Source: a virus (lineage: Duplodnaviria; Caudoviricetes). Taken from it: a stretch of DNA of 64,000 bases. Each line of letters starts with the position of its first letter. The first letter of the stretch is position 1. The notes beneath the pieces were generated by a model. The model was given only the letters and a program-made list of their open reading frames with translations. It did no database searches and was not told where the DNA came from. Of this stretch, positions 1 to 64,000 are shown piece by piece. The position numbers and the translations under genes were made by a program. Location: positions 544 to 64,543 of IMG/VR virus record IMGVR_UViG_3300010354_014876; one strand, written 5' to 3'.

Positions 1-1
1 C

Positions 2-721
2 GGAGTTGATTATGTCTTTCATTGCGCCGCAGAAGCACGAATAGGTCCTGCGATTGAAAATCCTATCAACGCAATGAATATTAATGCACTTGGAACTTGT
101 ACAGTTCTTCAATGTGCTCGTGAAGCAGGAGTTAAAAAAGTGATGTATTCATCAACTTCTGCAGCCTATGGTTTGAACGATTATCCAAATGTTGAAACTC
201 AACAAGACGATTGCTTAAATCCATATTCAGTATCTAAAGTTGCTGGTGAAAAGTTATGTAAAATGTACACAGATCTTTATGGTCTTCCGACAGTTATCTT
301 TAGATACTTTAATGTTTATGGGGAAAGAGCTCCGAAGAAAGGACAATATGCTCCAGTTATTAGTATCTTCTTAAGGCAACTTGCTGCTGAAGAACCTTTA
401 ACAATTGTTGGTGATGGTGAACAGAGTAGGGACTTTGTTTATGTTGGAGATGTTGCTAGAGCAAATATTATGGCAGCAATCTCAAATCTTGAACCAGAAA
501 AATATGGTCAAGTTTATAATGTTGGAACTGGAAAAAAGTATTCTGTGAATGAAATTGCAGCAATGATTTCCGATACTACTATTAATATAGCTCAGAGATC
601 TGGTGAAGTAAGAACAAGTCTTGCAGATATCTCTAAAATTCAAAAAACTTTTGGATGGAAACCAGAAACAAATTTGCAAGACTGGATAAAACATCTAATA
701 AATACTGAAAAATTAATCTAA
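2..721 (+). CDS. NAD-dependent nucleotide-sugar epimerase/dehydratase (SDR family), 5'-truncated by window edge
   Basis: Frame open from position 2 (GVDYVFHCAAEARIG...), SSTSAAYG, YxxxK (YSVSK), RYFNVYG, GDGEQSRDFVYVGDVARAN motifs. Confidence 0.9.
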   Translation, partial: GVDYVFHCAAEARIGPAIENPINAMNINALGTCTVLQCAREAGVKKVMYSSTSAAYGLNDYPNVETQQDDCLNPYSVSKVAGEKLCKMYTDLYGLPTVIFRYFNVYGERAPKKGQYAPVISIFLRQLAAEEPLTIVGDGEQSRDFVYVGDVARANIMAAISNLEPEKYGQVYNVGTGKKYSVNEIAAMISDTTINIAQRSGEVRTSLADISKIQKTFGWKPETNLQDWIKHLINTEKLI

Positions 722-726
722 GAAAT

Positions 727-966
727 ATGAAGTTTACAGTTTATTCAAAAGACGGTTGCCCATATTGCACTAAAATTGAACAGGTGCTACAATTGGCAAA
801 TCTGGAACATGTTGTTTATAAACTCGATAAAGATTTTGATAGACAGCAATTTTATTCTGAATTTGGTGAAGGAACTACTTTCCCTCAAGTTATTCTTGAT
901 GACGAACAACAAATTGGTGGATGTACAGATACTGTAAAATACCTTACAGAAAACAATCTTGTATGA
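727..966 (+). CDS. nrdC: glutaredoxin
   Basis: CPYC active site, TFPQV, IGGCTD. Confidence 0.92.
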   Translation: MKFTVYSKDGCPYCTKIEQVLQLANLEHVVYKLDKDFDRQQFYSEFGEGTTFPQVILDDEQQIGGCTDTVKYLTENNLV

Positions 967-1127
967 CAATAAATAGAGGTGTTGAGTTATTATTGAGAAG
1001 GAGGAAACCTGAAAAACCAAAAACGTTTAAAGTAAGTTTTGGTAAGATGGTTTCTCTCTTCAGAAGAGAGTTTCACATCTACTTTGAGTTCAACTTTAAT
1101 GTGGTAAAAAACAACTCTCGGGGGTAA
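963..1127 (+). CDS. hypothetical protein
   Basis: ATG overlaps nrdC stop (ATGA); MTINRGVELLLRRRK... Confidence 0.6.
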   Translation: MTINRGVELLLRRRKPEKPKTFKVSFGKMVSLFRREFHIYFEFNFNVVKNNSRG

Positions 1128-1132
1128 TAAAA

Positions 1133-1372
1133 ATGGAAGCAGCAACACCTTATATTTTATTTTTTTCTGGTATTGGAATAATTGGATCTTTTCTAATTGG
1201 TGGAATTATAGGATGGTTTTTAAATGAACTAACATATGCTTTCCTCAATAAAAGTAAAAATGCAAACATACATCCCGAAATGTTTGATCAGAATGGAAAT
1301 GTAATTCCAGACGAAATTTTAGCAGTGAGATTTGAAAATGACTACGACGAAATCGAAGACGACGAAGAGTGA
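1133..1372 (+). CDS. hypothetical membrane protein
   Basis: N-terminal hydrophobic helix, HPEMFDQNGN, acidic tail. Confidence 0.7.
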   Translation: MEAATPYILFFSGIGIIGSFLIGGIIGWFLNELTYAFLNKSKNANIHPEMFDQNGNVIPDEILAVRFENDYDEIEDDEE

Positions 1373-1901
1373 AGAAACTACTCTTCCATTAAACCCATTT
1401 GTATTTGAAGTTTTAGAACTTGTATCAAAACAAAGAACTAACTCTAAAAAAATTGAAATTCTTAAAGAATATGAACACGATTCATTAAAAGCAATTCTTA
1501 TTTGGAATTTTGATGAAAGTGTAATTAGTCTTCTTCCAGAAGGTGAAGTTCCTTATGCTGATGTAAAAGATCAGAACGTTTATTCAGGAAATCTTTCAGA
1601 TAATCTAAAAAGAGAAGCTTCTGGTGGAGAATCTGCATTTAAACAAGATTTAACACCTGTCGGTAGAACTTCACTTCGCAAAGAGTATAGAAATCTTTAC
1701 CACTATGTTAAGGGTGGGAACGATGGTCTTTCTACAATGCGTAGAGAAACTATGTTTATTAATTTACTTCAAGTCCTTCATCCTAAAGAAGCAGAAGTCT
1801 TGTGTTTGGTAAAGGATAAGAAGTTGCAAAGTAAATATAAAATTACTCATGAAATTGTAAAAGATGCCTACCCAGATATTACTTGGGGAGGTCGTTCGTA
1901 A
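1338..1901 (+). CDS. conserved T4-like phage hypothetical protein
   Basis: LPEGEVPY and RRETMFINLLQVLHPKEAEVL motifs recalled from cyanomyovirus proteins. Confidence 0.75.
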   Translation: MTTTKSKTTKSEETTLPLNPFVFEVLELVSKQRTNSKKIEILKEYEHDSLKAILIWNFDESVISLLPEGEVPYADVKDQNVYSGNLSDNLKREASGGESAFKQDLTPVGRTSLRKEYRNLYHYVKGGNDGLSTMRRETMFINLLQVLHPKEAEVLCLVKDKKLQSKYKITHEIVKDAYPDITWGGRS

Positions 1902-2152
1902 TGTGTAGGATATTGCATGAAAATTGCAATAAGTCAGTAGCAAAAGATAAAGGTTTACCTAATAATTCTTTTCTGGTTACTTATTTAATTGATGATGCTG
2001 CAGTTTATGACATTGTTATATGTAACAAACGAGTAGATGTTTTTGATATCTATTGGGATAAGTATAGAGAGAACTTAAAGAATATTGAGTGGACTGAAGG
2101 AAGAGTAAATCCAAAATTGTGGGATTACAATCCAAGTGGTAAGAAAAAATGA
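1901..2152 (+). CDS. hypothetical protein
   Basis: TAATG coupling to upstream stop; ends WTEGRVNPKLW. Confidence 0.7.
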   Translation: MCRILHENCNKSVAKDKGLPNNSFLVTYLIDDAAVYDIVICNKRVDVFDIYWDKYRENLKNIEWTEGRVNPKLWDYNPSGKKK

Positions 2153-2328
2153 CGGATAATAATAAAGAAGATCTAAAAGTTTCTGTTTATCAAGATGAGG
2201 TAAAGAAACTTTTAAAGAAATACAAAAAAATCAAAAAGTATCAGAAGTCACCTTTATACGCAATAAAGGTGATGGATGGTACTGAAAAAATCATCAGCTC
2301 TTTATTGAAAGAAATAGAAAAAGAATAA
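2149..2328 (+). CDS. hypothetical protein (59 aa, not in ORF track)
   Basis: ATGA overlap; MTDNNKEDLKVSVYQDEVKKLLKKYKKIKKYQKS... Confidence 0.65.
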   Translation: MTDNNKEDLKVSVYQDEVKKLLKKYKKIKKYQKSPLYAIKVMDGTEKIISSLLKEIEKE

Positions 2329-2336
2329 TTTTTAGC

Positions 2337-2663
2337 ATGGGAAAACATTATCTACTTAATTTGTATGGATGCTCATTTTTCCTTTTGGATGATGAGCGTT
2401 GTCTTATAGATCTATTGGAAAACGCAGCAGTTGCAAGTGGAGCTACTGTGGTTCAGACTATCTCTAAAAAGTTTGAACCACAGGGAGTTACTGTAATTTG
2501 TTTGTTGTCAGAAAGTCACATCAGCATTCATACATGGCCTGAAGAAGGTAAGGCAGCGGTAGACGTTTATACCTGTGGAGACTGCAATCCTAAAATTGGA
2601 TGTGATGTCATCATTCAACAACTATACGCACAAAACCATACCCTCAGTTATATTGAGAGGTAA
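2337..2663 (+). CDS. speD: S-adenosylmethionine decarboxylase proenzyme (pyruvoyl-dependent)
   Basis: MGKH start, FEPQGVT, LSESHISIHTWPE self-cleavage motif, DVYTCG. Confidence 0.93.
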   Translation: MGKHYLLNLYGCSFFLLDDERCLIDLLENAAVASGATVVQTISKKFEPQGVTVICLLSESHISIHTWPEEGKAAVDVYTCGDCNPKIGCDVIIQQLYAQNHTLSYIER

Positions 2664-2690
2664 CTAAATACACTATATCTGGAGAAGTAT

Positions 2691-3008
2691 ATGCTTTCTA
2701 CACAGTATCGTCTGCGTCTTGAAGCAATTTGTGAAAAAATTGTAGCAAGTGAAGAGGTCAGTTTAGAGGATATGATATGGGCTGAAAAACTATCAAAAGC
2801 AAATAGATCAGCAGCTACTATCCTAAGACAAGCAAGAAGACGTGCTGCTAATCCAGATATGCAAGAAGGAAGTCTAGATGATTTTATGAATGCTCTTGAC
2901 CTGGGAGATCCAGATCCATCAAATCATAGAACAGGATTCAATGGTGCTGATGATATTGTTGATTTTTTCACTGGTGATAAACCAGATGATTGGAGACAAA
3001 GAGATTAA
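2691..3008 (+). CDS. conserved cyanophage hypothetical protein
   Basis: MLSTQYRLRLE... DWRQRD; late-promoter-like CTAAATA at 2664-2670. Confidence 0.7.
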   Translation: MLSTQYRLRLEAICEKIVASEEVSLEDMIWAEKLSKANRSAATILRQARRRAANPDMQEGSLDDFMNALDLGDPDPSNHRTGFNGADDIVDFFTGDKPDDWRQRD

Positions 3009-3070
3009 ACTGTAACATTTGTTACAGATGAACTTGCATATATAAAAGCAATAGGTCTATAATGACCTTA

Positions 3071-3157
3071 CGTTCATCTGGAAACAGACGGAAGTAGGCC
3101 GACTCGGAACGGAACGTTCATCCTCTCAGAGGACGCAAAAGCCGACTGAAGGAACGC
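3071..3157 (+). ncRNA. tandem glutamine riboswitch-like aptamers (glnA / Downstream-peptide family)
   Basis: Two units each bounded by CGTTC...GAACG (P1), with hairpins TCTG-GAAA-CAGA and TCCTC-TCA-GAGGA, CGGAAGTAGG and CTGAAG elements; directly upstream of a DUF4278-like ORF. Confidence 0.75.
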
Positions 3158-3187
3158 TCTTTAGCCTAAAAATTAAGGAGAACCCTA

Positions 3188-3346
3188 ATGTCTAAAGTTG
3201 TTTATAGAGGGTGTCAATACGACACCGAAGATGCAAAGAAAGAGTATGTGTCTTGGTACAATCAAACTCATGCTCCTGCTCATCCACAAAACACCTATCG
3301 TGGAGTAGCATATCGTCCATGTAAAAACATGGAGGTGCAGAAGTGA
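3188..3346 (+). CDS. DUF4278-like small protein (52 aa, not in ORF track)
   Basis: AAGGAG RBS; MSKVVYRGCQYDT...TYRGVAY, twin YRG motifs. Confidence 0.8.
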   Translation: MSKVVYRGCQYDTEDAKKEYVSWYNQTHAPAHPQNTYRGVAYRPCKNMEVQK

Positions 3347-3441
3347 AAAAACTTAACTTTCTACAGATCATTAAAGAGCAAAAACAAAAAGAAGAAAGGC
3401 GCCATCAGGCACAACTTGTTAACGTAGGTGCAGGAAAATGA
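3343..3441 (+). CDS. micro-protein (32 aa)
   Basis: GTGA overlap, GGAGG RBS; VKKLNFLQIIKEQKQKEERRHQAQL... Confidence 0.55.
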   Translation: MKKLNFLQIIKEQKQKEERRHQAQLVNVGAGK

Positions 3442-3524
3442 TTGCTCCAGTTGCTGCTATTACTGGTGCATCAACAGCATTCATTTTTCTAATTTACCTA
3501 GAAGTTTTACTATTAAATAAGTGA
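3438..3524 (+). CDS. hydrophobic micro-protein (28 aa)
   Basis: ATGA overlap; MIAPVAAITGASTAFIFLIYLEVLLLNK single TM helix. Confidence 0.45.
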   Translation: MIAPVAAITGASTAFIFLIYLEVLLLNK

Positions 3525-3531
3525 ATCATTC

Positions 3532-3562
3532 AAAGAGGGGTCTTGACACCCCTCTTTTTTTT
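3532..3562 (+). terminator. rho-independent terminator
   Basis: AAAGAGGGGT-cttgac-ACCCCTCTTT stem followed by T-run. Confidence 0.8.
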
Positions 3563-3571
3563 GACTATAAT
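3543..3571 (+). promoter_or_regulatory. sigma70-type early promoter
   Basis: TTGACA-17 bp-TATAAT perfect consensus. Confidence 0.85.
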
Positions 3572-3593
3572 ATGTTTGTCAGGGTTGATAAAA

Positions 3594-3770
3594 ATGGATA
3601 GAGAAAAGCTTAAGCTTATTGTCAGAAACCTTGAATCTCTGGTAGAATGTCTAAAGTCAGAGATTTATTCTGATATTGATTCATATAAAATGAATTATGA
3701 GGAAATAGCTCCTCACCTTGCTGACTACGATGAAATCTTTGAGGATAGTGATTTAGATGACTATGATTGA
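3594..3770 (+). CDS. hypothetical protein
   Basis: MDREKLKLIVRNLESLVECLKSEIYSD..., downstream of promoter. Confidence 0.7.
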   Translation: MDREKLKLIVRNLESLVECLKSEIYSDIDSYKMNYEEIAPHLADYDEIFEDSDLDDYD

Positions 3771-4479
3771 AAATACGGACTTTGAGTTTATGAAACCAGA
3801 AGTAAAACTCATTAGTGTTACTCCAGATGCAGAGAAGCATATGGCTTACTGTGCTAGGGTAAGTAATCCTGCTAACCAAGAGAATGAAAAGTTCTCTGGT
3901 CTTCTCAAGTATTGTATTCAACATCAGCATTGGAGCATCTTTGAGCAGGCAATAATGACTGTAGAGATTAATACTACAAGAGGTATCGCAGCTCAAATTC
4001 TCCGGCATAGGTCCTTCACATATCAAGAATTTTCACAACGATATGCTGATGCAAATCTTCTGAACAATACTATTCCCCTTCCTGAACTACGCCGTCAAGA
4101 TACTAAGAATCGTCAGAACTCTATTGATGATATACCAGACTATCTCAAACTGACTTTGCTTGAGGATGTCCGTGTTCATTTTGAGCAGTCTCTGCGGCTC
4201 TACAATCGTCTTCTAGACAAAGGAGTAGCAAAGGAGTGTGCAAGGTTTGTATTGCCTCTAGCAACTCCCACAAGACTCTATATGACCGGTTCTGTGCGTT
4301 CTTGGATTCATTACATTGATCTTCGGTCTGCTCATGGTACTCAGAAGGAACATATGGAGATTGCAGAACTAGTACGTTGTATCTTTACTTGTCAGTTTCC
4401 TGCAGTATCTGAAGCACTTGGTTGGAGTCGTGAGGGATGTGCTGATTGCGTAGATGCACCTTCTATTACTATTGAATAA
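3757..4479 (+). CDS. thyX: flavin-dependent thymidylate synthase ThyX (start may be 3790)
   Basis: HWSIFE, RHRSFTYQEFSQRY ThyX motif, AKECARFVLP. Confidence 0.95.
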   Translation: MTMIENTDFEFMKPEVKLISVTPDAEKHMAYCARVSNPANQENEKFSGLLKYCIQHQHWSIFEQAIMTVEINTTRGIAAQILRHRSFTYQEFSQRYADANLLNNTIPLPELRRQDTKNRQNSIDDIPDYLKLTLLEDVRVHFEQSLRLYNRLLDKGVAKECARFVLPLATPTRLYMTGSVRSWIHYIDLRSAHGTQKEHMEIAELVRCIFTCQFPAVSEALGWSREGCADCVDAPSITIE

Positions 4480-4504
4480 ATATTCCTATATTTTTATGTA
4501 ACAT

Positions 4505-4753
4505 ATGGCAGTATATCCCGTTATTAATAGACAAACTGGTGAACAAAAAGAGATTACAATGAGTGTTCATGATTGGGACCAGTGGAGAAAGGACAATCCA
4601 GATTGGGAAAGAGATTATTCAGATCCATCTACCTTCCCCAATTTCGGGGAAGTGGGTGAGGTCTACGATAAACTTAAGAAGACACACCCAGGATGGAATG
4701 ATGTTTTGAGAAAAGCATCAAAGGCTCCAGGATCCAACGTAAAACCTATCTGA
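4505..4753 (+). CDS. conserved cyanophage hypothetical protein
   Basis: MAVYPVIN.TGEQKE...GWNDVL.K.SKAPGS; AATAAATA at 4475-4482. Confidence 0.75.
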   Translation: MAVYPVINRQTGEQKEITMSVHDWDQWRKDNPDWERDYSDPSTFPNFGEVGEVYDKLKKTHPGWNDVLRKASKAPGSNVKPI

Positions 4754-4757
4754 ACAC

Positions 4758-5513
4758 ATGGCAAGAAAGAGAAGAACTACTGACCAACCAATCGGAGTTG
4801 GTATGACCACAAAACAAATGAAGAGAAAGAAGCCTATCAACTCACAGCTTCTTATTGACATTGATCCTTTAACAGAAAATCAGAAAAGACTTTTCAATTC
4901 TTATGAAGGAGGAAAAAATCTAGTTGCTTATGGTGCTGCGGGAACTGGTAAAACATTCATCACCCTTTACAATGCTCTCTGTGATGTTCTAGATGAAAAC
5001 AGTCCTTATGAAAAAATCTATCTAATTAGGTCTCTTGTTGCAACTCGTGAGATTGGATTTCTTCCAGGTGACCATGAAGATAAGTCTTCTCTCTATCAGA
5101 TTCCTTATAAGAACATGGTTAAATACATGTTCCAAATGCCAGATGAATCTTCGTTTGAAATGCTCTATGGCAATCTTAAGACTCAAGGAACGATTAGCTT
5201 TTGGTCTACTTCTTTCATTCGTGGAACAACATTAGATAAGTCAATCATCATTGTAGATGAATTTCAAAATCTAAACTTCCATGAACTCGATTCAATCATC
5301 ACTCGTGTTGGTGAAGATTCTAAAATTATGTTCTGTGGAGATGCTACTCAGTCAGACCTTATCAAAACAAATGAAAGGAATGGTATCGTTGATTTCATGA
5401 AGATCTTGAATATTATGCCATCATTTGATATAATTGAGTTTGGTGCTCAAGACATTGTTAGATCTGGATTGTGCAAAGAGTATATACTTGCAAAAATGGA
5501 ACTTAATTTATGA
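4758..5513 (+). CDS. phoH: PhoH-like ATPase
   Basis: GAAGTGKT Walker A, IGFLPG, RGTTLD, IVDEFQN, GDATQSDL. Confidence 0.95.
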   Translation: MARKRRTTDQPIGVGMTTKQMKRKKPINSQLLIDIDPLTENQKRLFNSYEGGKNLVAYGAAGTGKTFITLYNALCDVLDENSPYEKIYLIRSLVATREIGFLPGDHEDKSSLYQIPYKNMVKYMFQMPDESSFEMLYGNLKTQGTISFWSTSFIRGTTLDKSIIIVDEFQNLNFHELDSIITRVGEDSKIMFCGDATQSDLIKTNERNGIVDFMKILNIMPSFDIIEFGAQDIVRSGLCKEYILAKMELNL

Positions 5514-6202
5514 CATTCATTCATCATAATTACTTAGGTGAACTTGAATTAGAAAAGAAAGAAACAAACGGCATCCGTCTCTATAATCTTCCGAGTGGAG
5601 ACTGGGTGCCTTCTATTACATCAGTCACTTCTTTTTACAATCGTCAGATCTTTGTGAAGTGGCGGGAACGTGTTGGTCTTGAAGAAGCAAATCGTATTAC
5701 GAAAAAAGCAACTGCAAGAGGAACAGATTTTCACCAAGTCTGTCAAGACTATCTGGAAAACAAAGAACTTAATTGGGATGATTATCAACCCTTGACAAAG
5801 TTTATGTTTCATCATGCGAAACCTTATCTTGATAAGATAAATAATATTCATGCAATTGAAAGGACACTCTACTCAGAATACTTTGGACTGGCAGGTAGAG
5901 TTGATTGTATTGCTGAATATGATGGTGAGTTAGCAGTTATTGACTTTAAAACATCAGAAAAAATAAAACCAGAAAAGTGGATTGAAAATTATTTTGTTCA
6001 AGAGATGTTTTATGCTGCTGCATATTATGAACTTACAGACATCGTTCCAGTCAAGTTAATTACTATTATGGTAACTCCTGGTGGAGAAGTTGAAATATTT
6101 GACAAAAGAAACAAAGGGGATTATATTAAGTTATTAGTAAAATACATTAAAGAATTTGTTCAATTTAATTCCTATGAAAGATCAGATAACAAAAGTTCTT
6201 GA
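5510..6202 (+). CDS. PD-(D/E)XK exonuclease
   Basis: PSITSV, RGTDFH, AGRVDCIAE, IDFKTS motifs. Confidence 0.85.
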   Translation: MTFIHHNYLGELELEKKETNGIRLYNLPSGDWVPSITSVTSFYNRQIFVKWRERVGLEEANRITKKATARGTDFHQVCQDYLENKELNWDDYQPLTKFMFHHAKPYLDKINNIHAIERTLYSEYFGLAGRVDCIAEYDGELAVIDFKTSEKIKPEKWIENYFVQEMFYAAAYYELTDIVPVKLITIMVTPGGEVEIFDKRNKGDYIKLLVKYIKEFVQFNSYERSDNKSS

Positions 6203-6428
6203 GGAGAAGTTTTTATGTTCTGATAAGTTTGCTCAAAAAATTGAAACTCTTGTTAGAGAAAGTAACTTGACTTATATTGATGCTATACTTCAGTTTTGTG
6301 AAGACAATTCTGTAGAAATTGAGACGATTCCCAAGTTAATTTCAAAACCTCTAAAAGAAAAACTTAAGTATGAGGCAACACAATTAAACTTTTTAAAGAA
6401 GACTAGTAAAGCAGTTTTGAAATTTTGA
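6174..6428 (+). CDS. gp33: late-transcription co-activator gp33
   Basis: YIDAILQFCEDN.VEIE...KLISKPLKEKLKYEA..LNFLK; position before gp59/gp32. Confidence 0.88.
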   Translation: MKDQITKVLEEKFLCSDKFAQKIETLVRESNLTYIDAILQFCEDNSVEIETIPKLISKPLKEKLKYEATQLNFLKKTSKAVLKF

Positions 6429-7022
6429 ATGACACCATTTGAATGTTATAAAACATATTTGGCATTTAAGAGTCATTTTACTAAAAAAAGTTTTGATTAT
6501 CAAAAGTATTGTGGTAAATCAAGAGCAAGCTTAAATTCTTTTTATAAACGTAAAGATCGTTACTTTTTTGAAAAGACCTCAAGACAAAAGACTGATAAAG
6601 AAATTGAACAATTCTTTGTAGCAAATTTTTCTGCTGCTGATAATGTAGATGGTTTGTGGATTGGTGAAATTATTCGTGAAGGAGAAGCAAAATATAATCA
6701 GTGGCAGAAGAAAATACAATCTCTTTCATATTCATTTAAAGAGGAAACTCAAAATCTACTTGAAAATAAAAAAGTGGATGAAGTCTTTGACTGTTCCAAA
6801 GGTCATCCACCCGTTCTAAAAAAGTTTCTGAATGGTAATATTAGCCTTGAAACTCTGGTAATCTACGATAAGATATTGCTGTTTGGGAAAGACTTTGATA
6901 AAAAACTGAAAGACCCCGTGTGGGAAACCGTCAGTTTAAAAATAAAAAAGTATAGTCCCTTTCTAAATATTGATATCTTCCAATATAAAAAAATATTACG
7001 GCAGATTGTAATAGGAGATTAA
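6429..7022 (+). CDS. gp59: helicase loader gp59
   Basis: YLAFKSHFT..FDY.KY.GK, FYKRKDRYFFEK, ISLETLV. Confidence 0.88.
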   Translation: MTPFECYKTYLAFKSHFTKKSFDYQKYCGKSRASLNSFYKRKDRYFFEKTSRQKTDKEIEQFFVANFSAADNVDGLWIGEIIREGEAKYNQWQKKIQSLSYSFKEETQNLLENKKVDEVFDCSKGHPPVLKKFLNGNISLETLVIYDKILLFGKDFDKKLKDPVWETVSLKIKKYSPFLNIDIFQYKKILRQIVIGD

Positions 7023-7355
7023 ATGAGTTTCTTTAAATCAGAAATAGTTCAAGAAGAAGTTAGAAAAATATCTGAACTGCAACAAAAAGTTTATGTGAAT
7101 GTCTTCAATTTTCCTATGATGAATAAGGAAGATAAATTGAAGCATATTCATTTACTTGAAGAATTAATTGAGAAACAGAAATTATTGTATACACGGATAA
7201 GTTTATCCGATGATCCAGAGGCACAAGAACTGAAAGAAAAAATGCATGATCATGCAGTCTCTATGGGTATGCCTAGAAATGTGAGCATGAACGTTCTTCT
7301 TGATAATATGGAAAAACTTCTGGAAGAAACAAAAAAACAACTAGAAAATAAATAA
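7023..7355 (+). CDS. conserved cyanophage/cyanobacterial hypothetical protein (DUF1825-like)
   Basis: FFKSEIVQEE...YTRISLSDDPEA. Confidence 0.7.
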   Translation: MSFFKSEIVQEEVRKISELQQKVYVNVFNFPMMNKEDKLKHIHLLEELIEKQKLLYTRISLSDDPEAQELKEKMHDHAVSMGMPRNVSMNVLLDNMEKLLEETKKQLENK

Positions 7356-7365
7356 CCACTCGGGC

Positions 7366-7394
7366 TTGACATCCCTGTCTGGGTCACCTAGACT
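7366..7394 (+). promoter_or_regulatory. sigma70-type promoter upstream of gp32
   Basis: TTGACA-17 bp-TAGACT. Confidence 0.6.
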
Positions 7395-7438
7395 AAAGAA
7401 GTCCCAAAGGCCAAATACGACTAATACGAGGTAATCTA

Positions 7439-8380
7439 ATGTCTTTTGCAGATCTTAAAAAGCAATCTAAACTTGGTTCTCTTACTCAAAAACTTGTGAA
7501 AGAAGTTGAGAAGATGAGCACAAGTGATTCAAGTGTAGATGATCGTCTCTGGAAACCAGAGGTGGATAAAGTAGGAAACGGTTTTGCTACGATTCGTTTT
7601 CTGCCAGCACCTGAAGGGGAAGAAATTCCTTGGGTAAAACTTTATAGTCATGCCTTCCAAGGACCTGGTGGATGGTATATTGAAAACTCTTTGACAACTC
7701 TGGGACAAAAAGATCCTGTTTCTGAATACAACAGGACTTTGTGGAATAGTGGAAACGAAAGGGATAAGGAAACAGTTCGTAAGCAAAAACGCAAACTTTC
7801 TTACTACGCAAACATCTATGTTGTGAAGGATCCTGCCAATCCTCAGAATGAGGGTAAGGTATTTCTTTACAAGTTCGGTAAGAAAATCTTTGACAAAATC
7901 ATGGGTGCAATGCAACCAGAATTTGAAGATGAAGAAGCAATCAATCCTTTTGACTTCTGGCAAGGTGCAAACTTCAAACTGAAGATTGTCAAGAAAGATG
8001 GTTACTGGAACTATGACAAGTCTGAGTTTGATCGTCCTGGTCCTTTGCTAGAGGATGATGATGCTCTAGAAGCACTCTGGAAAAAGCAATATTCTCTAAG
8101 TGCTGTAACTGCTCCAGATCAATTCAAGTCTTATGAAGAACTTGAGAAGCGTCTGAAGTATGTTCTTGGTGAAAAGCAGCAGTCTCGTAGGATTGATCCT
8201 GAAGTTGAAGACGAGGATAATGATCGTGGTTCTTACACTCCTGATTTCAGTTCACGAAATCAAAAGTCTGAACTTCCTACTAATCTTCGTGAAGAGTTGA
8301 ATTCTCTTTCCAATTCATCTCAAGATGAAGATGAAGACGATGCACTGAGTTATTTCTCTAAACTTGCAAATATGGATTGA
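7439..8380 (+). CDS. gp32: single-stranded DNA-binding protein gp32
   Basis: DDRLWKP, GNGFATIRFLPAP, WYIENSLTTLG, GANFKLKI, acidic C-terminus. Confidence 0.96.
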   Translation: MSFADLKKQSKLGSLTQKLVKEVEKMSTSDSSVDDRLWKPEVDKVGNGFATIRFLPAPEGEEIPWVKLYSHAFQGPGGWYIENSLTTLGQKDPVSEYNRTLWNSGNERDKETVRKQKRKLSYYANIYVVKDPANPQNEGKVFLYKFGKKIFDKIMGAMQPEFEDEEAINPFDFWQGANFKLKIVKKDGYWNYDKSEFDRPGPLLEDDDALEALWKKQYSLSAVTAPDQFKSYEELEKRLKYVLGEKQQSRRIDPEVEDEDNDRGSYTPDFSSRNQKSELPTNLREELNSLSNSSQDEDEDDALSYFSKLANMD

Positions 8381-8383
8381 ACT

Positions 8384-8408
8384 AAAGGGAGCTTTGCTCC
8401 CTTTTTTT
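8384..8408. terminator. terminator between convergent gp32 and gp53
   Basis: AAAGGGAGC-ttt-GCTCCCTTT stem plus T-run. Confidence 0.8.
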
Positions 8409-9105
8409 ATACCTGAGATACGTTAATATTGTCTGTTGACTTGAGACCATCATTAATATATTCAGAAGACTTCTTATATGTTGAAATATCTTCAAGATCT
8501 AGTAATACATCTTGGAGATATTTTTGTTTTAGAATAGAGATGTTTCTCTTACTATCATTGATTTCTTCTTCATATTCTATGTTAGTAACAGGAACTGAAA
8601 CATCACTACCAGAGTATGACACCATGTATCCTAAAATGTCATCATAGAATTCTAAAGCAGGATTATTTTCAAGTTTGTTTTTATTAAAGAATGCTTCGTC
8701 AACTATTAGACCTGCTTTTTGAACAATACTTCCTTCAGTATTTTTAACTTCTAATGTCTTATAGTGTTTAACTGCATATAGATCTTCATCAGTCTTGTAT
8801 TTTTGATAGACATAATCAGTGAATGCCTGTTGAGATAATGGCCATTCATTGTATACATCTACGATATTATTAGTGATAAGTATTACCCAATCGTATAGTG
8901 CTGTGTCATAAAACTTTTCCGAAACTTGTTCTGGTCTTTCGTCACCAATGATCGTATACTTTGTAAAGAAGACACTGTTTTTAAACAAGTCATCTCTAAG
9001 TTTTGCTCTACGAAAGAAATTTTTAGCAATCGTTACATCCTGACTTGAATTTTTATCAGGAAGATTTGCGTAATATTGTATGTTTGGTAAAGTTTTGAAA
9101 TACAT
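8407..9105 (-). CDS. gp53: baseplate wedge protein gp53
   Basis: YFKTLPNIQY, KNFFRRAKLRDD, ERPEQVSEKFY..ALYDWVILITNNI, EWPL. Confidence 0.88.
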   Translation of the reverse strand: MYFKTLPNIQYYANLPDKNSSQDVTIAKNFFRRAKLRDDLFKNSVFFTKYTIIGDERPEQVSEKFYDTALYDWVILITNNIVDVYNEWPLSQQAFTDYVYQKYKTDEDLYAVKHYKTLEVKNTEGSIVQKAGLIVDEAFFNKNKLENNPALEFYDDILGYMVSYSGSDVSVPVTNIEYEEEINDSKRNISILKQKYLQDVLLDLEDISTYKKSSEYINDGLKSTDNINVSQV

Positions 9106-9106
9106 G

Positions 9107-10639
9107 TTAGAAACCTATAGTTGAGTCTTGACCATTTGCTCCATCCAACTTATCATAATCTTCATCAAAGATTGGTTCTATCTCTTGGAATGAAAGTGTC
9201 ATTTCATATGCAACCATTGATCCATTACCATACGTCATGTATGAACCATCTGGCATATAGTTGACTGATATATTTTGCAATGCAGCAGGTTTTACTCTTG
9301 GTAGATATGGGTGTATGACCGTCTTTCCTGTATTTTTTCCATCATGTTCAATATGTTGAAATTCTATTTCAAAAACATTTGGTGATGCTAAAAAGATTCC
9401 ATTGCCAGCTCTCTTAACAGATGCACCTTGTTTTATCCATCTTATAATTCTCTTAATTTCTTGTGATTCTTTTTCATTCCTTGGTGTCATTTTAAATGAG
9501 AAGTTCCAAGTTCTCAGTTGTGGTCCCCGGAATAACAATTCCGTATTTGGATTTAGAATCGCACCAGTTGATCTTTGAAGAAGATCGTTTCCAGACATTC
9601 CTAGAACTGCCCCTACAATGGATGCATTTAAAACTGTTCTAGCAGCTGCACTATTTGCCTGAACGGTTTTTGCTGCCCTTCCAACTTCATTTCCAAGAGC
9701 AGTGGCAAAATTTCCACTGTTTAATATGTTAGCAGCAGCTGTTACCCCATATGCTTTTAATGGTCCAAGATCTCCATTTTCCCAACTTACAGGATTCGCA
9801 TCAACTAGATTTGATGGTATGGGTAGATTGATCGTTGCTAAAATTTCTTTATTTCTTTCGGAAAATCTTGTGAGTGATAAGTTCGTCACTGCTTCAGTAT
9901 CTCCTTCTCCAGTAGTTCCTACTTCTGGATTTCCACCTAAAGATATATTTGGATCTGGTACATATCTGATCATTCTTATGATAGTAAAGTCATTCCCATC
10001 ATAAGCTTCTGGATACTTTAGAGATCCTTGATACGTTGTTCTTGCTTTAACAGAAGTGCTTATGAGTTTTTTAGTTGTCTCTGAATCTTCTGGCGTAATA
10101 TTGACATTTCCCCCTGCACCACCCCCTCCATTAGCAGCAGAAGGACCATCTGCCCCTCCTGGAGGAGTTTCTGATTCTGCTGTTGCTTGTGGTGGTTTTC
10201 CTACTAGAGTATTTGCCTCTTGAGTAGATATTGCATCTTCTGCATTTCCACCAATAGTTTCCGTTGTTATCTTAGAGTCTTTTGCTATTTTTGCTTTTAT
10301 GTTTTTGTCTAAGTCTTGTGAAAGTTTAGATCCACTGTTTGATAATCCTTTTGCAGCTGCTGCTCCAAGAGTTATCCCTTCTTCAATTTTCCATTTTTCA
10401 CCAGATGTTTTTTCCGCAACTTTTTGTCCACCTCCAAGTGCAAATGGAGAAGCACTGTAATATAATTCAGAAACAGCACTGTTTGCTACCGGTTTTTTAT
10501 TTTCAAGTGCATATGTTGTTATTACTTTAAAATATAATTTTGTTACTTTCTTTCCATTTAATATTTCCTTTCCGGCAGTATCTTCCACATAATATGGAGA
10601 CCATCCAGTATCTGATGTGACGTATATTTTGTCTGCCAT
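9107..10639 (-). CDS. gp48: baseplate tail-tube cap gp48
   Basis: LPIP, NPNTELLFRGPQLRTWNFSFKMTPRNEKES, SFQEIEPI; late promoter GATAAATA on - strand at 10657-10664. Confidence 0.85.
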   Translation of the reverse strand: MADKIYVTSDTGWSPYYVEDTAGKEILNGKKVTKLYFKVITTYALENKKPVANSAVSELYYSASPFALGGGQKVAEKTSGEKWKIEEGITLGAAAAKGLSNSGSKLSQDLDKNIKAKIAKDSKITTETIGGNAEDAISTQEANTLVGKPPQATAESETPPGGADGPSAANGGGGAGGNVNITPEDSETTKKLISTSVKARTTYQGSLKYPEAYDGNDFTIIRMIRYVPDPNISLGGNPEVGTTGEGDTEAVTNLSLTRFSERNKEILATINLPIPSNLVDANPVSWENGDLGPLKAYGVTAAANILNSGNFATALGNEVGRAAKTVQANSAAARTVLNASIVGAVLGMSGNDLLQRSTGAILNPNTELLFRGPQLRTWNFSFKMTPRNEKESQEIKRIIRWIKQGASVKRAGNGIFLASPNVFEIEFQHIEHDGKNTGKTVIHPYLPRVKPAALQNISVNYMPDGSYMTYGNGSMVAYEMTLSFQEIEPIFDEDYDKLDGANGQDSTIGF

Positions 10640-10651
10640 TACTTAGTTTTT

Positions 10652-11002
10652 TTAAGTATTTATCCTAAACTTTTGATAGTTGAGGGATAGTAATGTATTT
10701 AGTTCCTCTTTTTGAACAATATGCAAGTTTCCAACTACTTCTAACCAGGTATAATTATGTGGAGATTTCCAATGAAAGTTGTATCCTCTAAATCCCCATC
10801 TAAAGATGTCTGAAACAACAACTAATGGATATTGATCATATTCAATTTCTGGTGTCTTTGGTGAGTAAACAAAGGTATATAATTTTCCTACATCTGGTAT
10901 TACTTCAGTCTCTCTAAGAACATCAAGTATTTCTAACATCTTGTCATCAGAATTTCTTTGAGATTTTATTTCATCAATTTTATCCTGAGGAAATCTGTTC
11001 AT
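10652..11002 (-). CDS. conserved protein, resembles short gp2 (DNA end protector)-like domain
   Basis: GKLYTFVYSPKT...YDQYPLV...GFRGYNFHW. Confidence 0.55.
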   Translation of the reverse strand: MNRFPQDKIDEIKSQRNSDDKMLEILDVLRETEVIPDVGKLYTFVYSPKTPEIEYDQYPLVVVSDIFRWGFRGYNFHWKSPHNYTWLEVVGNLHIVQKEELNTLLSLNYQKFRINT

Positions 11003-11451
11003 AACCCTAATTCTTTTTCTGTGATGATTTTAAATTCCATCATTCTGTCTTCACAAAATTCCTTAGCAGCTTTCCACTTTGCTTGGTTTTTTGCGTAAGT
11101 CATTGTTTCTCTAATTAGAGTTTGTTTTCTTTTATTTTTTGATGCTGATGGTTCTATTGTTTCTCTTAGTGGTTTTATTTCTACAACAGCTTTCTTAATT
11201 TCTCCAGTTGATGAGATATACTTTATTAAGAAATCTGGAAAATATCTTTTTACTTTATTTGTAGTTGGGTCAAAATATGGAATAAAAAATTCTTCTGAAC
11301 TGTATTCCAAAATATTTTTATTATCATCGCACCATCTCATGAATTTTAATTCCCAACTACTTCTATAAATTATGTTTCTAACATCACCTTTATATTTTTC
11401 TGGATTTCTTGGATGAAATCTACCTTGATAATATTTTCCGTCACGAGGCAT
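10999..11451 (-). CDS. gp4: head completion protein gp4 (TnsA-like nuclease fold)
   Basis: NPEKYKGD..NIIYRSSWELKFM, RYFPDF, EIKP, NQAKWKAA. Confidence 0.92.
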   Translation of the reverse strand: MPRDGKYYQGRFHPRNPEKYKGDVRNIIYRSSWELKFMRWCDDNKNILEYSSEEFFIPYFDPTTNKVKRYFPDFLIKYISSTGEIKKAVVEIKPLRETIEPSASKNKRKQTLIRETMTYAKNQAKWKAAKEFCEDRMMEFKIITEKELGL

Positions 11452-11503
11452 TTTTCTAAAACTTATCTACATAGTATATAATCAGTAGAAATATTTAGTT
11501 CTA

Positions 11504-12322
11504 ATGGCAGGGAACATTCCAGTCAGACATTATAAAACATCTGAGATCATAAGTAGGTTTTCTAGACTTGCTCAGACATCTCAATATTATGTTTGGATAC
11601 AGCCAAATTCAATCGTTGATGCAAAAATAAAAGATAAGAAAAGTAGTGCTAATCCTTTTCAGTTAAGTCCTACTTTTACAACAGAAGAACTTGGTATGTA
11701 TTGTAATGAAGCATCACTTCCTGGAAATTCTTTTGCTACAACTGAAATGACCACTGATCTTCCAGGGGTATCTCAGAAGTTTCCATATAGAAAAATATAT
11801 AATGATCTTGAATTATCATTTTACGTTGATCAGAACTATGAAGTTATTAAATTTTTTGAAAGGTGGATGAGTTATATTGCAAGTCCATATGGATCAGGTT
11901 TTGCAATTAATGAACAAAGTGGTCAAAATGGTTCTTTTAGATTTAATTGGCCAGATAATTATAAATGTAATATCTACGTTGCAAAGTTCAATAAAGACAA
12001 CTCTTTAAATGGTGCCATAGCATATAGATTTATAAATTCTTTTCCAATAGATATCACATCAATGCCCGTTTCTTATGAGTCTTCTGATGTTTTAAGGTGT
12101 TCAGTTTCCTTTGCTTATGATAGATATGTGTTTGATCCAACAGGAGAATCTGTTCAAACAATTGTCAATAATACGAATACTCAAGTAACAAATCAACAAC
12201 AAATCTTTGAAAGCAATCTTCTAAATTCAACTGGTGGTGGATTAGGATTATCTGGTGCTGGTACTCAATCTGAATTAAATCAGGTACAAAGTTTTTCTGG
12301 TGGAGGCAGTGCTATTGCCTGA
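11504..12322 (+). CDS. baseplate tail-tube initiator / tube-like protein (gp54-like)
   Basis: LAQTSQY, CNEASLPG, FYVDQNY.VIKFFERWM, FPIDITSMPVSY. Confidence 0.7.
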   Translation: MAGNIPVRHYKTSEIISRFSRLAQTSQYYVWIQPNSIVDAKIKDKKSSANPFQLSPTFTTEELGMYCNEASLPGNSFATTEMTTDLPGVSQKFPYRKIYNDLELSFYVDQNYEVIKFFERWMSYIASPYGSGFAINEQSGQNGSFRFNWPDNYKCNIYVAKFNKDNSLNGAIAYRFINSFPIDITSMPVSYESSDVLRCSVSFAYDRYVFDPTGESVQTIVNNTNTQVTNQQQIFESNLLNSTGGGLGLSGAGTQSELNQVQSFSGGGSAIA

Positions 12323-12354
12323 TAAATAATCACACCTGATTTGTATAGATCATT

Positions 12355-13077
12355 ATGCCATTACCTAAAATTGCATTACCAGAATATTATCTGCAATTAC
12401 CTTCAACGAAACAAGAAATAAAATATAGACCATTTTTAGTTAAAGAGGAAAAGGTATTAGTTCTTGCTTTAGAGAGTCAAGATAATAAACAAATTTCGTC
12501 TGCTATTAAAACTGTTCTCAACAATTGTATTATCACTAAGGGAATAAAAGTTGAGACTCTTCCAACCTTTGATATTGAATATTTGTTTTTAAATATTCGT
12601 GGCAAATCTGTTGGAGAAGAAGTAGAAGTAACTGTTGTCTGTCCAGATGATGGAGAAACTACTGTTCCAATTAGAATTTCTCTAGATGAAATTGAAGTTC
12701 AAGAATCTGAAACTCACGAAAAAGATATTAAGTTAGATTCTGAGTTGTCCATGAGATTAAAGTATCCATCATTGGATCAGTTTATTAAGAATAATTTTGA
12801 TTTCACTGGTAACAATGCAAATCTTGAACAATCTTTTGACTTAATTGCTTCTTGTATTGATGTCATTTATAACAAAGAAGAAAGTTGGGCATCTGAAGAT
12901 GTTTCTAAAAAAGAACTTATGGAATTTTTAGAGCAACTAAATTCCAAACAGTTTAAACAAATTGAAAAGTTCTTTGAGACTATGCCAAAATTGAGTCATA
13001 AAGTTGACATTGTAAACCCCAAAACAAAAGTTAAGAGTACTGTCGTTTTGGAGGGATTAGCATCTTTTTTCGGGTGA
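12355..13077 (+). CDS. gp26: baseplate hub subunit gp26
   Basis: MPLPKI..P.Y.L.LPS, YRPFLVKEEK, FDIEYLFLNIRGKSVGE, FFETMPKL; GATAAATA at 12321. Confidence 0.9.
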   Translation: MPLPKIALPEYYLQLPSTKQEIKYRPFLVKEEKVLVLALESQDNKQISSAIKTVLNNCIITKGIKVETLPTFDIEYLFLNIRGKSVGEEVEVTVVCPDDGETTVPIRISLDEIEVQESETHEKDIKLDSELSMRLKYPSLDQFIKNNFDFTGNNANLEQSFDLIASCIDVIYNKEESWASEDVSKKELMEFLEQLNSKQFKQIEKFFETMPKLSHKVDIVNPKTKVKSTVVLEGLASFFG

Positions 13078-13079
13078 GT

Positions 13080-13256
13080 ATGAGTCATATTGATTTGGAA
13101 TCTTATTATAGGATTAATTTTGCCTTGATGCAGTATCATAAATATTCTTTGACTGAAGTTGAAAATTGGATGCCTTGGGAAAGGGAAGTTTATGTTGGTT
13201 TGTTAAAACAGCATTTAGAAGAAGAAAAACTCAAGCAACAACAAAATGGCGGTTGA
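13080..13256 (+). CDS. gp51: baseplate hub assembly protein gp51
   Basis: YYRINFALMQYHKYSLTEVENWMPWEREVYV. Confidence 0.85.
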   Translation: MSHIDLESYYRINFALMQYHKYSLTEVENWMPWEREVYVGLLKQHLEEEKLKQQQNGG

Positions 13257-15267
13257 ACAAGTAAGTGTAGAGATACTTAGAATACTGGGACTTGAAGAGG
13301 CCGATGAAGTTGACATGGAATCCTACAAGGGATTTCTTCGTGAAAAATTAGTTCTCATAAGTATGGGAAAGGCAAATCTTTCCCGTGACCAAGAAATAAT
13401 AATACAAGACGAGTTCAAAAGAATAAAGTCAAAACCAAATACGGTTAAAGTTAAAAAAACTTTTGTTGATCCAAAAGCAGTTTTTAATAGAAGATCTGAT
13501 AATGGAGTTAAATATCTCCCACCAGCTCCAGGAACTCTTGCAAGAAGAGTTATCCCACAAGCAAAAGTTTCTGGAGAGAATTTTGGAATACTTGAAAATA
13601 TAAATTCTTTGCTGAATAATATTTGGAAAAATTTATCTGATGATGAGAAAAGAAAGAAAAGATTAGAGAAAGATAGAAAGGCAAAATTAGATAAAGAAGA
13701 AAAGGCAGCAGAGGAATCTTCTTTAGAAAAAGTTTCAAAGGGTATTGTCAAGGCATTAGAAAAAACTTTTAAACCTGTAATTGATATATTTGATAGAATT
13801 GTAAAAGCAATACAAATTTTATTTTTAGGGTGGGTTGCAAATAGGTTACTTGATTGGATACAGGATCCAAACAATAAGAAAACATTTGATGCCATAGTAG
13901 ATTTCTTATCTAGAAATGCTGGCAAACTATTGCTATTGTTTGTGATGCTTAACAATCCTCTTGTGAAGATTGTTAGGTGGTTAGGTAAAAATATGATTAA
14001 ATTCCTTGTGAGAATGATTGCGGATCTCACTAAGGGTAAAAATCTACTTAAGGGTATTCGTGGTGGAAGAGGTGCAGCAGCTGCTTTAACTTTGGGCGCA
14101 ACAGCTGCTACTATTGGTGTTTCTAGACAATTGATGAATAATGATGAAGGTGGAGGTGATGACAACAAGGTGGAGATATCAACATTTGACCCAGAAACTC
14201 CAAACTATAATGGTGGGGGTATTGTAAACACAATCAATTTAAATGGTGGTGGATTCCCAGATCTATCAAAAATAAAAACTAAAGCATCTGGAACTGAATC
14301 TTTAAGTCCAGGTCTTATTGATAAAGGACAATCTGGCATTGATAAAGTTAATGCAAATGTAACTAAAGGTGAATTTATTTCTTCTGTTCCCGCAGTCAAT
14401 ACTTGGGGAGTTGATTTTTATGAAGCACTCAATAAACTTGGTGGTGGAACAAACCGACCAACTTATTCTGGTGGAAGGATGTATGCTAAAGGTGGTGGAC
14501 TAGCAATTGATAGTAGTGGAGGTGGAAGGACTAGATTATCATCACAAACATCTTTCTCTCAGTTGAGACCTCACCACGGAACTGGTGATTCTAAAAGAAC
14601 TTATGGAACAACTAAGGACTATGTTCTTTACTCTAAGGATAATCCAAATAATTATGATGTAGATGTTCCAACTCCTGTAGATGCGGTTGTAAAGTTTGCC
14701 GGTGATAAAGGAGATGGATATGGAAAATCTGTTGAGTTAGTTGATGAAAATGGTAAGATGTTGGGATTATTTGGACATTTCAATAAATTAAAAGTTTCAA
14801 CAGGTCAAAAAATAAGAGCAGGAAAATCGTTGGGTATTCAAGGATATACCGGACGTGTTTATCCACCAGGTCCAGATGGTCAGCACTTGCATATGGATGC
14901 TAATCCGTCATTTCACGAAAAATTTATTAATTATATAACTTCAGGTAAGGCTGTTTCAACATCCGATGATTCTAGTCAATTAGCTCAGAGTCCTGAAGAC
15001 AAAACTACAGACACTGACTCTTTTAAGGGTATTACTTTTGCTTCAGAGGCAGATAGAAAATTAGCAACTGCGTATCTAAAATACATCACTCAACCAATGG
15101 GACGTGGTTTAGATATCAGACCAACCATTGATATGGTATCTGGAACTGGTAGTGGCACTCCTCCAGTAGCTGCGGGTGCTGATGTTCGGTCTGGATCTGC
15201 TTCAAGAGGTGGTGTAGAACCAACTGTTGCTGCAGCACATAGACAAATAGCTTCTCCCACAAGATAA
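13246..15267 (+). CDS. tape-measure-like virion protein with C-terminal M23 peptidase-like domain
   Basis: Long helical N-terminus; GYGKSVEL...GHFNKLKVSTGQKI..GK.LG.QGYTG...HLH. Confidence 0.7.
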   Translation: MAVEQVSVEILRILGLEEADEVDMESYKGFLREKLVLISMGKANLSRDQEIIIQDEFKRIKSKPNTVKVKKTFVDPKAVFNRRSDNGVKYLPPAPGTLARRVIPQAKVSGENFGILENINSLLNNIWKNLSDDEKRKKRLEKDRKAKLDKEEKAAEESSLEKVSKGIVKALEKTFKPVIDIFDRIVKAIQILFLGWVANRLLDWIQDPNNKKTFDAIVDFLSRNAGKLLLLFVMLNNPLVKIVRWLGKNMIKFLVRMIADLTKGKNLLKGIRGGRGAAAALTLGATAATIGVSRQLMNNDEGGGDDNKVEISTFDPETPNYNGGGIVNTINLNGGGFPDLSKIKTKASGTESLSPGLIDKGQSGIDKVNANVTKGEFISSVPAVNTWGVDFYEALNKLGGGTNRPTYSGGRMYAKGGGLAIDSSGGGRTRLSSQTSFSQLRPHHGTGDSKRTYGTTKDYVLYSKDNPNNYDVDVPTPVDAVVKFAGDKGDGYGKSVELVDENGKMLGLFGHFNKLKVSTGQKIRAGKSLGIQGYTGRVYPPGPDGQHLHMDANPSFHEKFINYITSGKAVSTSDDSSQLAQSPEDKTTDTDSFKGITFASEADRKLATAYLKYITQPMGRGLDIRPTIDMVSGTGSGTPPVAAGADVRSGSASRGGVEPTVAAAHRQIASPTR

Positions 15268-15270
15268 AAG

Positions 15271-17853
15271 ATGGCAATATCAGCACAAAAACTATTACCA
15301 CAGTCTGGTTCATCTGGAATAAAGTTATCATCTTCTATTGTAAGATCATCAAATCTTTCTATAGCAAGAAGAAGATCACCTACAGTAGAGCAAGGAGAAG
15401 TTCAAGATCCAGCTGGAAAATTAGTTCCGATTTATGAATCTTTGGTAAAAATAAATGATCTACTTTCTAAACGATCAATAGGGAACAAAAAAACAACAAC
15501 TCAGAAAGTAAACCTAGAAGATAAGAAAAAGAAAAAATCTCAAGAAGAAAAATTAGAAATAAAACAACCAAAGGGAATAGTAAATCTACCAAAAATACAA
15601 AATCCATTTGCAAGTTTCTTTGATCGTCTTAGAAATGCATTAGTTCTTTTATTTTTTGGTTGGTTGGTCAATCGTTTTTGGGGATATATTCCAAAGATAT
15701 TGGAGGGTGTTTCTAATTTTATAAAAACATTTGAACAAATTCGTGCTGTATTGAAACCTATAACTGATGCCCTAGGATCTGCTCTTTATCAGGTAACTCT
15801 TGCAGGAACCAAAATGTTGGGTGCCATTACTGGTGCTCAGATTGATGAAAATGAAAAAAATCTTGCAGTAGCAATTAACGAACTTGATAAAAAATTTAGT
15901 ATTATAGATGCATTGATGGCAGGTATTATCATCGGTGACATTTTTTCTGCTGTTGCTGATGGATTGGGTCTATTTCGAGGTGGACCTGGCGGTGCTGCTG
16001 CAGGATCTGTTGCAGGATCTAGATATGGATATAAACCAGAACCACTTCCTGCGGGGGTAAAACCTAGAACGACAGAGGGAAGATCAATTACCAGAGATCA
16101 AAGAAGGGCATCAAGATCTGCTGAGAGAGCAAGTAGAAAAGTTAATGCAGCAAAAATTAGAAGCAGTGGTGGTAATGGTAACGTCAAAATTCCAAAAGGG
16201 ATTAAAGGAATAAGATTTAGAGGTGGTCTTCTTGGGTTATTATTTTTAATACCTGATTTAATTGATTCTGGATTTTTAATGTCACAAGGTAGAGGAAAGG
16301 ATGGTTTACGATTATTCTTAAACGCACTTTCCTCTACAGCAGCTGGTATTGGAGCAGCTATTGGTGTTGGTGCTGCGGCAACTGCATTAGGAATAACGGG
16401 AGTTGGTCTGCCAGCTGCAATTGCACTTGCTGCTTCTTCAATCGGTGCCGGAACTGTTGCTGGTATGGGTGCATATGCATTATCTGATTTAGCCCTGACA
16501 AAAATGGGATTAGTTGATATAGATCCTGAAACTGGAAAACCATATGGATATTTTCTTGGTGGATTAGTTGGTGGGGTTAGAAATTTCTTTACAGGAAAAC
16601 CTGCGAAAGTTTCTAGTTCATCCGGAACTGGCAAAGTACAAAAAACAGTTCAACAATTCTCATCATACTCTGGCATAGTAAAACCAATTGCTGTTGATAA
16701 AAATGTTGCCGATAGAATAGGATCTAAAGTTGTTGGTGGATTTGTTGATGTAAGTTCTGTTCTTCATGGAGTTGGTTATGTTGGCCCATTTGCTGCTCTT
16801 GGTATTAATATTGCTTTAGGCAGAGACAGATTTTCAAAAGGAACTGCACTATCTGTAGCAGCAGGAATTGGAAATCTTCTTGGCAATCCTTTGACATTTG
16901 CAATTTATGATTTCTTAAACAAGGCAATGCCAGGACTTGGAAATCTTGTTCAGAAAGTTACTGGAAAAAGTTTTGGCGTCTTTGTTTCAAAGTTTATAAC
17001 TGAATATCTTGGCAATTACTTGTTTAAAGCTTTATATCCTGTTGCTGATTTTATTAAAAATATAATGAAATCAACCATGGCAGAAGCTAAGAGTATAGAA
17101 AGAGGTGGTGGAGGTGATGAGGGTGATAGAACACCTGTGAATGTTCCTGAGGGTAAAGACGAAAAGATAAAAGCAGCACTTAAGTTTTATAAGTCAAAAG
17201 GATTTTCTGACTCTGGTGCTGCCTATATGGTGGGAAATCTTTTACAAGAATCTGGATTAAGACCTGATGCTGTTGGTGATGATGGAAAGGCATTTGGATT
17301 AGCTCAGTGGAGAATTGACGCATCATCAGGTGCTAGATGGTTGGGATATCAAGAGTGGGCAAAACAAAATAACAAAAAGATTAATGATTTTTATGCTCAA
17401 TTAGAATATACAATTGTTGAGGGTCAAAAATATAATGCTGGACTCACAATGATGAAAGGGAACAATATAAGTGACCACAAAAAATTTATTAAAGGATATG
17501 AGGGATATAGTGTAGAGGGTTCTAGATTTGGATATGCTGAAGATATTTTGAAAAATTTGGGGAAATATGGATTTGGTAAACAGCAAGGTGGAAAAACTGT
17601 AACTAATCCAGATCTAAAACCAAATTATGCGTCCTTATCTCCATCAAAACCATCCTCTCTTTCGGCAATGGCATATCCTGGAGTTTCTCAATTTGCTTCA
17701 TATGATAAACCAAATGTAATTTATCAACCAATTCGTCAAATTGTTTATGTACCAACATCTTCACCACAACCAATGAATACTCCTGTTCTTGTTGGTGGTG
17801 GTAGTGTAAATAATATAGATTATGAAATAGCACTCACTAAAGCAGCACTGTAA
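15271..17853 (+). CDS. tape-measure-like virion protein with phage tail lysozyme domain
   Basis: Hydrophobic Ala/Gly-rich middle; GAAYMVGNLLQESGL.P.AVGD.GKAFGLAQW. Confidence 0.75.
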   Translation: MAISAQKLLPQSGSSGIKLSSSIVRSSNLSIARRRSPTVEQGEVQDPAGKLVPIYESLVKINDLLSKRSIGNKKTTTQKVNLEDKKKKKSQEEKLEIKQPKGIVNLPKIQNPFASFFDRLRNALVLLFFGWLVNRFWGYIPKILEGVSNFIKTFEQIRAVLKPITDALGSALYQVTLAGTKMLGAITGAQIDENEKNLAVAINELDKKFSIIDALMAGIIIGDIFSAVADGLGLFRGGPGGAAAGSVAGSRYGYKPEPLPAGVKPRTTEGRSITRDQRRASRSAERASRKVNAAKIRSSGGNGNVKIPKGIKGIRFRGGLLGLLFLIPDLIDSGFLMSQGRGKDGLRLFLNALSSTAAGIGAAIGVGAAATALGITGVGLPAAIALAASSIGAGTVAGMGAYALSDLALTKMGLVDIDPETGKPYGYFLGGLVGGVRNFFTGKPAKVSSSSGTGKVQKTVQQFSSYSGIVKPIAVDKNVADRIGSKVVGGFVDVSSVLHGVGYVGPFAALGINIALGRDRFSKGTALSVAAGIGNLLGNPLTFAIYDFLNKAMPGLGNLVQKVTGKSFGVFVSKFITEYLGNYLFKALYPVADFIKNIMKSTMAEAKSIERGGGGDEGDRTPVNVPEGKDEKIKAALKFYKSKGFSDSGAAYMVGNLLQESGLRPDAVGDDGKAFGLAQWRIDASSGARWLGYQEWAKQNNKKINDFYAQLEYTIVEGQKYNAGLTMMKGNNISDHKKFIKGYEGYSVEGSRFGYAEDILKNLGKYGFGKQQGGKTVTNPDLKPNYASLSPSKPSSLSAMAYPGVSQFASYDKPNVIYQPIRQIVYVPTSSPQPMNTPVLVGGGSVNNIDYEIALTKAAL

Positions 17854-19229
17854 TGGCAACTCCAGATTTAATCTCAGCAAAAGAAGTTAAGTTTCTTCTA
17901 TTTGAAGTTAATGGAATTAACATAGGATCTAAAGGGGTTGCTGAAGTAAACTACTATGAAAGTATTTTATCTTCTACCTCTAGTATGACAGTGCAAGTCA
18001 TTGATTCTGGTGGATTCTATTCTGGAAAACAAACTAATATTTTGTCTGGTCTTCCTTTAAGGGGTGGTGAAAAAGTTGACATAATCTTAGAAGACTCTTA
18101 TCAACAAAAATTAAAAAGAGTTTTATATATCAACACAGTTGCTGCTGGGGATGTTGGAACCCAAAAGGTTTCTTTTAATCTTGATTTATATCCTAGAGAG
18201 CATTTTTCAAATGAACAGACAAGGGTAATCAAAAGATATGATGGAAAAATTTCAGAATCAATCAAAAGTATACTTAAAGATTCAAACGTATTCAAACTTG
18301 AAGAATCTCAATTTGATATAGAGGACACCGAAAATGTTTATAATTTTATAGGTAATGATAGAAAACCTTTATATGTCATTGATTGGTTATCTTCCAAATC
18401 CATTCCATTAGGAAAAACTGGTTCTTGTGCTGGATTCTTTTTCTTTCATGCTAATGGAAAATATAATTTTAAGTCTGTTGATGGATTGTTAGGAAAGCCT
18501 GCTAAAGCAAAATATAGATACACTAATACTCCAGCTACAAAGTCGGATGATAATGGAAGTGAATATTTTGGTAGAATACTGAGTTATAATATTGACGAAA
18601 ATATTAATGTTCAAACTAAAATGCAAGTTGGAACATATAACACTAGAGTATTATATTTTGACCCATATACATTTAAAGTTGATGCGGTAATTAATTCTGC
18701 AGTTGAAAAACAAAAAATATCTCCAGAGAGATCTAAAGATACCGATCCCCAACAAGTTGCAGTTTCTTCCCCACAAAAAGATAAAGCAACGACAGCTGGT
18801 AAAACTTTAGATTTTGTTACGCAAGAATTTTTGGATCCAGATAAACCTTGTAGATTGATGTGTGTTGTAAAAGATAATGGCAATCTTCCATCAGGGACAA
18901 GTGCTGAAAAACAGTTAGAGAGTTGGAAAAAGAATCCCACAGAAATGAATGATAGAAAAGACTTAACTTTACATCAATCAATTGCTAGATATAACCAATT
19001 ATTTTCTAATAAAATTTCTATTACTGTTCCTGGTAACTTTTCACTTCATGCTGGTGATGTTATCTATTGTGAATTTCCAAACCCATCTGTAGATAATCCT
19101 CAGGAAACTTACTTAAATAAAGAGTTGAGTGGAAACTATTTAATTGCAGATGTAAATCAGTCTGTAACAAGAAAAGATCACTTTACTTATCTAAACTTAG
19201 TAAGAGATTCAGTTGGTTGGAAAAAGTGA
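17853..19229 (+). CDS. baseplate hub protein (gp27-like)
   Basis: YYESILS, GLPLRGGEKV, FNFKSVD-like, ITVPGNFSLHAGDVI, SGNYLI, LVRDS; precedes gp5. Confidence 0.6.
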   Translation: MATPDLISAKEVKFLLFEVNGINIGSKGVAEVNYYESILSSTSSMTVQVIDSGGFYSGKQTNILSGLPLRGGEKVDIILEDSYQQKLKRVLYINTVAAGDVGTQKVSFNLDLYPREHFSNEQTRVIKRYDGKISESIKSILKDSNVFKLEESQFDIEDTENVYNFIGNDRKPLYVIDWLSSKSIPLGKTGSCAGFFFFHANGKYNFKSVDGLLGKPAKAKYRYTNTPATKSDDNGSEYFGRILSYNIDENINVQTKMQVGTYNTRVLYFDPYTFKVDAVINSAVEKQKISPERSKDTDPQQVAVSSPQKDKATTAGKTLDFVTQEFLDPDKPCRLMCVVKDNGNLPSGTSAEKQLESWKKNPTEMNDRKDLTLHQSIARYNQLFSNKISITVPGNFSLHAGDVIYCEFPNPSVDNPQETYLNKELSGNYLIADVNQSVTRKDHFTYLNLVRDSVGWKK

Positions 19230-19260
19230 TTAAATAGTAATAACTAATTAATAAAAATCT

Positions 19261-19473
19261 ATGGAAAACATAGAAGTTCATATCCAGAGGGATAAAGAGA
19301 TTTTAAATGATCCAACAATATCTCCTCAACAACGTCGTCACCTTGAAGAGGAACTTCATGATCTAGAAGTTTATCATGATAGACACCCAGAAGACAATCA
19401 TGATCCAACACCACTAGAGTTGTATTGTGATAGTCACCCAGATGCATCAGAATGTAGAGTATACGAAGACTAA
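19261..19473 (+). CDS. cp12: CP12 Calvin-cycle inhibitor
   Basis: C-terminal PLELYCDSHPDASECRVYED CP12 signature with Cys pair. Confidence 0.9.
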   Translation: MENIEVHIQRDKEILNDPTISPQQRRHLEEELHDLEVYHDRHPEDNHDPTPLELYCDSHPDASECRVYED

Positions 19474-22400
19474 TGCTTGATTCAGGTTTATTATCTAAAA
19501 ATTTTATTGGAAGAGATGGATTTATTTGGTGGATAGGTCAAGTTCCTGACGCTAAATTTTGGAAAGGAAATCTTCCAGAACTCCCACAAAATAGTCCATC
19601 TGATTTACCTGGATTTAAATATAGGGTAAAGGTAAGAATCCTTGGATATCATACTTCAGACTTAACTTTACTTCCAGATAGTGATCTTCCGTGGGCATTA
19701 GTAATGTTGCCCACTACATCTGGATCAGGATCTGGTGCTAATACTGTAACCCCAAGATTTTCTGGTGGAGAATTTGTATTTGGATTTTTCTTGGACGGTG
19801 ATAATGGTCAACAACCAGTAATCATTGGAACACTTGGAAACTCTTCACAGACTTTATTATCAAGTTCTTTACCATCAGTAGGTTTTAAACCTTTTTCTGG
19901 ATTTACATCTTCTCAGAAACAAATACCTGCATATTCAATTAGATCTCCAGAAGAAACAAAAAAAGAAGCTGTAAAGGGTGAAGGAACTGTAGAAACTGGA
20001 AGTTCTGGTAATCAACCTAATGTAAAAACATCTGCTGCTACACTTCCAAATCCACCAAATATAGAAGGTTCTGGTTCAACAAGTGACTTAAAAGATGCTA
20101 ACTCAAATGCTCAACAGCAGGATAATCCATCCTATCCTCTAGCGAATGCGTGTAAAAAAGGTAAGAATAAAGAGGGAATCAAAACTGGACTGGAGAGACT
20201 AGTAAGATCTTTAGAAGGAATTCAAAAGGTCAATGATGTATATATTTCTCCAACTCTGAATGCAGTATATGATGTTACTAGTGAAATACAACTATGTGCA
20301 GGTATAATTTCTGGTTATTTGAAAAATATACTGAACAACATAAGAGCAGATATTCTTTTAGAAATTGAAAATAGAATTAAACTTTTAACATCAAAACTAA
20401 GCACTAAAAAACAAATTGCTGCTGGAGAAGCACAACAAAAAGCAGTTGATGCTATTGGGTGTGCTTTTAATAAAATTATAGATGCTTTGTTTGACTTAGT
20501 TAAAAACTTTTTAGAAAATTTAATTGATAAAATTTTAAACGTTGCAACATGTGTTATTGATAACATGATTGCAGCTCTTCTCAATAGCATCATTGGACCC
20601 CTTGAAGATGCAATATCTTCTGCTCTTGGACCTCTACAAGACTTAATATCGGGTGTAATGGGTGGAGTCGGCCAGGCATTAAATTTTGTTTCTGCAATTA
20701 AGAACTTCTTATCTTGTGAAGTTGAGGATGCTTGTCCAGAGGTTAGCACTTGGTCTTGGTTAGATGGACCAAAACCAGGAACGGAGGATGACTATTCAAG
20801 TTCTCTCTCCAAAATTACTAAATCTGCATCTTCTGGTCTAAATGAATTTTTAGGAAACACTTCATCAATAGGTATTTCTGGTGATGGAAATATCGCAAAT
20901 TGTTTTACTGGTCTCTCAAATTGTGGACCTCCAACCATAGAATTTTTTGGTGGAACTGGTGGTGGATTAGGAGAAACTATAAGTGCAACAGCAAATGCTA
21001 TTATTGGGGCAAACGGTGAAATACTTGCTGTTGATTTATTAAGTCCTGGTTTAAATTATTACAGCAATCCATTTGTTTATTTTGATGATCCATGTGGATC
21101 TGGATCTGGTGCCAAAGCAACGGCAGTAGTGGAGTGTGGTAAAGTAAAATCTGTTAAAGTTGTTGATGGTGGATCCAAGTATAAACCTGAAAAAGATGGA
21201 TCTAAGGGTAATAAAAATAAAACTAAGGTTGGTATTGGATCAACAGATTCTAATGGTGTAATTCATCCTAAAGGAAAACCTGGGAATGTTGATGATAAGT
21301 CATTTGGTTTTGGTGATGTTACTAAAGCAACTGGTATTACTACCTCTGTAGATTGTAAATTTATTCTACAAACTGAAAATCCTGTTGGTTTAAATACCTT
21401 GACTGGAGGATATAACGGACCAGGAATTTATCTTGATCTTTTAAATGTTACTGGAACGACAAATAAAAATATTAAGACTGTAGAGTTTACTACTACTAAA
21501 GAGTCTTCATATGAGAATACAGTCAAAATTCCTGGATCTAAAGGGAACAAGACTATAGAAATTTCTACCCCTCAAAAAGATAAGATTGTTTCAGAAGCTT
21601 TTAAAGCTGGAAAAATATATGGTCCTATTAAAATAGATGGTCCAGGAACATTATATGTTGGAAATCAAGTCATTCAAGGTATCAGTAATAGTGGATCATT
21701 GACAAATTCTTCCATTGTTATTGCCCATGATACTGATGATTGGAATGATTTTGTTGTTTCTACGAATAGTGGTGTTTTTGCTTACTATAATTCTGCACCA
21801 GCATCTATAGTTGATGCCACACAGTTAAATCAAAATTCAGTTGTAAATGCTTATCTTGAGATAGGAAAGATTCCAGAACCTGTAAATAAATTTACAACTC
21901 AAGTTGATGTTAACTTTAGTCTTGACTTGGATGTTGGTGATAAATCTGTTAAGTCAGCTACGATACCAATAGCTGGTAAGAAAATCAGTGCCAAGTTTTT
22001 CTCACAATTTGGTACTGAATATGAGTATAGTTTCTATGAAAATAAAAAGTATGGTCCAATAACATTTGAGGGTGGTGAAGGTGTTAGTTTAAAAGTATTA
22101 GATAATGGAAAAACATTAGCAATATTGGATGGAACTGATGATGAAAAAGATTTCAACATCAAAATAACCAATGCAACAAGTCAATATTCTGTTGATAATA
22201 CTTTAGCATCTAGTGGTGTTGCTACTACTTCACAAACAAAACCATCTCCACCATGCCCAACTGTTAAGAAGTCTAACATAAGCTTGCCTAAAGAAGTATT
22301 GCCTGGCCAAGATGTAGAAGTTCCTCCAAATAGTTCTGTAGAGTTTTCAAAAACTTCAGAAAATGTAGTTCTAGAAGATCCGTTTGTAAAAGAAGGAAAT

Positions 22401-22838
22401 ATGTATACTTTCCCAGAAGGTGCTAGTTTTACTGTTCCCCAACCTAGTGTTGATCCTACAATTCCACAAATAACATCAGATTCGTCTGTGATAGATAAAT
22501 ACAATGTCGTTCTTGAGTTAGATGAAATTATCATTGAAAATACTGGAATTAATTATTCTCAGAGTGATAAAATTTGTATAGAACCTGATAATGGAGCAGT
22601 GCTAAAACCAGTATTTGATGATTTTGGTAGACTGGTTGATGTTAAGATTTTAAGTAAAGGTGGATTTGTCACTTCTAGACCGTCTATTACAGTATGCAGT
22701 AGTTCTACAGGAATAAATGCTCAAATGTTTGCAGTATTGGGTGTGAAAAAAGTTACTAAAGATGATATTGAAAAGTATAATTTGAATGAAGATCAAATTA
22801 TAAGTGTTGTAGATTGTGTAGGAAAAGTAAATGGCTAA
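19473..22838 (+). CDS. gp5: baseplate hub/spike protein gp5 (N-terminal OB domain, no recognisable lysozyme)
   Basis: GFIWWIGQV, RVKVRILGYH, LPWA, GEFVFGFFLDGDNGQQPVIIG. Confidence 0.82.
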   Translation: MLDSGLLSKNFIGRDGFIWWIGQVPDAKFWKGNLPELPQNSPSDLPGFKYRVKVRILGYHTSDLTLLPDSDLPWALVMLPTTSGSGSGANTVTPRFSGGEFVFGFFLDGDNGQQPVIIGTLGNSSQTLLSSSLPSVGFKPFSGFTSSQKQIPAYSIRSPEETKKEAVKGEGTVETGSSGNQPNVKTSAATLPNPPNIEGSGSTSDLKDANSNAQQQDNPSYPLANACKKGKNKEGIKTGLERLVRSLEGIQKVNDVYISPTLNAVYDVTSEIQLCAGIISGYLKNILNNIRADILLEIENRIKLLTSKLSTKKQIAAGEAQQKAVDAIGCAFNKIIDALFDLVKNFLENLIDKILNVATCVIDNMIAALLNSIIGPLEDAISSALGPLQDLISGVMGGVGQALNFVSAIKNFLSCEVEDACPEVSTWSWLDGPKPGTEDDYSSSLSKITKSASSGLNEFLGNTSSIGISGDGNIANCFTGLSNCGPPTIEFFGGTGGGLGETISATANAIIGANGEILAVDLLSPGLNYYSNPFVYFDDPCGSGSGAKATAVVECGKVKSVKVVDGGSKYKPEKDGSKGNKNKTKVGIGSTDSNGVIHPKGKPGNVDDKSFGFGDVTKATGITTSVDCKFILQTENPVGLNTLTGGYNGPGIYLDLLNVTGTTNKNIKTVEFTTTKESSYENTVKIPGSKGNKTIEISTPQKDKIVSEAFKAGKIYGPIKIDGPGTLYVGNQVIQGISNSGSLTNSSIVIAHDTDDWNDFVVSTNSGVFAYYNSAPASIVDATQLNQNSVVNAYLEIGKIPEPVNKFTTQVDVNFSLDLDVGDKSVKSATIPIAGKKISAKFFSQFGTEYEYSFYENKKYGPITFEGGEGVSLKVLDNGKTLAILDGTDDEKDFNIKITNATSQYSVDNTLASSGVATTSQTKPSPPCPTVKKSNISLPKEVLPGQDVEVPPNSSVEFSKTSENVVLEDPFVKEGNMYTFPEGASFTVPQPSVDPTIPQITSDSSVIDKYNVVLELDEIIIENTGINYSQSDKICIEPDNGAVLKPVFDDFGRLVDVKILSKGGFVTSRPSITVCSSSTGINAQMFAVLGVKKVTKDDIEKYNLNEDQIISVVDCVGKVNG

Positions 22839-23424
22839 AAAATACAAACCAGAATTTTCAATTACTGATGAAACCGCAGATAGGATTATAGAGAGTGGTA
22901 GATATTGGGCAGATGAAGAAGTTTTTAGTTCATTTAAACTAACTTCTGCATATGATCCTTCGCATTATTTTACCTTTGATGTAAATCGTGGAAGTGAAAA
23001 TGCTGGATGGACAATGTTTAGTACACCTTCTACTTTTCAAGTAAAGGCTGGATCAAAAACACCAAGTTCTTCTGGAGCAATTAATTTATTTGCTGATAAT
23101 GGAGATGTAAATATTACTTGTATGAATGGTGATATTCGTTTAAAAGCAAGAAATATTCATATAGAAGCAGGTTTGAACGTAACCGATAATAGAAATGGTA
23201 GTGTTCATATAACAGGCAGTGAAAAAGTTAGTATTCATGCTCCAACTGTAGATCTTGAAGCAAAGAGAATGCTCAGATTAGTTTCTGCAGGTAATGGAGT
23301 TTTAAACGTTCCGAATATTTTTGAGATGGGAGTGGGAATGTGTAAAGCATTTTCAAATTCTTCTTCTGGTGGAAGTCTTTTGGGAATTGCTTCCCTTGAT
23401 GCTATTCCATCTTTTGTAAAATAG
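22831..23424 (+). CDS. gp5 C-terminal beta-helix-like spike protein
   Basis: ADNGDVNITCMNGDIRLKARNIHIEA beta-strand repeats, directly after gp5. Confidence 0.55.
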   Translation: MAKKYKPEFSITDETADRIIESGRYWADEEVFSSFKLTSAYDPSHYFTFDVNRGSENAGWTMFSTPSTFQVKAGSKTPSSSGAINLFADNGDVNITCMNGDIRLKARNIHIEAGLNVTDNRNGSVHITGSEKVSIHAPTVDLEAKRMLRLVSAGNGVLNVPNIFEMGVGMCKAFSNSSSGGSLLGIASLDAIPSFVK

Positions 23425-23434
23425 GAGATAAACG

Positions 23435-24118
23435 ATGCCATTCTGTTTTGATAGCACAAGAACTGGTTTTATAGATGTAAATACTGCAACTGGACTTGAT
23501 AGTACTTTAGTTGACATTGATGGAAAAGGACAAACACCTGGATCTGCTTATGTTGCTGGACCTATTCATGCAGGAAATCCAACTGGTTATACTCCGAGTT
23601 CTCCAACTGAATTTGGAACTGTTAGTGTAGATCAAACAACAAATACATTTCAAATTCCATTACCATTTTATGCGTTGTTTGTAAAAACTTTTGCTAGAAT
23701 TAAAAGTTTTTTAAAGGTAGATAAACTTTTAACAGTTGAGTTAGTTAAGTCAAAAATAATTTATACTGATGTTTTGATGGCAAAGACAAAAAACTTTGTT
23801 ATTGATCATCCAAATAAAGAGGATAAGAAATTAGTTCATGCTTGTTTAGAAGGACCAGAAAATGGTGTATACATAAGAGGAAGAATTAAAGATAATGATA
23901 GAATTTTACTTCCTGATTATTGGACAAATTTAATAGATTATGATACAATTACTGTTTCATTAACTCCAATTGGATCTCATCAAGATTTGATTGTGAAAGA
24001 AATTGCAGAAGATCATATTTTAGTTCAATCTAATTACAGTATGCCAATTGATTGTTTTTATCATATTTTTGCTGAAAGAAAAGACGTTGCTAAACTAGAA
24101 ACGGAGATCAATAAGTAA
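23435..24118 (+). CDS. virion protein with C-terminal intramolecular-chaperone-like domain
   Basis: KNFVIDHPNKEDKKLVHACLEGPENGVYIRG...LPDYW..L. Confidence 0.65.
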   Translation: MPFCFDSTRTGFIDVNTATGLDSTLVDIDGKGQTPGSAYVAGPIHAGNPTGYTPSSPTEFGTVSVDQTTNTFQIPLPFYALFVKTFARIKSFLKVDKLLTVELVKSKIIYTDVLMAKTKNFVIDHPNKEDKKLVHACLEGPENGVYIRGRIKDNDRILLPDYWTNLIDYDTITVSLTPIGSHQDLIVKEIAEDHILVQSNYSMPIDCFYHIFAERKDVAKLETEINK

Positions 24119-24900
24119 TGCCAGGACCATTTATTTTTAAAGACTATGGGACCTTTACGGGTCCAAATAGTTTTACTGGGAATTATGATTACGATGCTTC
24201 AGCTATAGAAGGTGTTTGGCCAACAGATTTGCCAACGGACACTTCTTTTACTCTTACTGATGTTGCATCTATTTTATATCAAAATCAAGCAAGTTATCTT
24301 GGGCACTATTTATTTTACAACGTAACAACCGTTCTAAATCTTGGACACAGCACTGGATCAATTCCTGTTTACATTAGAAATCTTGGAACTGAAATTCAAA
24401 ATGGAATTGGAATTCAAAATGGTGCATATACAATCAATGGAACCACGATTATTAATGGAACAACTACAGTTAATGGATCGTTTAACGTAAATGGATTTGC
24501 TAGTTGGTCTTCTTCTATTGTAGGAACAACTAAAGATTTTGATATCCCACATCCAAATAAAGAAAATCATAGACTAAGACACTCTTGCATTGAGGGTCCA
24601 GAATATGCAGTTTATGTGAGAGGTAAATTGGAAGGAGGAAATATTATAGAACTTCCTGATTATTGGAATGGATTAGTAGATCTTGAGTCAATTACTGTTC
24701 AACTTACTCCACACAAAACTTATCAAGAGTTATTTGTGGAGGGTATTCGTTGGGGAAAACAAGTTATTATTAAAAATAATGCTGGTGGACCTATTAATTG
24801 CAGTTACACAATTTCTGCAAAGAGAATTGATGTTAGAGATATTATTGTTGAATATGAAGGAAAAGAAGTTCAACACTTTGATCTAGAGAGGAAAGAATAA
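24118..24900 (+). CDS. virion protein with C-terminal intramolecular-chaperone-like domain (paralog of previous)
   Basis: KDFDIPHPNKENHRLRHSCIEGPEYAVYVRG...LPDYWNGLV. Confidence 0.65.
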   Translation: MPGPFIFKDYGTFTGPNSFTGNYDYDASAIEGVWPTDLPTDTSFTLTDVASILYQNQASYLGHYLFYNVTTVLNLGHSTGSIPVYIRNLGTEIQNGIGIQNGAYTINGTTIINGTTTVNGSFNVNGFASWSSSIVGTTKDFDIPHPNKENHRLRHSCIEGPEYAVYVRGKLEGGNIIELPDYWNGLVDLESITVQLTPHKTYQELFVEGIRWGKQVIIKNNAGGPINCSYTISAKRIDVRDIIVEYEGKEVQHFDLERKE

Positions 24901-25739
24901 TGTCATTCGGAACTACCTATACAACTGCAGTAGAACTCTTGACTGCCAAAAAAGTAGGGATTGAAAGTGCATCTTTAACGATGCCAGAAGCAATAGCAAA
25001 AGTAGAGTCTCAAAAGAATTTATTTACTGGAGCTATTGAACTTTTAGATAATCTTGCACTAGATAAAGTAGATCTTGTAAATTTTTACAAAGGAGAAATC
25101 GTTGCTGCTGGTGTTGCTGCTACAATTTCCTGTTTGCAAAGTAGATGGCCTCCCAATCCAGGTGATGATGGATACACTGGAACACCATCTGATGCAACTT
25201 TAAAGTCATCTGTTGATACTTTATTCGGTGATATTATTGTTGGGTCCGCAAAGACAGCACAAGGCAATGTTGTTGGGCTTACAACTACAGCAATGGTTGG
25301 ATTTGGATCTGTAAGAGAAGATCTTCTTCGTGCTTATTACTATCCAAAAATTGAAAATGAACAATATGATACAGATAATCCCTTTGAGAATCAGGATTGG
25401 ATTACAATAACCAGTGGTAATACTGGAATAGGTGCAAGTGTAAATGTATGGGTCAATCCGCAGTCTGGGTCATTAATAGGAACCGTTTATTCGTTAATTA
25501 GTACTGGAAGTACATGTAGTCCCACAGCAACCTCTATTGGAAGTTCCATAAACACCCTGAAAACAATTAGAGAAGAAGCATTGGGACTAACAACTTCAAA
25601 TACGATTTTGAAACAGCAACAAAATACATATGATCTACAAATCTGGTCTTATAATAGAGTAATTGAAACCAACAACACAACTGTGGTTGGTCTGACATCA
25701 GCCATTACAATCTTACAGCAGTATGAAGGTCAGTATTGA
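24900..25739 (+). CDS. hypothetical (probable virion) protein
   Basis: 279-aa ORF coupled to the structural operon. Confidence 0.6.
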   Translation: MSFGTTYTTAVELLTAKKVGIESASLTMPEAIAKVESQKNLFTGAIELLDNLALDKVDLVNFYKGEIVAAGVAATISCLQSRWPPNPGDDGYTGTPSDATLKSSVDTLFGDIIVGSAKTAQGNVVGLTTTAMVGFGSVREDLLRAYYYPKIENEQYDTDNPFENQDWITITSGNTGIGASVNVWVNPQSGSLIGTVYSLISTGSTCSPTATSIGSSINTLKTIREEALGLTTSNTILKQQQNTYDLQIWSYNRVIETNNTTVVGLTSAITILQQYEGQY

Positions 25740-25742
25740 CCC

Positions 25743-25771
25743 TTGACAGACCCCTTGCACCGTGTTATGAT
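25743..25771 (+). promoter_or_regulatory. sigma70-type early promoter
   Basis: TTGACA-17 bp-TATGAT. Confidence 0.75.
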
Positions 25772-25796
25772 ACCTGGGTAATCAACGGACGACCGA

Positions 25797-25979
25797 ATGC
25801 AAGACGAGTACCTCTCACGTTGCGTGGTAGACCCAATTAAACGTACAGTGTATCTGTATTCTAATGAAGGGACAGAAAAGCAAGTGACCTGTGATACGGT
25901 AGATGAATTTATGAACGTGCTAGAGTTCGTTCGTGCTACAGTGGATGAAGAGACACTCTCATACGCAAATCCACTTTAA
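25797..25979 (+). CDS. conserved cyanophage hypothetical protein
   Basis: YLSRCVVDPIKRTVYLYSNEG...FMNVL. Confidence 0.7.
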   Translation: MQDEYLSRCVVDPIKRTVYLYSNEGTEKQVTCDTVDEFMNVLEFVRATVDEETLSYANPL

Positions 25980-26039
25980 GTTCCATTTTTGGGGGAAAAA
26001 ATTCCCGGCAAATTTTTACGCACGATAGTTTTTTAAAAA

Positions 26040-26246
26040 ATGAATCCTTATCGCATTAACTACAAAGCACTGAAAGATGAACCAGTGAAAACAACTCCAG
26101 AGAATGTAAAGGAAGCAAATGAGCATTTGTTTCGTGCCAAATGGAACCTCCCTCAGGCAGCAAAGCACTGTGGAATGTCACAAAAAGAAATGAAGTTGAC
26201 ATTTTGGGAGTATCTCAAGTATAATCCTATCACTTACAAATCGTAA
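26040..26246 (+). CDS. conserved cyanophage hypothetical protein (possible HTH)
   Basis: KTTPENVKEANE.LF.AKWNLPQAAKHCGMSQKEMKLTF. Confidence 0.7.
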   Translation: MNPYRINYKALKDEPVKTTPENVKEANEHLFRAKWNLPQAAKHCGMSQKEMKLTFWEYLKYNPITYKS

Positions 26247-26254
26247 GTTTTTTT

Positions 26255-26338
26255 GGGCGAGTGTCGTAATAGGTAGCCGAATCGCACTTAAAATGCGCTG
26301 GGAGTAATCCCGTGGGGGTTCGAGTCCCCCCTTGCCCA
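26255..26338 (+). tRNA. trnL: tRNA-Leu (TAA)
   Basis: GGGCGAG/CTTGCCC acceptor stem, anticodon loop CTTAAAA, long variable arm, GGGGGTTCGAGTCCCCC T-arm. Confidence 0.9.
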
Positions 26339-26339
26339 T

Positions 26340-26385
26340 TAGAAAAGGTAAACTTTATAAATAAATATATCGTCTACCTTTTCTA
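26340..26385 (+). promoter_or_regulatory. T4-type late promoter (TATAAATA 26356-26363) inside a hairpin occluding the HNH start
   Basis: AGAAAAGGTA (26341-26350) is the reverse complement of TACCTTTTCT (26375-26384), which abuts ATG 26385. Confidence 0.7.
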
Positions 26386-26837
26386 TGAAATACACTGAAG
26401 AACAATTTATTGATGCTGTAAAGTCCTCAACAAGTGTAAGACAAGTTTTAAATAAGCTTGGACTTAAAGAAGCAGGTGGTAATTATTCCATCACTAAAAC
26501 AAGAATTAAAAATCTTGGATTAGATACTTCACACTTTAAAGGACAAGCGTGGAATAAAGGACAAACATTTGGTCCACGAAAACCTATAGAAGAACTTTTG
26601 GTGAATGATAGGAAATATCCTTATCAATCTCATAAATTAAAAAATCGTCTTTTGCAGGAAGGTATTAAAATTCATCAGTGTGAAATGTGTGGTATATCTG
26701 AATGGAGAGGTAGTCCAACTCCTCTAGAATTGGATCATATAAATGGTGTCAATTATGATAATCGTTTAGAAAATCTCCGTTTATTATGCCCCAACTGCCA
26801 CGCTCAAACACCAACTTATCGTGGTAGAAATAAATAA
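26385..26837 (+). CDS. HNH endonuclease (free-standing homing endonuclease-like)
   Basis: CEMCG...LELDHINGVNYDNRLENLRLLCPNCHAQT. Confidence 0.9.
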   Translation: MKYTEEQFIDAVKSSTSVRQVLNKLGLKEAGGNYSITKTRIKNLGLDTSHFKGQAWNKGQTFGPRKPIEELLVNDRKYPYQSHKLKNRLLQEGIKIHQCEMCGISEWRGSPTPLELDHINGVNYDNRLENLRLLCPNCHAQTPTYRGRNK

Positions 26838-26856
26838 ACAAAAGTACGGAACCTTT

Positions 26857-27126
26857 ATGAAATACCGTATTGATACCAGATATGTTTGGTACAACAGAGG
26901 AAAACAAATCGTCCTTATGTATTTCATAAATCAAATACCATTCACTTTTGATGAACTCCCTGACGAATCTTTATTTGACTTGGAGTTAATTGAATTAGCA
27001 GACAATGAAAGAAGGTTTGAGCCAGAAGATTTGTATCAGTCTTCTTACTATCTTATGATAGAAGAATGTCACCCTTTGTTATACGAACTTGATCTGGAAA
27101 ACCCTGAAATGTTGCCTGTTGATTAA
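26857..27126 (+). CDS. conserved cyanophage hypothetical protein
   Basis: MKYRIDTRYVWYN...MYFINQIPFTFDEL...YLMIEECHPL. Confidence 0.7.
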   Translation: MKYRIDTRYVWYNRGKQIVLMYFINQIPFTFDELPDESLFDLELIELADNERRFEPEDLYQSSYYLMIEECHPLLYELDLENPEMLPVD

Positions 27127-27129
27127 TCT

Positions 27130-27201
27130 GCCCTTGTAGCTCAGTGGTAGAGCAATGGTTTTGTAAACCATTTGTCGCAAGTTCGACTCTTGTCGGGGGC
27201 T
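27130..27201 (+). tRNA. trnT: tRNA-Thr (TGT)
   Basis: GCCCTTG/CGGGGGC acceptor, GCTCAGTGGTAGAGC D-arm, ATGGT-TTTGTAA-ACCAT anticodon arm, GCAAGTTCGACTCTTGT T-arm. Confidence 0.92.
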
Positions 27202-27219
27202 CTGAGTTCTATAACTCCA

Positions 27220-27378
27220 ATGTCACTTATTTCACAAACTGACCGTCAGATGGTCATTGAAGCACTTGAATATTATGTTCAAAAACTTAAGGACGATAAT
27301 TGCACGAATGCTTCAATCACAGCATTTCAAACACTCCTTAACTGGATCGAACTGGAGCATTTCAAACATGAGAATTAA
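27220..27378 (+). CDS. hypothetical protein
   Basis: MSLISQTDRQMVIEALEYY...; ATG downstream of the tRNA. Confidence 0.65.
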   Translation: MSLISQTDRQMVIEALEYYVQKLKDDNCTNASITAFQTLLNWIELEHFKHEN

Positions 27379-27541
27379 TCTCTGGTACTGTGCTGAAATG
27401 AATCAGTGGCGTTGGACACTAACTGATAATAGTCGTCCTGTATGTAAGCAAGAATCTGGTCAAAGACCTTTTCTTCGTGATGCTATGAATGATGTAGCAA
27501 ATACTGTAGAATATATGTTAGAATGCAAACAAAGTGAGTAA
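27368..27541 (+). CDS. hypothetical protein
   Basis: MRINLWYCAEMNQWRWTL...QESGQRPFLRDAMNDVANTVEY. Confidence 0.65.
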   Translation: MRINLWYCAEMNQWRWTLTDNSRPVCKQESGQRPFLRDAMNDVANTVEYMLECKQSE

Positions 27542-27550
27542 AAATACTTA

Positions 27551-28159
27551 ATGAAATCAGATTTTTATATAGATAAAGTGAGTAAAGAAGAAATCAAAGA
27601 ACTTCTTTATACCTATCACTATCTTAAAGACGAATCAAAAGATTTTAAATCTGGTTTCAATTATGGGCTTTTCAGATCCTCAGTTTCTGATATTTTGCGG
27701 GTTGGCGGGTGCTTGGGTACTTGTATCTTTACTGGTCTCCCCGTCCCAGAAATAGCAGTTGGAGCATTTGGACTAGAAAGAAATCAGCAAGAAGGAATAT
27801 ATGAGTTGTCAAGACTCTGTATTCATCCAGATATTCAAAAAGAAGAGTATAACATTACATCCTGGTTCGTTAGTCGTTGTATCAAGAGGTTTAGAAAAGA
27901 TGCCACAGTTCGTGCTATTCTTAGTTACGCTGACAATAATTACCACTCTGGAATTATATACAGAGCTTGCAATTTCAAATACTATGGGTTAACTGCACCA
28001 AAAAAAGATTTCTACTATTCAGACGGAACTAAACATTCTCGTGGAAAAATAAAAGGTTCTGAAGGTGAATGGAGAGAAAGAAGCAGAAAACATCGTTATC
28101 TTATTGTATTTGATAGAAATTTGAAAGATAAATTGACATGGGAAGAAGTAAAGTGGTAA
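27551..28159 (+). CDS. Mom-like (GNAT-fold) DNA modification protein
   Basis: YHYL, YELSRLC, SWFVSRCIK, ILSYAD..HSGIIYRACNFKYYG resemble Mu Mom family. Confidence 0.7.
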   Translation: MKSDFYIDKVSKEEIKELLYTYHYLKDESKDFKSGFNYGLFRSSVSDILRVGGCLGTCIFTGLPVPEIAVGAFGLERNQQEGIYELSRLCIHPDIQKEEYNITSWFVSRCIKRFRKDATVRAILSYADNNYHSGIIYRACNFKYYGLTAPKKDFYYSDGTKHSRGKIKGSEGEWRERSRKHRYLIVFDRNLKDKLTWEEVKW

Positions 28160-28203
28160 AATATTAGAGTCCGTGTGAAGGAAGACGCATTTATGTGCTG
28201 ATC

Positions 28204-28230
28204 AGCACCCAGAATTCTGGGTGCTTTTTT
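28204..28230 (+). terminator. rho-independent terminator
   Basis: AGCACCCAG-aatt-CTGGGTGCT plus T-run. Confidence 0.85.
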
Positions 28231-28233
28231 ATT

Positions 28234-28241
28234 GATAAATA
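28234..28241 (+). promoter_or_regulatory. T4-type late promoter
   Basis: GATAAATA just upstream of large structural gene. Confidence 0.6.
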
Positions 28242-28273
28242 ATCCATAACGGAAACTATAAGAACCTAATAAA

Positions 28274-31200
28274 ATGCCTTTAAGTCGTTTAGAGAATTTC
28301 CTAAAGAATACCAAAGGTAACATTCTCTATGTAAGTCCAAATGATATTGACTCAACAGATTCCTATGAAAATAGGGGAAATTCTTTAACAAGACCCTTTA
28401 AGACAATTCAAAGAGCATTATTAGAGTCGGCAAGATTTTCATATCAGTCTGGAATCAATAACGATCTCTTCAGCAAAACTACAATCCTTCTTTACCCAGG
28501 TGAACATATTGTAGATAACAGACCTGGATGGATTCCTTATGACAATGGATCTGGAGAAGTCAGATATTATGATAGATCTGGTCAATCCGGACTAACTTTA
28601 GCACCTCTTTCTAGCACTTCAGATTTAAATCTTGAAGACGCTTCAAATGATCTCTATAAATTAAATAGTGTTCATGGTGGTGTGATACTTCCAAGAGGAA
28701 CTTCTCTTGTTGGTTTAGATTTGAGAAAAACAAAAATTCGTCCAAAATATGTTCCTGATCCAGAAAACGATAACATTGAAAGAAGTGCCATCTTTAGAGT
28801 AACTGGAACATCTTATTTGTGGCAATTCACTGTTCTTGATGCAGATCCAAATGGAAACTGCTACAAAAACTACATTAACAGTCTTTTTGTTCCTAATTTC
28901 TCACACCATAAACTCACTTGCTTTGAGTATGCTGATGGTGTAAACCAAGTTGATATTAATGATGCTTTCTTATCAATTGATAGTAACTATACTGACCTTG
29001 ATATGTATTACCAAAAGGTTGGTGATTTCTTTGATTCTCCATCTGGTAGGGCAGTTGAACCAGATTTCCCTGCAGGTGGATTTGACTTTGAACCAAAGAT
29101 TGATGAATATCGTATCGTTGGACCTACTGCTGGTTCTGTTGGAGTATCCAGTGTAAGAGCAGGAAATGGATCTCTTGCTGGAGCAAATACGACAATTACA
29201 GTAACTCTTGAAGAACCACTATCTGGTCTTGATGTTGATACTGCATTTTCTATCAGCAACATTAATTCGGAATATGATGGGCAATATGTTGTCAGTGGAA
29301 TTACAAGTTATATTGCGGGAACCAAGGAATTTACTTATCAAGTCCAAAATATTCCAGCAAATCCACTACCAACACTAACAAATTCCTTAGTAGAACTCAC
29401 AAGTGACACTGTAAGTTCTGCATCACCTTATATCTTTAATATTTCATTGAGATCTGCATATGGTATGTGTGGACTTCATGCAGATGGAAGCAAAGCTACT
29501 GGATTTAAGTCCATGGTTGTTGCTCAGTTCACTGGAATTGGTCTTCAAAAAGATGAAAATGCATTCACTGTCTATGAAGATGGAACTTATCTAACCACTC
29601 TAGATGGTGAGAAGAACCTATTCAAAAATTCCAGGGCAATTTATAAACCAGATTATAGAAACTATCATATTAAGGCATCAAATAACGCATTTATTCAGAT
29701 CGTCTCTGTTTTTGCTATTGGTTTTGCTGATCATTTTCTTGCGGAATCTGGTGGTGACCTATCAATCACCAACTCAAACTCAAACTTTGGTGCTAGAGCT
29801 TTAAGATCTTCTGGATTTAGAGATGAAGCATTCTCTCAAGATAATGTTGGTTACATTACTCACATTATTCCTTCTCAGGAAATAGATAAAGCAACCACAA
29901 CTACAGAATTTGCATCAATTGATGTAGAAAAAACTATTAACGTTGGAGTTTCATCGCACTTATATCTTTTTGGTGAAACAAATCCAGATGTTTTACCATC
30001 TTCCGTAATAGATGGATATCGTGTTGGTGCAAATGCAAACGATAAGTTGTTTATGTATGTTTCTGATGGAACTAATACCTCAGAGTATTCTTCCAGAATT
30101 GTAATGCCTTCTGGAGAAAAGGGTGATCTTACTCAAGTAACTTCAGAAAAAGTATCTAAAGTAGGGAGATCCTTATCTGGAATCAATAGTATTACGTCAA
30201 GCAACTCCGTCATTACATTTAATTCTCCCCATAACTTTATAAATGGGGAAAGTGTAAGAATTACAAGTCAAAATGGATTTTTGCCAGATGGCATAACAGA
30301 GAATAGAGTTTATTATGCTATTGTAGATCAAACTCCAGGTGTAGGAAATACTTCAATACAACTTTCTGAAACGTTAAATGGTGCATTGAATGGTGATGCT
30401 ATTGATATTAATAACAATGGTGGAGAACTTAAAGTCATCAGTAGAGTTTCTGATAAAGTAAGTGGAAGTGTCGGACATCCAGTTCAATTTGATACTTCAA
30501 CTAAAAACTGGTATTTGAATGTTTCTTCGGCATCTACTGAGAATAATCTTTATAATGCAATTGTCAGCCTTGGAACAACTGTTCTTGGTCAAAGGTCACC
30601 AAGAGGATATATTAAGAGAACACCTGATACTAGAAATACTCCTGACAAACTTTATAGAATTAGATATGTAATTCCAAAAGAATCCACCGTAGTTAGACAA
30701 CCAGTAGATGGATTTATTCTCCAAGAATCTTCAACAACAATTGAAAGTGGTCAACTTTCAATTACAAACAATACACTTTCAAATCAGAACGTAAGAAAAA
30801 ATCTAAGAATTATTTCTGGGGCATCTTACTCTGCAGGAGTAGCTACTATCTTCACTGAACTTCCTCATGATCTTGTTGTTGGATCTTCAGTTAAAATTAG
30901 AAATATTAAGAGTAGTCAAAATACTGCAGGTGTAGCACTTTCAGCATATAATAAAATATTTGAAGTTGTAGGAGTATCAAGTTCAAAGGCATTTACTATT
31001 AATTTAGCAACTAATCCTGGTTCTTTCTTAAACAATGTTGATACTCGTACTGAAACAGAACTTCCACGTTTTGAAAGGAATGAGTACTCAAACACTTATT
31101 ATGTCTATAGGTCTGAAGAAATTAAGAAGCATATTCCAAATCAACAGGATGGTGTATATCATTTAATTTGTTTAAATTCATCAAATGCTCCTATTGCTCC

Positions 31201-34132
31201 AGATTTTGCAACTGAGAAGTTTTCGCAAAATGTACAAAACTTATATCCACAATATGATCGGGATAATCCACAGTCTGATCCAGAGGCTGCAAAGAGTTAT
31301 GCAAAATCAGACTTAATCGGAAAAGTTATCAGTAATGATTTGAAAAAATCGGTTACTAAGGAAACCGTTAACAAATTTATAACTGACGTTAGTGTAGGTG
31401 TTGGATTAACAAATATCGTATCCACATCAAGCACAACTCACACTGTTTATACTGCAATTGAACATAGATTAAATGGTGTAAGAACAGTTGGAATTACATC
31501 AGCTGGTCAAGGATATGGTAGAGGAACTGGTGGAACAGAGTATCTTTACAACGCAACTCTTGTAGGATCTTCTGGATCAGTTACTGGAAAAAATGCTACC
31601 GCAGTTCTCACAGTAAACTCTGTTGGATCAATTACTGCTATCAGAATAGTTGATCCTGGTTCTGCATATGGTATTGGAAATACACTTACTGTTGTGGGTG
31701 TTGCTACAACAACTTCAGTGGCTAATTTCTACCCAGCTTATGTAACAGTGACGGGAACTTTTGATAATGTAAATGATACGATAAAAGTTGATGGTATTGA
31801 AAATGAAACTTATTCTGGATTCAATAATCTTTATCGTATTGTCGGAATTCATACTGGAGAAACCACTAGAATTGACGTACAAAGTGGAGTATCAATTGCA
31901 AATACTTCTTCATCTGGAATAGGGTTAACTGCCCTTTCAAATTCTATTCTTTATAATACGGGAAAGTCACTAAAAGTTAGTAGTTTTGTATATGATAATT
32001 CTCTTGGTATTGCTACAGTAAAAACAATTGGTGTAGGAAATACAATACATGGATTGGTAGTAGGAAATAAAGTAAGAATTGTTGGTGCAGGTCAGACAAT
32101 CTATAATGGTGGTTTTAGTGTTAAAGAAGTTCTTGGTATCTCTACAGTTGTTTTAAATATTGGAGTTGGAACTGAAGCACCAACTGCAACTGGTGATCTA
32201 TATCTGTTGAAAGAAGGATTCTCTTCTAATTCTGGAAATACAACCAGAGAAGATGAAAATATTGGTGGAAGATTGAATTCAATTTATGCTGGTATTTCTA
32301 CCGTTCTGAGTTCTGCAATCAGTTCTAAGACTTCTACATCAATTTCAATTCAAAACTTCTCAAGTTCTGGATTGAAACTTGGTGATTATGTCGTGGTTGA
32401 TTCTGAAATCATGAGAATTTCATCAGAATCTCCACTAACAGTTTTCCGTGGATGCCTAGGATCTAATGCAAACACTCATGAAGTTAGATCAGAAGTTAAG
32501 AAGATTAGAGTAATTCCAACAGAGTTTAGAAGACATTCTATTATTCGTGCATCAGGACATACATTTGAATATGTTGGATTTGGTCCTGGTAACTACTCAA
32601 CTGCTTTCCCAGACAAGCAAGATAGAGTTCTATCTGATGACGAAAAATTATTATCACAAGCAGTCAAGCAAAATGGTGGATTGGTTGTTTATACTGGAAT
32701 GAATGATGAGGGTGATTTTTATGTCGGAAACAAAAAGGTAAATTCAGCAACTGGTCAAGAAGAAGTATTTGATTCTCCAGTTCCAACTGTAACTGGAGAA
32801 GAGCTTGGATCTGAGTTTGGTGTTAATATTGCCTTTGACGTTATTACTCCACTTGAAGTAAATATTAGTCGTGCTGTAAAGGTTGAAGGTGGTCCAAATA
32901 AAGATATTATTAGTCAGTTTGATGGTCCTGTCGTTTTCAATGAAAAGATTACTTCCAACTCACTTAAAGGAATAGAAGCTTATTCATTATATCTACAAGG
33001 AGATGCTGAAGTATCCAGAAACTTCACAGTTGGAATATCTACTCCAACTACAAGTGGAAACATTGGTGATGTTGTCAATTTCTCCTCACCATTCCAAGGT
33101 GGGTATTCTGGATGGGTTTATACTAGAGAAAATTCTTGGAAGAGATTTGGACTAATATCACTTTCATTGAATTCAAATGACATTAAAGTTGACAAATTTG
33201 GTGTTGGAGTTGGATCTACCACGATCCTTAATAATCCATTCCAATATGGATATGAAAATCCAACTGGAGGAATTAGCACTTCTATTGTAATAACCAGTTC
33301 TGGATTACTGGGTATTGGAACCACTGCTCCAAAACAAACTCTCTCCGTTTATGGAAACGCAAACATAACTGGCGTTGTTACTGCAACATCCTTCTATGGA
33401 GATGCATCCAATCTTACAAATATTCCGGTCACAACTTCTTGGGTTGTAAATTCTGTCGGTATTCATACCTTTGCTAATGTTGGATTTGGAACAACTAACA
33501 CTCAGTTTTCTAAGGTAACAATAGTCAATAATACAAACTCTGGTGTTGCAACTGCTCTTGACGTTGTTGGTGCATCTAGATTTATTGGCACAATGTCAAT
33601 TGATGGAAATACAACTCTTAGGGGTGGTAATTTCATATCTACATCATTTACTTTAGTTGGTGTTGGACAATCTAATATTCTTGCTGGTATTACCACAACG
33701 GTGACGCTTGACGTTAAGAATTCAATAAAGTTAAATACAGATACTTTAAGAGAAAATTCAATCCTTGATGTTGAAGGAAGAACAAGACTCAAATCATATA
33801 CTGAAGCAATAGCAACACCCACTATTTCTTCAAATGAAGTGACTCTAGACCTTTCTTCTGCACAAACTTTCAATGTTTCTCTAACATCAAATATCAATAC
33901 TTTTAACATCACGAATGTTCCAACTACAACTTCTACAACATTCTTAGTTTCACTGACACAAGATGCTACTGGTGGCAGAACTGTATCATTTACCTTTAGT
34001 GGTAAAACGGTTAAGTGGGCAGGATCTGTCGTTCCTACAATGACTTCCACTGCAAATAAAACTGATTTGTATACATTTACGACTTTGGATGGAAGCACTT
34101 TCTACGGTATCACCTCAGGACAAAACTTCTGA
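28274..34132 (+). CDS. large tail/tail-fibre structural protein (1952 aa)
   Basis: MPLSRLENFLKN..GNILYV, RPFKTIQRAL, beta-helix-like N-terminus, GIGTT and VTATSFYGD fibre repeats, C-terminal LTQDATGGRTV domain. Confidence 0.8.
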   Translation: MPLSRLENFLKNTKGNILYVSPNDIDSTDSYENRGNSLTRPFKTIQRALLESARFSYQSGINNDLFSKTTILLYPGEHIVDNRPGWIPYDNGSGEVRYYDRSGQSGLTLAPLSSTSDLNLEDASNDLYKLNSVHGGVILPRGTSLVGLDLRKTKIRPKYVPDPENDNIERSAIFRVTGTSYLWQFTVLDADPNGNCYKNYINSLFVPNFSHHKLTCFEYADGVNQVDINDAFLSIDSNYTDLDMYYQKVGDFFDSPSGRAVEPDFPAGGFDFEPKIDEYRIVGPTAGSVGVSSVRAGNGSLAGANTTITVTLEEPLSGLDVDTAFSISNINSEYDGQYVVSGITSYIAGTKEFTYQVQNIPANPLPTLTNSLVELTSDTVSSASPYIFNISLRSAYGMCGLHADGSKATGFKSMVVAQFTGIGLQKDENAFTVYEDGTYLTTLDGEKNLFKNSRAIYKPDYRNYHIKASNNAFIQIVSVFAIGFADHFLAESGGDLSITNSNSNFGARALRSSGFRDEAFSQDNVGYITHIIPSQEIDKATTTTEFASIDVEKTINVGVSSHLYLFGETNPDVLPSSVIDGYRVGANANDKLFMYVSDGTNTSEYSSRIVMPSGEKGDLTQVTSEKVSKVGRSLSGINSITSSNSVITFNSPHNFINGESVRITSQNGFLPDGITENRVYYAIVDQTPGVGNTSIQLSETLNGALNGDAIDINNNGGELKVISRVSDKVSGSVGHPVQFDTSTKNWYLNVSSASTENNLYNAIVSLGTTVLGQRSPRGYIKRTPDTRNTPDKLYRIRYVIPKESTVVRQPVDGFILQESSTTIESGQLSITNNTLSNQNVRKNLRIISGASYSAGVATIFTELPHDLVVGSSVKIRNIKSSQNTAGVALSAYNKIFEVVGVSSSKAFTINLATNPGSFLNNVDTRTETELPRFERNEYSNTYYVYRSEEIKKHIPNQQDGVYHLICLNSSNAPIAPDFATEKFSQNVQNLYPQYDRDNPQSDPEAAKSYAKSDLIGKVISNDLKKSVTKETVNKFITDVSVGVGLTNIVSTSSTTHTVYTAIEHRLNGVRTVGITSAGQGYGRGTGGTEYLYNATLVGSSGSVTGKNATAVLTVNSVGSITAIRIVDPGSAYGIGNTLTVVGVATTTSVANFYPAYVTVTGTFDNVNDTIKVDGIENETYSGFNNLYRIVGIHTGETTRIDVQSGVSIANTSSSGIGLTALSNSILYNTGKSLKVSSFVYDNSLGIATVKTIGVGNTIHGLVVGNKVRIVGAGQTIYNGGFSVKEVLGISTVVLNIGVGTEAPTATGDLYLLKEGFSSNSGNTTREDENIGGRLNSIYAGISTVLSSAISSKTSTSISIQNFSSSGLKLGDYVVVDSEIMRISSESPLTVFRGCLGSNANTHEVRSEVKKIRVIPTEFRRHSIIRASGHTFEYVGFGPGNYSTAFPDKQDRVLSDDEKLLSQAVKQNGGLVVYTGMNDEGDFYVGNKKVNSATGQEEVFDSPVPTVTGEELGSEFGVNIAFDVITPLEVNISRAVKVEGGPNKDIISQFDGPVVFNEKITSNSLKGIEAYSLYLQGDAEVSRNFTVGISTPTTSGNIGDVVNFSSPFQGGYSGWVYTRENSWKRFGLISLSLNSNDIKVDKFGVGVGSTTILNNPFQYGYENPTGGISTSIVITSSGLLGIGTTAPKQTLSVYGNANITGVVTATSFYGDASNLTNIPVTTSWVVNSVGIHTFANVGFGTTNTQFSKVTIVNNTNSGVATALDVVGASRFIGTMSIDGNTTLRGGNFISTSFTLVGVGQSNILAGITTTVTLDVKNSIKLNTDTLRENSILDVEGRTRLKSYTEAIATPTISSNEVTLDLSSAQTFNVSLTSNINTFNITNVPTTTSTTFLVSLTQDATGGRTVSFTFSGKTVKWAGSVVPTMTSTANKTDLYTFTTLDGSTFYGITSGQNF

Positions 34133-34141
34133 TAATCAATT

Positions 34142-36379
34142 ATGGCACTACTCCTCAATAAAAGAACTCAAACTGAGTTTGATGTATCAGCACCAGTTCT
34201 CACTTTTTCAGATACTGGTGCTGGAGCACAGCAACCATCTGATGTAATTGTAGATTACAATGGATTTGTCACTTTAACTGCTGTTGCAAAAGCCATAAAT
34301 CCATCAACCGATACCGAAGCATCTGGAACTATTTCATATCAGTGGTATAAAGATGGAACATTAATGGTTGGTGAAACTTCATCAAATTTATATTTGAGTA
34401 ATCAAGTTCTTGGTGCAGATTATTATTGTATTGCATCATTTACTCCTGCAGCAGGAACTGCACCTGCCATTAATAGTCCTCTTACATCAGAGACTGCAAC
34501 AACAACGATTAAAATTTATATTGAAATTCTTCAGCAACCTTCATATGTAAAAGTAACTGAAGGAAAACCTGCATCTTTCTCTATTGCTGCAGTTGCGAGT
34601 AATGGGGATAATGCTTCTCTTAGATATGAGTGGTTCTTTAATAACAGTTTGATATCAACAACCATTGGTGGTACATTATCAACAGTTAATGTAACTGCTC
34701 CTAGTCCTCCGGGGTTATATCCAATATATTGTAGAGTTAGTCAGGGTGGTGTTCCAAATGCTACGGCAGCTCCAGCAGTAAATTCAGTAACTGTAAATTT
34801 GGAATCATCACCAAAACCTGCAGTTCAATGTTTACAATGGGATGATCAAATCAAACCTTGTGCAAAAGATGAAACTATTAGAACTGCTTCTGGACTTAAA
34901 TCAGGTCCTGTAAGTGTTTGGTATGGTCCATGGGAATGGGGAACGGATAATGACACATGCTATGTTTATTTTAAGATAAGAATTAATAGAATACACCCCA
35001 GAGCTGGTTTTGGAGATGGACAACAACCATTCACCATGTTTTTCCAGTGTAGACTTCGTGGGCAAGGTGGAGATATCTATAATGCATATAAAGTCTTAGA
35101 ATGGAATGGAACAACTGGAAACACAAACGACTATAAAGATTTAGAATTTGGACCAGGTGATTTTAATGGTCAAGTAGTTAGATCATTTAAATCTGATGGA
35201 TCTGTAAACTTTGAAAGAACTAACACACAAGGACAATATCTTCCTGGATGGGAAGGAACAAGACTTAGATGGCCAAGTGGTTCTGGAAAACCAAAGTTAG
35301 ATATTCTTTTACTCAGTGTTAATAGAAAGAGTGATGGAAACTCTTTACCATCTGGGGCTTTCCCTGAAGTGACGGAATCTGTAAACAACAATATACTTGA
35401 ATGTGGAAGAACTTATGATCCAAATACGGAAAATCCACTGAATCAAACTGCAGCATTTAATACAAATACTCCAATCATTCAATTAACGCATCAAAAGGGA
35501 AAGAAAGTATCATATAACAGATCTGAAGTATACAATATAACACTAAAACGATATGCTGATACCACAAATAGCAATGGAGTTTATGGTGATGGGGGACCTC
35601 CATCAGGAAATGATGCTGTAAATATTGGTGTTGGGCAATGGGAATTCTTCGCACCAAGAGATATGTGGGTTGCTGTTGAAATGGCAGGAGCTGGTGGTCA
35701 AGGTGCTAGAAATTTTAGAAGCAATCAGTTATATCCAGGTGGTAAAGGTGGCGGATCAATCATAAACTTTAAAATGAAAAAAAATGTAGTGTATACATTG
35801 TGTGTAGGAAGAAGAGGATTTACTTATACAACTGGAAATCTATCTACTTTTGAAAATGAAATTTCACCTGGAGGTGGAAGACCTGGATCGGAACAAAATG
35901 ATAATGAAGGTGCAGGTGGAGGAGGAACTTTCCTATATGAAGGTGGACGACTAATTGCTGCCTGTGGAGGTGGTGGTGGAGCTGGAAGAGGTGCAAAGTA
36001 TGATGATGGAAGTTATGGTGATGATGGTGTCGGTAGAATAGGTGGAAATGGTGGTGGATGTAATCTTGGGGGAACTGCTGGTGAGGGATCATTTGGTGGA
36101 ACTGGAGCAACCACTGGTGGACCAGGAAATTGTAAGGACACTAATTTGTATAGCCGTCAAACCAGAAGTCTAAATAGAGATAATTGGATGAGTGATGGTG
36201 AGTGTGGAAGTTGGATATCGGGAGAGGATCCTGGGGCATGTCCATGCATGTATTCAAATGCCACGAATAGAAATTATAGTGATGAATCAAATCCGAAACG
36301 AATTTTAAGTGATGACAGCATTACTACATCTGTAGCAAAATCTTGTGATAGTCCAGCAACATCTAAAGTTTCTTTCTAA
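34142..36379 (+). CDS. Ig-like-domain virion protein with partial C-terminal glycine-rich domain
   Basis: SYQWYKDG and LRYEWF Ig strands, QQP motifs; EMAGAGGQG, GAGGGGTFLY, IAACGGGGGAG. Confidence 0.7.
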   Translation: MALLLNKRTQTEFDVSAPVLTFSDTGAGAQQPSDVIVDYNGFVTLTAVAKAINPSTDTEASGTISYQWYKDGTLMVGETSSNLYLSNQVLGADYYCIASFTPAAGTAPAINSPLTSETATTTIKIYIEILQQPSYVKVTEGKPASFSIAAVASNGDNASLRYEWFFNNSLISTTIGGTLSTVNVTAPSPPGLYPIYCRVSQGGVPNATAAPAVNSVTVNLESSPKPAVQCLQWDDQIKPCAKDETIRTASGLKSGPVSVWYGPWEWGTDNDTCYVYFKIRINRIHPRAGFGDGQQPFTMFFQCRLRGQGGDIYNAYKVLEWNGTTGNTNDYKDLEFGPGDFNGQVVRSFKSDGSVNFERTNTQGQYLPGWEGTRLRWPSGSGKPKLDILLLSVNRKSDGNSLPSGAFPEVTESVNNNILECGRTYDPNTENPLNQTAAFNTNTPIIQLTHQKGKKVSYNRSEVYNITLKRYADTTNSNGVYGDGGPPSGNDAVNIGVGQWEFFAPRDMWVAVEMAGAGGQGARNFRSNQLYPGGKGGGSIINFKMKKNVVYTLCVGRRGFTYTTGNLSTFENEISPGGGRPGSEQNDNEGAGGGGTFLYEGGRLIAACGGGGGAGRGAKYDDGSYGDDGVGRIGGNGGGCNLGGTAGEGSFGGTGATTGGPGNCKDTNLYSRQTRSLNRDNWMSDGECGSWISGEDPGACPCMYSNATNRNYSDESNPKRILSDDSITTSVAKSCDSPATSKVSF

Positions 36380-36381
36380 CT

Positions 36382-39300
36382 ATGTCTGAAAAAAAGTATT
36401 ACGAAATATCTGTTTTAAATGGAAATTGGGAAAATATTCATAGAGAATTATGTGAAGAAACTTGTGACTGTGATCACATTCCAAATAGATGTGTAGAATG
36501 TTATGACCTAGTTAGTCATAGTGAGAATAGAGGAAGATATCTTTTAACCGAAGAAGAAGCAGAGAACTTAAAGAGTCATCCAGATATTAAATATGTGGTA
36601 TTGGATGTTGGAAAATATCCAGAGTTAAAAAAAGTAACTCCTAAACCATGTGAAGTTGCTATCAAAAGGCAATATGATACCACTGCAAAGTCTTTCCCAA
36701 ATATTTGGCAGGGTAATTTTATATACGCTGGACTGGAAATAGATCCTGATTTTCCAGAGGAACCAATCAATACTGCTGGTGAACCAATTAATGCACCGTC
36801 TGGAAGTTCATCGGACAATAAAAGAACTTCATGGGGATTAAAGAGAATTGAAGAAGGTAATGATAGTTTAGTTGATTTTATAGGAGTTCAATCACCAGAT
36901 TATCATTATTATGATTTTTATTATGATATAACAAATAGAGCAAATAAAATAATAAGATTTCAATATGATGGTGAAAAGAATAAAATTGATTTTCTGGATT
37001 CTATAGGCGCTTCAAGTCAATATGATGATTTTTATTCTGGTCCTTCTGGAACTTTAACTTATTATAAACCGAAAAAAATTCCATATAAAGACACTGATGA
37101 AAATTTAACTCAAACAAGTCCAATTTATGGAAAAGCATCTAAATATTATTCTATAAATTTAAAATCAATTCAATATGAAAAGACCGGGCAAAATGTAGAT
37201 TTGATTGTGGTTGATAATGGTGTTGCACAGTATCATCCAGAATTTTTAGATAGATTTCCAAAAATTTCTGGAGCAACCGGTGAAGAATTATTTCAAGGAA
37301 GAAGTAGAGTTAGAGACTTAATACTTGATGGACCATATTTCTTAGATCCTCAATATTTTGACAATAAACCACAACTTAAAACTACAAAGTGGGATGGCAG
37401 ACCAACTTGCACTAGAGCAGGTGCTATAGGATGGTGGGCAAATAGTTCAAATAGAAGTAGTAAGTTTAGTGGAATTGGTCAAATTACTAATTTAGCATCT
37501 AAATTTACAACTCAACCAAATAGTGATCCAAGTAGTGGTTCAAAGGATGCTTATTATGAAGAACAAGTTATTGGTGGACCCCCTGCTGCTGGACATGAAG
37601 TTCCAGATAGTTCTAAAGTAAATATGACTTCAATTATTGGGTTTGGTAGTCCTTTTTATCACGGAACACCATGTGCCAGTGTTGCTGCCGGAGTTAATTA
37701 TGGATCTGCTATTGATGCAAGAATATGGAATCTATCTATAAGATTAAGTGGAAGTAAAGGTGGAGCAATTTCTGCCGATGGATTAGAATCAGATTTGATT
37801 AAAATATTTCATAGAGCAAAAAAAGCTTGTTCTCCATCAGATAAAAGATATTCTGCAGGAAGTACAGATAATCTACTTTTATATTCTCCAACTATTAGAA
37901 GTGATAGTTGGGGAGCTATTAATGATGATTTCTATAATTATATTTCGAGTCAGGTTTCCTTATCCCATGCCCAGTGGACTGATAAAAATGTTAATGGGCC
38001 TGATGATGGATTTACATATCCTGCAGATTTTTTTCAACAAAAAGTAAATGGTGTTGTAAGTTCATTTGAAGTATCGATAAGACAAGAATCCTCAACAAAA
38101 GCAACTCAATTTTACATTTCAGGATTACATCCGTCTCTTATTGATTCAATTACTAGATGTAAAGATTGGTATGAATATTTTAATGAAAATTTTGCAATGT
38201 GTAAATTCCCGTCTTCAGAACAAGAACTTGATGCAGCAAACGAAATGTTTTCTTATGGTGTCATAGGAGTTACTGGTGCCGGAAATGATTGGCATCAAAT
38301 TTATAGTGGAGATAATGACAGATATGATAATTATATAAATTTTGGAGGAAATATTAATTATCGAAATAGTAGAGGACAACCATCAGATTATGGTGGATTT
38401 GATGAAGGTGTTGCTAGACATAAAATGGTTATGGTTGGTGCTATTGATGCTTTGAAAATTGTTGATCAAACTGGGAAAAATAAAGAAACTATAGCAGATT
38501 TTTCCAACAGAGGAAGTGGTATTGATGTTTTTGCTCCCGGAAATGATGTTCTTGCTGCTCAGTATGATCTCTATGATTATGATAGACCAGATTCTCCGAA
38601 CGGAGTGCCATCATATTGGTCATCAAATCTAGCATCCATATATGGATCATTTGGAGATAAATTTTTTGATGGAACAAGTTGTGCTTGTCCAATGGCAGCA
38701 GGAATAATTTGTTTATATCTGGAAGAAAATCCAAATGCAAATTGGTTAGATGTACAAAATTGGATAAGAAGTAGTGCATCCACACCAGCTAATTTTTATA
38801 CTCCTTATTCCAATCCAGATGATAAAAGATATTGGGAAACATCTAAAGGATTTGCTGATTCCCCAAACAGAGTTCTTTATAACTCATATTCTACTAAAAA
38901 ATACACGTATTCCATGCAAGGAAATCAAGTTTTAGACTTTGCTCAAGCAGCACCAGAAAGTCTTTATAGTACCTATGGAATTACTAAAAAAGATGGTATC
39001 AATGCATTAACAAAGACCCCTGAAGATGAAAATGTATCTTTAACAACATTCTTAAAAGCAGTTGATGTTATTGATGCTTTCTCTCAAAGTCCAGAAGCAT
39101 TTGAAAATGCTAAAGTTGTAAATGATGGATTTGGTGGAAGAGATAATGGTGGAAATGCTAGGTATGGTAGACAATTCAATCCATACAAAAATTTAAATGG
39201 ACTTGCTGGTGCTGGTGGAGGTGGTGGTGGTAAATATGGTGGTGGAGGTGCTACCATTGGTGCTGCTGGTGGAGGTGGTGCTGGATATGCCAGCGGGGTT

Positions 39301-39420
39301 GATGTAAAGAGAACAGAACAAGGAACAAACTCTCAAGAGGGTTATGCCAGAATATGGGTTACAGAGGATGATAATTTGAATAATACTGGATGGGGTAAAG
39401 TTGGAATTATAAAGAGATAA
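36382..39420 (+). CDS. subtilisin-like (S8) serine protease with C-terminal glycine-rich segment
   Basis: Catalytic triad VDLIVVDNG, HGTPCASVAAG, GTSCACPMAAG; FSNRGSGIDVFAPG. Confidence 0.85.
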   Translation: MSEKKYYEISVLNGNWENIHRELCEETCDCDHIPNRCVECYDLVSHSENRGRYLLTEEEAENLKSHPDIKYVVLDVGKYPELKKVTPKPCEVAIKRQYDTTAKSFPNIWQGNFIYAGLEIDPDFPEEPINTAGEPINAPSGSSSDNKRTSWGLKRIEEGNDSLVDFIGVQSPDYHYYDFYYDITNRANKIIRFQYDGEKNKIDFLDSIGASSQYDDFYSGPSGTLTYYKPKKIPYKDTDENLTQTSPIYGKASKYYSINLKSIQYEKTGQNVDLIVVDNGVAQYHPEFLDRFPKISGATGEELFQGRSRVRDLILDGPYFLDPQYFDNKPQLKTTKWDGRPTCTRAGAIGWWANSSNRSSKFSGIGQITNLASKFTTQPNSDPSSGSKDAYYEEQVIGGPPAAGHEVPDSSKVNMTSIIGFGSPFYHGTPCASVAAGVNYGSAIDARIWNLSIRLSGSKGGAISADGLESDLIKIFHRAKKACSPSDKRYSAGSTDNLLLYSPTIRSDSWGAINDDFYNYISSQVSLSHAQWTDKNVNGPDDGFTYPADFFQQKVNGVVSSFEVSIRQESSTKATQFYISGLHPSLIDSITRCKDWYEYFNENFAMCKFPSSEQELDAANEMFSYGVIGVTGAGNDWHQIYSGDNDRYDNYINFGGNINYRNSRGQPSDYGGFDEGVARHKMVMVGAIDALKIVDQTGKNKETIADFSNRGSGIDVFAPGNDVLAAQYDLYDYDRPDSPNGVPSYWSSNLASIYGSFGDKFFDGTSCACPMAAGIICLYLEENPNANWLDVQNWIRSSASTPANFYTPYSNPDDKRYWETSKGFADSPNRVLYNSYSTKKYTYSMQGNQVLDFAQAAPESLYSTYGITKKDGINALTKTPEDENVSLTTFLKAVDVIDAFSQSPEAFENAKVVNDGFGGRDNGGNARYGRQFNPYKNLNGLAGAGGGGGGKYGGGGATIGAAGGGGAGYASGVDVKRTEQGTNSQEGYARIWVTEDDNLNNTGWGKVGIIKR

Positions 39421-39458
39421 ATAATAACAAGAAGAATACTACAAGGGGAGAGTGAACC

Positions 39459-41672
39459 TTGGCTGCAGTTAATAAGAATTTTGTAATTAAGCATGGTGTT
39501 GAGGTAGGTGATAATTTAATTTTTGGTAATAAAGATCAACTCAAAGTTGGTATTGGCACTACAAATCCAGCATTTACTCTTGATGTTCGTGGTGGTATTG
39601 GTGCAACTTCTGTTTCTGTAGGACAGACAATTACAGCAAACAGTGGAGTAGTAACTAATTTTACAGCAAAGAATCTTACAATAAATGGTGGAACTCTTAC
39701 TGCTGGTGGATCTGCTGGAACAAGTGGACAATATTTAAAATCGACAGCAACTGGTGTTGAGTGGGCAACATTTCCAGCTGCTAGAGCATCAACTTTTCAC
39801 ACAGCAACTGTATCTCAAACTACATTTACTTCAACCTATTACGTTGGTTTACTTGATGTTTATGTAAATGGTGTTAAGTTAGCAAATACTGAATTTACAG
39901 CAACTGATGGGACAAATGTAATATTATCTAATTCGTGTTTTGGTGGAGAAATTGTAGAAATAGTTGCATATGGAATAGTTGCTACTGGTGTCGGTGGCAC
40001 TGGAATTCAAGGTTTGACAGTTAAAAATGGAGGCACAATTGTAGGCAACACTGCTGGTGTAACTTCAATTGACTTTGTTGGTGCCGCATTCTCTGTTTTT
40101 GGTCCTGGTGCTGGTCTAACAATTACTCTTAACCAAGAGGCAAATTGGACAACAACTTTTAATGGACTTTATAATGTTGGAAATGTTGGTGTCGGAACAA
40201 CTTCAACAGAATATCCATTAACAGTAGGAACACCTGGAGTTGGTGGAACATCACTATTTGTAAATGGTGATGCAAGAATTACTGGAATTTTAACAATTGG
40301 AACTGCTTCGGTCACAATTGATGGTTCATCCAATACGATTACTGTTGGATCTGGAGTAACTATCAATGGATCTACTGGAGAGATTGTTGCTTCCAGTCTC
40401 ACTCTACCCACAGGTGCTCTTGGAGATTATGCAAATGTTGCTGGAATTTCAACAACTGCTCAAGGACTCACTGGAACTCCAAACATTACTGTTGGAGTTG
40501 TAACGGCTTCATCAGTAACTGTTGGTTCTGCAGTTACAATTAATTCTTCTGGAATTAATGTCTCAGGTACAACAACTGCAACTTCATTTGTAAAAAGAGG
40601 TGGAACTTCTTCACAATTCTTAAAAGCTGATGGATCTGTAGATTCAAGCACTTATCTAACTTCATATACAGAAACAGACACTATAGACTCTGTTCTTGGT
40701 AGAGGAAGTTCTACAACTAAAGGAATGAGTGTTGGAGTTCTGACTGCTACTTCTTTAAGTTTTAGTGGTACTCTAAATTCTTCCGGTGCTAATATTTCTG
40801 GAATCACAACTCTTTCTAGATTAAATGTTGGAACTGGTGGAACAATTGTTACAACAACTTCTGATGGTCTGATCGGAATTGGAACAACAAATCCATCAGC
40901 AACTTTAATGATTGTTGGTAGTACCGGTGCAACTAAAGATGCAAGAATTGTTTTAAGAGATACATCTTCGGATGCACCAGAAGGTACAGTAACTTCTGTA
41001 GACTTCCAAGATAGCACTGGAACTCTTAAAGGTTATGTTGGTGATAGATACTCTGCTAAAGATACGATTCAATTAAGTTCTGCAGGTAATTTGTCATTAG
41101 AATCCAACAATTTAGAAAGAGTTACAATTCTAACCACTGGTGAGGTTGGAATTGGTACAACAATTCCAAAATCGGGATCAAGTTTGCAAGTTGGAACTGG
41201 TGTGACAATTTATGGAAACTTGGGTATCGTAAGTGCTACTGCATATTATGGTGATGGGAGTAATCTTTCGGGAGTTAGTGGACTCTCTGGAAGAACTACA
41301 GCAACTGTAACAACTGCATCTATTGGTGCTGGAGCAACTGCTGATGTTACAATCACTGGATATAAAACATATTCACTCTTAAAAATTGGTGTTACACATG
41401 CTGCTTGGGTTGTTCTTTATACTGATACTGATAGTAGAGTGAGTGATGCTGCAGGTGCTTCTGGTGGTAGAGATCAATACACTGATCCAGTACCAGGATC
41501 TGGAGTTATTGCAGAAGTGATTACTGGTGCAGGCGGAACAGTTCTTATGACACCAGCAGTTATCGGTTGGAATAATGATGGAACTACAAACGTTTATGGT
41601 AGAGTAGTAAATCTAACAGGATCTTCGGTTGCAATCGGAGTTACTCTCACCATGGTTAAGATGGAAAGTTAA
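39459..41672 (+). CDS. tail fibre protein
   Basis: NKNFVIKHG, repeated VGIGTTNP, DVYVNGVKL, YGDGSNL; GATAAATA at 39416. Confidence 0.8.
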   Translation: MAAVNKNFVIKHGVEVGDNLIFGNKDQLKVGIGTTNPAFTLDVRGGIGATSVSVGQTITANSGVVTNFTAKNLTINGGTLTAGGSAGTSGQYLKSTATGVEWATFPAARASTFHTATVSQTTFTSTYYVGLLDVYVNGVKLANTEFTATDGTNVILSNSCFGGEIVEIVAYGIVATGVGGTGIQGLTVKNGGTIVGNTAGVTSIDFVGAAFSVFGPGAGLTITLNQEANWTTTFNGLYNVGNVGVGTTSTEYPLTVGTPGVGGTSLFVNGDARITGILTIGTASVTIDGSSNTITVGSGVTINGSTGEIVASSLTLPTGALGDYANVAGISTTAQGLTGTPNITVGVVTASSVTVGSAVTINSSGINVSGTTTATSFVKRGGTSSQFLKADGSVDSSTYLTSYTETDTIDSVLGRGSSTTKGMSVGVLTATSLSFSGTLNSSGANISGITTLSRLNVGTGGTIVTTTSDGLIGIGTTNPSATLMIVGSTGATKDARIVLRDTSSDAPEGTVTSVDFQDSTGTLKGYVGDRYSAKDTIQLSSAGNLSLESNNLERVTILTTGEVGIGTTIPKSGSSLQVGTGVTIYGNLGIVSATAYYGDGSNLSGVSGLSGRTTATVTTASIGAGATADVTITGYKTYSLLKIGVTHAAWVVLYTDTDSRVSDAAGASGGRDQYTDPVPGSGVIAEVITGAGGTVLMTPAVIGWNNDGTTNVYGRVVNLTGSSVAIGVTLTMVKMES

Positions 41673-41673
41673 G

Positions 41674-43416
41674 ATGAGAAACTACGTAGTTACTCTCAAA
41701 AATAAAGAAGATCTTGATGGTTTCTATAAAGACATGGAAACCATCAATAGAAAAGGTCCTGATAAAGTAATTCCAGGAAGAAAAATTGAATGTGCAGTAA
41801 GAAGACCGATCAGTAGAAATACTGTTTATCTTTTAACAGATGAAGAAGCAGAAGAAATTAGAAAGGACCAAAGAGTTTTAGCAGTAGAACTTACATTTAA
41901 AGAGCAGGGGATTAAAATAATTCCTCACTGGCAACAAACTGCAGATTTTGATAAGGATCCAACTGGACCTAATGATAAGAACTGGGCACTTTTAAGATGT
42001 TGGAATGGTGGACCTATTTCTGGTTGGGGACTAGGTGGATCTTTTCTTGATTATAATACAACAATTGACACTACAAGCAGTGGGAAAAATGTTGATGTTG
42101 TAATTACTGATGTTCACATTCAATTTGATCACCCAGAATTTGCACTAAATCCAGACGGAACTGGTGGAAGTAGAGCAGTTCAGTTAGATTGGCTTCAGTA
42201 CAGTACAGAAGCTGGATATGTTAGTAATGGTTCTTATGATTATGGAAGTTTTGAAGCAAATCATGGAACTCATGTTGCGGGAAGTGTAGCTGGAAATACT
42301 CAAGGATGGGCAAGATCAGCAAATATCTATAGTATGCATTATGCATATCCAAATACAATTCCTTCTGGATCTCCTGCTCCTGGTGAGGTTGTAGTTGGTG
42401 CTTTGGGTTGGACTGAAGTTCTATTTGATTATATTATTGCGTGGCACAATAACAAGGAAATAAATCCAAATACTGGAAGAAGAAATCCTACAATTGTAAA
42501 TGCAAGTTGGGGAGCAGCTGAAGTTGATTCTGATGGAGGACTGATTGCTACATCACAATTAACACAATGGGTTTACAGGGGAACAACTACGAATGTTTCT
42601 AATCCATCATCATCCTCAGTTAATGCAGTAGGATTAATTACTGTTGATATAAATGAAAATGCAGATCCTAATGGAACATACTTACCTTACCTTCCAATTC
42701 GTTCTGCTGCTCTTGATGCTGATGTTCAAGATGCAATTGATGCTGGAATTGTGATCGTAAGTGCTGCTGGAAATACTTATTGGTATCATGATGTTCCAAC
42801 AGGAAATAACTACAATAACACATTTACTTATACCAGAGCTAATGGATCCTCAAGAACGGTTTACTATCATAGAGGTGCTTCTCCAGCAGCAGCAACTGGA
42901 GTAATTAGTGTTGGTGCTGTAGACATATATGTAGATGAACGAAAAGTAGACTTTAGTGATTTTGGACCAAGAATAGATGTTTTTGCACCTGGTAGATATA
43001 TTATGTCTTCTGTTTGGGCAGCTGAATCTGGATATACTTTAATCAATGATCCTCGTGATAGTAATTATAAACTTGCGAGATCATCTGGAACAAGTTTTGC
43101 TTCACCTCAAGTTGCAGGAGTTCTTGCTTGCCTAGCAGAACAGGAACCAAGAATGAATCAACAAGATGCTAGAGATTACATAAATTATGTCGCAACCCAA
43201 GATCAAATAGGAAATACTGGAGATGGAAACCCTCCAGCAGTAAATTTTGATTGGACCGATCATTTGGATCTATTAGATTCTCCAAACTTATATCTTTATT
43301 ATAATTATGAAAGGCCTATTGGTGGAATGGCATCACCAAAAATGAATTATAAGAGAAGACCATCAAGTGGTGCTGTTTATCCTCGTTACAACCGAACTAA
43401 AACTTATCTCAACTAA
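41674..43416 (+). CDS. subtilisin-like (S8) serine protease
   Basis: VDVVITD, HGTHVAGSVAG, SAAGN, SGTSFASPQVAG. Confidence 0.9.
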   Translation: MRNYVVTLKNKEDLDGFYKDMETINRKGPDKVIPGRKIECAVRRPISRNTVYLLTDEEAEEIRKDQRVLAVELTFKEQGIKIIPHWQQTADFDKDPTGPNDKNWALLRCWNGGPISGWGLGGSFLDYNTTIDTTSSGKNVDVVITDVHIQFDHPEFALNPDGTGGSRAVQLDWLQYSTEAGYVSNGSYDYGSFEANHGTHVAGSVAGNTQGWARSANIYSMHYAYPNTIPSGSPAPGEVVVGALGWTEVLFDYIIAWHNNKEINPNTGRRNPTIVNASWGAAEVDSDGGLIATSQLTQWVYRGTTTNVSNPSSSSVNAVGLITVDINENADPNGTYLPYLPIRSAALDADVQDAIDAGIVIVSAAGNTYWYHDVPTGNNYNNTFTYTRANGSSRTVYYHRGASPAAATGVISVGAVDIYVDERKVDFSDFGPRIDVFAPGRYIMSSVWAAESGYTLINDPRDSNYKLARSSGTSFASPQVAGVLACLAEQEPRMNQQDARDYINYVATQDQIGNTGDGNPPAVNFDWTDHLDLLDSPNLYLYYNYERPIGGMASPKMNYKRRPSSGAVYPRYNRTKTYLN

Positions 43417-43443
43417 TAAATAAAACATAGGGGTTCTACAGAG

Positions 43444-44811
43444 ATGGCAATTAACAGAGAGTTATCACAATTTGCGAGTTTTGTAGAAGTTGATAATACT
43501 TCTAAGAACATTGGAATTGCAGTCACAGCAACTCCTTATGTTGGTATTGGAACAACTAATCCAATTGCAAAGCTTGATGTAGTTGGGAAAGTAGAACTTG
43601 ATGATGTTAATATCTCTGGAGTTACCACAGCAGCAAGAATTGGAGTAACTGGACTTACTACTTCTTTAAATCTAAGTATTTCTGGTATTGCATCAGTTGG
43701 AACTGCCATTACAATGTATGGTGCTACTGGTATAATCAGTGCCTATAAGTTTTATGGTGATGGTTCTGGACTCACTGGAACTATTAGTGGAATTGGTATT
43801 CGCAGTGAAGGTGCTGATATTGGTTATGGCGCTACAATTATTGATTTTAAAGGTCCCGGTGTTTCTACAATTACCAATATCTCTGCTGGTATTGTAACGG
43901 TATTCTTTGAAGGTGGTGGTGGTGGATCAACGATTGATAAAGAGACCTTCAATGTTGGTGTTGGTGGAACTAGTTTAGTTACTTTAACAAGTCCTTATAC
44001 TGCAGGTAATATTGATGTTTTCCTGAATGGTCTTAAATTAGTACCCACTACAGATTATACGGAAACAAGTGCTAATGTAATTACATTAACAATTCCAGCA
44101 GTTAATGGTGATGTAATTGAGACAGTCTCTTTTGCAACAGTTGGTGCATTAAATGATATTGGTCTTGCAGTTCAACAAGATAATGTTGCAATAGCATCCA
44201 GTATTTCCACATTTAATTTTGTTGGTGGTGCAAATACTTATTATAACCGTGGAAATAATATTCTTGACATTTATCCAAAAGTAACGCAAATCTATAAACA
44301 ATCATTTACTGTTGGTGTTGCAGGAACTAATTTACTCACACTTACGGTTCCATATACTGCTGGTAATATTGATGTTTACCGAAATGGTATTAGATTAGCA
44401 TCTGGTGATTTCACTGAGTTATCATCAACTACTGTTGGATTAGCAACAACAGCAGTTTCTGGAGATATTGTTGAAATTCAATCATATGAAACACTGGTAA
44501 ATTCATCATTAGGAGTTGGAATTCAATCTTCTTCACTATCAATAGGATCATCAATAACAACTCTAAACTTCATTGGTGCTGGAAATACATTTTTAAATAG
44601 AGGAAATGGAGTTGTTGATATTAGTATTCAAGGTGGTGGAGGTGGAATATCTACAACTGGAATTGCAACAGCTGCAATATTCTCAAACTTCCAATTCATA
44701 TATGAAAATCAAGACTTAACCGCACCAAATCATAATTATGGTGTATTTGGACCAATTGGTATAGTGTCAACAATAACGGTTGGTGTTGGCAATACCTTCG
44801 TTGTTGTATAG
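43444..44811 (+). CDS. tail fibre-like protein (head of fibre-tip cassette A)
   Basis: GIGTTNP, FYGDGSGLT, two YTAGNIDV(F/Y).NG repeats; AATAAATA at 43415. Confidence 0.75.
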   Translation: MAINRELSQFASFVEVDNTSKNIGIAVTATPYVGIGTTNPIAKLDVVGKVELDDVNISGVTTAARIGVTGLTTSLNLSISGIASVGTAITMYGATGIISAYKFYGDGSGLTGTISGIGIRSEGADIGYGATIIDFKGPGVSTITNISAGIVTVFFEGGGGGSTIDKETFNVGVGGTSLVTLTSPYTAGNIDVFLNGLKLVPTTDYTETSANVITLTIPAVNGDVIETVSFATVGALNDIGLAVQQDNVAIASSISTFNFVGGANTYYNRGNNILDIYPKVTQIYKQSFTVGVAGTNLLTLTVPYTAGNIDVYRNGIRLASGDFTELSSTTVGLATTAVSGDIVEIQSYETLVNSSLGVGIQSSSLSIGSSITTLNFIGAGNTFLNRGNGVVDISIQGGGGGISTTGIATAAIFSNFQFIYENQDLTAPNHNYGVFGPIGIVSTITVGVGNTFVVV

Positions 44812-44822
44812 GGAGGTAAATT

Positions 44823-45047
44823 ATGTCTAACTTAAGAGTCAACACAATCACAAATCTTAATGATAATGGTCCCGTAGAATTTTCAAAAGGTGTTGTAATT
44901 GGTAGTGGTAAAACTATAAATGGAAGTGTTAATGTAACAGGTGTTGTAACTGCCACTTCTTTTGTTGGAAATGCTGCTGGAATTACTTCATTTATTCCAA
45001 ATGAAGTAACTAAGTCAAGATCTATTGCTTACACTTTCATAACATAA
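44823..45047 (+). CDS. small fibre-associated paralog A1
   Basis: LRVNTITN....GPVEF..G...VTATSFVG...KSRSIAY. Confidence 0.7.
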   Translation: MSNLRVNTITNLNDNGPVEFSKGVVIGSGKTINGSVNVTGVVTATSFVGNAAGITSFIPNEVTKSRSIAYTFIT

Positions 45048-45051
45048 AATC

Positions 45052-45273
45052 ATGCCAGACTCAAAAGTTAAAGTAAATTCAATAGAGGGTTATGATCCTG
45101 TAGGACCTGTTGTTCTTGGTTATGGAGCTTCAGTTCCTATTATTACTGGTAGTGGTGGTATCAATGTTACAGGTATCATAACAGCAACATCTTTTGTTGG
45201 TTCTGGAGCAAATTTAACTGGTTTGTCCATTGCAACTAAATCAAGATCAATTGCTTATAATTTTATAACTTAA
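45052..45273 (+). CDS. small fibre-associated paralog A2
   Basis: VKVNSIEG...GPV...ITATSFVGSGANLTG...KSRSIAY. Confidence 0.7.
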   Translation: MPDSKVKVNSIEGYDPVGPVVLGYGASVPIITGSGGINVTGIITATSFVGSGANLTGLSIATKSRSIAYNFIT

Positions 45274-45277
45274 ACTC

Positions 45278-45523
45278 ATGTCAAAAATTAAAGTCAACAC
45301 CATTGTAAATAAAAACGATAATGGTGCTCCAGAATTATCAAAAGGCGCAACAATTCCAAGTGGACAAGTTTTATCTTCTTCCTCAGGAATGAACGTTACT
45401 GGAATTGTAACTGCTTCAAGTTTTGTTGGTAATGGCAGCAATTTAACTGGACTATCAATTTCAACAAAAGGTCAAGCAATTGCATATAAGTTGATATTGA
45501 AATTTGACGAATTTGCTTCTTGA
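45278..45523 (+). CDS. small fibre-associated paralog A3
   Basis: IKVNTIVN...GAPEL..GA...VTASSFVGNGSNLTG. Confidence 0.7.
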   Translation: MSKIKVNTIVNKNDNGAPELSKGATIPSGQVLSSSSGMNVTGIVTASSFVGNGSNLTGLSISTKGQAIAYKLILKFDEFAS

Positions 45524-45564
45524 TACAATCAACAGATCATAAATAACTAAAAAGTAGTAATAAA

Positions 45565-45921
45565 ATGACAAGAGCTTCAGATGTTGCTAGTTTCTTATCT
45601 GGTGTAGGTCCTTCAGGTCAACCGACTACTCTTGGTGTAGGATTTACTGTAACAAATAGTGGTGATGTTAAAGTTGGTGGGGCATTAACTGTCAGTGGCA
45701 TAGTTACTGCTGCGTCTTATTATGGTGATGGTAGTAACCTTAGAGGTATTGTTTCTGGTGTAGGGATTTCAACACTTGGTGGAGTAGTTGGAACTGCAAT
45801 TACTTCATTGGTGTTCAGAGGGTCTGGTATTTCTACTGTAAGAGCATCAGCAGGTATTGCAACCATCAATGTTGAAGGTGGTGCGGTTGGATTTAATAAA
45901 ATCAATTATATTTTCAATTAA
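45565..45921 (+). CDS. small tail-fibre-like protein
   Basis: MTRASD start, VTAASYYGDGSNL; CATAAATA at 45538. Confidence 0.7.
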   Translation: MTRASDVASFLSGVGPSGQPTTLGVGFTVTNSGDVKVGGALTVSGIVTAASYYGDGSNLRGIVSGVGISTLGGVVGTAITSLVFRGSGISTVRASAGIATINVEGGAVGFNKINYIFN

Positions 45922-45948
45922 TTCTAAATACTATTAAAAAGAAAAACT

Positions 45949-46322
45949 ATGGCTGCTCCTAATATTGCAAATTTAACCACTATTCTTGGGTTACGACTTC
46001 TATAACTCTTACTACTTCTTCACAAACTGTAGTAAATAATCCCAGTTCAAGTAATAAGGTTTTAAAAATTAACACTATTTCGGCATCAAACGTTAGTGCT
46101 TCGACTGCAAAAGTAACTATTCGTTATGCTCAAGGAGCTGCTGGTGCAGGAACAACTGTTTCACTTGCAAATGGAATTGATGTTACTGCAGGTTCAACTT
46201 TAATCGTTCTTGACAAATCATCCACAATTTATCTTGAAGAAAATCGTTCTATTACTGCTTTAGCTAGTGCGAATACAGCAATAGATTTGGTAATATCTTA
46301 TGAAGATATCACCAATGTTTGA
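45949..46322 (+). pseudogene. frameshifted paralog of 49340..49714 (virion protein)
   Basis: MAAPNIANLTTILG then one base missing at CTTGGGTTACG (~45988-45991); shifted frame continues VTTSITL...IYLEENRSITA...SYEDITNV*. Confidence 0.8.
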
Positions 46323-46344
46323 TATTAACTGAGGAAAACGTAAA

Positions 46345-46920
46345 ATGGCAGATCCAAACGCACTGTATTCTTATAAAGGATCAGAACCTCAACCACTTCC
46401 TCATGAAATTTTTTGGAAGGAAGATTGGGGACAAATTACATATAGAACTGATGCAAACACTTTTACCGAAGAAGAACTTGTAAAAGCAGGTTATACAGGT
46501 CCTTATGAAGTTCCTAGCATTGATATTGAATTGCAAACAAGAAGATGGGATTCTGAAAATTTAACTTATGTTGTTGAAGACATTTCAGAAGAAATTCTTT
46601 GGGATAAAGTTCGTCAACAGAGAAATAATCTTCTATTAGCATCTGATTGGACAATGGCAGCAGATGCTCCAGAGAGATTAAATTTTCGTGAATGGGAAAT
46701 GTATCGTCAAAGACTAAGAGATATTACAGAAAATTTTGAATCACCAAAAGATGTAATTTGGCCAGAAAGTCCAGAAGGTCGTCCGGATGAAGATTTTGAT
46801 CAACCAAGAGTTTATGAAGATCGTATCCTTTGGAGAATTCGTGATTTGGAAGCAGTTGTCAAAAGACTTACTACAGAGGTATTTTCACAATCCGTAGGTA
46901 TTTCATCAACAGGGGTGTAA
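46345..46920 (+). CDS. tail fibre assembly chaperone-like protein (cassette A)
   Basis: WDKVRQQRNNLLLASDWT..ADAP...W..YRQRLRDIT....P..V.WP. Confidence 0.8.
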   Translation: MADPNALYSYKGSEPQPLPHEIFWKEDWGQITYRTDANTFTEEELVKAGYTGPYEVPSIDIELQTRRWDSENLTYVVEDISEEILWDKVRQQRNNLLLASDWTMAADAPERLNFREWEMYRQRLRDITENFESPKDVIWPESPEGRPDEDFDQPRVYEDRILWRIRDLEAVVKRLTTEVFSQSVGISSTGV

Positions 46921-46923
46921 TTC

Positions 46924-47628
46924 ATGGCACCATATCGTCCTACACATATTAATAAAAGAGCATATCCAGGAAATGCGAATGTTGTTGGTCCAACAACAAG
47001 AGCAACAGTAGGAGTTACAACAACTCAATGTTGTGTATGTAATTGCACTCTTTGCGGAGCAGCTCAATTAACTTATACCCTTGGTTGTAGGTTTTTGCCA
47101 ACAGCATATCCTTGCTGCCACTGTTGCTGTTGTTGTTCATGTACGATATATGATCGTACAGTTCCAGGTGGAATGTGGAAATCGAGTGAGCAGTGGGAAG
47201 CAAAATCAGTAAGAGATGCTTGGGGAGATGATAATTGCGTAACTGGACCTCAAATAGGATTTTGTGCTAATTCCGGTACAATAACTGGTTGTACAACTGA
47301 TTGTAAAGGATTTCTTATTAGTGGTACCAACTGGTTTGTTGCTCCTTCCTGTACACAAGTGGCTACAAATTGGTATTCTCGTAATGATGCAGTAACTGTA
47401 GCAAACTCTCTTATGGGTAGTTTGGGATGGTTTGTACCATCCATGGGCCCACTACAAAATCCAGGATATACTTGTAGAATTTATTGGGATTCGTACTCCG
47501 CCACTAGCTACTGGAGTAGTGAAGAGTTCGATGCTAGTAACGGTTGCTTCGTGCGCTTTACTAATGGTGTTGCGGACCGCTTCAGTAAGTCGAACACGAT
47601 CTATGTTCGTGCCTTCAGAAATGGGTGA
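46924..47628 (+). CDS. Cys-rich protein with C-terminal DUF1566/CLec-like domain; putative receptor-binding DGR target
   Basis: CCVCNC and CCHCCCCCSC runs; WFVPS...L.NPGY, YWSSEE...VRF.NG...K.NT.YVRAFR. Confidence 0.75.
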   Translation: MAPYRPTHINKRAYPGNANVVGPTTRATVGVTTTQCCVCNCTLCGAAQLTYTLGCRFLPTAYPCCHCCCCCSCTIYDRTVPGGMWKSSEQWEAKSVRDAWGDDNCVTGPQIGFCANSGTITGCTTDCKGFLISGTNWFVAPSCTQVATNWYSRNDAVTVANSLMGSLGWFVPSMGPLQNPGYTCRIYWDSYSATSYWSSEEFDASNGCFVRFTNGVADRFSKSNTIYVRAFRNG

Positions 47629-47736
47629 TTTATTGAATTTTGTAATTTTACAGTAGTGCAATAAAAAATTCTAGGTAAATTTTGTCCTCATTTTTAGGAA
47701 CGTAGTTTAGAGGAATAAACTAATAACTCTTTTTGT

Positions 47737-47744
47737 TATAAATA
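47737..47744 (+). promoter_or_regulatory. T4-type late promoter starting cassette B
   Basis: TATAAATA 18 bp before ATG 47762. Confidence 0.75.
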
Positions 47745-47761
47745 ACTAAAAAGACTATAAG

Positions 47762-48115
47762 ATGACAAAGGCACGGGACATATCTCGTTATGGTTTAGGT
47801 GTTGGTATTCAATCTGGTAGCAATACGATTAGTGGAGTTGGAATCACTCAACTTAACTTTATCGGTGCTGGTAATACCTTTAGGGTTGCTGGTGGAACTG
47901 TTGATATTAGTATTCAAGGTGGTGGTGGAGGAGTTTCTACCACTGGAATTCTGTCTTGTAGAGCTGTTGCAAACTCTTCACTGATTTTTGAAAGTCTTGA
48001 TCTTGGTGACAGTTTTAATCAAGGCACAAATTATGCAATGATTGGACCAATTACAGTAATTGGTTCTGGCACCACCGTAACTGTAGGTGCTGGTGTATCC
48101 TACGTCATCATCTAA
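47762..48115 (+). CDS. small fibre protein, paralog of the C-terminus of 43444..44811 (cassette B)
   Basis: GVGIQS...LNFIGAGNTF....VDISIQGGGGG.STTG...NY...GPI shared with 43444 protein. Confidence 0.75.
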   Translation: MTKARDISRYGLGVGIQSGSNTISGVGITQLNFIGAGNTFRVAGGTVDISIQGGGGGVSTTGILSCRAVANSSLIFESLDLGDSFNQGTNYAMIGPITVIGSGTTVTVGAGVSYVII

Positions 48116-48126
48116 GGAGAGGAATT

Positions 48127-48405
48127 ATGTCAGTACTTAGAGTTCAAAAAATAACAAATGAAGCAGGAACAGGACCTGTAGAATTTACTAAAGGTGTTAA
48201 TTTTCCAGCATCTCAGAATTTCACTGAGAGTGACATGGTGATTAATGCTCCAACTGGAATTGCCACAGTGACTTTTTTAAGAGCATCCAATGTAAATGTT
48301 TCTGGAGTTTTAACAGCAACTTCATTTGTTGGTAATGGTTCAAGACTAACAAATACTCCAGGAACTCGTTCTGGAAAAGTTATTGCTCTCCACTTAATTA
48401 GTTGA
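48127..48405 (+). CDS. small fibre-associated paralog B1
   Basis: LRVQKITN..G.GPVEF.KG...LTATSFVGNGS.LT. Confidence 0.7.
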   Translation: MSVLRVQKITNEAGTGPVEFTKGVNFPASQNFTESDMVINAPTGIATVTFLRASNVNVSGVLTATSFVGNGSRLTNTPGTRSGKVIALHLIS

Positions 48406-48414
48406 GGAATAAAA

Positions 48415-48693
48415 ATGCCATCACAAATTAGAGTAGATAGTATTTCAAATTTAAATGGATCTGGAGCAGTAGAACTAACTTATGGTGCAAGTATTCCTTC
48501 TACTGGGAAAGTAAAAGTTGAAGGGAACATTAATATTGCAGGAGTTTCAACCGTTGGATTTTTAACAGTTACAAATGCAAATATTTCTGGAGTTATCACT
48601 GCAACATCTTTTGTTGGTGATGGAAGTGGATTAACTGGAATCCCTGTGGCAACTGAAGCAAAAACAATAGCCTTTGCAATTATAGGTTCTTAA
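48415..48693 (+). CDS. small fibre-associated paralog B2
   Basis: IRVDSISN..G.GAVEL.YGA...ITATSFVGDGSGLTG. Confidence 0.7.
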   Translation: MPSQIRVDSISNLNGSGAVELTYGASIPSTGKVKVEGNINIAGVSTVGFLTVTNANISGVITATSFVGDGSGLTGIPVATEAKTIAFAIIGS

Positions 48694-48695
48694 AA

Positions 48696-48992
48696 ATGGC
48701 AAGACTTAGAGTTAACACTATTGTAGATAGAAATGATAGTGGTCAACCATCATTACCTTATGGTGCAACTATTCCATCTGGACAACGTATAAATGTCAAT
48801 GGAAATATAAATTTAACCGGAATTTCTACAGTAGGATTTGTAACTGCTTCTTTCGGTTCAAATATTTCTGGAGTTATCACTGCAACATCTTTTATTGGTG
48901 ATGGAAGTGCTCTTACCGCAATCCCAACTACGACGATATCAAAAGCAATAGCTTTAAAACTTTTAATGGATCCTCTGCCATTTAGATCATGA
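48696..48992 (+). CDS. small fibre-associated paralog B3
   Basis: LRVNTIVD...YGATIP...ITATSFIGDGS; 51-bp near-identical to 48578-48628. Confidence 0.7.
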   Translation: MARLRVNTIVDRNDSGQPSLPYGATIPSGQRINVNGNINLTGISTVGFVTASFGSNISGVITATSFIGDGSALTAIPTTTISKAIALKLLMDPLPFRS

Positions 48993-49294
48993 AAGTTCAA
49001 ACCGATGAAATTATAAGTAGAACGGGTCAAGATGCAGTATCATTTCTTGATGGTGCGACTGGAGGAACTGCGGGAGGAAATGGTAGGTTTATCGTAACTT
49101 GCACATCAACATCTTTTATTGGAATATCTACTTTTGGAACTTTAAATACTGTTAATGATGTCCATACCTCTGGAATTGTGACAGCATTATTTTTTCAAGG
49201 TGGTGGGCAGGAACTGACAAATATTACTAGCATTTCAATTGCAAAAAGTTATGCATTAAAACTCATTATTTCAGATCCACCTTTAAGATCATAA
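48989..49294 (+). CDS. small fibre-associated paralog B4
   Basis: GIVTALFFQGGG..LTN...I.KSYALKL..SDP..RS, like B3. Confidence 0.65.
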   Translation: MKVQTDEIISRTGQDAVSFLDGATGGTAGGNGRFIVTCTSTSFIGISTFGTLNTVNDVHTSGIVTALFFQGGGQELTNITSISIAKSYALKLIISDPPLRS

Positions 49295-49299
49295 ACTGT

Positions 49300-49307
49300 T
49301 ATAAATA
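49300..49307 (+). promoter_or_regulatory. T4-type late promoter
   Basis: TATAAATA upstream of 49340. Confidence 0.7.
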
Positions 49308-49339
49308 ATCAAAGTAAATTAAACAATTTATAAAAAAAC

Positions 49340-49714
49340 ATGGCTGCTCCAAATATTGTAGGTGTAACAACTATTCTTGGTGTAACAACCAGTGCTCAAT
49401 TGTCAACATCTCCTGTCACTATTGTCAGCAACCCAGCAAATAGTGGCAAAGTTTATAAGATTAATACTATTATTGCTGCAAACGAAACTGCTGCTACAGC
49501 AACAGTAACAGTTCGTTATAATGATAATGCTGCAGGTGCTGGAACTACAGTTACACTTGCAAATGGAATTGATATCGCAACAAAATCAACTCTCGTTGTT
49601 CTTGACAAGGCATCTTCAATTTATCTAGAAGAGAATAGATCAATCACTGCTTTAAGTGGAACCGCAAGTGCAATTGATCTTGTCGTATCTTATGAAGATA
49701 TCACCAATCTTTGA
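49340..49714 (+). CDS. virion protein (MAAPNIV family)
   Basis: MAAPNIVGVTTI.G...KVYKINTII.AN...IYLEENRSI...SYE. Confidence 0.8.
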   Translation: MAAPNIVGVTTILGVTTSAQLSTSPVTIVSNPANSGKVYKINTIIAANETAATATVTVRYNDNAAGAGTTVTLANGIDIATKSTLVVLDKASSIYLEENRSITALSGTASAIDLVVSYEDITNL

Positions 49715-49737
49715 TATTTAAATAAAGGAGAATCACA

Positions 49738-50175
49738 ATGGCAGATCCAAACGCACTTTATTCCTATCAAGGAGGAGAGCCACAACCTCTTCCTAACGAA
49801 ATTCACTATGTTGAAGATTGGGGTGGAACCAACTTTAGACAAGGTGTAGAAACTTTTACTGATGAAGAACTTACAAGAGCAGGTTATACTGGACCTTTTA
49901 CAAGACCAGAGTTTGACCAAGAACTAGAAACTCAAGCATGGGATTCTGATCTTCAAGAATGGGTTACTACACCAATTCCTGATGAATTTTTCTGGGAAAG
50001 ATTGAGAGCAGAAAGAGACTATAAACTTGCAATTTCTGATAGAACTCAACTTGCAGACGCACCTTTAACAAGTGCTAAAAAAACTGCATGGGCTACTTAT
50101 CGTCAGGAATTAAGAGATCTTCCTGCAAATACCGAAAATCCAAGAGAAGTTACTTGGCCAGTTCAACCGGAGTAA
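49738..50175 (+). CDS. tail fibre assembly chaperone-like protein (cassette B)
   Basis: MADPNALYSY as 46345; LRAERDYKLAISDRTQLADAP...WATYRQELRDLP...WP. Confidence 0.82.
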   Translation: MADPNALYSYQGGEPQPLPNEIHYVEDWGGTNFRQGVETFTDEELTRAGYTGPFTRPEFDQELETQAWDSDLQEWVTTPIPDEFFWERLRAERDYKLAISDRTQLADAPLTSAKKTAWATYRQELRDLPANTENPREVTWPVQPE

Positions 50176-50178
50176 AGT

Positions 50179-50727
50179 ATGGCTCCTTTTAGACCACAAA
50201 ACTTAAATAAAAGACTTGTAAGTGAAACTGGTGGAAATGGTGGAGTTATTGGACCCACAGTTGTTCCATATTTGTGTGGAGCTCTTTCTCTAGGATCTAG
50301 ATGTTCTGGTGGGTGTTGTACCGGAAGATTTACTTTAAGTGAATCTTATTGTGGAGTAAAGTGTTTATGCAATAATGCACTGGTAGATTGTAAAGGTTTC
50401 TTTATTTGTTGTGGCCCTTCAACTACTAAATGGTTTGCAGCACCCTCTTCTACTGAAGTGTCTAGAAATTGGTTTAATAGAGGAGATGCAGTAACTGTAG
50501 CAAACTCATGTATGGGATCCTGTGGATGGTTTGTTCCTGAATGTAACCAACTCCAGAATCCAGGATATACTTGCTCCGTTCACTGGGACGATACTGGAGG
50601 CTGGTATTGGTCCAATAGCGAAGGAGGTGGACTTGGTATTATGGTACTCCTGTCTAATGGGTTCACTTTAGCCAACGGTAAAAATCACACAAATTCTGTT
50701 CGTGCCTTTAGATGCACATCAACTTGA
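50179..50727 (+). CDS. Cys-rich DUF1566/CLec-like protein, paralog 2
   Basis: MAPFRP start, GFFICCG, WFVP, QNPGY, YWSNSE, VRAFR. Confidence 0.75.
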   Translation: MAPFRPQNLNKRLVSETGGNGGVIGPTVVPYLCGALSLGSRCSGGCCTGRFTLSESYCGVKCLCNNALVDCKGFFICCGPSTTKWFAAPSSTEVSRNWFNRGDAVTVANSCMGSCGWFVPECNQLQNPGYTCSVHWDDTGGWYWSNSEGGGLGIMVLLSNGFTLANGKNHTNSVRAFRCTST

Positions 50728-50763
50728 ATTAATATAAACTTTATTATTTTTTAATTATATAAA

Positions 50764-51114
50764 ATGAGTATAATAATTGGACTGTATGGATCATTTGAAT
50801 GGGAAGCAAATCAAATTTTTGATAAAGAAAGTTCTCATAGATCAATGATTCATGATAGTGGGGTTACTTTATTTAAGAATGGAAATCATGTATGCAGCAT
50901 TTCTGAGGAAAGATTAAGTAAAATAAAAAATGATGGGAATTTTCCTATCAATTCTATAAATTATTGTTTAAATTATGCAAATATTTTATGTGAAGAGGTG
51001 GATTACGTATATATTCCATCAATGTGCGTGGATATTTTTTATAAGAAGTGGTATGATAATGTTATTCATGAAAAAATAAAAAATATTTTTCCAAATTCTG
51101 AAATAAAAAATTGA
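50764..51114 (+). pseudogene. N-terminal fragment of a NodU/CmcH-type carbamoyltransferase
   Basis: HDSGVTLFKNG, SISEERLSKIKNDGNFP; stops at 116 aa before the HHxxH motif. Confidence 0.65.
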
Positions 51115-51221
51115 TTGATTATGTTTGATAGTAAAATTATATGCTTCTAAAAATTTTACTATTACTTGATTTTTAATTTCATATAAATTATAATAACATA
51201 TAAATTTACCTGAAACAAAAC

Positions 51222-51842
51222 ATGAACTTAATACCAATTTATTCTGTCCCTCTGTGGCAATCAGAATACCCCGAGTTTGAAAAGGAAAAACAAATTATTT
51301 TAGATGCTTGTAAAAGATATAGACAAGAAAATCCGTCTTCAGAGACAAAATCAAATGTTGGTGGATATCAATCACCTAATTTTCTTCATGCAAAAGAAGA
51401 ATTAGCACCTCTTTTTGAATATATTTGTCAGATGGCATTTAAAGCATGTGCAGACCTTGATTTTATTGATTGCGACGTTGCTCTCACTGAATCTTGGGTG
51501 AACATCAATGATAGTCGTCAATGTATGAATGGAGAGCATGTACACGGAGAAGTTTTCTCTGGGGTATTTTATCTTCAAGCACCGGAAGAAAGTGGAAAAC
51601 TTAATATTATCAATCCAGCAATCAATCGTATGTGGAAAGGTTGCTCACTAACTTCACAGAAAAATCAGTTTACTGCAGAAAGTATAAAAATTGAACCAGT
51701 TGAGGGTGATATCATCTTATTTCCCTCATATCTTCCACACTCAGTAGAAACCAATAATCATGATGGGGAGAGAATTTCAATTTCCTTTAATGTCATTGCT
51801 CTTCCAAAAGGTTCTATAAATCAGCAAGTTTCTAACGAATAA
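51222..51842 (+). CDS. 2OG-Fe(II) oxygenase-like protein (TIGR02466-like)
   Basis: SNVGGYQS, WVNIN, H.H..FSGVFYL, LFPSYLPHSV, RISISFN. Confidence 0.85.
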   Translation: MNLIPIYSVPLWQSEYPEFEKEKQIILDACKRYRQENPSSETKSNVGGYQSPNFLHAKEELAPLFEYICQMAFKACADLDFIDCDVALTESWVNINDSRQCMNGEHVHGEVFSGVFYLQAPEESGKLNIINPAINRMWKGCSLTSQKNQFTAESIKIEPVEGDIILFPSYLPHSVETNNHDGERISISFNVIALPKGSINQQVSNE

Positions 51843-51870
51843 ATAAAGTTAACTAATAAAAAATTCTAAA

Positions 51871-52416
51871 ATGGCTCCTTTGAGACCTGCAAATTTAAAT
51901 AAAAGAAGAATAAGTGCAACTGGCGGAAATGGTGGAGTTATTGGACCCACTAAGACTCCATACGTATCCCTTGAGTTAGGATGTCGTTGTTGTGGAGGAC
52001 TTAGTTCCGGAAGATTCACTTTAAGTGAATCTTATTGTGGAGCAAAATTTGCAGAGATTGTAGATTTTAAGGGTTTCTTTATTTGTTGTGGTCCTTCAAC
52101 CACTAAATGGTTTGTAGCACCTTCTTGCACTGAAGTATCAAGAAACTGGTATACTAGAGGAGATGCAGTAACTGTAGCAAATTCATGCATGGGATCTTGT
52201 GGATGGTTTGTTCCTGAATGTGGTCAACTCCAGAATCCCGGATACTCTTGCAGAAATTTTTGGGACTCATATGTATCTGCTTCATACTGGAGCAATACAG
52301 ATTTTAATGGTATTACACGATCATGGTCTGTAAGTTTAGTTGATGGCACGGCATCCAACTATAGTCTTCAAAACAGTGTATGCTGCATTCGTGCTTTCAG
52401 ATGCACCACTACTTGA
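51871..52416 (+). CDS. Cys-rich DUF1566/CLec-like protein, paralog 3
   Basis: MAPLRP start, near-identical core to 50179, YWSNTD...IRAFR; AATAAATA at 51838. Confidence 0.75.
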   Translation: MAPLRPANLNKRRISATGGNGGVIGPTKTPYVSLELGCRCCGGLSSGRFTLSESYCGAKFAEIVDFKGFFICCGPSTTKWFVAPSCTEVSRNWYTRGDAVTVANSCMGSCGWFVPECGQLQNPGYSCRNFWDSYVSASYWSNTDFNGITRSWSVSLVDGTASNYSLQNSVCCIRAFRCTTT

Positions 52417-52446
52417 TCTTTAAAAAATTATATAAATTATAAATGA

Positions 52447-52968
52447 ATGAATGAAAGTATAATATCAAAAAAAGAATTAAATTATATTCTTGAGTTTGTT
52501 AATGTAAATGAAGATTTATTTGTAAAAAATACAATTTCTTCTAATAGAAAATATTTAACTTTATATAGAAACTTAAATCCTCCCAGTTTATTTTTTGAGA
52601 TTAAAAAAAGAATTTTAGATAGAGAAAAAATTATAGACAATTACATTGATGATGTATTTTCCTATGGTGATTTGTATGGAGATTATATAGGGTTCATTTC
52701 TGATGGTGGAAAAATACATTACCACAAAGATCAAACATTACAAAAATATAAACTTATCAGATTTAATTTATTCTTATCTGTTCCAGAAAAAGGAGGACTT
52801 CCAATATATAATGGAGTAACTATACCAGTAAATGTTGGAGATTATATCAGATGCAATTCAAGTGAAGAACATCATGAGTGTGAAATGGTTGAAGGTGATA
52901 TTCCAAGAATCATAATATCATATGGAATTTATTTGAAACAAAAAAATAAACTTATCAATTACTCATGA
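52447..52968 (+). CDS. 2OG-Fe(II) oxygenase-like protein
   Basis: HYHKD (HxD), RFNLFLS.PEKGG, distal H, R.IISYG. Confidence 0.7.
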   Translation: MNESIISKKELNYILEFVNVNEDLFVKNTISSNRKYLTLYRNLNPPSLFFEIKKRILDREKIIDNYIDDVFSYGDLYGDYIGFISDGGKIHYHKDQTLQKYKLIRFNLFLSVPEKGGLPIYNGVTIPVNVGDYIRCNSSEEHHECEMVEGDIPRIIISYGIYLKQKNKLINYS

Positions 52969-53798
52969 AAAAATATTATTTTATCTCCGGACTTCCAAGG
53001 TCTGGTTCCACATTACTTTCTTCTATTCTTAAACAAAATCCTGATTTTTATGCTGATATTGCATCACCTGTAGAATCTCTCACAAGAACTGCAGTTGATG
53101 TAATTACAAGTTCTGAGAATAATTTTACAATGACAGAAGACCAAAGAAAGAACTTAATGTATGGAATTTTTGATGGTTACTATAAACACATAGATAAACC
53201 AGTCATCTTTGATAGTTCAAGGGCTTGGACAAAGAAAACAAACTTTCTAAAGGCACTCTTTCCTTACACTAAAATGTTATGTCCAGTCAGAAATATTGTT
53301 TCTATTTTGAACTCTTTTGAAGTTATTTCCTCTAAAAATCCATTTCACACTAAGACACTCACAGAACATAGGGACAATGTGTTTGTAAGATGTGATGAAA
53401 TGATGGATAAGAATGTTGGAATTGTTGCTGGGCCGTGGATTTTACTTCAAGAAGGTTATGCTCTCAACCCAGAAATGATACACTTTATTGAATATGAGAA
53501 CCTATGTAAGGAACCAGAAAAAACAATGAGAAAAGTATATGAGTTTCTTGAGAGACCTTATTATGCCCACGATTTTGAAAATGTAGAATACTCAAATGAA
53601 AACTTTGATAAGTCGTGTAATCTCAAAGACCTACATACAGTCAAAAGAAAAGTGGAATATAACCCACCAAGATGTGTGCTTCCTCCAGAAATTGTGAAAA
53701 AATATCAAGAAATGAATATGGAGTTTTGGAGAGCAGGACATAAAACTGACCCAGATATTATTGGAAAATTAGATAAAAAATTTATTGAGTATAAATGA
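52965..53798 (+). CDS. sulfotransferase family protein
   Basis: SGLPRSGSTLL PAPS-binding loop, VRN..SILNS, YENLCKEPE. Confidence 0.85.
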   Translation: MKKYYFISGLPRSGSTLLSSILKQNPDFYADIASPVESLTRTAVDVITSSENNFTMTEDQRKNLMYGIFDGYYKHIDKPVIFDSSRAWTKKTNFLKALFPYTKMLCPVRNIVSILNSFEVISSKNPFHTKTLTEHRDNVFVRCDEMMDKNVGIVAGPWILLQEGYALNPEMIHFIEYENLCKEPEKTMRKVYEFLERPYYAHDFENVEYSNENFDKSCNLKDLHTVKRKVEYNPPRCVLPPEIVKKYQEMNMEFWRAGHKTDPDIIGKLDKKFIEYK

Positions 53799-53799
53799 T

Positions 53800-54735
53800 A
53801 TGAAAATTATTAACATTGACGGTGGAATTGGAAGAATAATTGCATCCCTTCCATCACTTCTGAAATATCATCAAAATCACCCAGATGAAGAGTGGTATGT
53901 TTCTATTCCTGGATGGGATTATGTTCCTCTTGGTATTCCAGAACTTCAAGAAAGAACTATAAATCCAGATACTAAAGGTGTCTGGGAAAATTATTTTATG
54001 AAGGCGGATGAAGTAGTTTCTCCAGAACCTTATCGTCTTCCTAATTTTTATAAAGGAAAAATATCACTTGCAGAAGCATTTGACGAAATTATTAATGAAA
54101 CAGAAGATCATAGTGATTTAAATTATGAAACATTAAATCTTTCTCATGCAGAAATTCGTAGAGGACAAGAAATTATTTACGAAGCTTATGAAAAACAAGG
54201 AAAAGATCAGACTATAGTTTTTAATCCTTATGGTTCTTCCGCAATGGTAACTCCATTAAATGGGGTGTGTGATGATAGTTTGAGATCCATTCCAGAAGAT
54301 ATGTTCAATGAACTTTATAAGTTACTGGCAAAGGATTATAACGTTATCTACATGGGATACAGACACCTTCTCAATCCCGATGATCAATTTGTATATACAC
54401 CTCAACAAGATCTTCATATTCGTGAGTGGATGGGAGTAATCTCTCAAATTGATTATTTGATTGGTTGTGACAGTGTTGGGCAACATATTGCAAGGGCAAC
54501 AGGAACTCAAGGATGCGTAATTATGGGTGGAACTGATGCAGTCAATATGTCATATCCTGATCATTTTAGAATTATTCAAAGAAAAAAACCAGTTTATTCA
54601 CCAATGAGAATTTCTGGACTCCAATCAAATCTTGCAGAGAGACTAAACAAAGAATGTATTGAATATACTGATGATGAAATTCTAGATACATATGAAAAAA
54701 TAAAGAATGATTTAAAAAATATAATCAATGATTAA
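53800..54735 (+). CDS. glycosyltransferase (GT9/heptosyltransferase-like)
   Basis: GGIGR N-terminus, IREWMGVIS..DYLIGCDSVGQHIARA. Confidence 0.7.
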   Translation: MKIINIDGGIGRIIASLPSLLKYHQNHPDEEWYVSIPGWDYVPLGIPELQERTINPDTKGVWENYFMKADEVVSPEPYRLPNFYKGKISLAEAFDEIINETEDHSDLNYETLNLSHAEIRRGQEIIYEAYEKQGKDQTIVFNPYGSSAMVTPLNGVCDDSLRSIPEDMFNELYKLLAKDYNVIYMGYRHLLNPDDQFVYTPQQDLHIREWMGVISQIDYLIGCDSVGQHIARATGTQGCVIMGGTDAVNMSYPDHFRIIQRKKPVYSPMRISGLQSNLAERLNKECIEYTDDEILDTYEKIKNDLKNIIND

Positions 54736-55642
54736 AGTTCCGCATTTAGAATGGCACGTAGCACATTCATGCAACCTTTCATGCGAAAGTTGTATTCACT
54801 TTACCAATCACAACCACAGTGAGATTATTTCTATTGAAAAATTGAAAGAATGGTATTCTTTATGGAATAAAAAAATATCACCCAAAACAATGATATTGTT
54901 GGGTGGAGAACCACTTTTAAATAGAGACATAGTAGATATTGTTTACTTGACTAGAGAAATGTGGACTCAACCAAAGAATGGAAACTATTGGATTACTACA
55001 AATGGATTATTACTAGAAAATCATCCGAAGTTGCCAATTGCTCTTAGAGATACAAAGTGTATGCTTCAAATCTCAATTCATGGAAATGAAAGGGCACAAC
55101 AATATTATGAGAGAATTAAAAAAGTCTTCTCTCTAATCGAAGATTGGGGAACAAAGTATAACATAAAGTTGGTTAAATGTAATAGTGATGAAGAGTTTAA
55201 ACAGTTACAACCGAATGAGAATGAAACTTATGTAGTGTACAGGGATATGGTAGAAGATTGGACGAGAGCATACAAGGGATTTGGTATAAATTTAGAACCA
55301 TTTGAAGATAATGATATAAAACAAAGTTGGAATAATTGTGTGGCAGGAAAAGAATGTTTTCAACTATATGAAGGTAAAATATATAAGTGTTGTATGACCG
55401 CATATTTACAACTTCAAAAAAATAAGTATGGAAATAAATTATCGAGGAAATGGAATACATATTTACATTATGAACCACTGAATGCAGATTGCTCCGATGA
55501 AGACATCATTGAATTTTTTAATAGAAAAGAAGAATATGTTTGTGGAATGTGTCCAAAAAACCCACAGGTTTTCTTAAAAAAAGATCCTACAATACCTGTG
55601 AGTTTTTATGAAAAGAACAACAATTTAAAATACTCTTATTGA
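54728..55642 (+). CDS. radical SAM protein with C-terminal Cys cluster
   Basis: CNLSCESC (CxxxCxxC), GGEPLL, TTNGLL, C-terminal C..C...KCC...CGMCP. Confidence 0.9.
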   Translation: MIKVPHLEWHVAHSCNLSCESCIHFTNHNHSEIISIEKLKEWYSLWNKKISPKTMILLGGEPLLNRDIVDIVYLTREMWTQPKNGNYWITTNGLLLENHPKLPIALRDTKCMLQISIHGNERAQQYYERIKKVFSLIEDWGTKYNIKLVKCNSDEEFKQLQPNENETYVVYRDMVEDWTRAYKGFGINLEPFEDNDIKQSWNNCVAGKECFQLYEGKIYKCCMTAYLQLQKNKYGNKLSRKWNTYLHYEPLNADCSDEDIIEFFNRKEEYVCGMCPKNPQVFLKKDPTIPVSFYEKNNNLKYSY

Positions 55643-55652
55643 TAATTGCTAT

Positions 55653-57188
55653 ATGAAAATACTATCAATACCAATTTTAGCCCACGATACTTCATGTTGT
55701 ATAATTGAAAATGGTAAAATTTCTTCCTATATTATGGAGGAAAGATTTTCAAGAGTAAAGCATGATTTAAGGTTGGATTGTATCTTAAAAAAGTTGGTGG
55801 AACAAAATGAGACTGAATTTGATGATTTAATTATTTCGAAATCATTTTTAGATGAATATACTTATTCATTAAATAAATTAACAAAAAAATTAGAAAAATT
55901 TAAATACAATAATTTCATAATAGATGATAAAAATCATCATCTTTATCATGCATATTCTGGATTTTTTAATTCTAATTTTGAAGAAGCAATTTGTTTTTCT
56001 GTAGACGCTACTGGGGCAGTTGTTGAAGGTGAGTTTGTGGAAGTAGAAACGGTATATATTTTTAAAAGGGGACAAAAAGAAAAAATAATTTATAAAAAAA
56101 GAAGAGAAAGTTTATATGATCAATCAGAAGAAAAAATAAGTGTTGGTGAAAAATATCTATCTAAATGTAAAAAATTTGGATATAATCCAATTGATGGAGC
56201 TGGAAAACTAATGGGGTTGGGCCAATACAAAAATAATAAAAATGAATTGCAATATCCACATAATACAAAAGAGTGGAAAGAAAGAGTTGATGAAGCATAT
56301 AATCTTCAACAAGAAACACAAACTTATATCTTAAATCTTATTCAAAAATATACAGAAGAAACTGGAATTAAAAATGTAGTCATCTCAGGTGGTTATGGTT
56401 TAAATTGTGTTGCAAACTACCATTATCTTAGGAATCTAAAAGACATTAGTTTTTATATTGATCCAATTTGTTTTGATGCTGGCATTAGTATTGGTGCTGC
56501 ATACTATCATTACATTCAATCTACTCAATCTACTCAAAATAATCAATTAATTCAACCACTCCAGAATGCATATATTGGATATCAAGAGGAATCTTATAAC
56601 TTAAGTGGTCTTGAAACTCAAAGAGTTTCTTACAATGACATAGTTGACTTACTTCTTCAAAAAAATATTGTTGCATTATTTCAAGGTAAGTCTGAGGCAG
56701 GCCAGAGAGCACTTGGAAATCGTTCATTACTTTTTGATCCAAGAATTTCCAATGGTAAAGATATTGTGAATCAAATTAAAAAAAGAGAAAACTTTAGACC
56801 TTTTGCCGGAACCATCCTATTAGAAGAAGCATCAAAATGGTTTAACATGTTTTCATTAGAAGAAAGTCCTTATATGCAATATGCAATGGATGCTTATGAA
56901 AATGCTATAGAGCAAGTTCCTGCAATTATTCACGCAGATAATACTTGCAGAATACAAACTGTAACTCAAGAACAAAATAAACACTTCTACAATCTCATTT
57001 CTTGTTTTTTTGAACAAACTGGGGTTCCTATTCTGTTAAACACAAGTTTCAATCTTGGTGGAGAACCTTTAGTTGAAACTTTTGAACATGCACTACATAC
57101 TCTTAGAAATAGTATGATAGAATACTTGTACTTACCGGAAATAGAGACTTTAATCACAATTAAAAATAGAAAATTACAATATCAATGA
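55653..57188 (+). CDS. carbamoyltransferase (NodU/CmcH family)
   Basis: HDTS, EERFSRVKH, HHLYHA, GKLMGL, SGGYGLNCVAN, RALGNRS, KKRENFRPFA, LNTSFN. Confidence 0.92.
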   Translation: MKILSIPILAHDTSCCIIENGKISSYIMEERFSRVKHDLRLDCILKKLVEQNETEFDDLIISKSFLDEYTYSLNKLTKKLEKFKYNNFIIDDKNHHLYHAYSGFFNSNFEEAICFSVDATGAVVEGEFVEVETVYIFKRGQKEKIIYKKRRESLYDQSEEKISVGEKYLSKCKKFGYNPIDGAGKLMGLGQYKNNKNELQYPHNTKEWKERVDEAYNLQQETQTYILNLIQKYTEETGIKNVVISGGYGLNCVANYHYLRNLKDISFYIDPICFDAGISIGAAYYHYIQSTQSTQNNQLIQPLQNAYIGYQEESYNLSGLETQRVSYNDIVDLLLQKNIVALFQGKSEAGQRALGNRSLLFDPRISNGKDIVNQIKKRENFRPFAGTILLEEASKWFNMFSLEESPYMQYAMDAYENAIEQVPAIIHADNTCRIQTVTQEQNKHFYNLISCFFEQTGVPILLNTSFNLGGEPLVETFEHALHTLRNSMIEYLYLPEIETLITIKNRKLQYQ

Positions 57189-57832
57189 ATATTCTTACAA
57201 AAGATGAAAATAACAAAGACATAATATTAGATCCCACTCTAAAACATCAAATTATGATGGAGTGGGAAAAACCATATATGGAAGCATGTATTCAAAAACT
57301 TCAACCATTTGGTGATGTTTTGGAAATTGGATTTGGATTGGGATATTCAGCAACAGAAATACAAAAATTTCCAATCAAATCTTATACCGTTATTGAGTGT
57401 GATGTTGGTGCATATCAAAGGGCTTTAAGATGGAAAGAAAAGTATAAGCATCAAATTAATATTATTCACGATAGATGGGAAAATGTTTATAAATTTTTAC
57501 CAAAATTTGATTGTTTGTTTTTTGATGATTATGACATTAAAACTTTAGAATTATGTAAAATAGATAACTCAATACTTTGTAGAAATATTGATTTTATTGA
57601 TAAAATAAAGAATAATTTAAAACCTACTACAAAGTTTTCTTTCTATTGCGCAACAAATAAAAACGAAATAGAGAAATATAAAAAGCAATGGATAAGATTT
57701 TTAGGGAAAAAATGTTCTCATATTGATTTTGAGGAATATGATATAGACGTTCCAAATAATTGCAAATATATAGTAGATCAAATTTTATACTGTCCTCTGA
57801 TAGAAATAAAAGAGATTTTTAATTATTATTAA
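57185..57832 (+). CDS. class I SAM methyltransferase (GAMT/RMT2-like)
   Basis: MMEWEKPYM, DVLEIGFGLGYSA, TVIEC, FDCLFFD. Confidence 0.85.
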   Translation: MNILTKDENNKDIILDPTLKHQIMMEWEKPYMEACIQKLQPFGDVLEIGFGLGYSATEIQKFPIKSYTVIECDVGAYQRALRWKEKYKHQINIIHDRWENVYKFLPKFDCLFFDDYDIKTLELCKIDNSILCRNIDFIDKIKNNLKPTTKFSFYCATNKNEIEKYKKQWIRFLGKKCSHIDFEEYDIDVPNNCKYIVDQILYCPLIEIKEIFNYY

Positions 57833-57833
57833 T

Positions 57834-58595
57834 ATGACTAAACCAATACAAGTATTTTTAAGGCAATGCTACTATTCAAAACTTCAAGAACTTCCAGATC
57901 GCACGAGACCGTCTTGGTTCAATAAAACTAAAGCATTTCACAATTTTAAAAACACTATAGACTTAAAACTTGCAGATTATCATATTGTTTATGACGAATT
58001 TTATGGTGATATCAAAAAAACTTTTCTTGCCGATGAAAAGGATGTAAAAATTATTAATTATGGAAGTGAGTGTGATAGTTTTATTGAAACTTTAAATTAT
58101 GTGGTATCAAAAAATTATTCACCAGATACTATCATTTATTTTTTGGAGGATGATTATATACATCGACCAAATTGGTGCAAAATATTACTTGAAGGATTTA
58201 CTTTAGGATCCTCTTATGTAACTCTTTATGATTTTGATTATTTTTTAAATGATGAAATTATGTGTAGACTTTTCACAACGAAAAGTACTCATTGGAGAGT
58301 TGTTCCAGCAACAACAAACACTTTTGCTTGTAAATTTTCTACCTTGTTAGAAGATTATGAAATTCATAAGGAATCGTCTTTAAATGGAATTAAGGAAGAA
58401 GATGGGTTTCATTTTTCTAAAGATTATGATAAATTTTGGAAGTTGTCTCAAGATTATAATAAATATGTGATATCTTGCTTACCTGGATATTCTACTCATT
58501 GTGATGCAAATCATATTTCTCCATTTATTGATTGGAAAGAAGTAATAAATCAAAATTTTATCATTGAGAACAAAAAATTTAAATTGAATTATTAA
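57834..58595 (+). CDS. glycosyltransferase (GT-A fold) -like protein
   Basis: IYFLEDDYIH (EDD motif), YVTLYD, STH. Confidence 0.65.
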   Translation: MTKPIQVFLRQCYYSKLQELPDRTRPSWFNKTKAFHNFKNTIDLKLADYHIVYDEFYGDIKKTFLADEKDVKIINYGSECDSFIETLNYVVSKNYSPDTIIYFLEDDYIHRPNWCKILLEGFTLGSSYVTLYDFDYFLNDEIMCRLFTTKSTHWRVVPATTNTFACKFSTLLEDYEIHKESSLNGIKEEDGFHFSKDYDKFWKLSQDYNKYVISCLPGYSTHCDANHISPFIDWKEVINQNFIIENKKFKLNY

Positions 58596-59393
58596 ATGAA
58601 AATTCATCAAATACTTATAAATTCTCAAAATACCCTACCAAAACTTCCAAAGTATATTCAGTTTTGCCAATCGCAAATTAAAAAATTATATCCAAATTCT
58701 GAATATCATTTATATTCTGGTCAAGAAATTGAGTGTATCTTAAAAAAAAATTTTTCAAATGATATAATCACATCTTACTATTCATTTAAACCATATGCAT
58801 ATAAAGCAGATTTAGCACGTTACTGCATTCTATACTTATATGGTGGTCTTTATATTGATCTAAGTCTATTATGTCTTTCTTCTCTGATATTAGATGATAC
58901 TAATTTTTTTGCATTTCGTGATTTGCCTGAATATTCTGATCCTTGGTGGGCTATTACAAATGCAATTATCTACACAAAACCAAGATCAAATGTTATGAAA
59001 ACTGCGATTGATGTAATGGTCCATCATTGCAAAACTCAATTTTATGGGACTTCTGCTATTGATGTCGGGGGACCTACAGTTCTTGGGAAAGCAGTGATGA
59101 GATCTCAAGAAAATTTTAATAAAGTTTTCACAAATGGCCAAGTAAATTACATTGATTATAGTGATTTGGATATTGAAAAGGAAATTTTAACATCTTTTGA
59201 ATATGATTTAAATAAACTGACGGGTTTTGTTTTAGACAAAGATAAAAAAATTATTGCCTTAAGAAAACCAAGTAAGGGTGGAGATATTCAATCACTTGGT
59301 TTAGAGGGAACTAATAATTATGTGAATATGTGGTTGAATAGAGATGTTTATGATGATTCAATAAAGTTTAATACATTGTTTAAATATGCATAA
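58596..59393 (+). CDS. glycosyltransferase, GT32/Och1-like
   Basis: KIHQI, AYKADLARYCILYLYGGLYID, GPTVLG. Confidence 0.85.
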   Translation: MKIHQILINSQNTLPKLPKYIQFCQSQIKKLYPNSEYHLYSGQEIECILKKNFSNDIITSYYSFKPYAYKADLARYCILYLYGGLYIDLSLLCLSSLILDDTNFFAFRDLPEYSDPWWAITNAIIYTKPRSNVMKTAIDVMVHHCKTQFYGTSAIDVGGPTVLGKAVMRSQENFNKVFTNGQVNYIDYSDLDIEKEILTSFEYDLNKLTGFVLDKDKKIIALRKPSKGGDIQSLGLEGTNNYVNMWLNRDVYDDSIKFNTLFKYA

Positions 59394-59434
59394 AGTAACA
59401 GAAACCTAAATAATGCATTAAATAATGCAGACAA

Positions 59435-59602
59435 ATGATTGACATCAATTATGATGAGGTGTCTAAAGAGTTTTATGTATCTTTTCAAGGAAAAAGATAT
59501 AGTATAGCAAATCATGAGATTGATAATCTCAAAAAAAGACTAGACTCTTTAGATACTCAATCTCTACTAAACCAAAACAATGCAAATCAAAACTTGCTCT
59601 AA
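59435..59602 (+). CDS. hypothetical protein (55 aa, not in ORF track)
   Basis: MIDINYDEVSKEFYVSFQGKRY...; CTAAATA upstream. Confidence 0.4.
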   Translation: MIDINYDEVSKEFYVSFQGKRYSIANHEIDNLKKRLDSLDTQSLLNQNNANQNLL

Positions 59603-59819
59603 GTGTGGAGCACGGTGGATATCAAACCAGCTTTATTGGTCTTCTGGAAAACCTGGAAAAGAAGAAGATTTAGCAGGTCTTGTTTGTAATCAAATTAATG
59701 ATCCCAACTGCATCAACCCTAAGATTGGAGATGAAAGTGGTCAAAGTTGGGAGAAAAGACTTAAAATGATGGATGATTTTCATGAAAAGATGCTTAATGA
59801 TCCGGAATTTGATCTATAA
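59580..59819 (+). CDS. hypothetical protein with Cys motifs
   Basis: CSKCGARW..QLYWS.GK...DLAGLVCN...CINP. Confidence 0.7.
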   Translation: MQIKTCSKCGARWISNQLYWSSGKPGKEEDLAGLVCNQINDPNCINPKIGDESGQSWEKRLKMMDDFHEKMLNDPEFDL

Positions 59820-59878
59820 TTTATCTTTAAACGTAACAAAGCAATTCTAAAGATATTTTGGGTTTTTGTCAATATGGG

Positions 59879-59907
59879 TTGACATCGGACACAAATTCAC
59901 TTATGAT
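59879..59907 (+). promoter_or_regulatory. sigma70-type early promoter
   Basis: TTGACA-17 bp-TATGAT. Confidence 0.7.
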
Positions 59908-59928
59908 ATCTGAAGTTGAATAGTGGTG

Positions 59929-60162
59929 ATGTCTTTTACAAATAGTTCTCTCTTAGAGTCAGAACCACAAAGGTTTTATGTGACAAATGATGAAATGTGG
60001 GCAGCAATTCCATATGGTGATAACTTTATGGTGATTAACAATGGACAACAAATCAAACAGTTTGTGACCTTGGAAGAATGTATCGATTTTATCTCAGTCA
60101 AGCATCAAAAGAAGAGAACTTCTAAAAGAAAAAGTGATGTAACAATTGATCAATTTTGCTAA
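59929..60162 (+). CDS. hypothetical protein
   Basis: MWAAIPYG..FMVINNGQQI; follows promoter. Confidence 0.65.
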   Translation: MSFTNSSLLESEPQRFYVTNDEMWAAIPYGDNFMVINNGQQIKQFVTLEECIDFISVKHQKKRTSKRKSDVTIDQFC

Positions 60163-60729
60163 GTGAAAAACGAGAAGTATCAAATCATAGACAATTTTTT
60201 AAGTCAGAGTGATTTTTTAGAAATAAAAAATACTTTTTTTCCAAATGAAGAAAATCGAAAAATTCTTCCATGGAATTATAATGAAGGAATAGTTAGAGAT
60301 CCATCTTTAGGTCCAACTGGTTATGAGGAAAATGATTGGATGTATTCACATTCTTTTATATCATCAGATACAAAAAAGGAAAGTGAATTCATAGATCTAG
60401 TAAAACCAATTTTTAAAAAACTTCATGCTAGTGAAATAATAGACGCTAGATCTAATTTATTAATCCCAACTCAAAATCATATTCATCATGAAGATCATGT
60501 TGACAGAAAAACTCCACATAAAGTTGCTCTGTTTTATGTTACTTCTAATAATGGATTTACTGTTTTGAAAGATGTTGCTGAGGTAAATTGTACTGAAAAT
60601 AGAATGTTAATATTTGATGGATCAATTCACCATCACTCTGTAACTTCAACTGACAATGTTAGATGTGTCATCAATATAAACTTTATTCCTTATTTAAAGA
60701 TAGGGAAAATAAACTTTAATTATAGTTAA
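60163..60729 (+). CDS. 2OG-Fe(II) oxygenase-like protein
   Basis: IIDNFL, HVD, ALFYV.SNNG.T, ENRMLIFDG..HHS, RCVININF. Confidence 0.8.
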   Translation: MKNEKYQIIDNFLSQSDFLEIKNTFFPNEENRKILPWNYNEGIVRDPSLGPTGYEENDWMYSHSFISSDTKKESEFIDLVKPIFKKLHASEIIDARSNLLIPTQNHIHHEDHVDRKTPHKVALFYVTSNNGFTVLKDVAEVNCTENRMLIFDGSIHHHSVTSTDNVRCVININFIPYLKIGKINFNYS

Positions 60730-60744
60730 TTGCCTTTAAAAATT

Positions 60745-60951
60745 ATGATTCGTTTTATCGTAGCTTCTACACTTGCACTGTTTCCTTTGAGTGCTTCTGC
60801 TCTTCCTTATGATGACACTGTAACATTTAGTGCATCCTCTGCCTGTTCTGAACTGACTGGTGTTCGTTATCCATCAGAAAGCACAGGTGAGCAATGGAAT
60901 AACTATCTGAAGTGTATTCAAGTTCTTAACTATCTTGATGTAAAATATTAA
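60745..60951 (+). CDS. hypothetical protein with signal-peptide-like N-terminus
   Basis: MIRFIVASTLALFPLSASA. Confidence 0.55.
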   Translation: MIRFIVASTLALFPLSASALPYDDTVTFSASSACSELTGVRYPSESTGEQWNNYLKCIQVLNYLDVKY

Positions 60952-60995
60952 ATTTTTATAAACTACATTAAATAGTTACAGAATAGGAGAAAACT

Positions 60996-61160
60996 ATGGT
61001 TGTACTGCTTGCTGCAACCATCATTAGCTGTAGTGATGCGATGAGTTTACTTTATCGCATCACTAGAGTTGTAGGATTAACTGAACTTCAAAGAACTGAA
61101 ATCATTCAAGAAATCCGCAAAGTTGTTCCTTCCTGTCCCGTTAAGGTAGTAAAAAAATGA
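60996..61160 (+). CDS. hypothetical protein (54 aa, not in ORF track)
   Basis: AGGAG RBS; MVVLLAATIISCSDA...VPSCPV. Confidence 0.6.
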   Translation: MVVLLAATIISCSDAMSLLYRITRVVGLTELQRTEIIQEIRKVVPSCPVKVVKK

Positions 61161-61330
61161 ACGAAGAAACTCAAGTTGATAAATGGAACCGTGGATTAAC
61201 TCTCTTTGAAGAAAGTGTATTGAAACCTGACCCAGAACTTCGTAACTGTGCTCACAATCAAAAGTGTTATAACGAACTGATGGCAGTTCGTGAGAATGTG
61301 TTAGAGTATCTTAAAACTCTAAGACAATGA
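61157..61330 (+). CDS. hypothetical protein (57 aa, not in ORF track)
   Basis: ATGA overlaps both ends; KWNRGLTLFEESVLKPDPELRNCAHNQKCY. Confidence 0.65.
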   Translation: MNEETQVDKWNRGLTLFEESVLKPDPELRNCAHNQKCYNELMAVRENVLEYLKTLRQ

Positions 61331-61563
61331 GTATAACTTATATTTACTTTATTATTTTCTTTTGTATGGCATATCTGATTATCACAGACCAATCAGTCGC
61401 AAGAGGGTTCTATATGCTCACTCAACTTGCAAGAGTTCAATATGAAAAAACAAAGTGGTGGATATTGCATAATCCAGAAAATCCAATTGTTAAGTATTTG
61501 ATATGGAGAAAGTCCGTGAAGATGGCAGAAGAATTGATGAAAGAGTTTCAAGACAAAAACTGA
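61327..61563 (+). CDS. hypothetical membrane protein
   Basis: N-terminal TM helix, WW..HNP.NPIVKY. Confidence 0.65.
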   Translation: MSITYIYFIIFFCMAYLIITDQSVARGFYMLTQLARVQYEKTKWWILHNPENPIVKYLIWRKSVKMAEELMKEFQDKN

Positions 61564-61608
61564 ACTGGCACAAGACCCCTTGATTTTTCAGTCAAGGGGT
61601 CTTATAGT
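61563..61608 (+). promoter_or_regulatory. early promoter with upstream AACTGGCACA motif and internal inverted repeat
   Basis: AACTGGCACA, then TTGATT-17 bp-TATAGT within AGACCCCTTGA...TCAAGGGGTCT. Confidence 0.55.
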
Positions 61609-61630
61609 ATGAATATACAACTTCAAAGCA

Positions 61631-62059
61631 ATGACCTACAAAGCAACCCTGAAAGTTTCTTTTGACAGTGAATGGACTTCCACTAGTTACAGTAGTGGTT
61701 TTGATGATACATGTCTTCCAGAAGAGCATTATACTTTTCAGGTTCCTGCTGAAGACCTGAATGTATATCAACTGTTTCGGTTCTTTGCAACTGTTGCCCG
61801 TGCGATGGGTCACGATGAAATTAACATTATGAAAGGTGGTTGTGGTCTTGCGTTTGGTGAAGAGAGAAGTGTAGAAAATATGCGTAAGGTTGCTGAAGAG
61901 TTTGAACTGACTCTTGCTGAAGATTTGCAAGGCAAGTTTAAGGATTGGAAAGAAGCAGAGGAAGAATGGGCACGATTGAAGAAAGGTCCAATGGGAACTG
62001 TTCTGGGTGATGAAGAACTCACCGAAGAGCAACAAACTAATCTTGAGGAAGGTGTATGA
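61631..62059 (+). CDS. hypothetical protein
   Basis: 142-aa ORF downstream of promoter, phage-like codon use. Confidence 0.7.
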   Translation: MTYKATLKVSFDSEWTSTSYSSGFDDTCLPEEHYTFQVPAEDLNVYQLFRFFATVARAMGHDEINIMKGGCGLAFGEERSVENMRKVAEEFELTLAEDLQGKFKDWKEAEEEWARLKKGPMGTVLGDEELTEEQQTNLEEGV

Positions 62060-62292
62060 ACCTGATTAACTTTAAGCACCGTGAAGATTTTGGTGTTGAA
62101 TTCTATGTTCAGGTTCTCAATGTAAAAGGTTGGAGTTTACTTCAAGCATCTGTGAGTTGGAACGATTGGCCTTCTTGGCCTTACTTGCAGGTCACATTTG
62201 GTTCTAATGGTTTCTTTGCTATTTTATTTTGGTGTTACAAATTTGGTTTTGATGTTGGTATCATTGAACGCACTTGGAGATGGAATGACTAA
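62056..62292 (+). CDS. hypothetical protein (Trp-rich)
   Basis: ATGA-coupled 78-aa ORF. Confidence 0.65.
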   Translation: MNLINFKHREDFGVEFYVQVLNVKGWSLLQASVSWNDWPSWPYLQVTFGSNGFFAILFWCYKFGFDVGIIERTWRWND

Positions 62293-62506
62293 CTTCCGCA
62301 TCAAAAAAGTAACAGACGGACACTCAACCAGATACTACCCACAACACAAAAGATTTGGATTGTTTTGGAAGAATATATTTGTAGACGAATATAGAGATGG
62401 TGATTATGATACATTTGAAGAAGCACAGTGGCACCTTTGTAACTATTTGAGAAAACCTGTGGTGGAATATTTGTCCTTTGATTGTGATTGTGGAGAACCC
62501 CAGTGA
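62285..62506 (+). CDS. hypothetical protein
   Basis: MTNFRIKKV...YYPQHK.FGLFW...TFEEA. Confidence 0.6.
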   Translation: MTNFRIKKVTDGHSTRYYPQHKRFGLFWKNIFVDEYRDGDYDTFEEAQWHLCNYLRKPVVEYLSFDCDCGEPQ

Positions 62507-62718
62507 CTGCCATCAAACTCTGTAAGGATTGTAAGCACTACAAGAAAGATTGGTTTGAGCATCTTACTGGTGGTGGAGACCGATTTGATATGTGCCTCAA
62601 TCCAGTAGTGAGTGAAAATCTGGTGACTGGAAAAGTTAAAGATCGTTTTTGTGATATGATGAGAATGGAATGGGGTAAATGTGGTCCATATGGTAAGTAT
62701 TGGGAGGCACGGAAATAA
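62503..62718 (+). CDS. hypothetical Cys-motif protein
   Basis: GTG start; LCKDCKHY...C...C..MR...CG..GKYWE. Confidence 0.65.
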   Translation: MTAIKLCKDCKHYKKDWFEHLTGGGDRFDMCLNPVVSENLVTGKVKDRFCDMMRMEWGKCGPYGKYWEARK

Positions 62719-62918
62719 TGAGAGTTTATGATTACCGAATTGTAGAAGACCTCAATTTAAAAACTTTGAAACCTTATTTTTTTATTCAAAGATATAGTAT
62801 TAAGGACCAAAAGTATTTCCTTTATTCAGATGCTACATTCCAAACACTTGAAGAAGCACAAGATGCAATACGACTACTGAGAAAATACAACGAACCTTTA
62901 TATCATTATGTGGAGTGA
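62718..62918 (+). CDS. hypothetical protein
   Basis: MRVYDYRIVE...FQTLEEAQDAI. Confidence 0.6.
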   Translation: MRVYDYRIVEDLNLKTLKPYFFIQRYSIKDQKYFLYSDATFQTLEEAQDAIRLLRKYNEPLYHYVE

Positions 62919-62925
62919 TTAAAAA

Positions 62926-63093
62926 ATGATTGAAGTCCAGAAGAAGTATAAACTCACACTTACAGAGCAACAAACAAAAGAACTCTATCTAATTCTAAAA
63001 AATCAAAAGGATATTGGACATTTGAATACTGACTACGAAATTGTATTGGTGTATAATGAATTGAAGAAACTCTTTGATACTGGAATACGATGA
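62926..63093 (+). CDS. hypothetical protein (55 aa, not in ORF track)
   Basis: GGAG RBS; MIEVQKKYKLTLTEQQTKELY...; ATGA overlap with next. Confidence 0.6.
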   Translation: MIEVQKKYKLTLTEQQTKELYLILKNQKDIGHLNTDYEIVLVYNELKKLFDTGIR

Positions 63094-63752
63094 CTGAATG
63101 GAAACCTGAAAAGAATATCTCATCTCCTTGGGATGTTGATGTCTGGGAAAACAACATAGGACAACCAGTAAAGCCCTCTGGTGCTAATCTACCTTATCCT
63201 TATACAAGTTCTTACATTTACAACGGAGAATGGTATAATGTAAATACAACTAAAATAACTTCTATCAAAGATGTAGAATTATTGTTTTCTGCTTTGGGTA
63301 TGAAAGTAGGAACACAGAATGAAAACTTTGATAAAGTCAAACATCTCCTTATTATCCCAGAGAAACCCAAAACTCTGGATGAAATCACACAAGAGTTTGA
63401 TGAGAAGATTGATAAACTGATTGAGACAACAAAGTGGAATTTTGCCGTATCCAAAGAGAGATCTGAATATCATTACGACAAAAAGTTTAGTAGGATTATT
63501 AAGGACTTTGAGTATGCAAAAGAGAATGGGAACTTTCCACTCAAACTAAACCTTGCTTATACAACAACTGGATTGAGTGCTGCTTCTTATACTGAAACAT
63601 CTTTTGTAATCAAACAGGGAAACAAACACGAAGGTTATTATACGATTGGTAATCAACGATATTTCAGGTATTATATGCCTGATAAACCTACTCGTTTGGT
63701 GAGGTTCTTTATGAAAACTTGTCTTGGTTTTGTGTGGATTGATGAGAAATGA
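63090..63752 (+). CDS. hypothetical protein
   Basis: 220-aa ORF ending KPTRLVRFFMKTCLGFVWID. Confidence 0.65.
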   Translation: MTEWKPEKNISSPWDVDVWENNIGQPVKPSGANLPYPYTSSYIYNGEWYNVNTTKITSIKDVELLFSALGMKVGTQNENFDKVKHLLIIPEKPKTLDEITQEFDEKIDKLIETTKWNFAVSKERSEYHYDKKFSRIIKDFEYAKENGNFPLKLNLAYTTTGLSAASYTETSFVIKQGNKHEGYYTIGNQRYFRYYMPDKPTRLVRFFMKTCLGFVWIDEK

Positions 63753-63976
63753 AACTCACTAAACTAATCTTTGATTACTGGAAAATCTGGATGAGAGTTC
63801 CAGAAGAAACTAATGTCTTTGGTTCTTATGATGAAGGACTTGGATTTTATGATTGGTATTGTATGACCTTCTGGTATGCTCTCAATCACGACTGGTATAA
63901 AATGAATAATAAAATGTATGCTTATACTGGTTGTGAAGACCCTTATGTAGAACCCAGAGATTTTGAGGACACTTGA
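63749..63976 (+). CDS. hypothetical protein
   Basis: ATGA-coupled 75-aa ORF. Confidence 0.55.
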   Translation: MKLTKLIFDYWKIWMRVPEETNVFGSYDEGLGFYDWYCMTFWYALNHDWYKMNNKMYAYTGCEDPYVEPRDFEDT

Positions 63977-64000
63977 AGAACTGGCACACAGAGGGTTCCA

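What the first reader, a model, noticed from the sequence alone, without database searches (positions are those of the whole stretch)
52447..60729. Unrelated tailoring enzymes share a C-terminal 'basic...hydrophobic-x-Tyr-(x)' tag: a possible docking or sorting code
Seen: eight non-homologous enzymes end almost identically. 2OG oxygenase ...KQKNKLINYS*, sulfotransferase ...DKKFIEYK*, radical SAM ...KNNNLKYSY*, carbamoyltransferase ...KNRKLQYQ*, methyltransferase ...IKEIFNYY*, GT-A ...NKKFKLNY*, GT32 ...KFNTLFKYA*, 2OG oxygenase ...KIGKINFNYS*. In each, a Lys/Asn-rich tail beyond the catalytic domain ends in [ILF]-x-Y within 0-2 residues of the stop. Exceptions in the island are the GT9-like protein and the 51222 oxygenase. 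Elsewhere in the window only a couple of proteins match loosely (26040 ...ITYKS, 60745 ...VKY). Inference: a common peptide appended to different folds suggests a recruitment signal that docks interchangeable enzymes on one scaffold or substrate (e.g. the adjacent fibre-tip proteins or an assembly site) or sorts them into the virion. I know of no described system of this kind in cyanophages.
Basis: partly seen in the sequence, partly recalled or inferred. Interest (0 to 1): 0.85.

Follow-up and report, generated by a model that had tools for sequence, protein, structure and literature searches.

The report
Shared C-terminal tyrosine tag on cyanophage enzymes
More than twenty unrelated enzyme families in a low-GC accessory island of uncultured marine cyanophages end in the same short peptide, with a tyrosine one residue before the end; it looks like a selected docking tag whose receptor is still unknown.

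Summary
With 18 related viral loci the motif sharpens to a Lys-rich linker followed by hydrophobic(-4)-x-Tyr(-2)-x-COOH.

- Tyr sits at -2 in 70 of 154 low-GC ORFs and in 4 of 169 core-like ORFs.
- It is the majority state in 20 of 55 low-GC families.
- It is not composition. Low-GC ORFs elsewhere in cyanophage DNA show it in 8 of 147, and equally AT-rich carbamoyltransferase relatives in 5 of 150.
- It is not a DNA signal. Codon use is ordinary and the motif does not depend on the distance to the next gene.
- It is not part of the folds. Cellular sulfotransferase homologues carry it in 0 of 79, the linkers vary in length, and the modelled tail is disordered.

Cultured relatives such as P-SSM2 and P-TIM68 lack it.

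Best reading: a selected C-terminal docking peptide. The leading candidate receptor, untested, is the beta4/beta8 groove of the IbpA-type small heat-shock protein (sHSP) that all five fuller cyanomyovirus records searched encode. That protein's own tail keeps Tyr or Trp at -2 in 118 of 120 relatives. My literature searches found no description of such a tag.

The parts
52447..52968 (+). 173-aa enzyme, probably a 2OG/Asp-Asn-hydroxylase-like oxygenase. It ends ..L-I-N-Y-S (Tyr at -2, Ile at -4).
   Evidence: ORF and tail. No Pfam, PHROG or NCBIfam hit. The protein-atlas feature search puts it nearest 2OG-FeII_Oxy_3 and Asp_Arg_Hydrox clusters, score 0.95-0.96, which is a lead only. GC 0.24.
52965..53798 (+). 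277-aa sulfotransferase ending ..F-I-E-Y-K. The phage-specific addition is about the last 8 residues.
   Evidence: Pfam Sulfotransfer_3, E 8.5e-18. Viral relatives end at the domain (..EFWR), or carry tails of 11, 13 or 21 residues that all finish in hydrophobic-x-Y-x. Of 79 cellular homologues, 0 have Tyr at -2.
53785..54735 (+). 316-aa GT9-like protein, untagged (..N-I-I-N-D). It is a conserved core gene of the island.
Evidence: One copy is present in every related locus. Nine relatives of this type are untagged, and four of a second type (about 50% identical) are tagged. It lies next to the carbamoyltransferase in P-SSM2, S-CAM1, S-SSM7 and S-CAM3 as well.
54728..55642 (+). 304-aa radical SAM enzyme ending ..L-K-Y-S-Y. 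Tyr is at -1 and -3, so it is out of the main register.
   Evidence: Pfam Radical_SAM, E 7.7e-8. Weak NCBIfam matches to SPASM-type peptide maturases are all far below cut-off. No relative was found in viral contigs.
55653..57188 (+). 511-aa NodU/Nol-type carbamoyltransferase ending ..K-L-Q-Y-Q. The tag adds about 5-6 residues beyond the family's usual end.
   Evidence: Pfam Carbam_trans_C, E 7.6e-57, covering residues 332-496. The four 65%-identical viral relatives end ..LLYQ..MMYQ and ..LMYK. The 150 best 50%-cluster representatives mostly stop at ..IKN(x), and only 5 have Tyr at -2.
57185..57832 (+). 215-aa putative methyltransferase ending ..I-F-N-Y-Y.
Evidence: All three family members carry the tag..VFKYE..ILNYY..IFNYY.
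57834..58595 (+). 253-aa GT-A-fold glycosyltransferase ending ..F-K-L-N-Y. Here Tyr is the last residue; most relatives have one more residue after it.
   Evidence: AF2 model: mean pLDDT 76.5, tail 241-253 below 50 with no secondary structure. Foldseek best hits are GT-A glycosyltransferases, E about 1e-6, TM about 0.5. Of the 120 closest metagenomic relatives, 99 have Tyr at -2 and 13 at -1, behind a linker that varies in sequence and length.
58596..59393 (+). 265-aa GT32-like glycosyltransferase (DXD sugar-binding region) ending ..L-F-K-Y-A.
   Evidence: Pfam Gly_transf_sug, E 9.7e-10. All four family members carry the tag..YFYV..ISYQ..LNYQ..FKYA.
60163..60729 (+). 188-aa protein of the cyanophage family usually annotated 'DNA endonuclease V'. 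It ends ..I-N-F-N-Y-S.
   Evidence: phrog_274, E 7.2e-39; no Pfam hit. Eight of 14 family members have Tyr at -2. Short members stop right after the last strand (..NFNYF..NFNFF). Long members add about 12 residues that end again in ..NFNY[SK].
51222..51842 (+). 206-aa 2OG-FeII_Oxy_5 oxygenase, untagged. It sits at the left edge of the island, between two Cys-rich fibre-associated proteins.
   Evidence: Pfam PF13759, E 8.6e-23. Orthologues at this position are untagged in every locus that has one. Shorter second copies of 175-181 aa inside the islands are tagged.
60730..60951 (+). 73-aa ORF ending ..V-K-Y. Probably not part of the system.
   Evidence: GC 0.36, hydrophobic N-terminus, no family hit. 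Tyr at -1 occurs at about background rate in the pooled set, 12 of 154.
50764..51114 (+). 116-aa remnant of a carbamoyltransferase N-terminus, untagged. It marks turnover of cassettes at the island edge.
   Evidence: Pfam Carbam_trans_N, E 9.4e-9, covering profile positions 8-68 of 346 only.

Best explanation
The tails are a short linear motif selected at the protein level. A disordered Lys/Asn-rich linker of variable length ends in hydrophobic(-4)-x-Tyr(-2)-x-COOH. This peptide has been appended to many unrelated tailoring enzymes in the low-GC accessory island that lies beside the tail-fibre genes of one group of uncultured marine T4-like cyanophages.

Inferred mechanism: the tail is a docking peptide. 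Two side chains on one face of an extended strand (position -4 and Tyr -2) plug into a common receptor that also senses the nearby chain end. Interchangeable enzymes would thereby be recruited to one partner.

Leading candidate receptor (my estimate about 0.25, not tested): the beta4/beta8 groove of the IbpA-type small heat-shock protein (sHSP) that all five fuller cyanomyovirus records searched encode. That groove normally holds the sHSP's own C-terminal Ile-x-Ile anchor. The tag has the same register as E. coli IbpA's end (basic run, I-E-I-N-COOH). Its Tyr matches the Tyr/Trp that cyanophage sHSPs keep at -2. Docking there would tether marginally stable, fast-evolving enzymes to a holdase, or assemble them on one oligomer.

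Shown: the motif, its breadth, its protein-level nature, its absence from homologues, and its disorder. Inferred: docking, and the identity of the receptor.
For: 1. Enrichment and register. After 95% dereplication, 70 of 154 low-GC plus-strand ORFs from the window and 18 viral loci have Tyr at -2, against 4 of 169 core-like ORFs (Fisher 1.7e-22). Tyr at -1 and at -3 is near background, 12 of 154 each. Of the 70, 62 have a hydrophobic residue at -4 and 63 have Lys or Arg within -5 to -10.

2. Many independent families. The motif is the majority state in 20 of 55 low-GC BLAST families, and in 16 of the 24 with at least two members, against 2 of 94 other families. The tagged families include sulfotransferase, carbamoyltransferase, GT-A, GT32-like, GT9-like type 2, methyltransferase, 2OG oxygenases and Trp-halogenase-like proteins.

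3. Not composition. Low-GC ORFs around hsp20 in 80 other cyanophage loci show Tyr at -2 in 8 of 147. Equally K/N/I/Y/F-rich carbamoyltransferase relatives show it in 5 of 150. The complete P-TIM68 genome shows it in 10 of 209 ORFs, scattered.

4. Protein level, not DNA level. The Tyr codons are TAT 58 and TAC 17, against 950 and 196 internally. The -4 codon shares only its middle T (84%). No other base is conserved. The motif occurs whether the next gene overlaps (33), starts within 10 nt (14), or starts further away (26).

5. Appended to the folds.
- Sulfotransferase relatives end at the domain or carry tails of 11, 13 or 21 residues with the same last four positions.
- None of 79 cellular homologues has the tag.
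- In the GT-A family, 99 of 120 relatives keep Tyr at -2 while the linker changes in sequence and length.
- The AF2 tail has pLDDT below 50.

6. sHSP lead.
- All 5 fuller cyanomyovirus records searched encode one Hsp20.
- Among its 120 closest relatives, position -2 is Tyr in 70 and Trp in 48, and position -1 is Leu or Ile in 118.
- The phage Hsp20 is an IbpA homologue, 33% identical, E 7e-24.
- E. coli IbpA ends ..KKPRRIEIN.
- The IXI motif binds the beta4/beta8 groove of a neighbouring subunit (passages of PMC4823740).
- A non-sHSP partner, BAG3, uses the same groove through IPV motifs (passages of PMC9237749).
- In the freshwater phage S-SRM01, 3 of 12 glycan-island ORFs end in Y-L, like its own Hsp20 (..RKDYL), against 4 of 291 other ORFs (Fisher 0.0015).
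Against: - No binding has been shown for any receptor.
- hsp20 is not on the window's contig or on four related contigs, which are fragments 13-33% complete. So the tagged lineage's own sHSP is unknown.
- sHSPs are also present in cyanophages whose enzymes lack the tag (P-SSM2, P-TIM68, S-SSM7, S-CAM1). Presence of the receptor therefore does not explain why only one lineage is tagged.
- The phage sHSP tail has Lys, not a hydrophobic residue, at -4 (119 of 120), and Leu or Ile at -1. The tags mostly have a polar residue at -1 (51 of 70). The two tails are alike in register but are not the same motif.
- IXI motifs in other sHSPs need not be terminal. IbpB, P-SSM2 Hsp20 and S-CAM1 Hsp20 all continue for 8-11 residues after the anchor. 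The strict -2 register of the tag is therefore not predicted by groove binding alone.
- About half of the low-GC island ORFs carry no tag, and these include enzymes of the same classes.
- All enrichment tests use a motif defined after seeing the data.
Confidence: 0.55

Rival explanations
1. Stability determinant or degron. The C-terminal residues set the lifetime of the enzymes. They either protect them from C-terminus-directed host proteolysis or mark them for timed removal by a host or phage AAA+ protease.
For: - The signal is at the extreme C-terminus and in a fixed register, as C-terminal degrons are.
- The last residue is mostly polar or charged, 51 of 70.
- The tail is disordered and accessible.
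- From recall, not from any call: nonpolar C-termini destabilise proteins in E. coli; ssrA and MuA-type tags act at C-termini; the Lon degron of SulA has a penultimate Tyr.
Against: - The motif does not resemble the recalled cyanobacterial ssrA end (..VAA).
- Core phage proteins expressed in the same cell do not need it, 4 of 169.
- Nothing explains why a degron would be confined to accessory enzymes of one lineage.
- No protease was tested.
Confidence: 0.13
2. Membrane or polyanion anchor. A basic stretch plus two hydrophobic or aromatic side chains holds enzymes at the inner membrane, where lipid-linked glycans are built, or on another anionic surface.
For: - Lys or Arg is about twofold enriched from -5 to -10. 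The last ten residues hold on average 2.1 basic and 0.8 acidic residues.
- Many of the enzymes are glycan-tailoring types that could act on membrane-bound intermediates.
- Relatives of the cluster in cultured phages sit with heptose-nucleotide synthesis genes.
Against: - A lipid anchor gives no reason for Tyr to sit exactly one residue from the end (70 at -2, against 12 at -1 and 12 at -3).
- It also gives no reason for near-exclusive use of Tyr over Phe, Leu or Trp.
- Only two positions are hydrophobic, which is too few for the amphipathic helices of known membrane-targeting sequences (recalled).
- No helix is predicted in the tail.
Confidence: 0.1
3. Packaging signal. The tag loads the enzymes into the prohead or onto the virion, as C-terminal cargo-loading peptides load unrelated enzymes into HK97-fold encapsulin shells.
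For: - It is a C-terminal peptide on unrelated enzymes, behind a flexible linker, in a virus with an HK97-fold capsid.
- The genes lie in the same orientation among late structural genes.
- Encapsulin cargo is selected by a cargo-loading peptide (abstract of PMC11866011 as shown in the listing).
Against: - Ten or more cofactor-dependent enzymes per virion would be a heavy cargo with no obvious use outside a cell.
- The motif is unlike encapsulin peptides or the N-terminal T4 capsid-targeting sequence (both recalled).
- No capsid gene of this lineage was available for a test.
Confidence: 0.07
4. Nucleic-acid or translation-level signal. The conserved TAY codon two codons before the stop serves termination, translational coupling, transcription or cassette recombination, rather than the protein.
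For: - Thirty-three of 75 tagged genes overlap the next start, and 14 more are within 10 nt.
- The island is a cassette-swapping region. It holds a truncated carbamoyltransferase at 50764-51114, and gene content differs between loci.
Against: - Twenty-six of 75 tagged genes have no start within 10 nt.
- No base outside TAY and the middle T of the -4 codon is conserved.
- TAT and TAC are used as they are elsewhere in the genes.
- What is conserved at -4 is a physicochemical class spread over at least 10 codons.
- Core genes translated by the same ribosomes lack the motif.
Confidence: 0.04
5. Chance or AT-rich composition. Lys, Asn, Ile, Tyr and Phe are simply frequent in 22-30% GC genes.
For: Tyr makes up 6.6% and Lys+Asn+Ile 25% of the island proteins. 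Lys/Asn-rich ends are also seen in untagged relatives.
Against: - Position-specific: 45% Tyr at -2 against 6% background.
- Composition-matched controls: 8 of 147 and 5 of 150.
- Family-level binomial P of 1.3e-10.
Confidence: 0.01

Closest known systems
IXI (Ile-x-Ile/Val) C-terminal anchor of small heat-shock proteins, binding the beta4/beta8 groove of the alpha-crystallin domain; also the IPV motifs of the non-sHSP partner BAG3
   Same: - Two hydrophobic 'knobs' at positions i and i+2 on a disordered C-terminal extension, preceded by basic residues.
- In E. coli IbpA the register is identical to the tag: I(-4)-E-I(-2)-N-COOH after KKPRR.
- Cyanophage IbpA homologues keep Tyr or Trp at -2 in 118 of 120 relatives.
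- Unrelated proteins can borrow the motif to dock on an sHSP, as BAG3 does (passages of PMC9237749).
   Different: - The second knob of the tag is Tyr, not Ile, Val or Leu.
- The carriers are enzymes, not sHSPs.
- The cyanophage sHSP's own tail has Lys at -4 and Leu at -1.
- IXI motifs need not be terminal.
- Binding of the tags to any sHSP is untested.
HbYX / GQYL motifs of proteasome activators (hydrophobic-Tyr-any residue at the C-terminus)
   Same: - A penultimate aromatic residue plus a free carboxylate, shared by activators that are otherwise unrelated (Mpa and Bpa).
- The motif inserts into pockets that hold a site for the aromatic ring and a lysine for the carboxylate (passages of PMC8223512).
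- Window tails such as ..L-Q-Y-Q resemble G-Q-Y-L.
   Different: - The hydrophobic residue of the tag is at -4, not -3. Position -3 is hydrophobic in only 19 of 70.
- Cyanobacteria and T4-like phages are not known to have a 20S proteasome (recalled, not tested).
- The carriers are monomeric-type enzymes, not ring-shaped activators.
Cargo-loading peptides of encapsulins and encapsulation peptides of bacterial microcompartments
   Same: A short terminal peptide on unrelated enzymes that sends them to one protein assembly. Encapsulin shells share the phage capsid fold (abstracts of PMC11866011 and PMC8229669 as shown in the listing).
   Different: - Different sequence motifs (recalled).
- No shell gene lies beside the tagged genes.
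- Ten or more different cargo types per genome, rather than one or a few.
- Packaging is untested.
PDZ-domain and DegS/Tsp-type C-terminal ligands; the outer-membrane-protein beta-signal
   Same: The extreme C-terminus is recognised through alternating side chains of an added strand.
   Different: These ligands need a hydrophobic or aromatic last residue. The tag's last residue is polar in 51 of 70 and its key residue is at -2. The known bacterial receptors are periplasmic (recalled), whereas these enzymes have no signal peptides and use cytoplasmic cofactors.

Membership tests
sHSP-type IXI anchoring motif | Hydrophobic-x-hydrophobic pair on a flexible C-terminal extension | tested here: met
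   Sixty-two of 70 Tyr(-2) proteins have I, L, M, V, F, Y or W at -4. The tail is disordered in the AF2 model. Linker length varies.
sHSP-type IXI anchoring motif | Both knobs are aliphatic (Ile, Val or Leu) | tested here: not met
   The second knob is Tyr. However, cyanophage Hsp20 tails themselves carry Tyr (70) or Trp (48) of 120 at -2.
sHSP-type IXI anchoring motif | Binds the beta4/beta8 groove of an alpha-crystallin domain | not testable with these tools
hsp20 is absent from the window's contig fragment. The AF2 model of a phage Hsp20 was too poor to read, pLDDT 58.7.
HbYX / GQYL proteasome-docking motif | Tyr (aromatic) at the penultimate position with a free C-terminus | tested here: met
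   Seventy of 154 low-GC ORFs have Tyr at -2. Positions -1 and -3 are at background.
HbYX / GQYL proteasome-docking motif | Hydrophobic residue directly before the Tyr (-3) | tested here: not met
   Position -3 is hydrophobic in 19 of 70. The commonest residues there are Asn (19) and Ser (13).
HbYX / GQYL proteasome-docking motif | A 20S proteasome alpha-ring as receptor | not tested
   No search for proteasome subunits was run. Their absence from cyanobacteria and T4-like phages is recalled only.
Encapsulin cargo-loading peptide | An encapsulin shell gene next to the cargo gene | tested here: not met
   I saw no HK97-type shell gene among the called ORFs of the island loci. Not every ORF was scanned against profile libraries.
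PDZ / tail-specific protease ligand | Hydrophobic C-terminal residue | tested here: not met
   The last residue is Q, K, S, E or N in 51 of 70 tagged proteins.
Integral part of each enzyme fold | Tail present and aligned in cellular or distant homologues | tested here: not met
   Sulfotransferase: 0 of 79 cellular homologues have Tyr at -2. Carbamoyltransferase: 5 of 150 representatives. P-SSM2, S-CAM1 and S-SSM7 orthologues end differently.

The most novel reading that the evidence does not exclude
The conserved but functionally unexplained small heat-shock protein of cyanomyoviruses acts as a plug-in rack. Accessory enzymes acquired by horizontal transfer gain a copy of the sHSP's own C-terminal anchor (basic run, hydrophobic-x-Tyr-x-COOH). 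They thereby dock in the beta4/beta8 groove of the sHSP oligomer. That keeps marginally stable, fast-evolving enzymes soluble, or gathers a changing set of fibre- or glycan-tailoring enzymes into one assembly. A new cassette would need only six extra codons to join the system.
Probability: 0.22. Interest if true: 0.9.

Novelty: new variant of a known kind. Interest (0 to 1): 0.8.

Why it matters
C-terminal targeting or docking peptides shared by unrelated proteins are known for a few assemblies, such as proteasome activators, encapsulins, microcompartments and sHSP partners. I found no report of one for phage accessory ("auxiliary") enzymes.

If the tag is a docking code, three things follow.
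- The hypervariable islands beside cyanophage tail-fibre genes, which are among the most variable regions in marine viromes, would be organised systems and not loose collections of genes.
- The tag would give a simple sequence rule for recognising which island genes belong to the system.
- It would give a handle, in the form of a tail peptide, for fishing out the hub protein.

If the hub is the phage sHSP, that would assign a function to a gene present in all five fuller cyanomyovirus records searched and, by recall, core to the group, whose role in infection I recall as unexplained. It would also be a bacterial-virus example of client tethering through the IXI groove.

The tag is short and modular, so it could also be useful for co-localising enzymes by design.

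Tried and rejected
Composition or chance: rejected by internal-position rates, by position-specific tables, by low-GC ORFs around hsp20 (8 of 147), by AT-rich carbamoyltransferase relatives (5 of 150) and by the whole P-TIM68 genome (10 of 209).

DNA motif or translational coupling: rejected for lack of conserved bases and because the motif does not depend on the distance to the next start.

Stop-to-Tyr read-through: rejected. Tagged tails are 5-21 residues longer than untagged homologues, not one codon longer.

Sliding-clamp tail: considered because T4 polymerase and late-transcription factors dock on gp45 through C-terminal tails (recalled). P-SSM2 gp33 ends ..LNFMKATSKAKLPI, which is unlike the tag. 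I dropped this idea.

A receptor inside the island:
- No untagged gene is present in all tagged loci.
- The GT9-like protein exists in an untagged and a tagged type.
- The Oxy_5 oxygenase is missing from L002 and L003.
- A 90-aa protein and DUF6165 occur in only some loci.

Co-fold: one job tested the last 40 residues of the GT-A protein against the GT9-like protein, the Oxy_5 oxygenase and the Cys-rich fibre-associated protein. Result: no answer, score 0.01. This is no evidence either way.

AF2 model of a phage Hsp20: mean pLDDT 58.7, tail unreadable.

Searches that found nothing useful:
- Megablast of the island against phage records: no match.
- Radical SAM protein in viral contigs: none.
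- gp5-like protein against phages: uninformative.
- NCBIfam on seven island proteins: only weak radical SAM hits.

Literature:
- 'cyanophage' + 'penultimate tyrosine': 0 papers.
- Cyanophage + enzyme names + C-terminal: nothing relevant in the listing.
- 'HbYX' + bacteriophage: 5 papers, none about a phage motif.
- Cyanophage + hypervariable + tail fiber + oxygenase + glycosyltransferase: 10 papers. I read passages of PMC12801897 and found no mention of a shared tail.
- Cyanophage + 'C-terminal extension' + tyrosine: 10 papers, none relevant by title or abstract.
Supplementary files were not consulted.

Full report
WHAT THE WINDOW IS

The window is 64 kb of a 64.5-kb viral contig, estimated 31% complete. 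It comes from a T4-like cyanomyovirus.
- Pfam finds gp59, gp32, gp53, baseplate and tail-tube proteins, PhoH, ThyX and a Mom-family protein.
- gp32 is 64-80% identical to the gp32 of the listed cultured and single-cell cyanophage records; the best among cultured Prochlorococcus and Synechococcus myoviruses is P-TIM68, at 80% over 79% of the protein.
- No phage record matches the island at the DNA level.
- Almost all genes are on the plus strand.
- GC is 0.33-0.38 over most of the window and falls to 0.29-0.31 between 52 and 60 kb.

The eight quoted tails are exact.

Within the nine island enzymes, [ILFVM]-x-Y occurs at 43 of 2430 internal positions. The chance per C-terminus is therefore 0.052. 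Eight of nine then has P of about 5e-10. The pattern was defined after the fact, so this is indicative only.

Functions:
- Pfam confirms the sulfotransferase, radical SAM, carbamoyltransferase, GT32-like and Oxy_5 assignments.
- 57834 has a GT-A fold by AF2 plus Foldseek. Its best hits are protein O-glycosyltransferases such as ColGalT1, LH3 and ppGalNAc-T, with TM about 0.5.
- 52447 is nearest 2OG and Asp/Asn-hydroxylase clusters, as a lead only.
- 60163 belongs to the cyanophage family annotated 'endonuclease V'.
Pfam gave E 0.01 for the first and nothing for the second.

THE MOTIF IS WIDESPREAD AND SHARPER THAN DESCRIBED

Relatives of three island proteins brought in 18 loci from 16 viral contigs. 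Nearly all their low-GC ORFs end in x-Y-x..FSYS..LNYQ..IEYE..LMYK..INYN..IKYQ..FNYK and so on.

After 95% dereplication the set is 490 ORFs in 381 clusters and 162 BLAST families. Results:
- Low-GC (below 0.32) plus-strand ORFs: Tyr at -2 in 70 of 154, at -1 in 12 and at -3 in 12.
- Intermediate GC (0.32-0.34): 8 of 43.
- Core-like ORFs (GC 0.34 or more): 4 of 169. Fisher test against the low-GC set gives 1.7e-22.
- Of the 70 tagged proteins, 62 are hydrophobic at -4. Only 19 are hydrophobic at -3, where Asn and Ser are commonest. Sixty-three have Lys or Arg within -5 to -10, and 51 end in Q, K, S, E or N.
- By family, the motif is the majority state in 20 of 55 low-GC families (16 of the 24 with two or more members), against 2 of 94 others. 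Binomial P is 1.3e-10 at a 6.6% background.

The motif is therefore: Lys-rich linker, then hydrophobic(-4)-x-Tyr(-2)-x-COOH.

IT IS NOT COMPOSITION

- In 633 kb around hsp20 in 80 other cyanophage loci, Tyr at -2 occurs in 8 of 147 low-GC, 2 of 115 intermediate and 22 of 455 higher-GC ORFs.
- The 150 best 50%-cluster representatives of the carbamoyltransferase are as rich in K, N, I, Y and F. They end in the same ..YLYLPE..LI.IKN region, yet only 5 have Tyr at -2. The tagged proteins add about 5-6 residues, for example R-K-L-Q-Y-Q.
- The complete genome of the close cultured relative P-TIM68 has 10 of 209 ORFs with Tyr at -2, scattered.
- In three tagged contigs read in full, every Tyr(-2) ORF lies in the island: 5, 5 and 9 ORFs.

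IT IS NOT A NUCLEIC-ACID SIGNAL

For 75 tagged genes:
- The Tyr codon is TAT 58 and TAC 17, against 950 and 196 internally.
- Stop codons are TAA 40, TGA 32 and TAG 3.
- The -4 codon shares only its middle T (84%), spread over many codons.
- No other base is conserved.
- The next start overlaps in 33 genes, lies 0-10 nt away in 14, 11-40 nt in 6 and more than 40 nt in 20. Two genes have no downstream gene.

IT IS APPENDED, NOT PART OF THE FOLDS

- Sulfotransferase relatives stop at the domain end (..EFWR..EFWQWK) or carry tails of 11, 13 or 21 residues. All the tails finish in hydrophobic-x-Y-[KE].
- Of 80 cellular homologues in bacterial genomes (34-42% identical), 79 could be read to their stop. 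None has Tyr at -2.
- In the GT-A family, 99 of the 120 closest metagenomic relatives keep Tyr at -2 and 13 have it at -1. The 12-16 residues between the conserved ..IDWxK[IV][IM]N and the tag change freely, including insertions.
- The AF2 model gives the tail (residues 241-253) pLDDT below 50 and no secondary structure.
- In the 'endonuclease V' (2OG) family, short members end right after the last strand in ..NFN[YFW]x. Long members add about 12 residues ending again in ..NFNY[SK].

THE TAG IS CONFINED TO ONE LINEAGE

The homologous clusters of cultured phages pair the GT9-like protein with the carbamoyltransferase, mostly (P-SSM2, S-CAM1 and S-SSM7) together with heptose-nucleotide synthesis genes beside tail-fibre genes. 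Their enzymes lack the tag.
- P-SSM2: 2 of 35 annotated CDS in the region have Tyr at -2. Neither is the carbamoyltransferase or the GT9-like protein.
- S-CAM1: 0 of 13 ORFs.
- S-SSM7: 4 of 20 ORFs, all fibre-like paralogues.
- Single-cell-derived records AG-345-O18: 1 of 50. AG-345-L05: 1 of 34.

Contig L014/G001, which has higher GC, has the same gene order but almost no tags. In one family, the homologous Tyr there is followed by four or five more residues (..NFNYSTKFI..NFNYEIDFK) instead of one (..NIFSYQ). Selection in the tagged lineage therefore acts on where the chain ends.

About half of the low-GC island ORFs are untagged. These include 2OG oxygenases, an Asp/Asn hydroxylase, a methyltransferase and a Trp-halogenase-like protein.

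HOW IT MOST LIKELY WORKS

The anatomy is that of a docking peptide read together with its free end:
- a fixed distance from the carboxylate;
- two side chains on the same face of an extended chain (-4 and -2);
- indifferent residues at -3 and -1;
- a disordered linker of any length;
- recurrence on more than 20 unrelated families.

I could not find the receptor inside the island. No untagged gene is common to all tagged loci. One co-fold of a tail against three neighbouring candidates gave no answer (listed under Tried and rejected only).

A SPECIFIC LEAD: THE PHAGE SMALL HEAT-SHOCK PROTEIN

All five fuller cyanomyovirus records searched encode one Hsp20. It is an IbpA homologue, 33% identical, E 7e-24.

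In sHSPs, a C-terminal Ile-x-Ile motif binds the beta4/beta8 groove of a neighbouring subunit (passages of PMC4823740). [quoted passage not shown] The unrelated protein BAG3 docks in the same groove through IPV motifs (passages of PMC9237749).

E. coli IbpA ends ..KKPRR-I-E-I-N. That is a basic run, then hydrophobic(-4)-x-hydrophobic(-2)-x-COOH, which is the register of the tag.

Cyanophage Hsp20 ends ..ARK[DE][YW]L:
- position -2 is Tyr in 70 and Trp in 48 of 120 relatives;
- position -1 is Leu or Ile in 118;
- S-CAM1 has ..RR-I-V-Y-D followed by ten more residues.

So in these phages the groove's cognate ligand carries a large aromatic residue at -2. The tags combine that residue with the canonical first knob.

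In the freshwater phage S-SRM01, 3 of 12 glycan-island ORFs end in Y-L, like its own Hsp20 (..RKDYL), against 4 of 291 other ORFs (Fisher 0.0015).

Caveats:
- The link is a resemblance, not a test.
- The sHSP tail has Lys at -4.
- IXI motifs need not be terminal.
- sHSPs also occur in untagged phages.
- The tagged lineage's own hsp20 is not on any fragment I hold.
- The AF2 model of a phage Hsp20 was too poor to use.

I put docking in general at about 0.55 and the sHSP as receptor at about 0.2-0.25.

WHAT THE ENZYMES MAY ACT ON (INFERENCE ONLY)

The island always follows a module of small fibre-like paralogues, a tail-fibre-assembly-like protein and a Cys-rich protein ending ..RAFRC...

The enzyme set has these features:
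- 2OG oxygenases and Asp/Asn-hydroxylase-like proteins;
- a GT-A protein closest in fold to collagen-hydroxylysine and mucin-type protein glycosyltransferases;
- a radical SAM enzyme with weak likeness to peptide maturases;
- halogenase-like proteins.

This set is compatible with tailoring of virion fibre proteins as well as with glycan synthesis. It does not bear on the reality of the tag.

COMPARISON WITH KNOWN SYSTEMS

- The tag works like a C-terminal docking motif of the IXI or HbYX kind. HbYX and GQYL motifs share the penultimate aromatic residue and the carboxylate-binding lysine pocket (passages of PMC8223512).
- It fails the HbYX definition at -3. It fails the PDZ and beta-signal definitions at the last residue.
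- It resembles encapsulin cargo-loading peptides only in logic.
- My searches found no paper describing it. These cover open-access full text only, and no supplementary files were read.

VERDICT

This is a real, statistically robust, lineage-specific C-terminal tag on unrelated phage accessory enzymes. Its function is inferred, not shown. I file it as a new variant of a known kind (terminal docking or targeting peptide), with a concrete, cheaply testable receptor hypothesis.

Noticed in passing
L127-L131, L213 and proteins P0272-P0391 (cyanophage Hsp20): Cyanomyovirus IbpA-like small heat-shock proteins keep an invariant-looking end, ..PEHH-A-R-K-[DE]-[YW]-L. An aromatic residue is at -2 in 118 of 120 relatives. 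In P-SSM2 and S-CAM1 the same segment is followed by 8-10 more residues.
   Followed up: partly
L139:4342-5343, L203:2634-3254 and relatives around hsp20: Two conserved cyanophage proteins outside the islands also end in hydrophobic-x-Y-x: the RecA/UvsX-like protein (..EFSYG, ..EFTYG) and the ferredoxin-dependent bilin reductase (..FLFxY[GDN]). Whether this is family history or the same signal is open.
   Followed up: partly
window 50764-51114: 116-aa ORF that matches only positions 8-68 of the 346-position carbamoyltransferase N-terminal profile. It is a remnant of a second carbamoyltransferase at the island edge. L005 has a similar 84-aa stump at 10942-11196.
   Followed up: partly
window 44823-47628 and 47762-50727: Two consecutive copies of a module. 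Each holds a protein of about 117 aa, three or four paralogous 73-101-aa proteins, and a tail-fibre-assembly-like protein; the downstream copy also holds a 124-aa protein. Each ends with a protein of 180-235 aa finishing in ..RAFR.. (..RAFRNG in the first copy, ..RAFRCTST in the second; the latter is Cys-rich). A third Cys-rich copy (51871-52416) follows the Oxy_5 oxygenase. These proteins have no Pfam family.
   Followed up: partly
window 53785-54735; P-SSM2, S-CAM1, S-SSM7, S-CAM3 records: The GT9-like protein and the Nol-type carbamoyltransferase are adjacent in all these phages. In P-SSM2, S-CAM1 and S-SSM7 they sit with annotated heptose-phosphate isomerase, kinase/adenylyltransferase and epimerase genes beside tail-fibre genes (the S-CAM3 neighbourhood was not read). 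This suggests a conserved carbamoylated-heptose module.
   Followed up: no
window 27551-28159, 26385-26837 and 10999-11451 (minus strand): A Mom-family protein (E 4.7e-20), an HNH endonuclease and a TnsA-like endonuclease lie among the structural genes.
   Followed up: no
L020 / S-SRM01 225-235 kb: This cultured freshwater Synechococcus phage has a glycan island in which 4 of 12 ORFs have Tyr at -2 and 3 end in Y-L. A tetratricopeptide-repeat protein is annotated at the island's left edge. It is the only cultured phage I found with a hint of the tag.
   Followed up: partly
window 74-721 and 2337-2663: The first ORF is the C-terminal part of an NAD-dependent sugar epimerase/dehydratase. An S-adenosylmethionine decarboxylase homologue lies at 2337-2663.
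   Followed up: no
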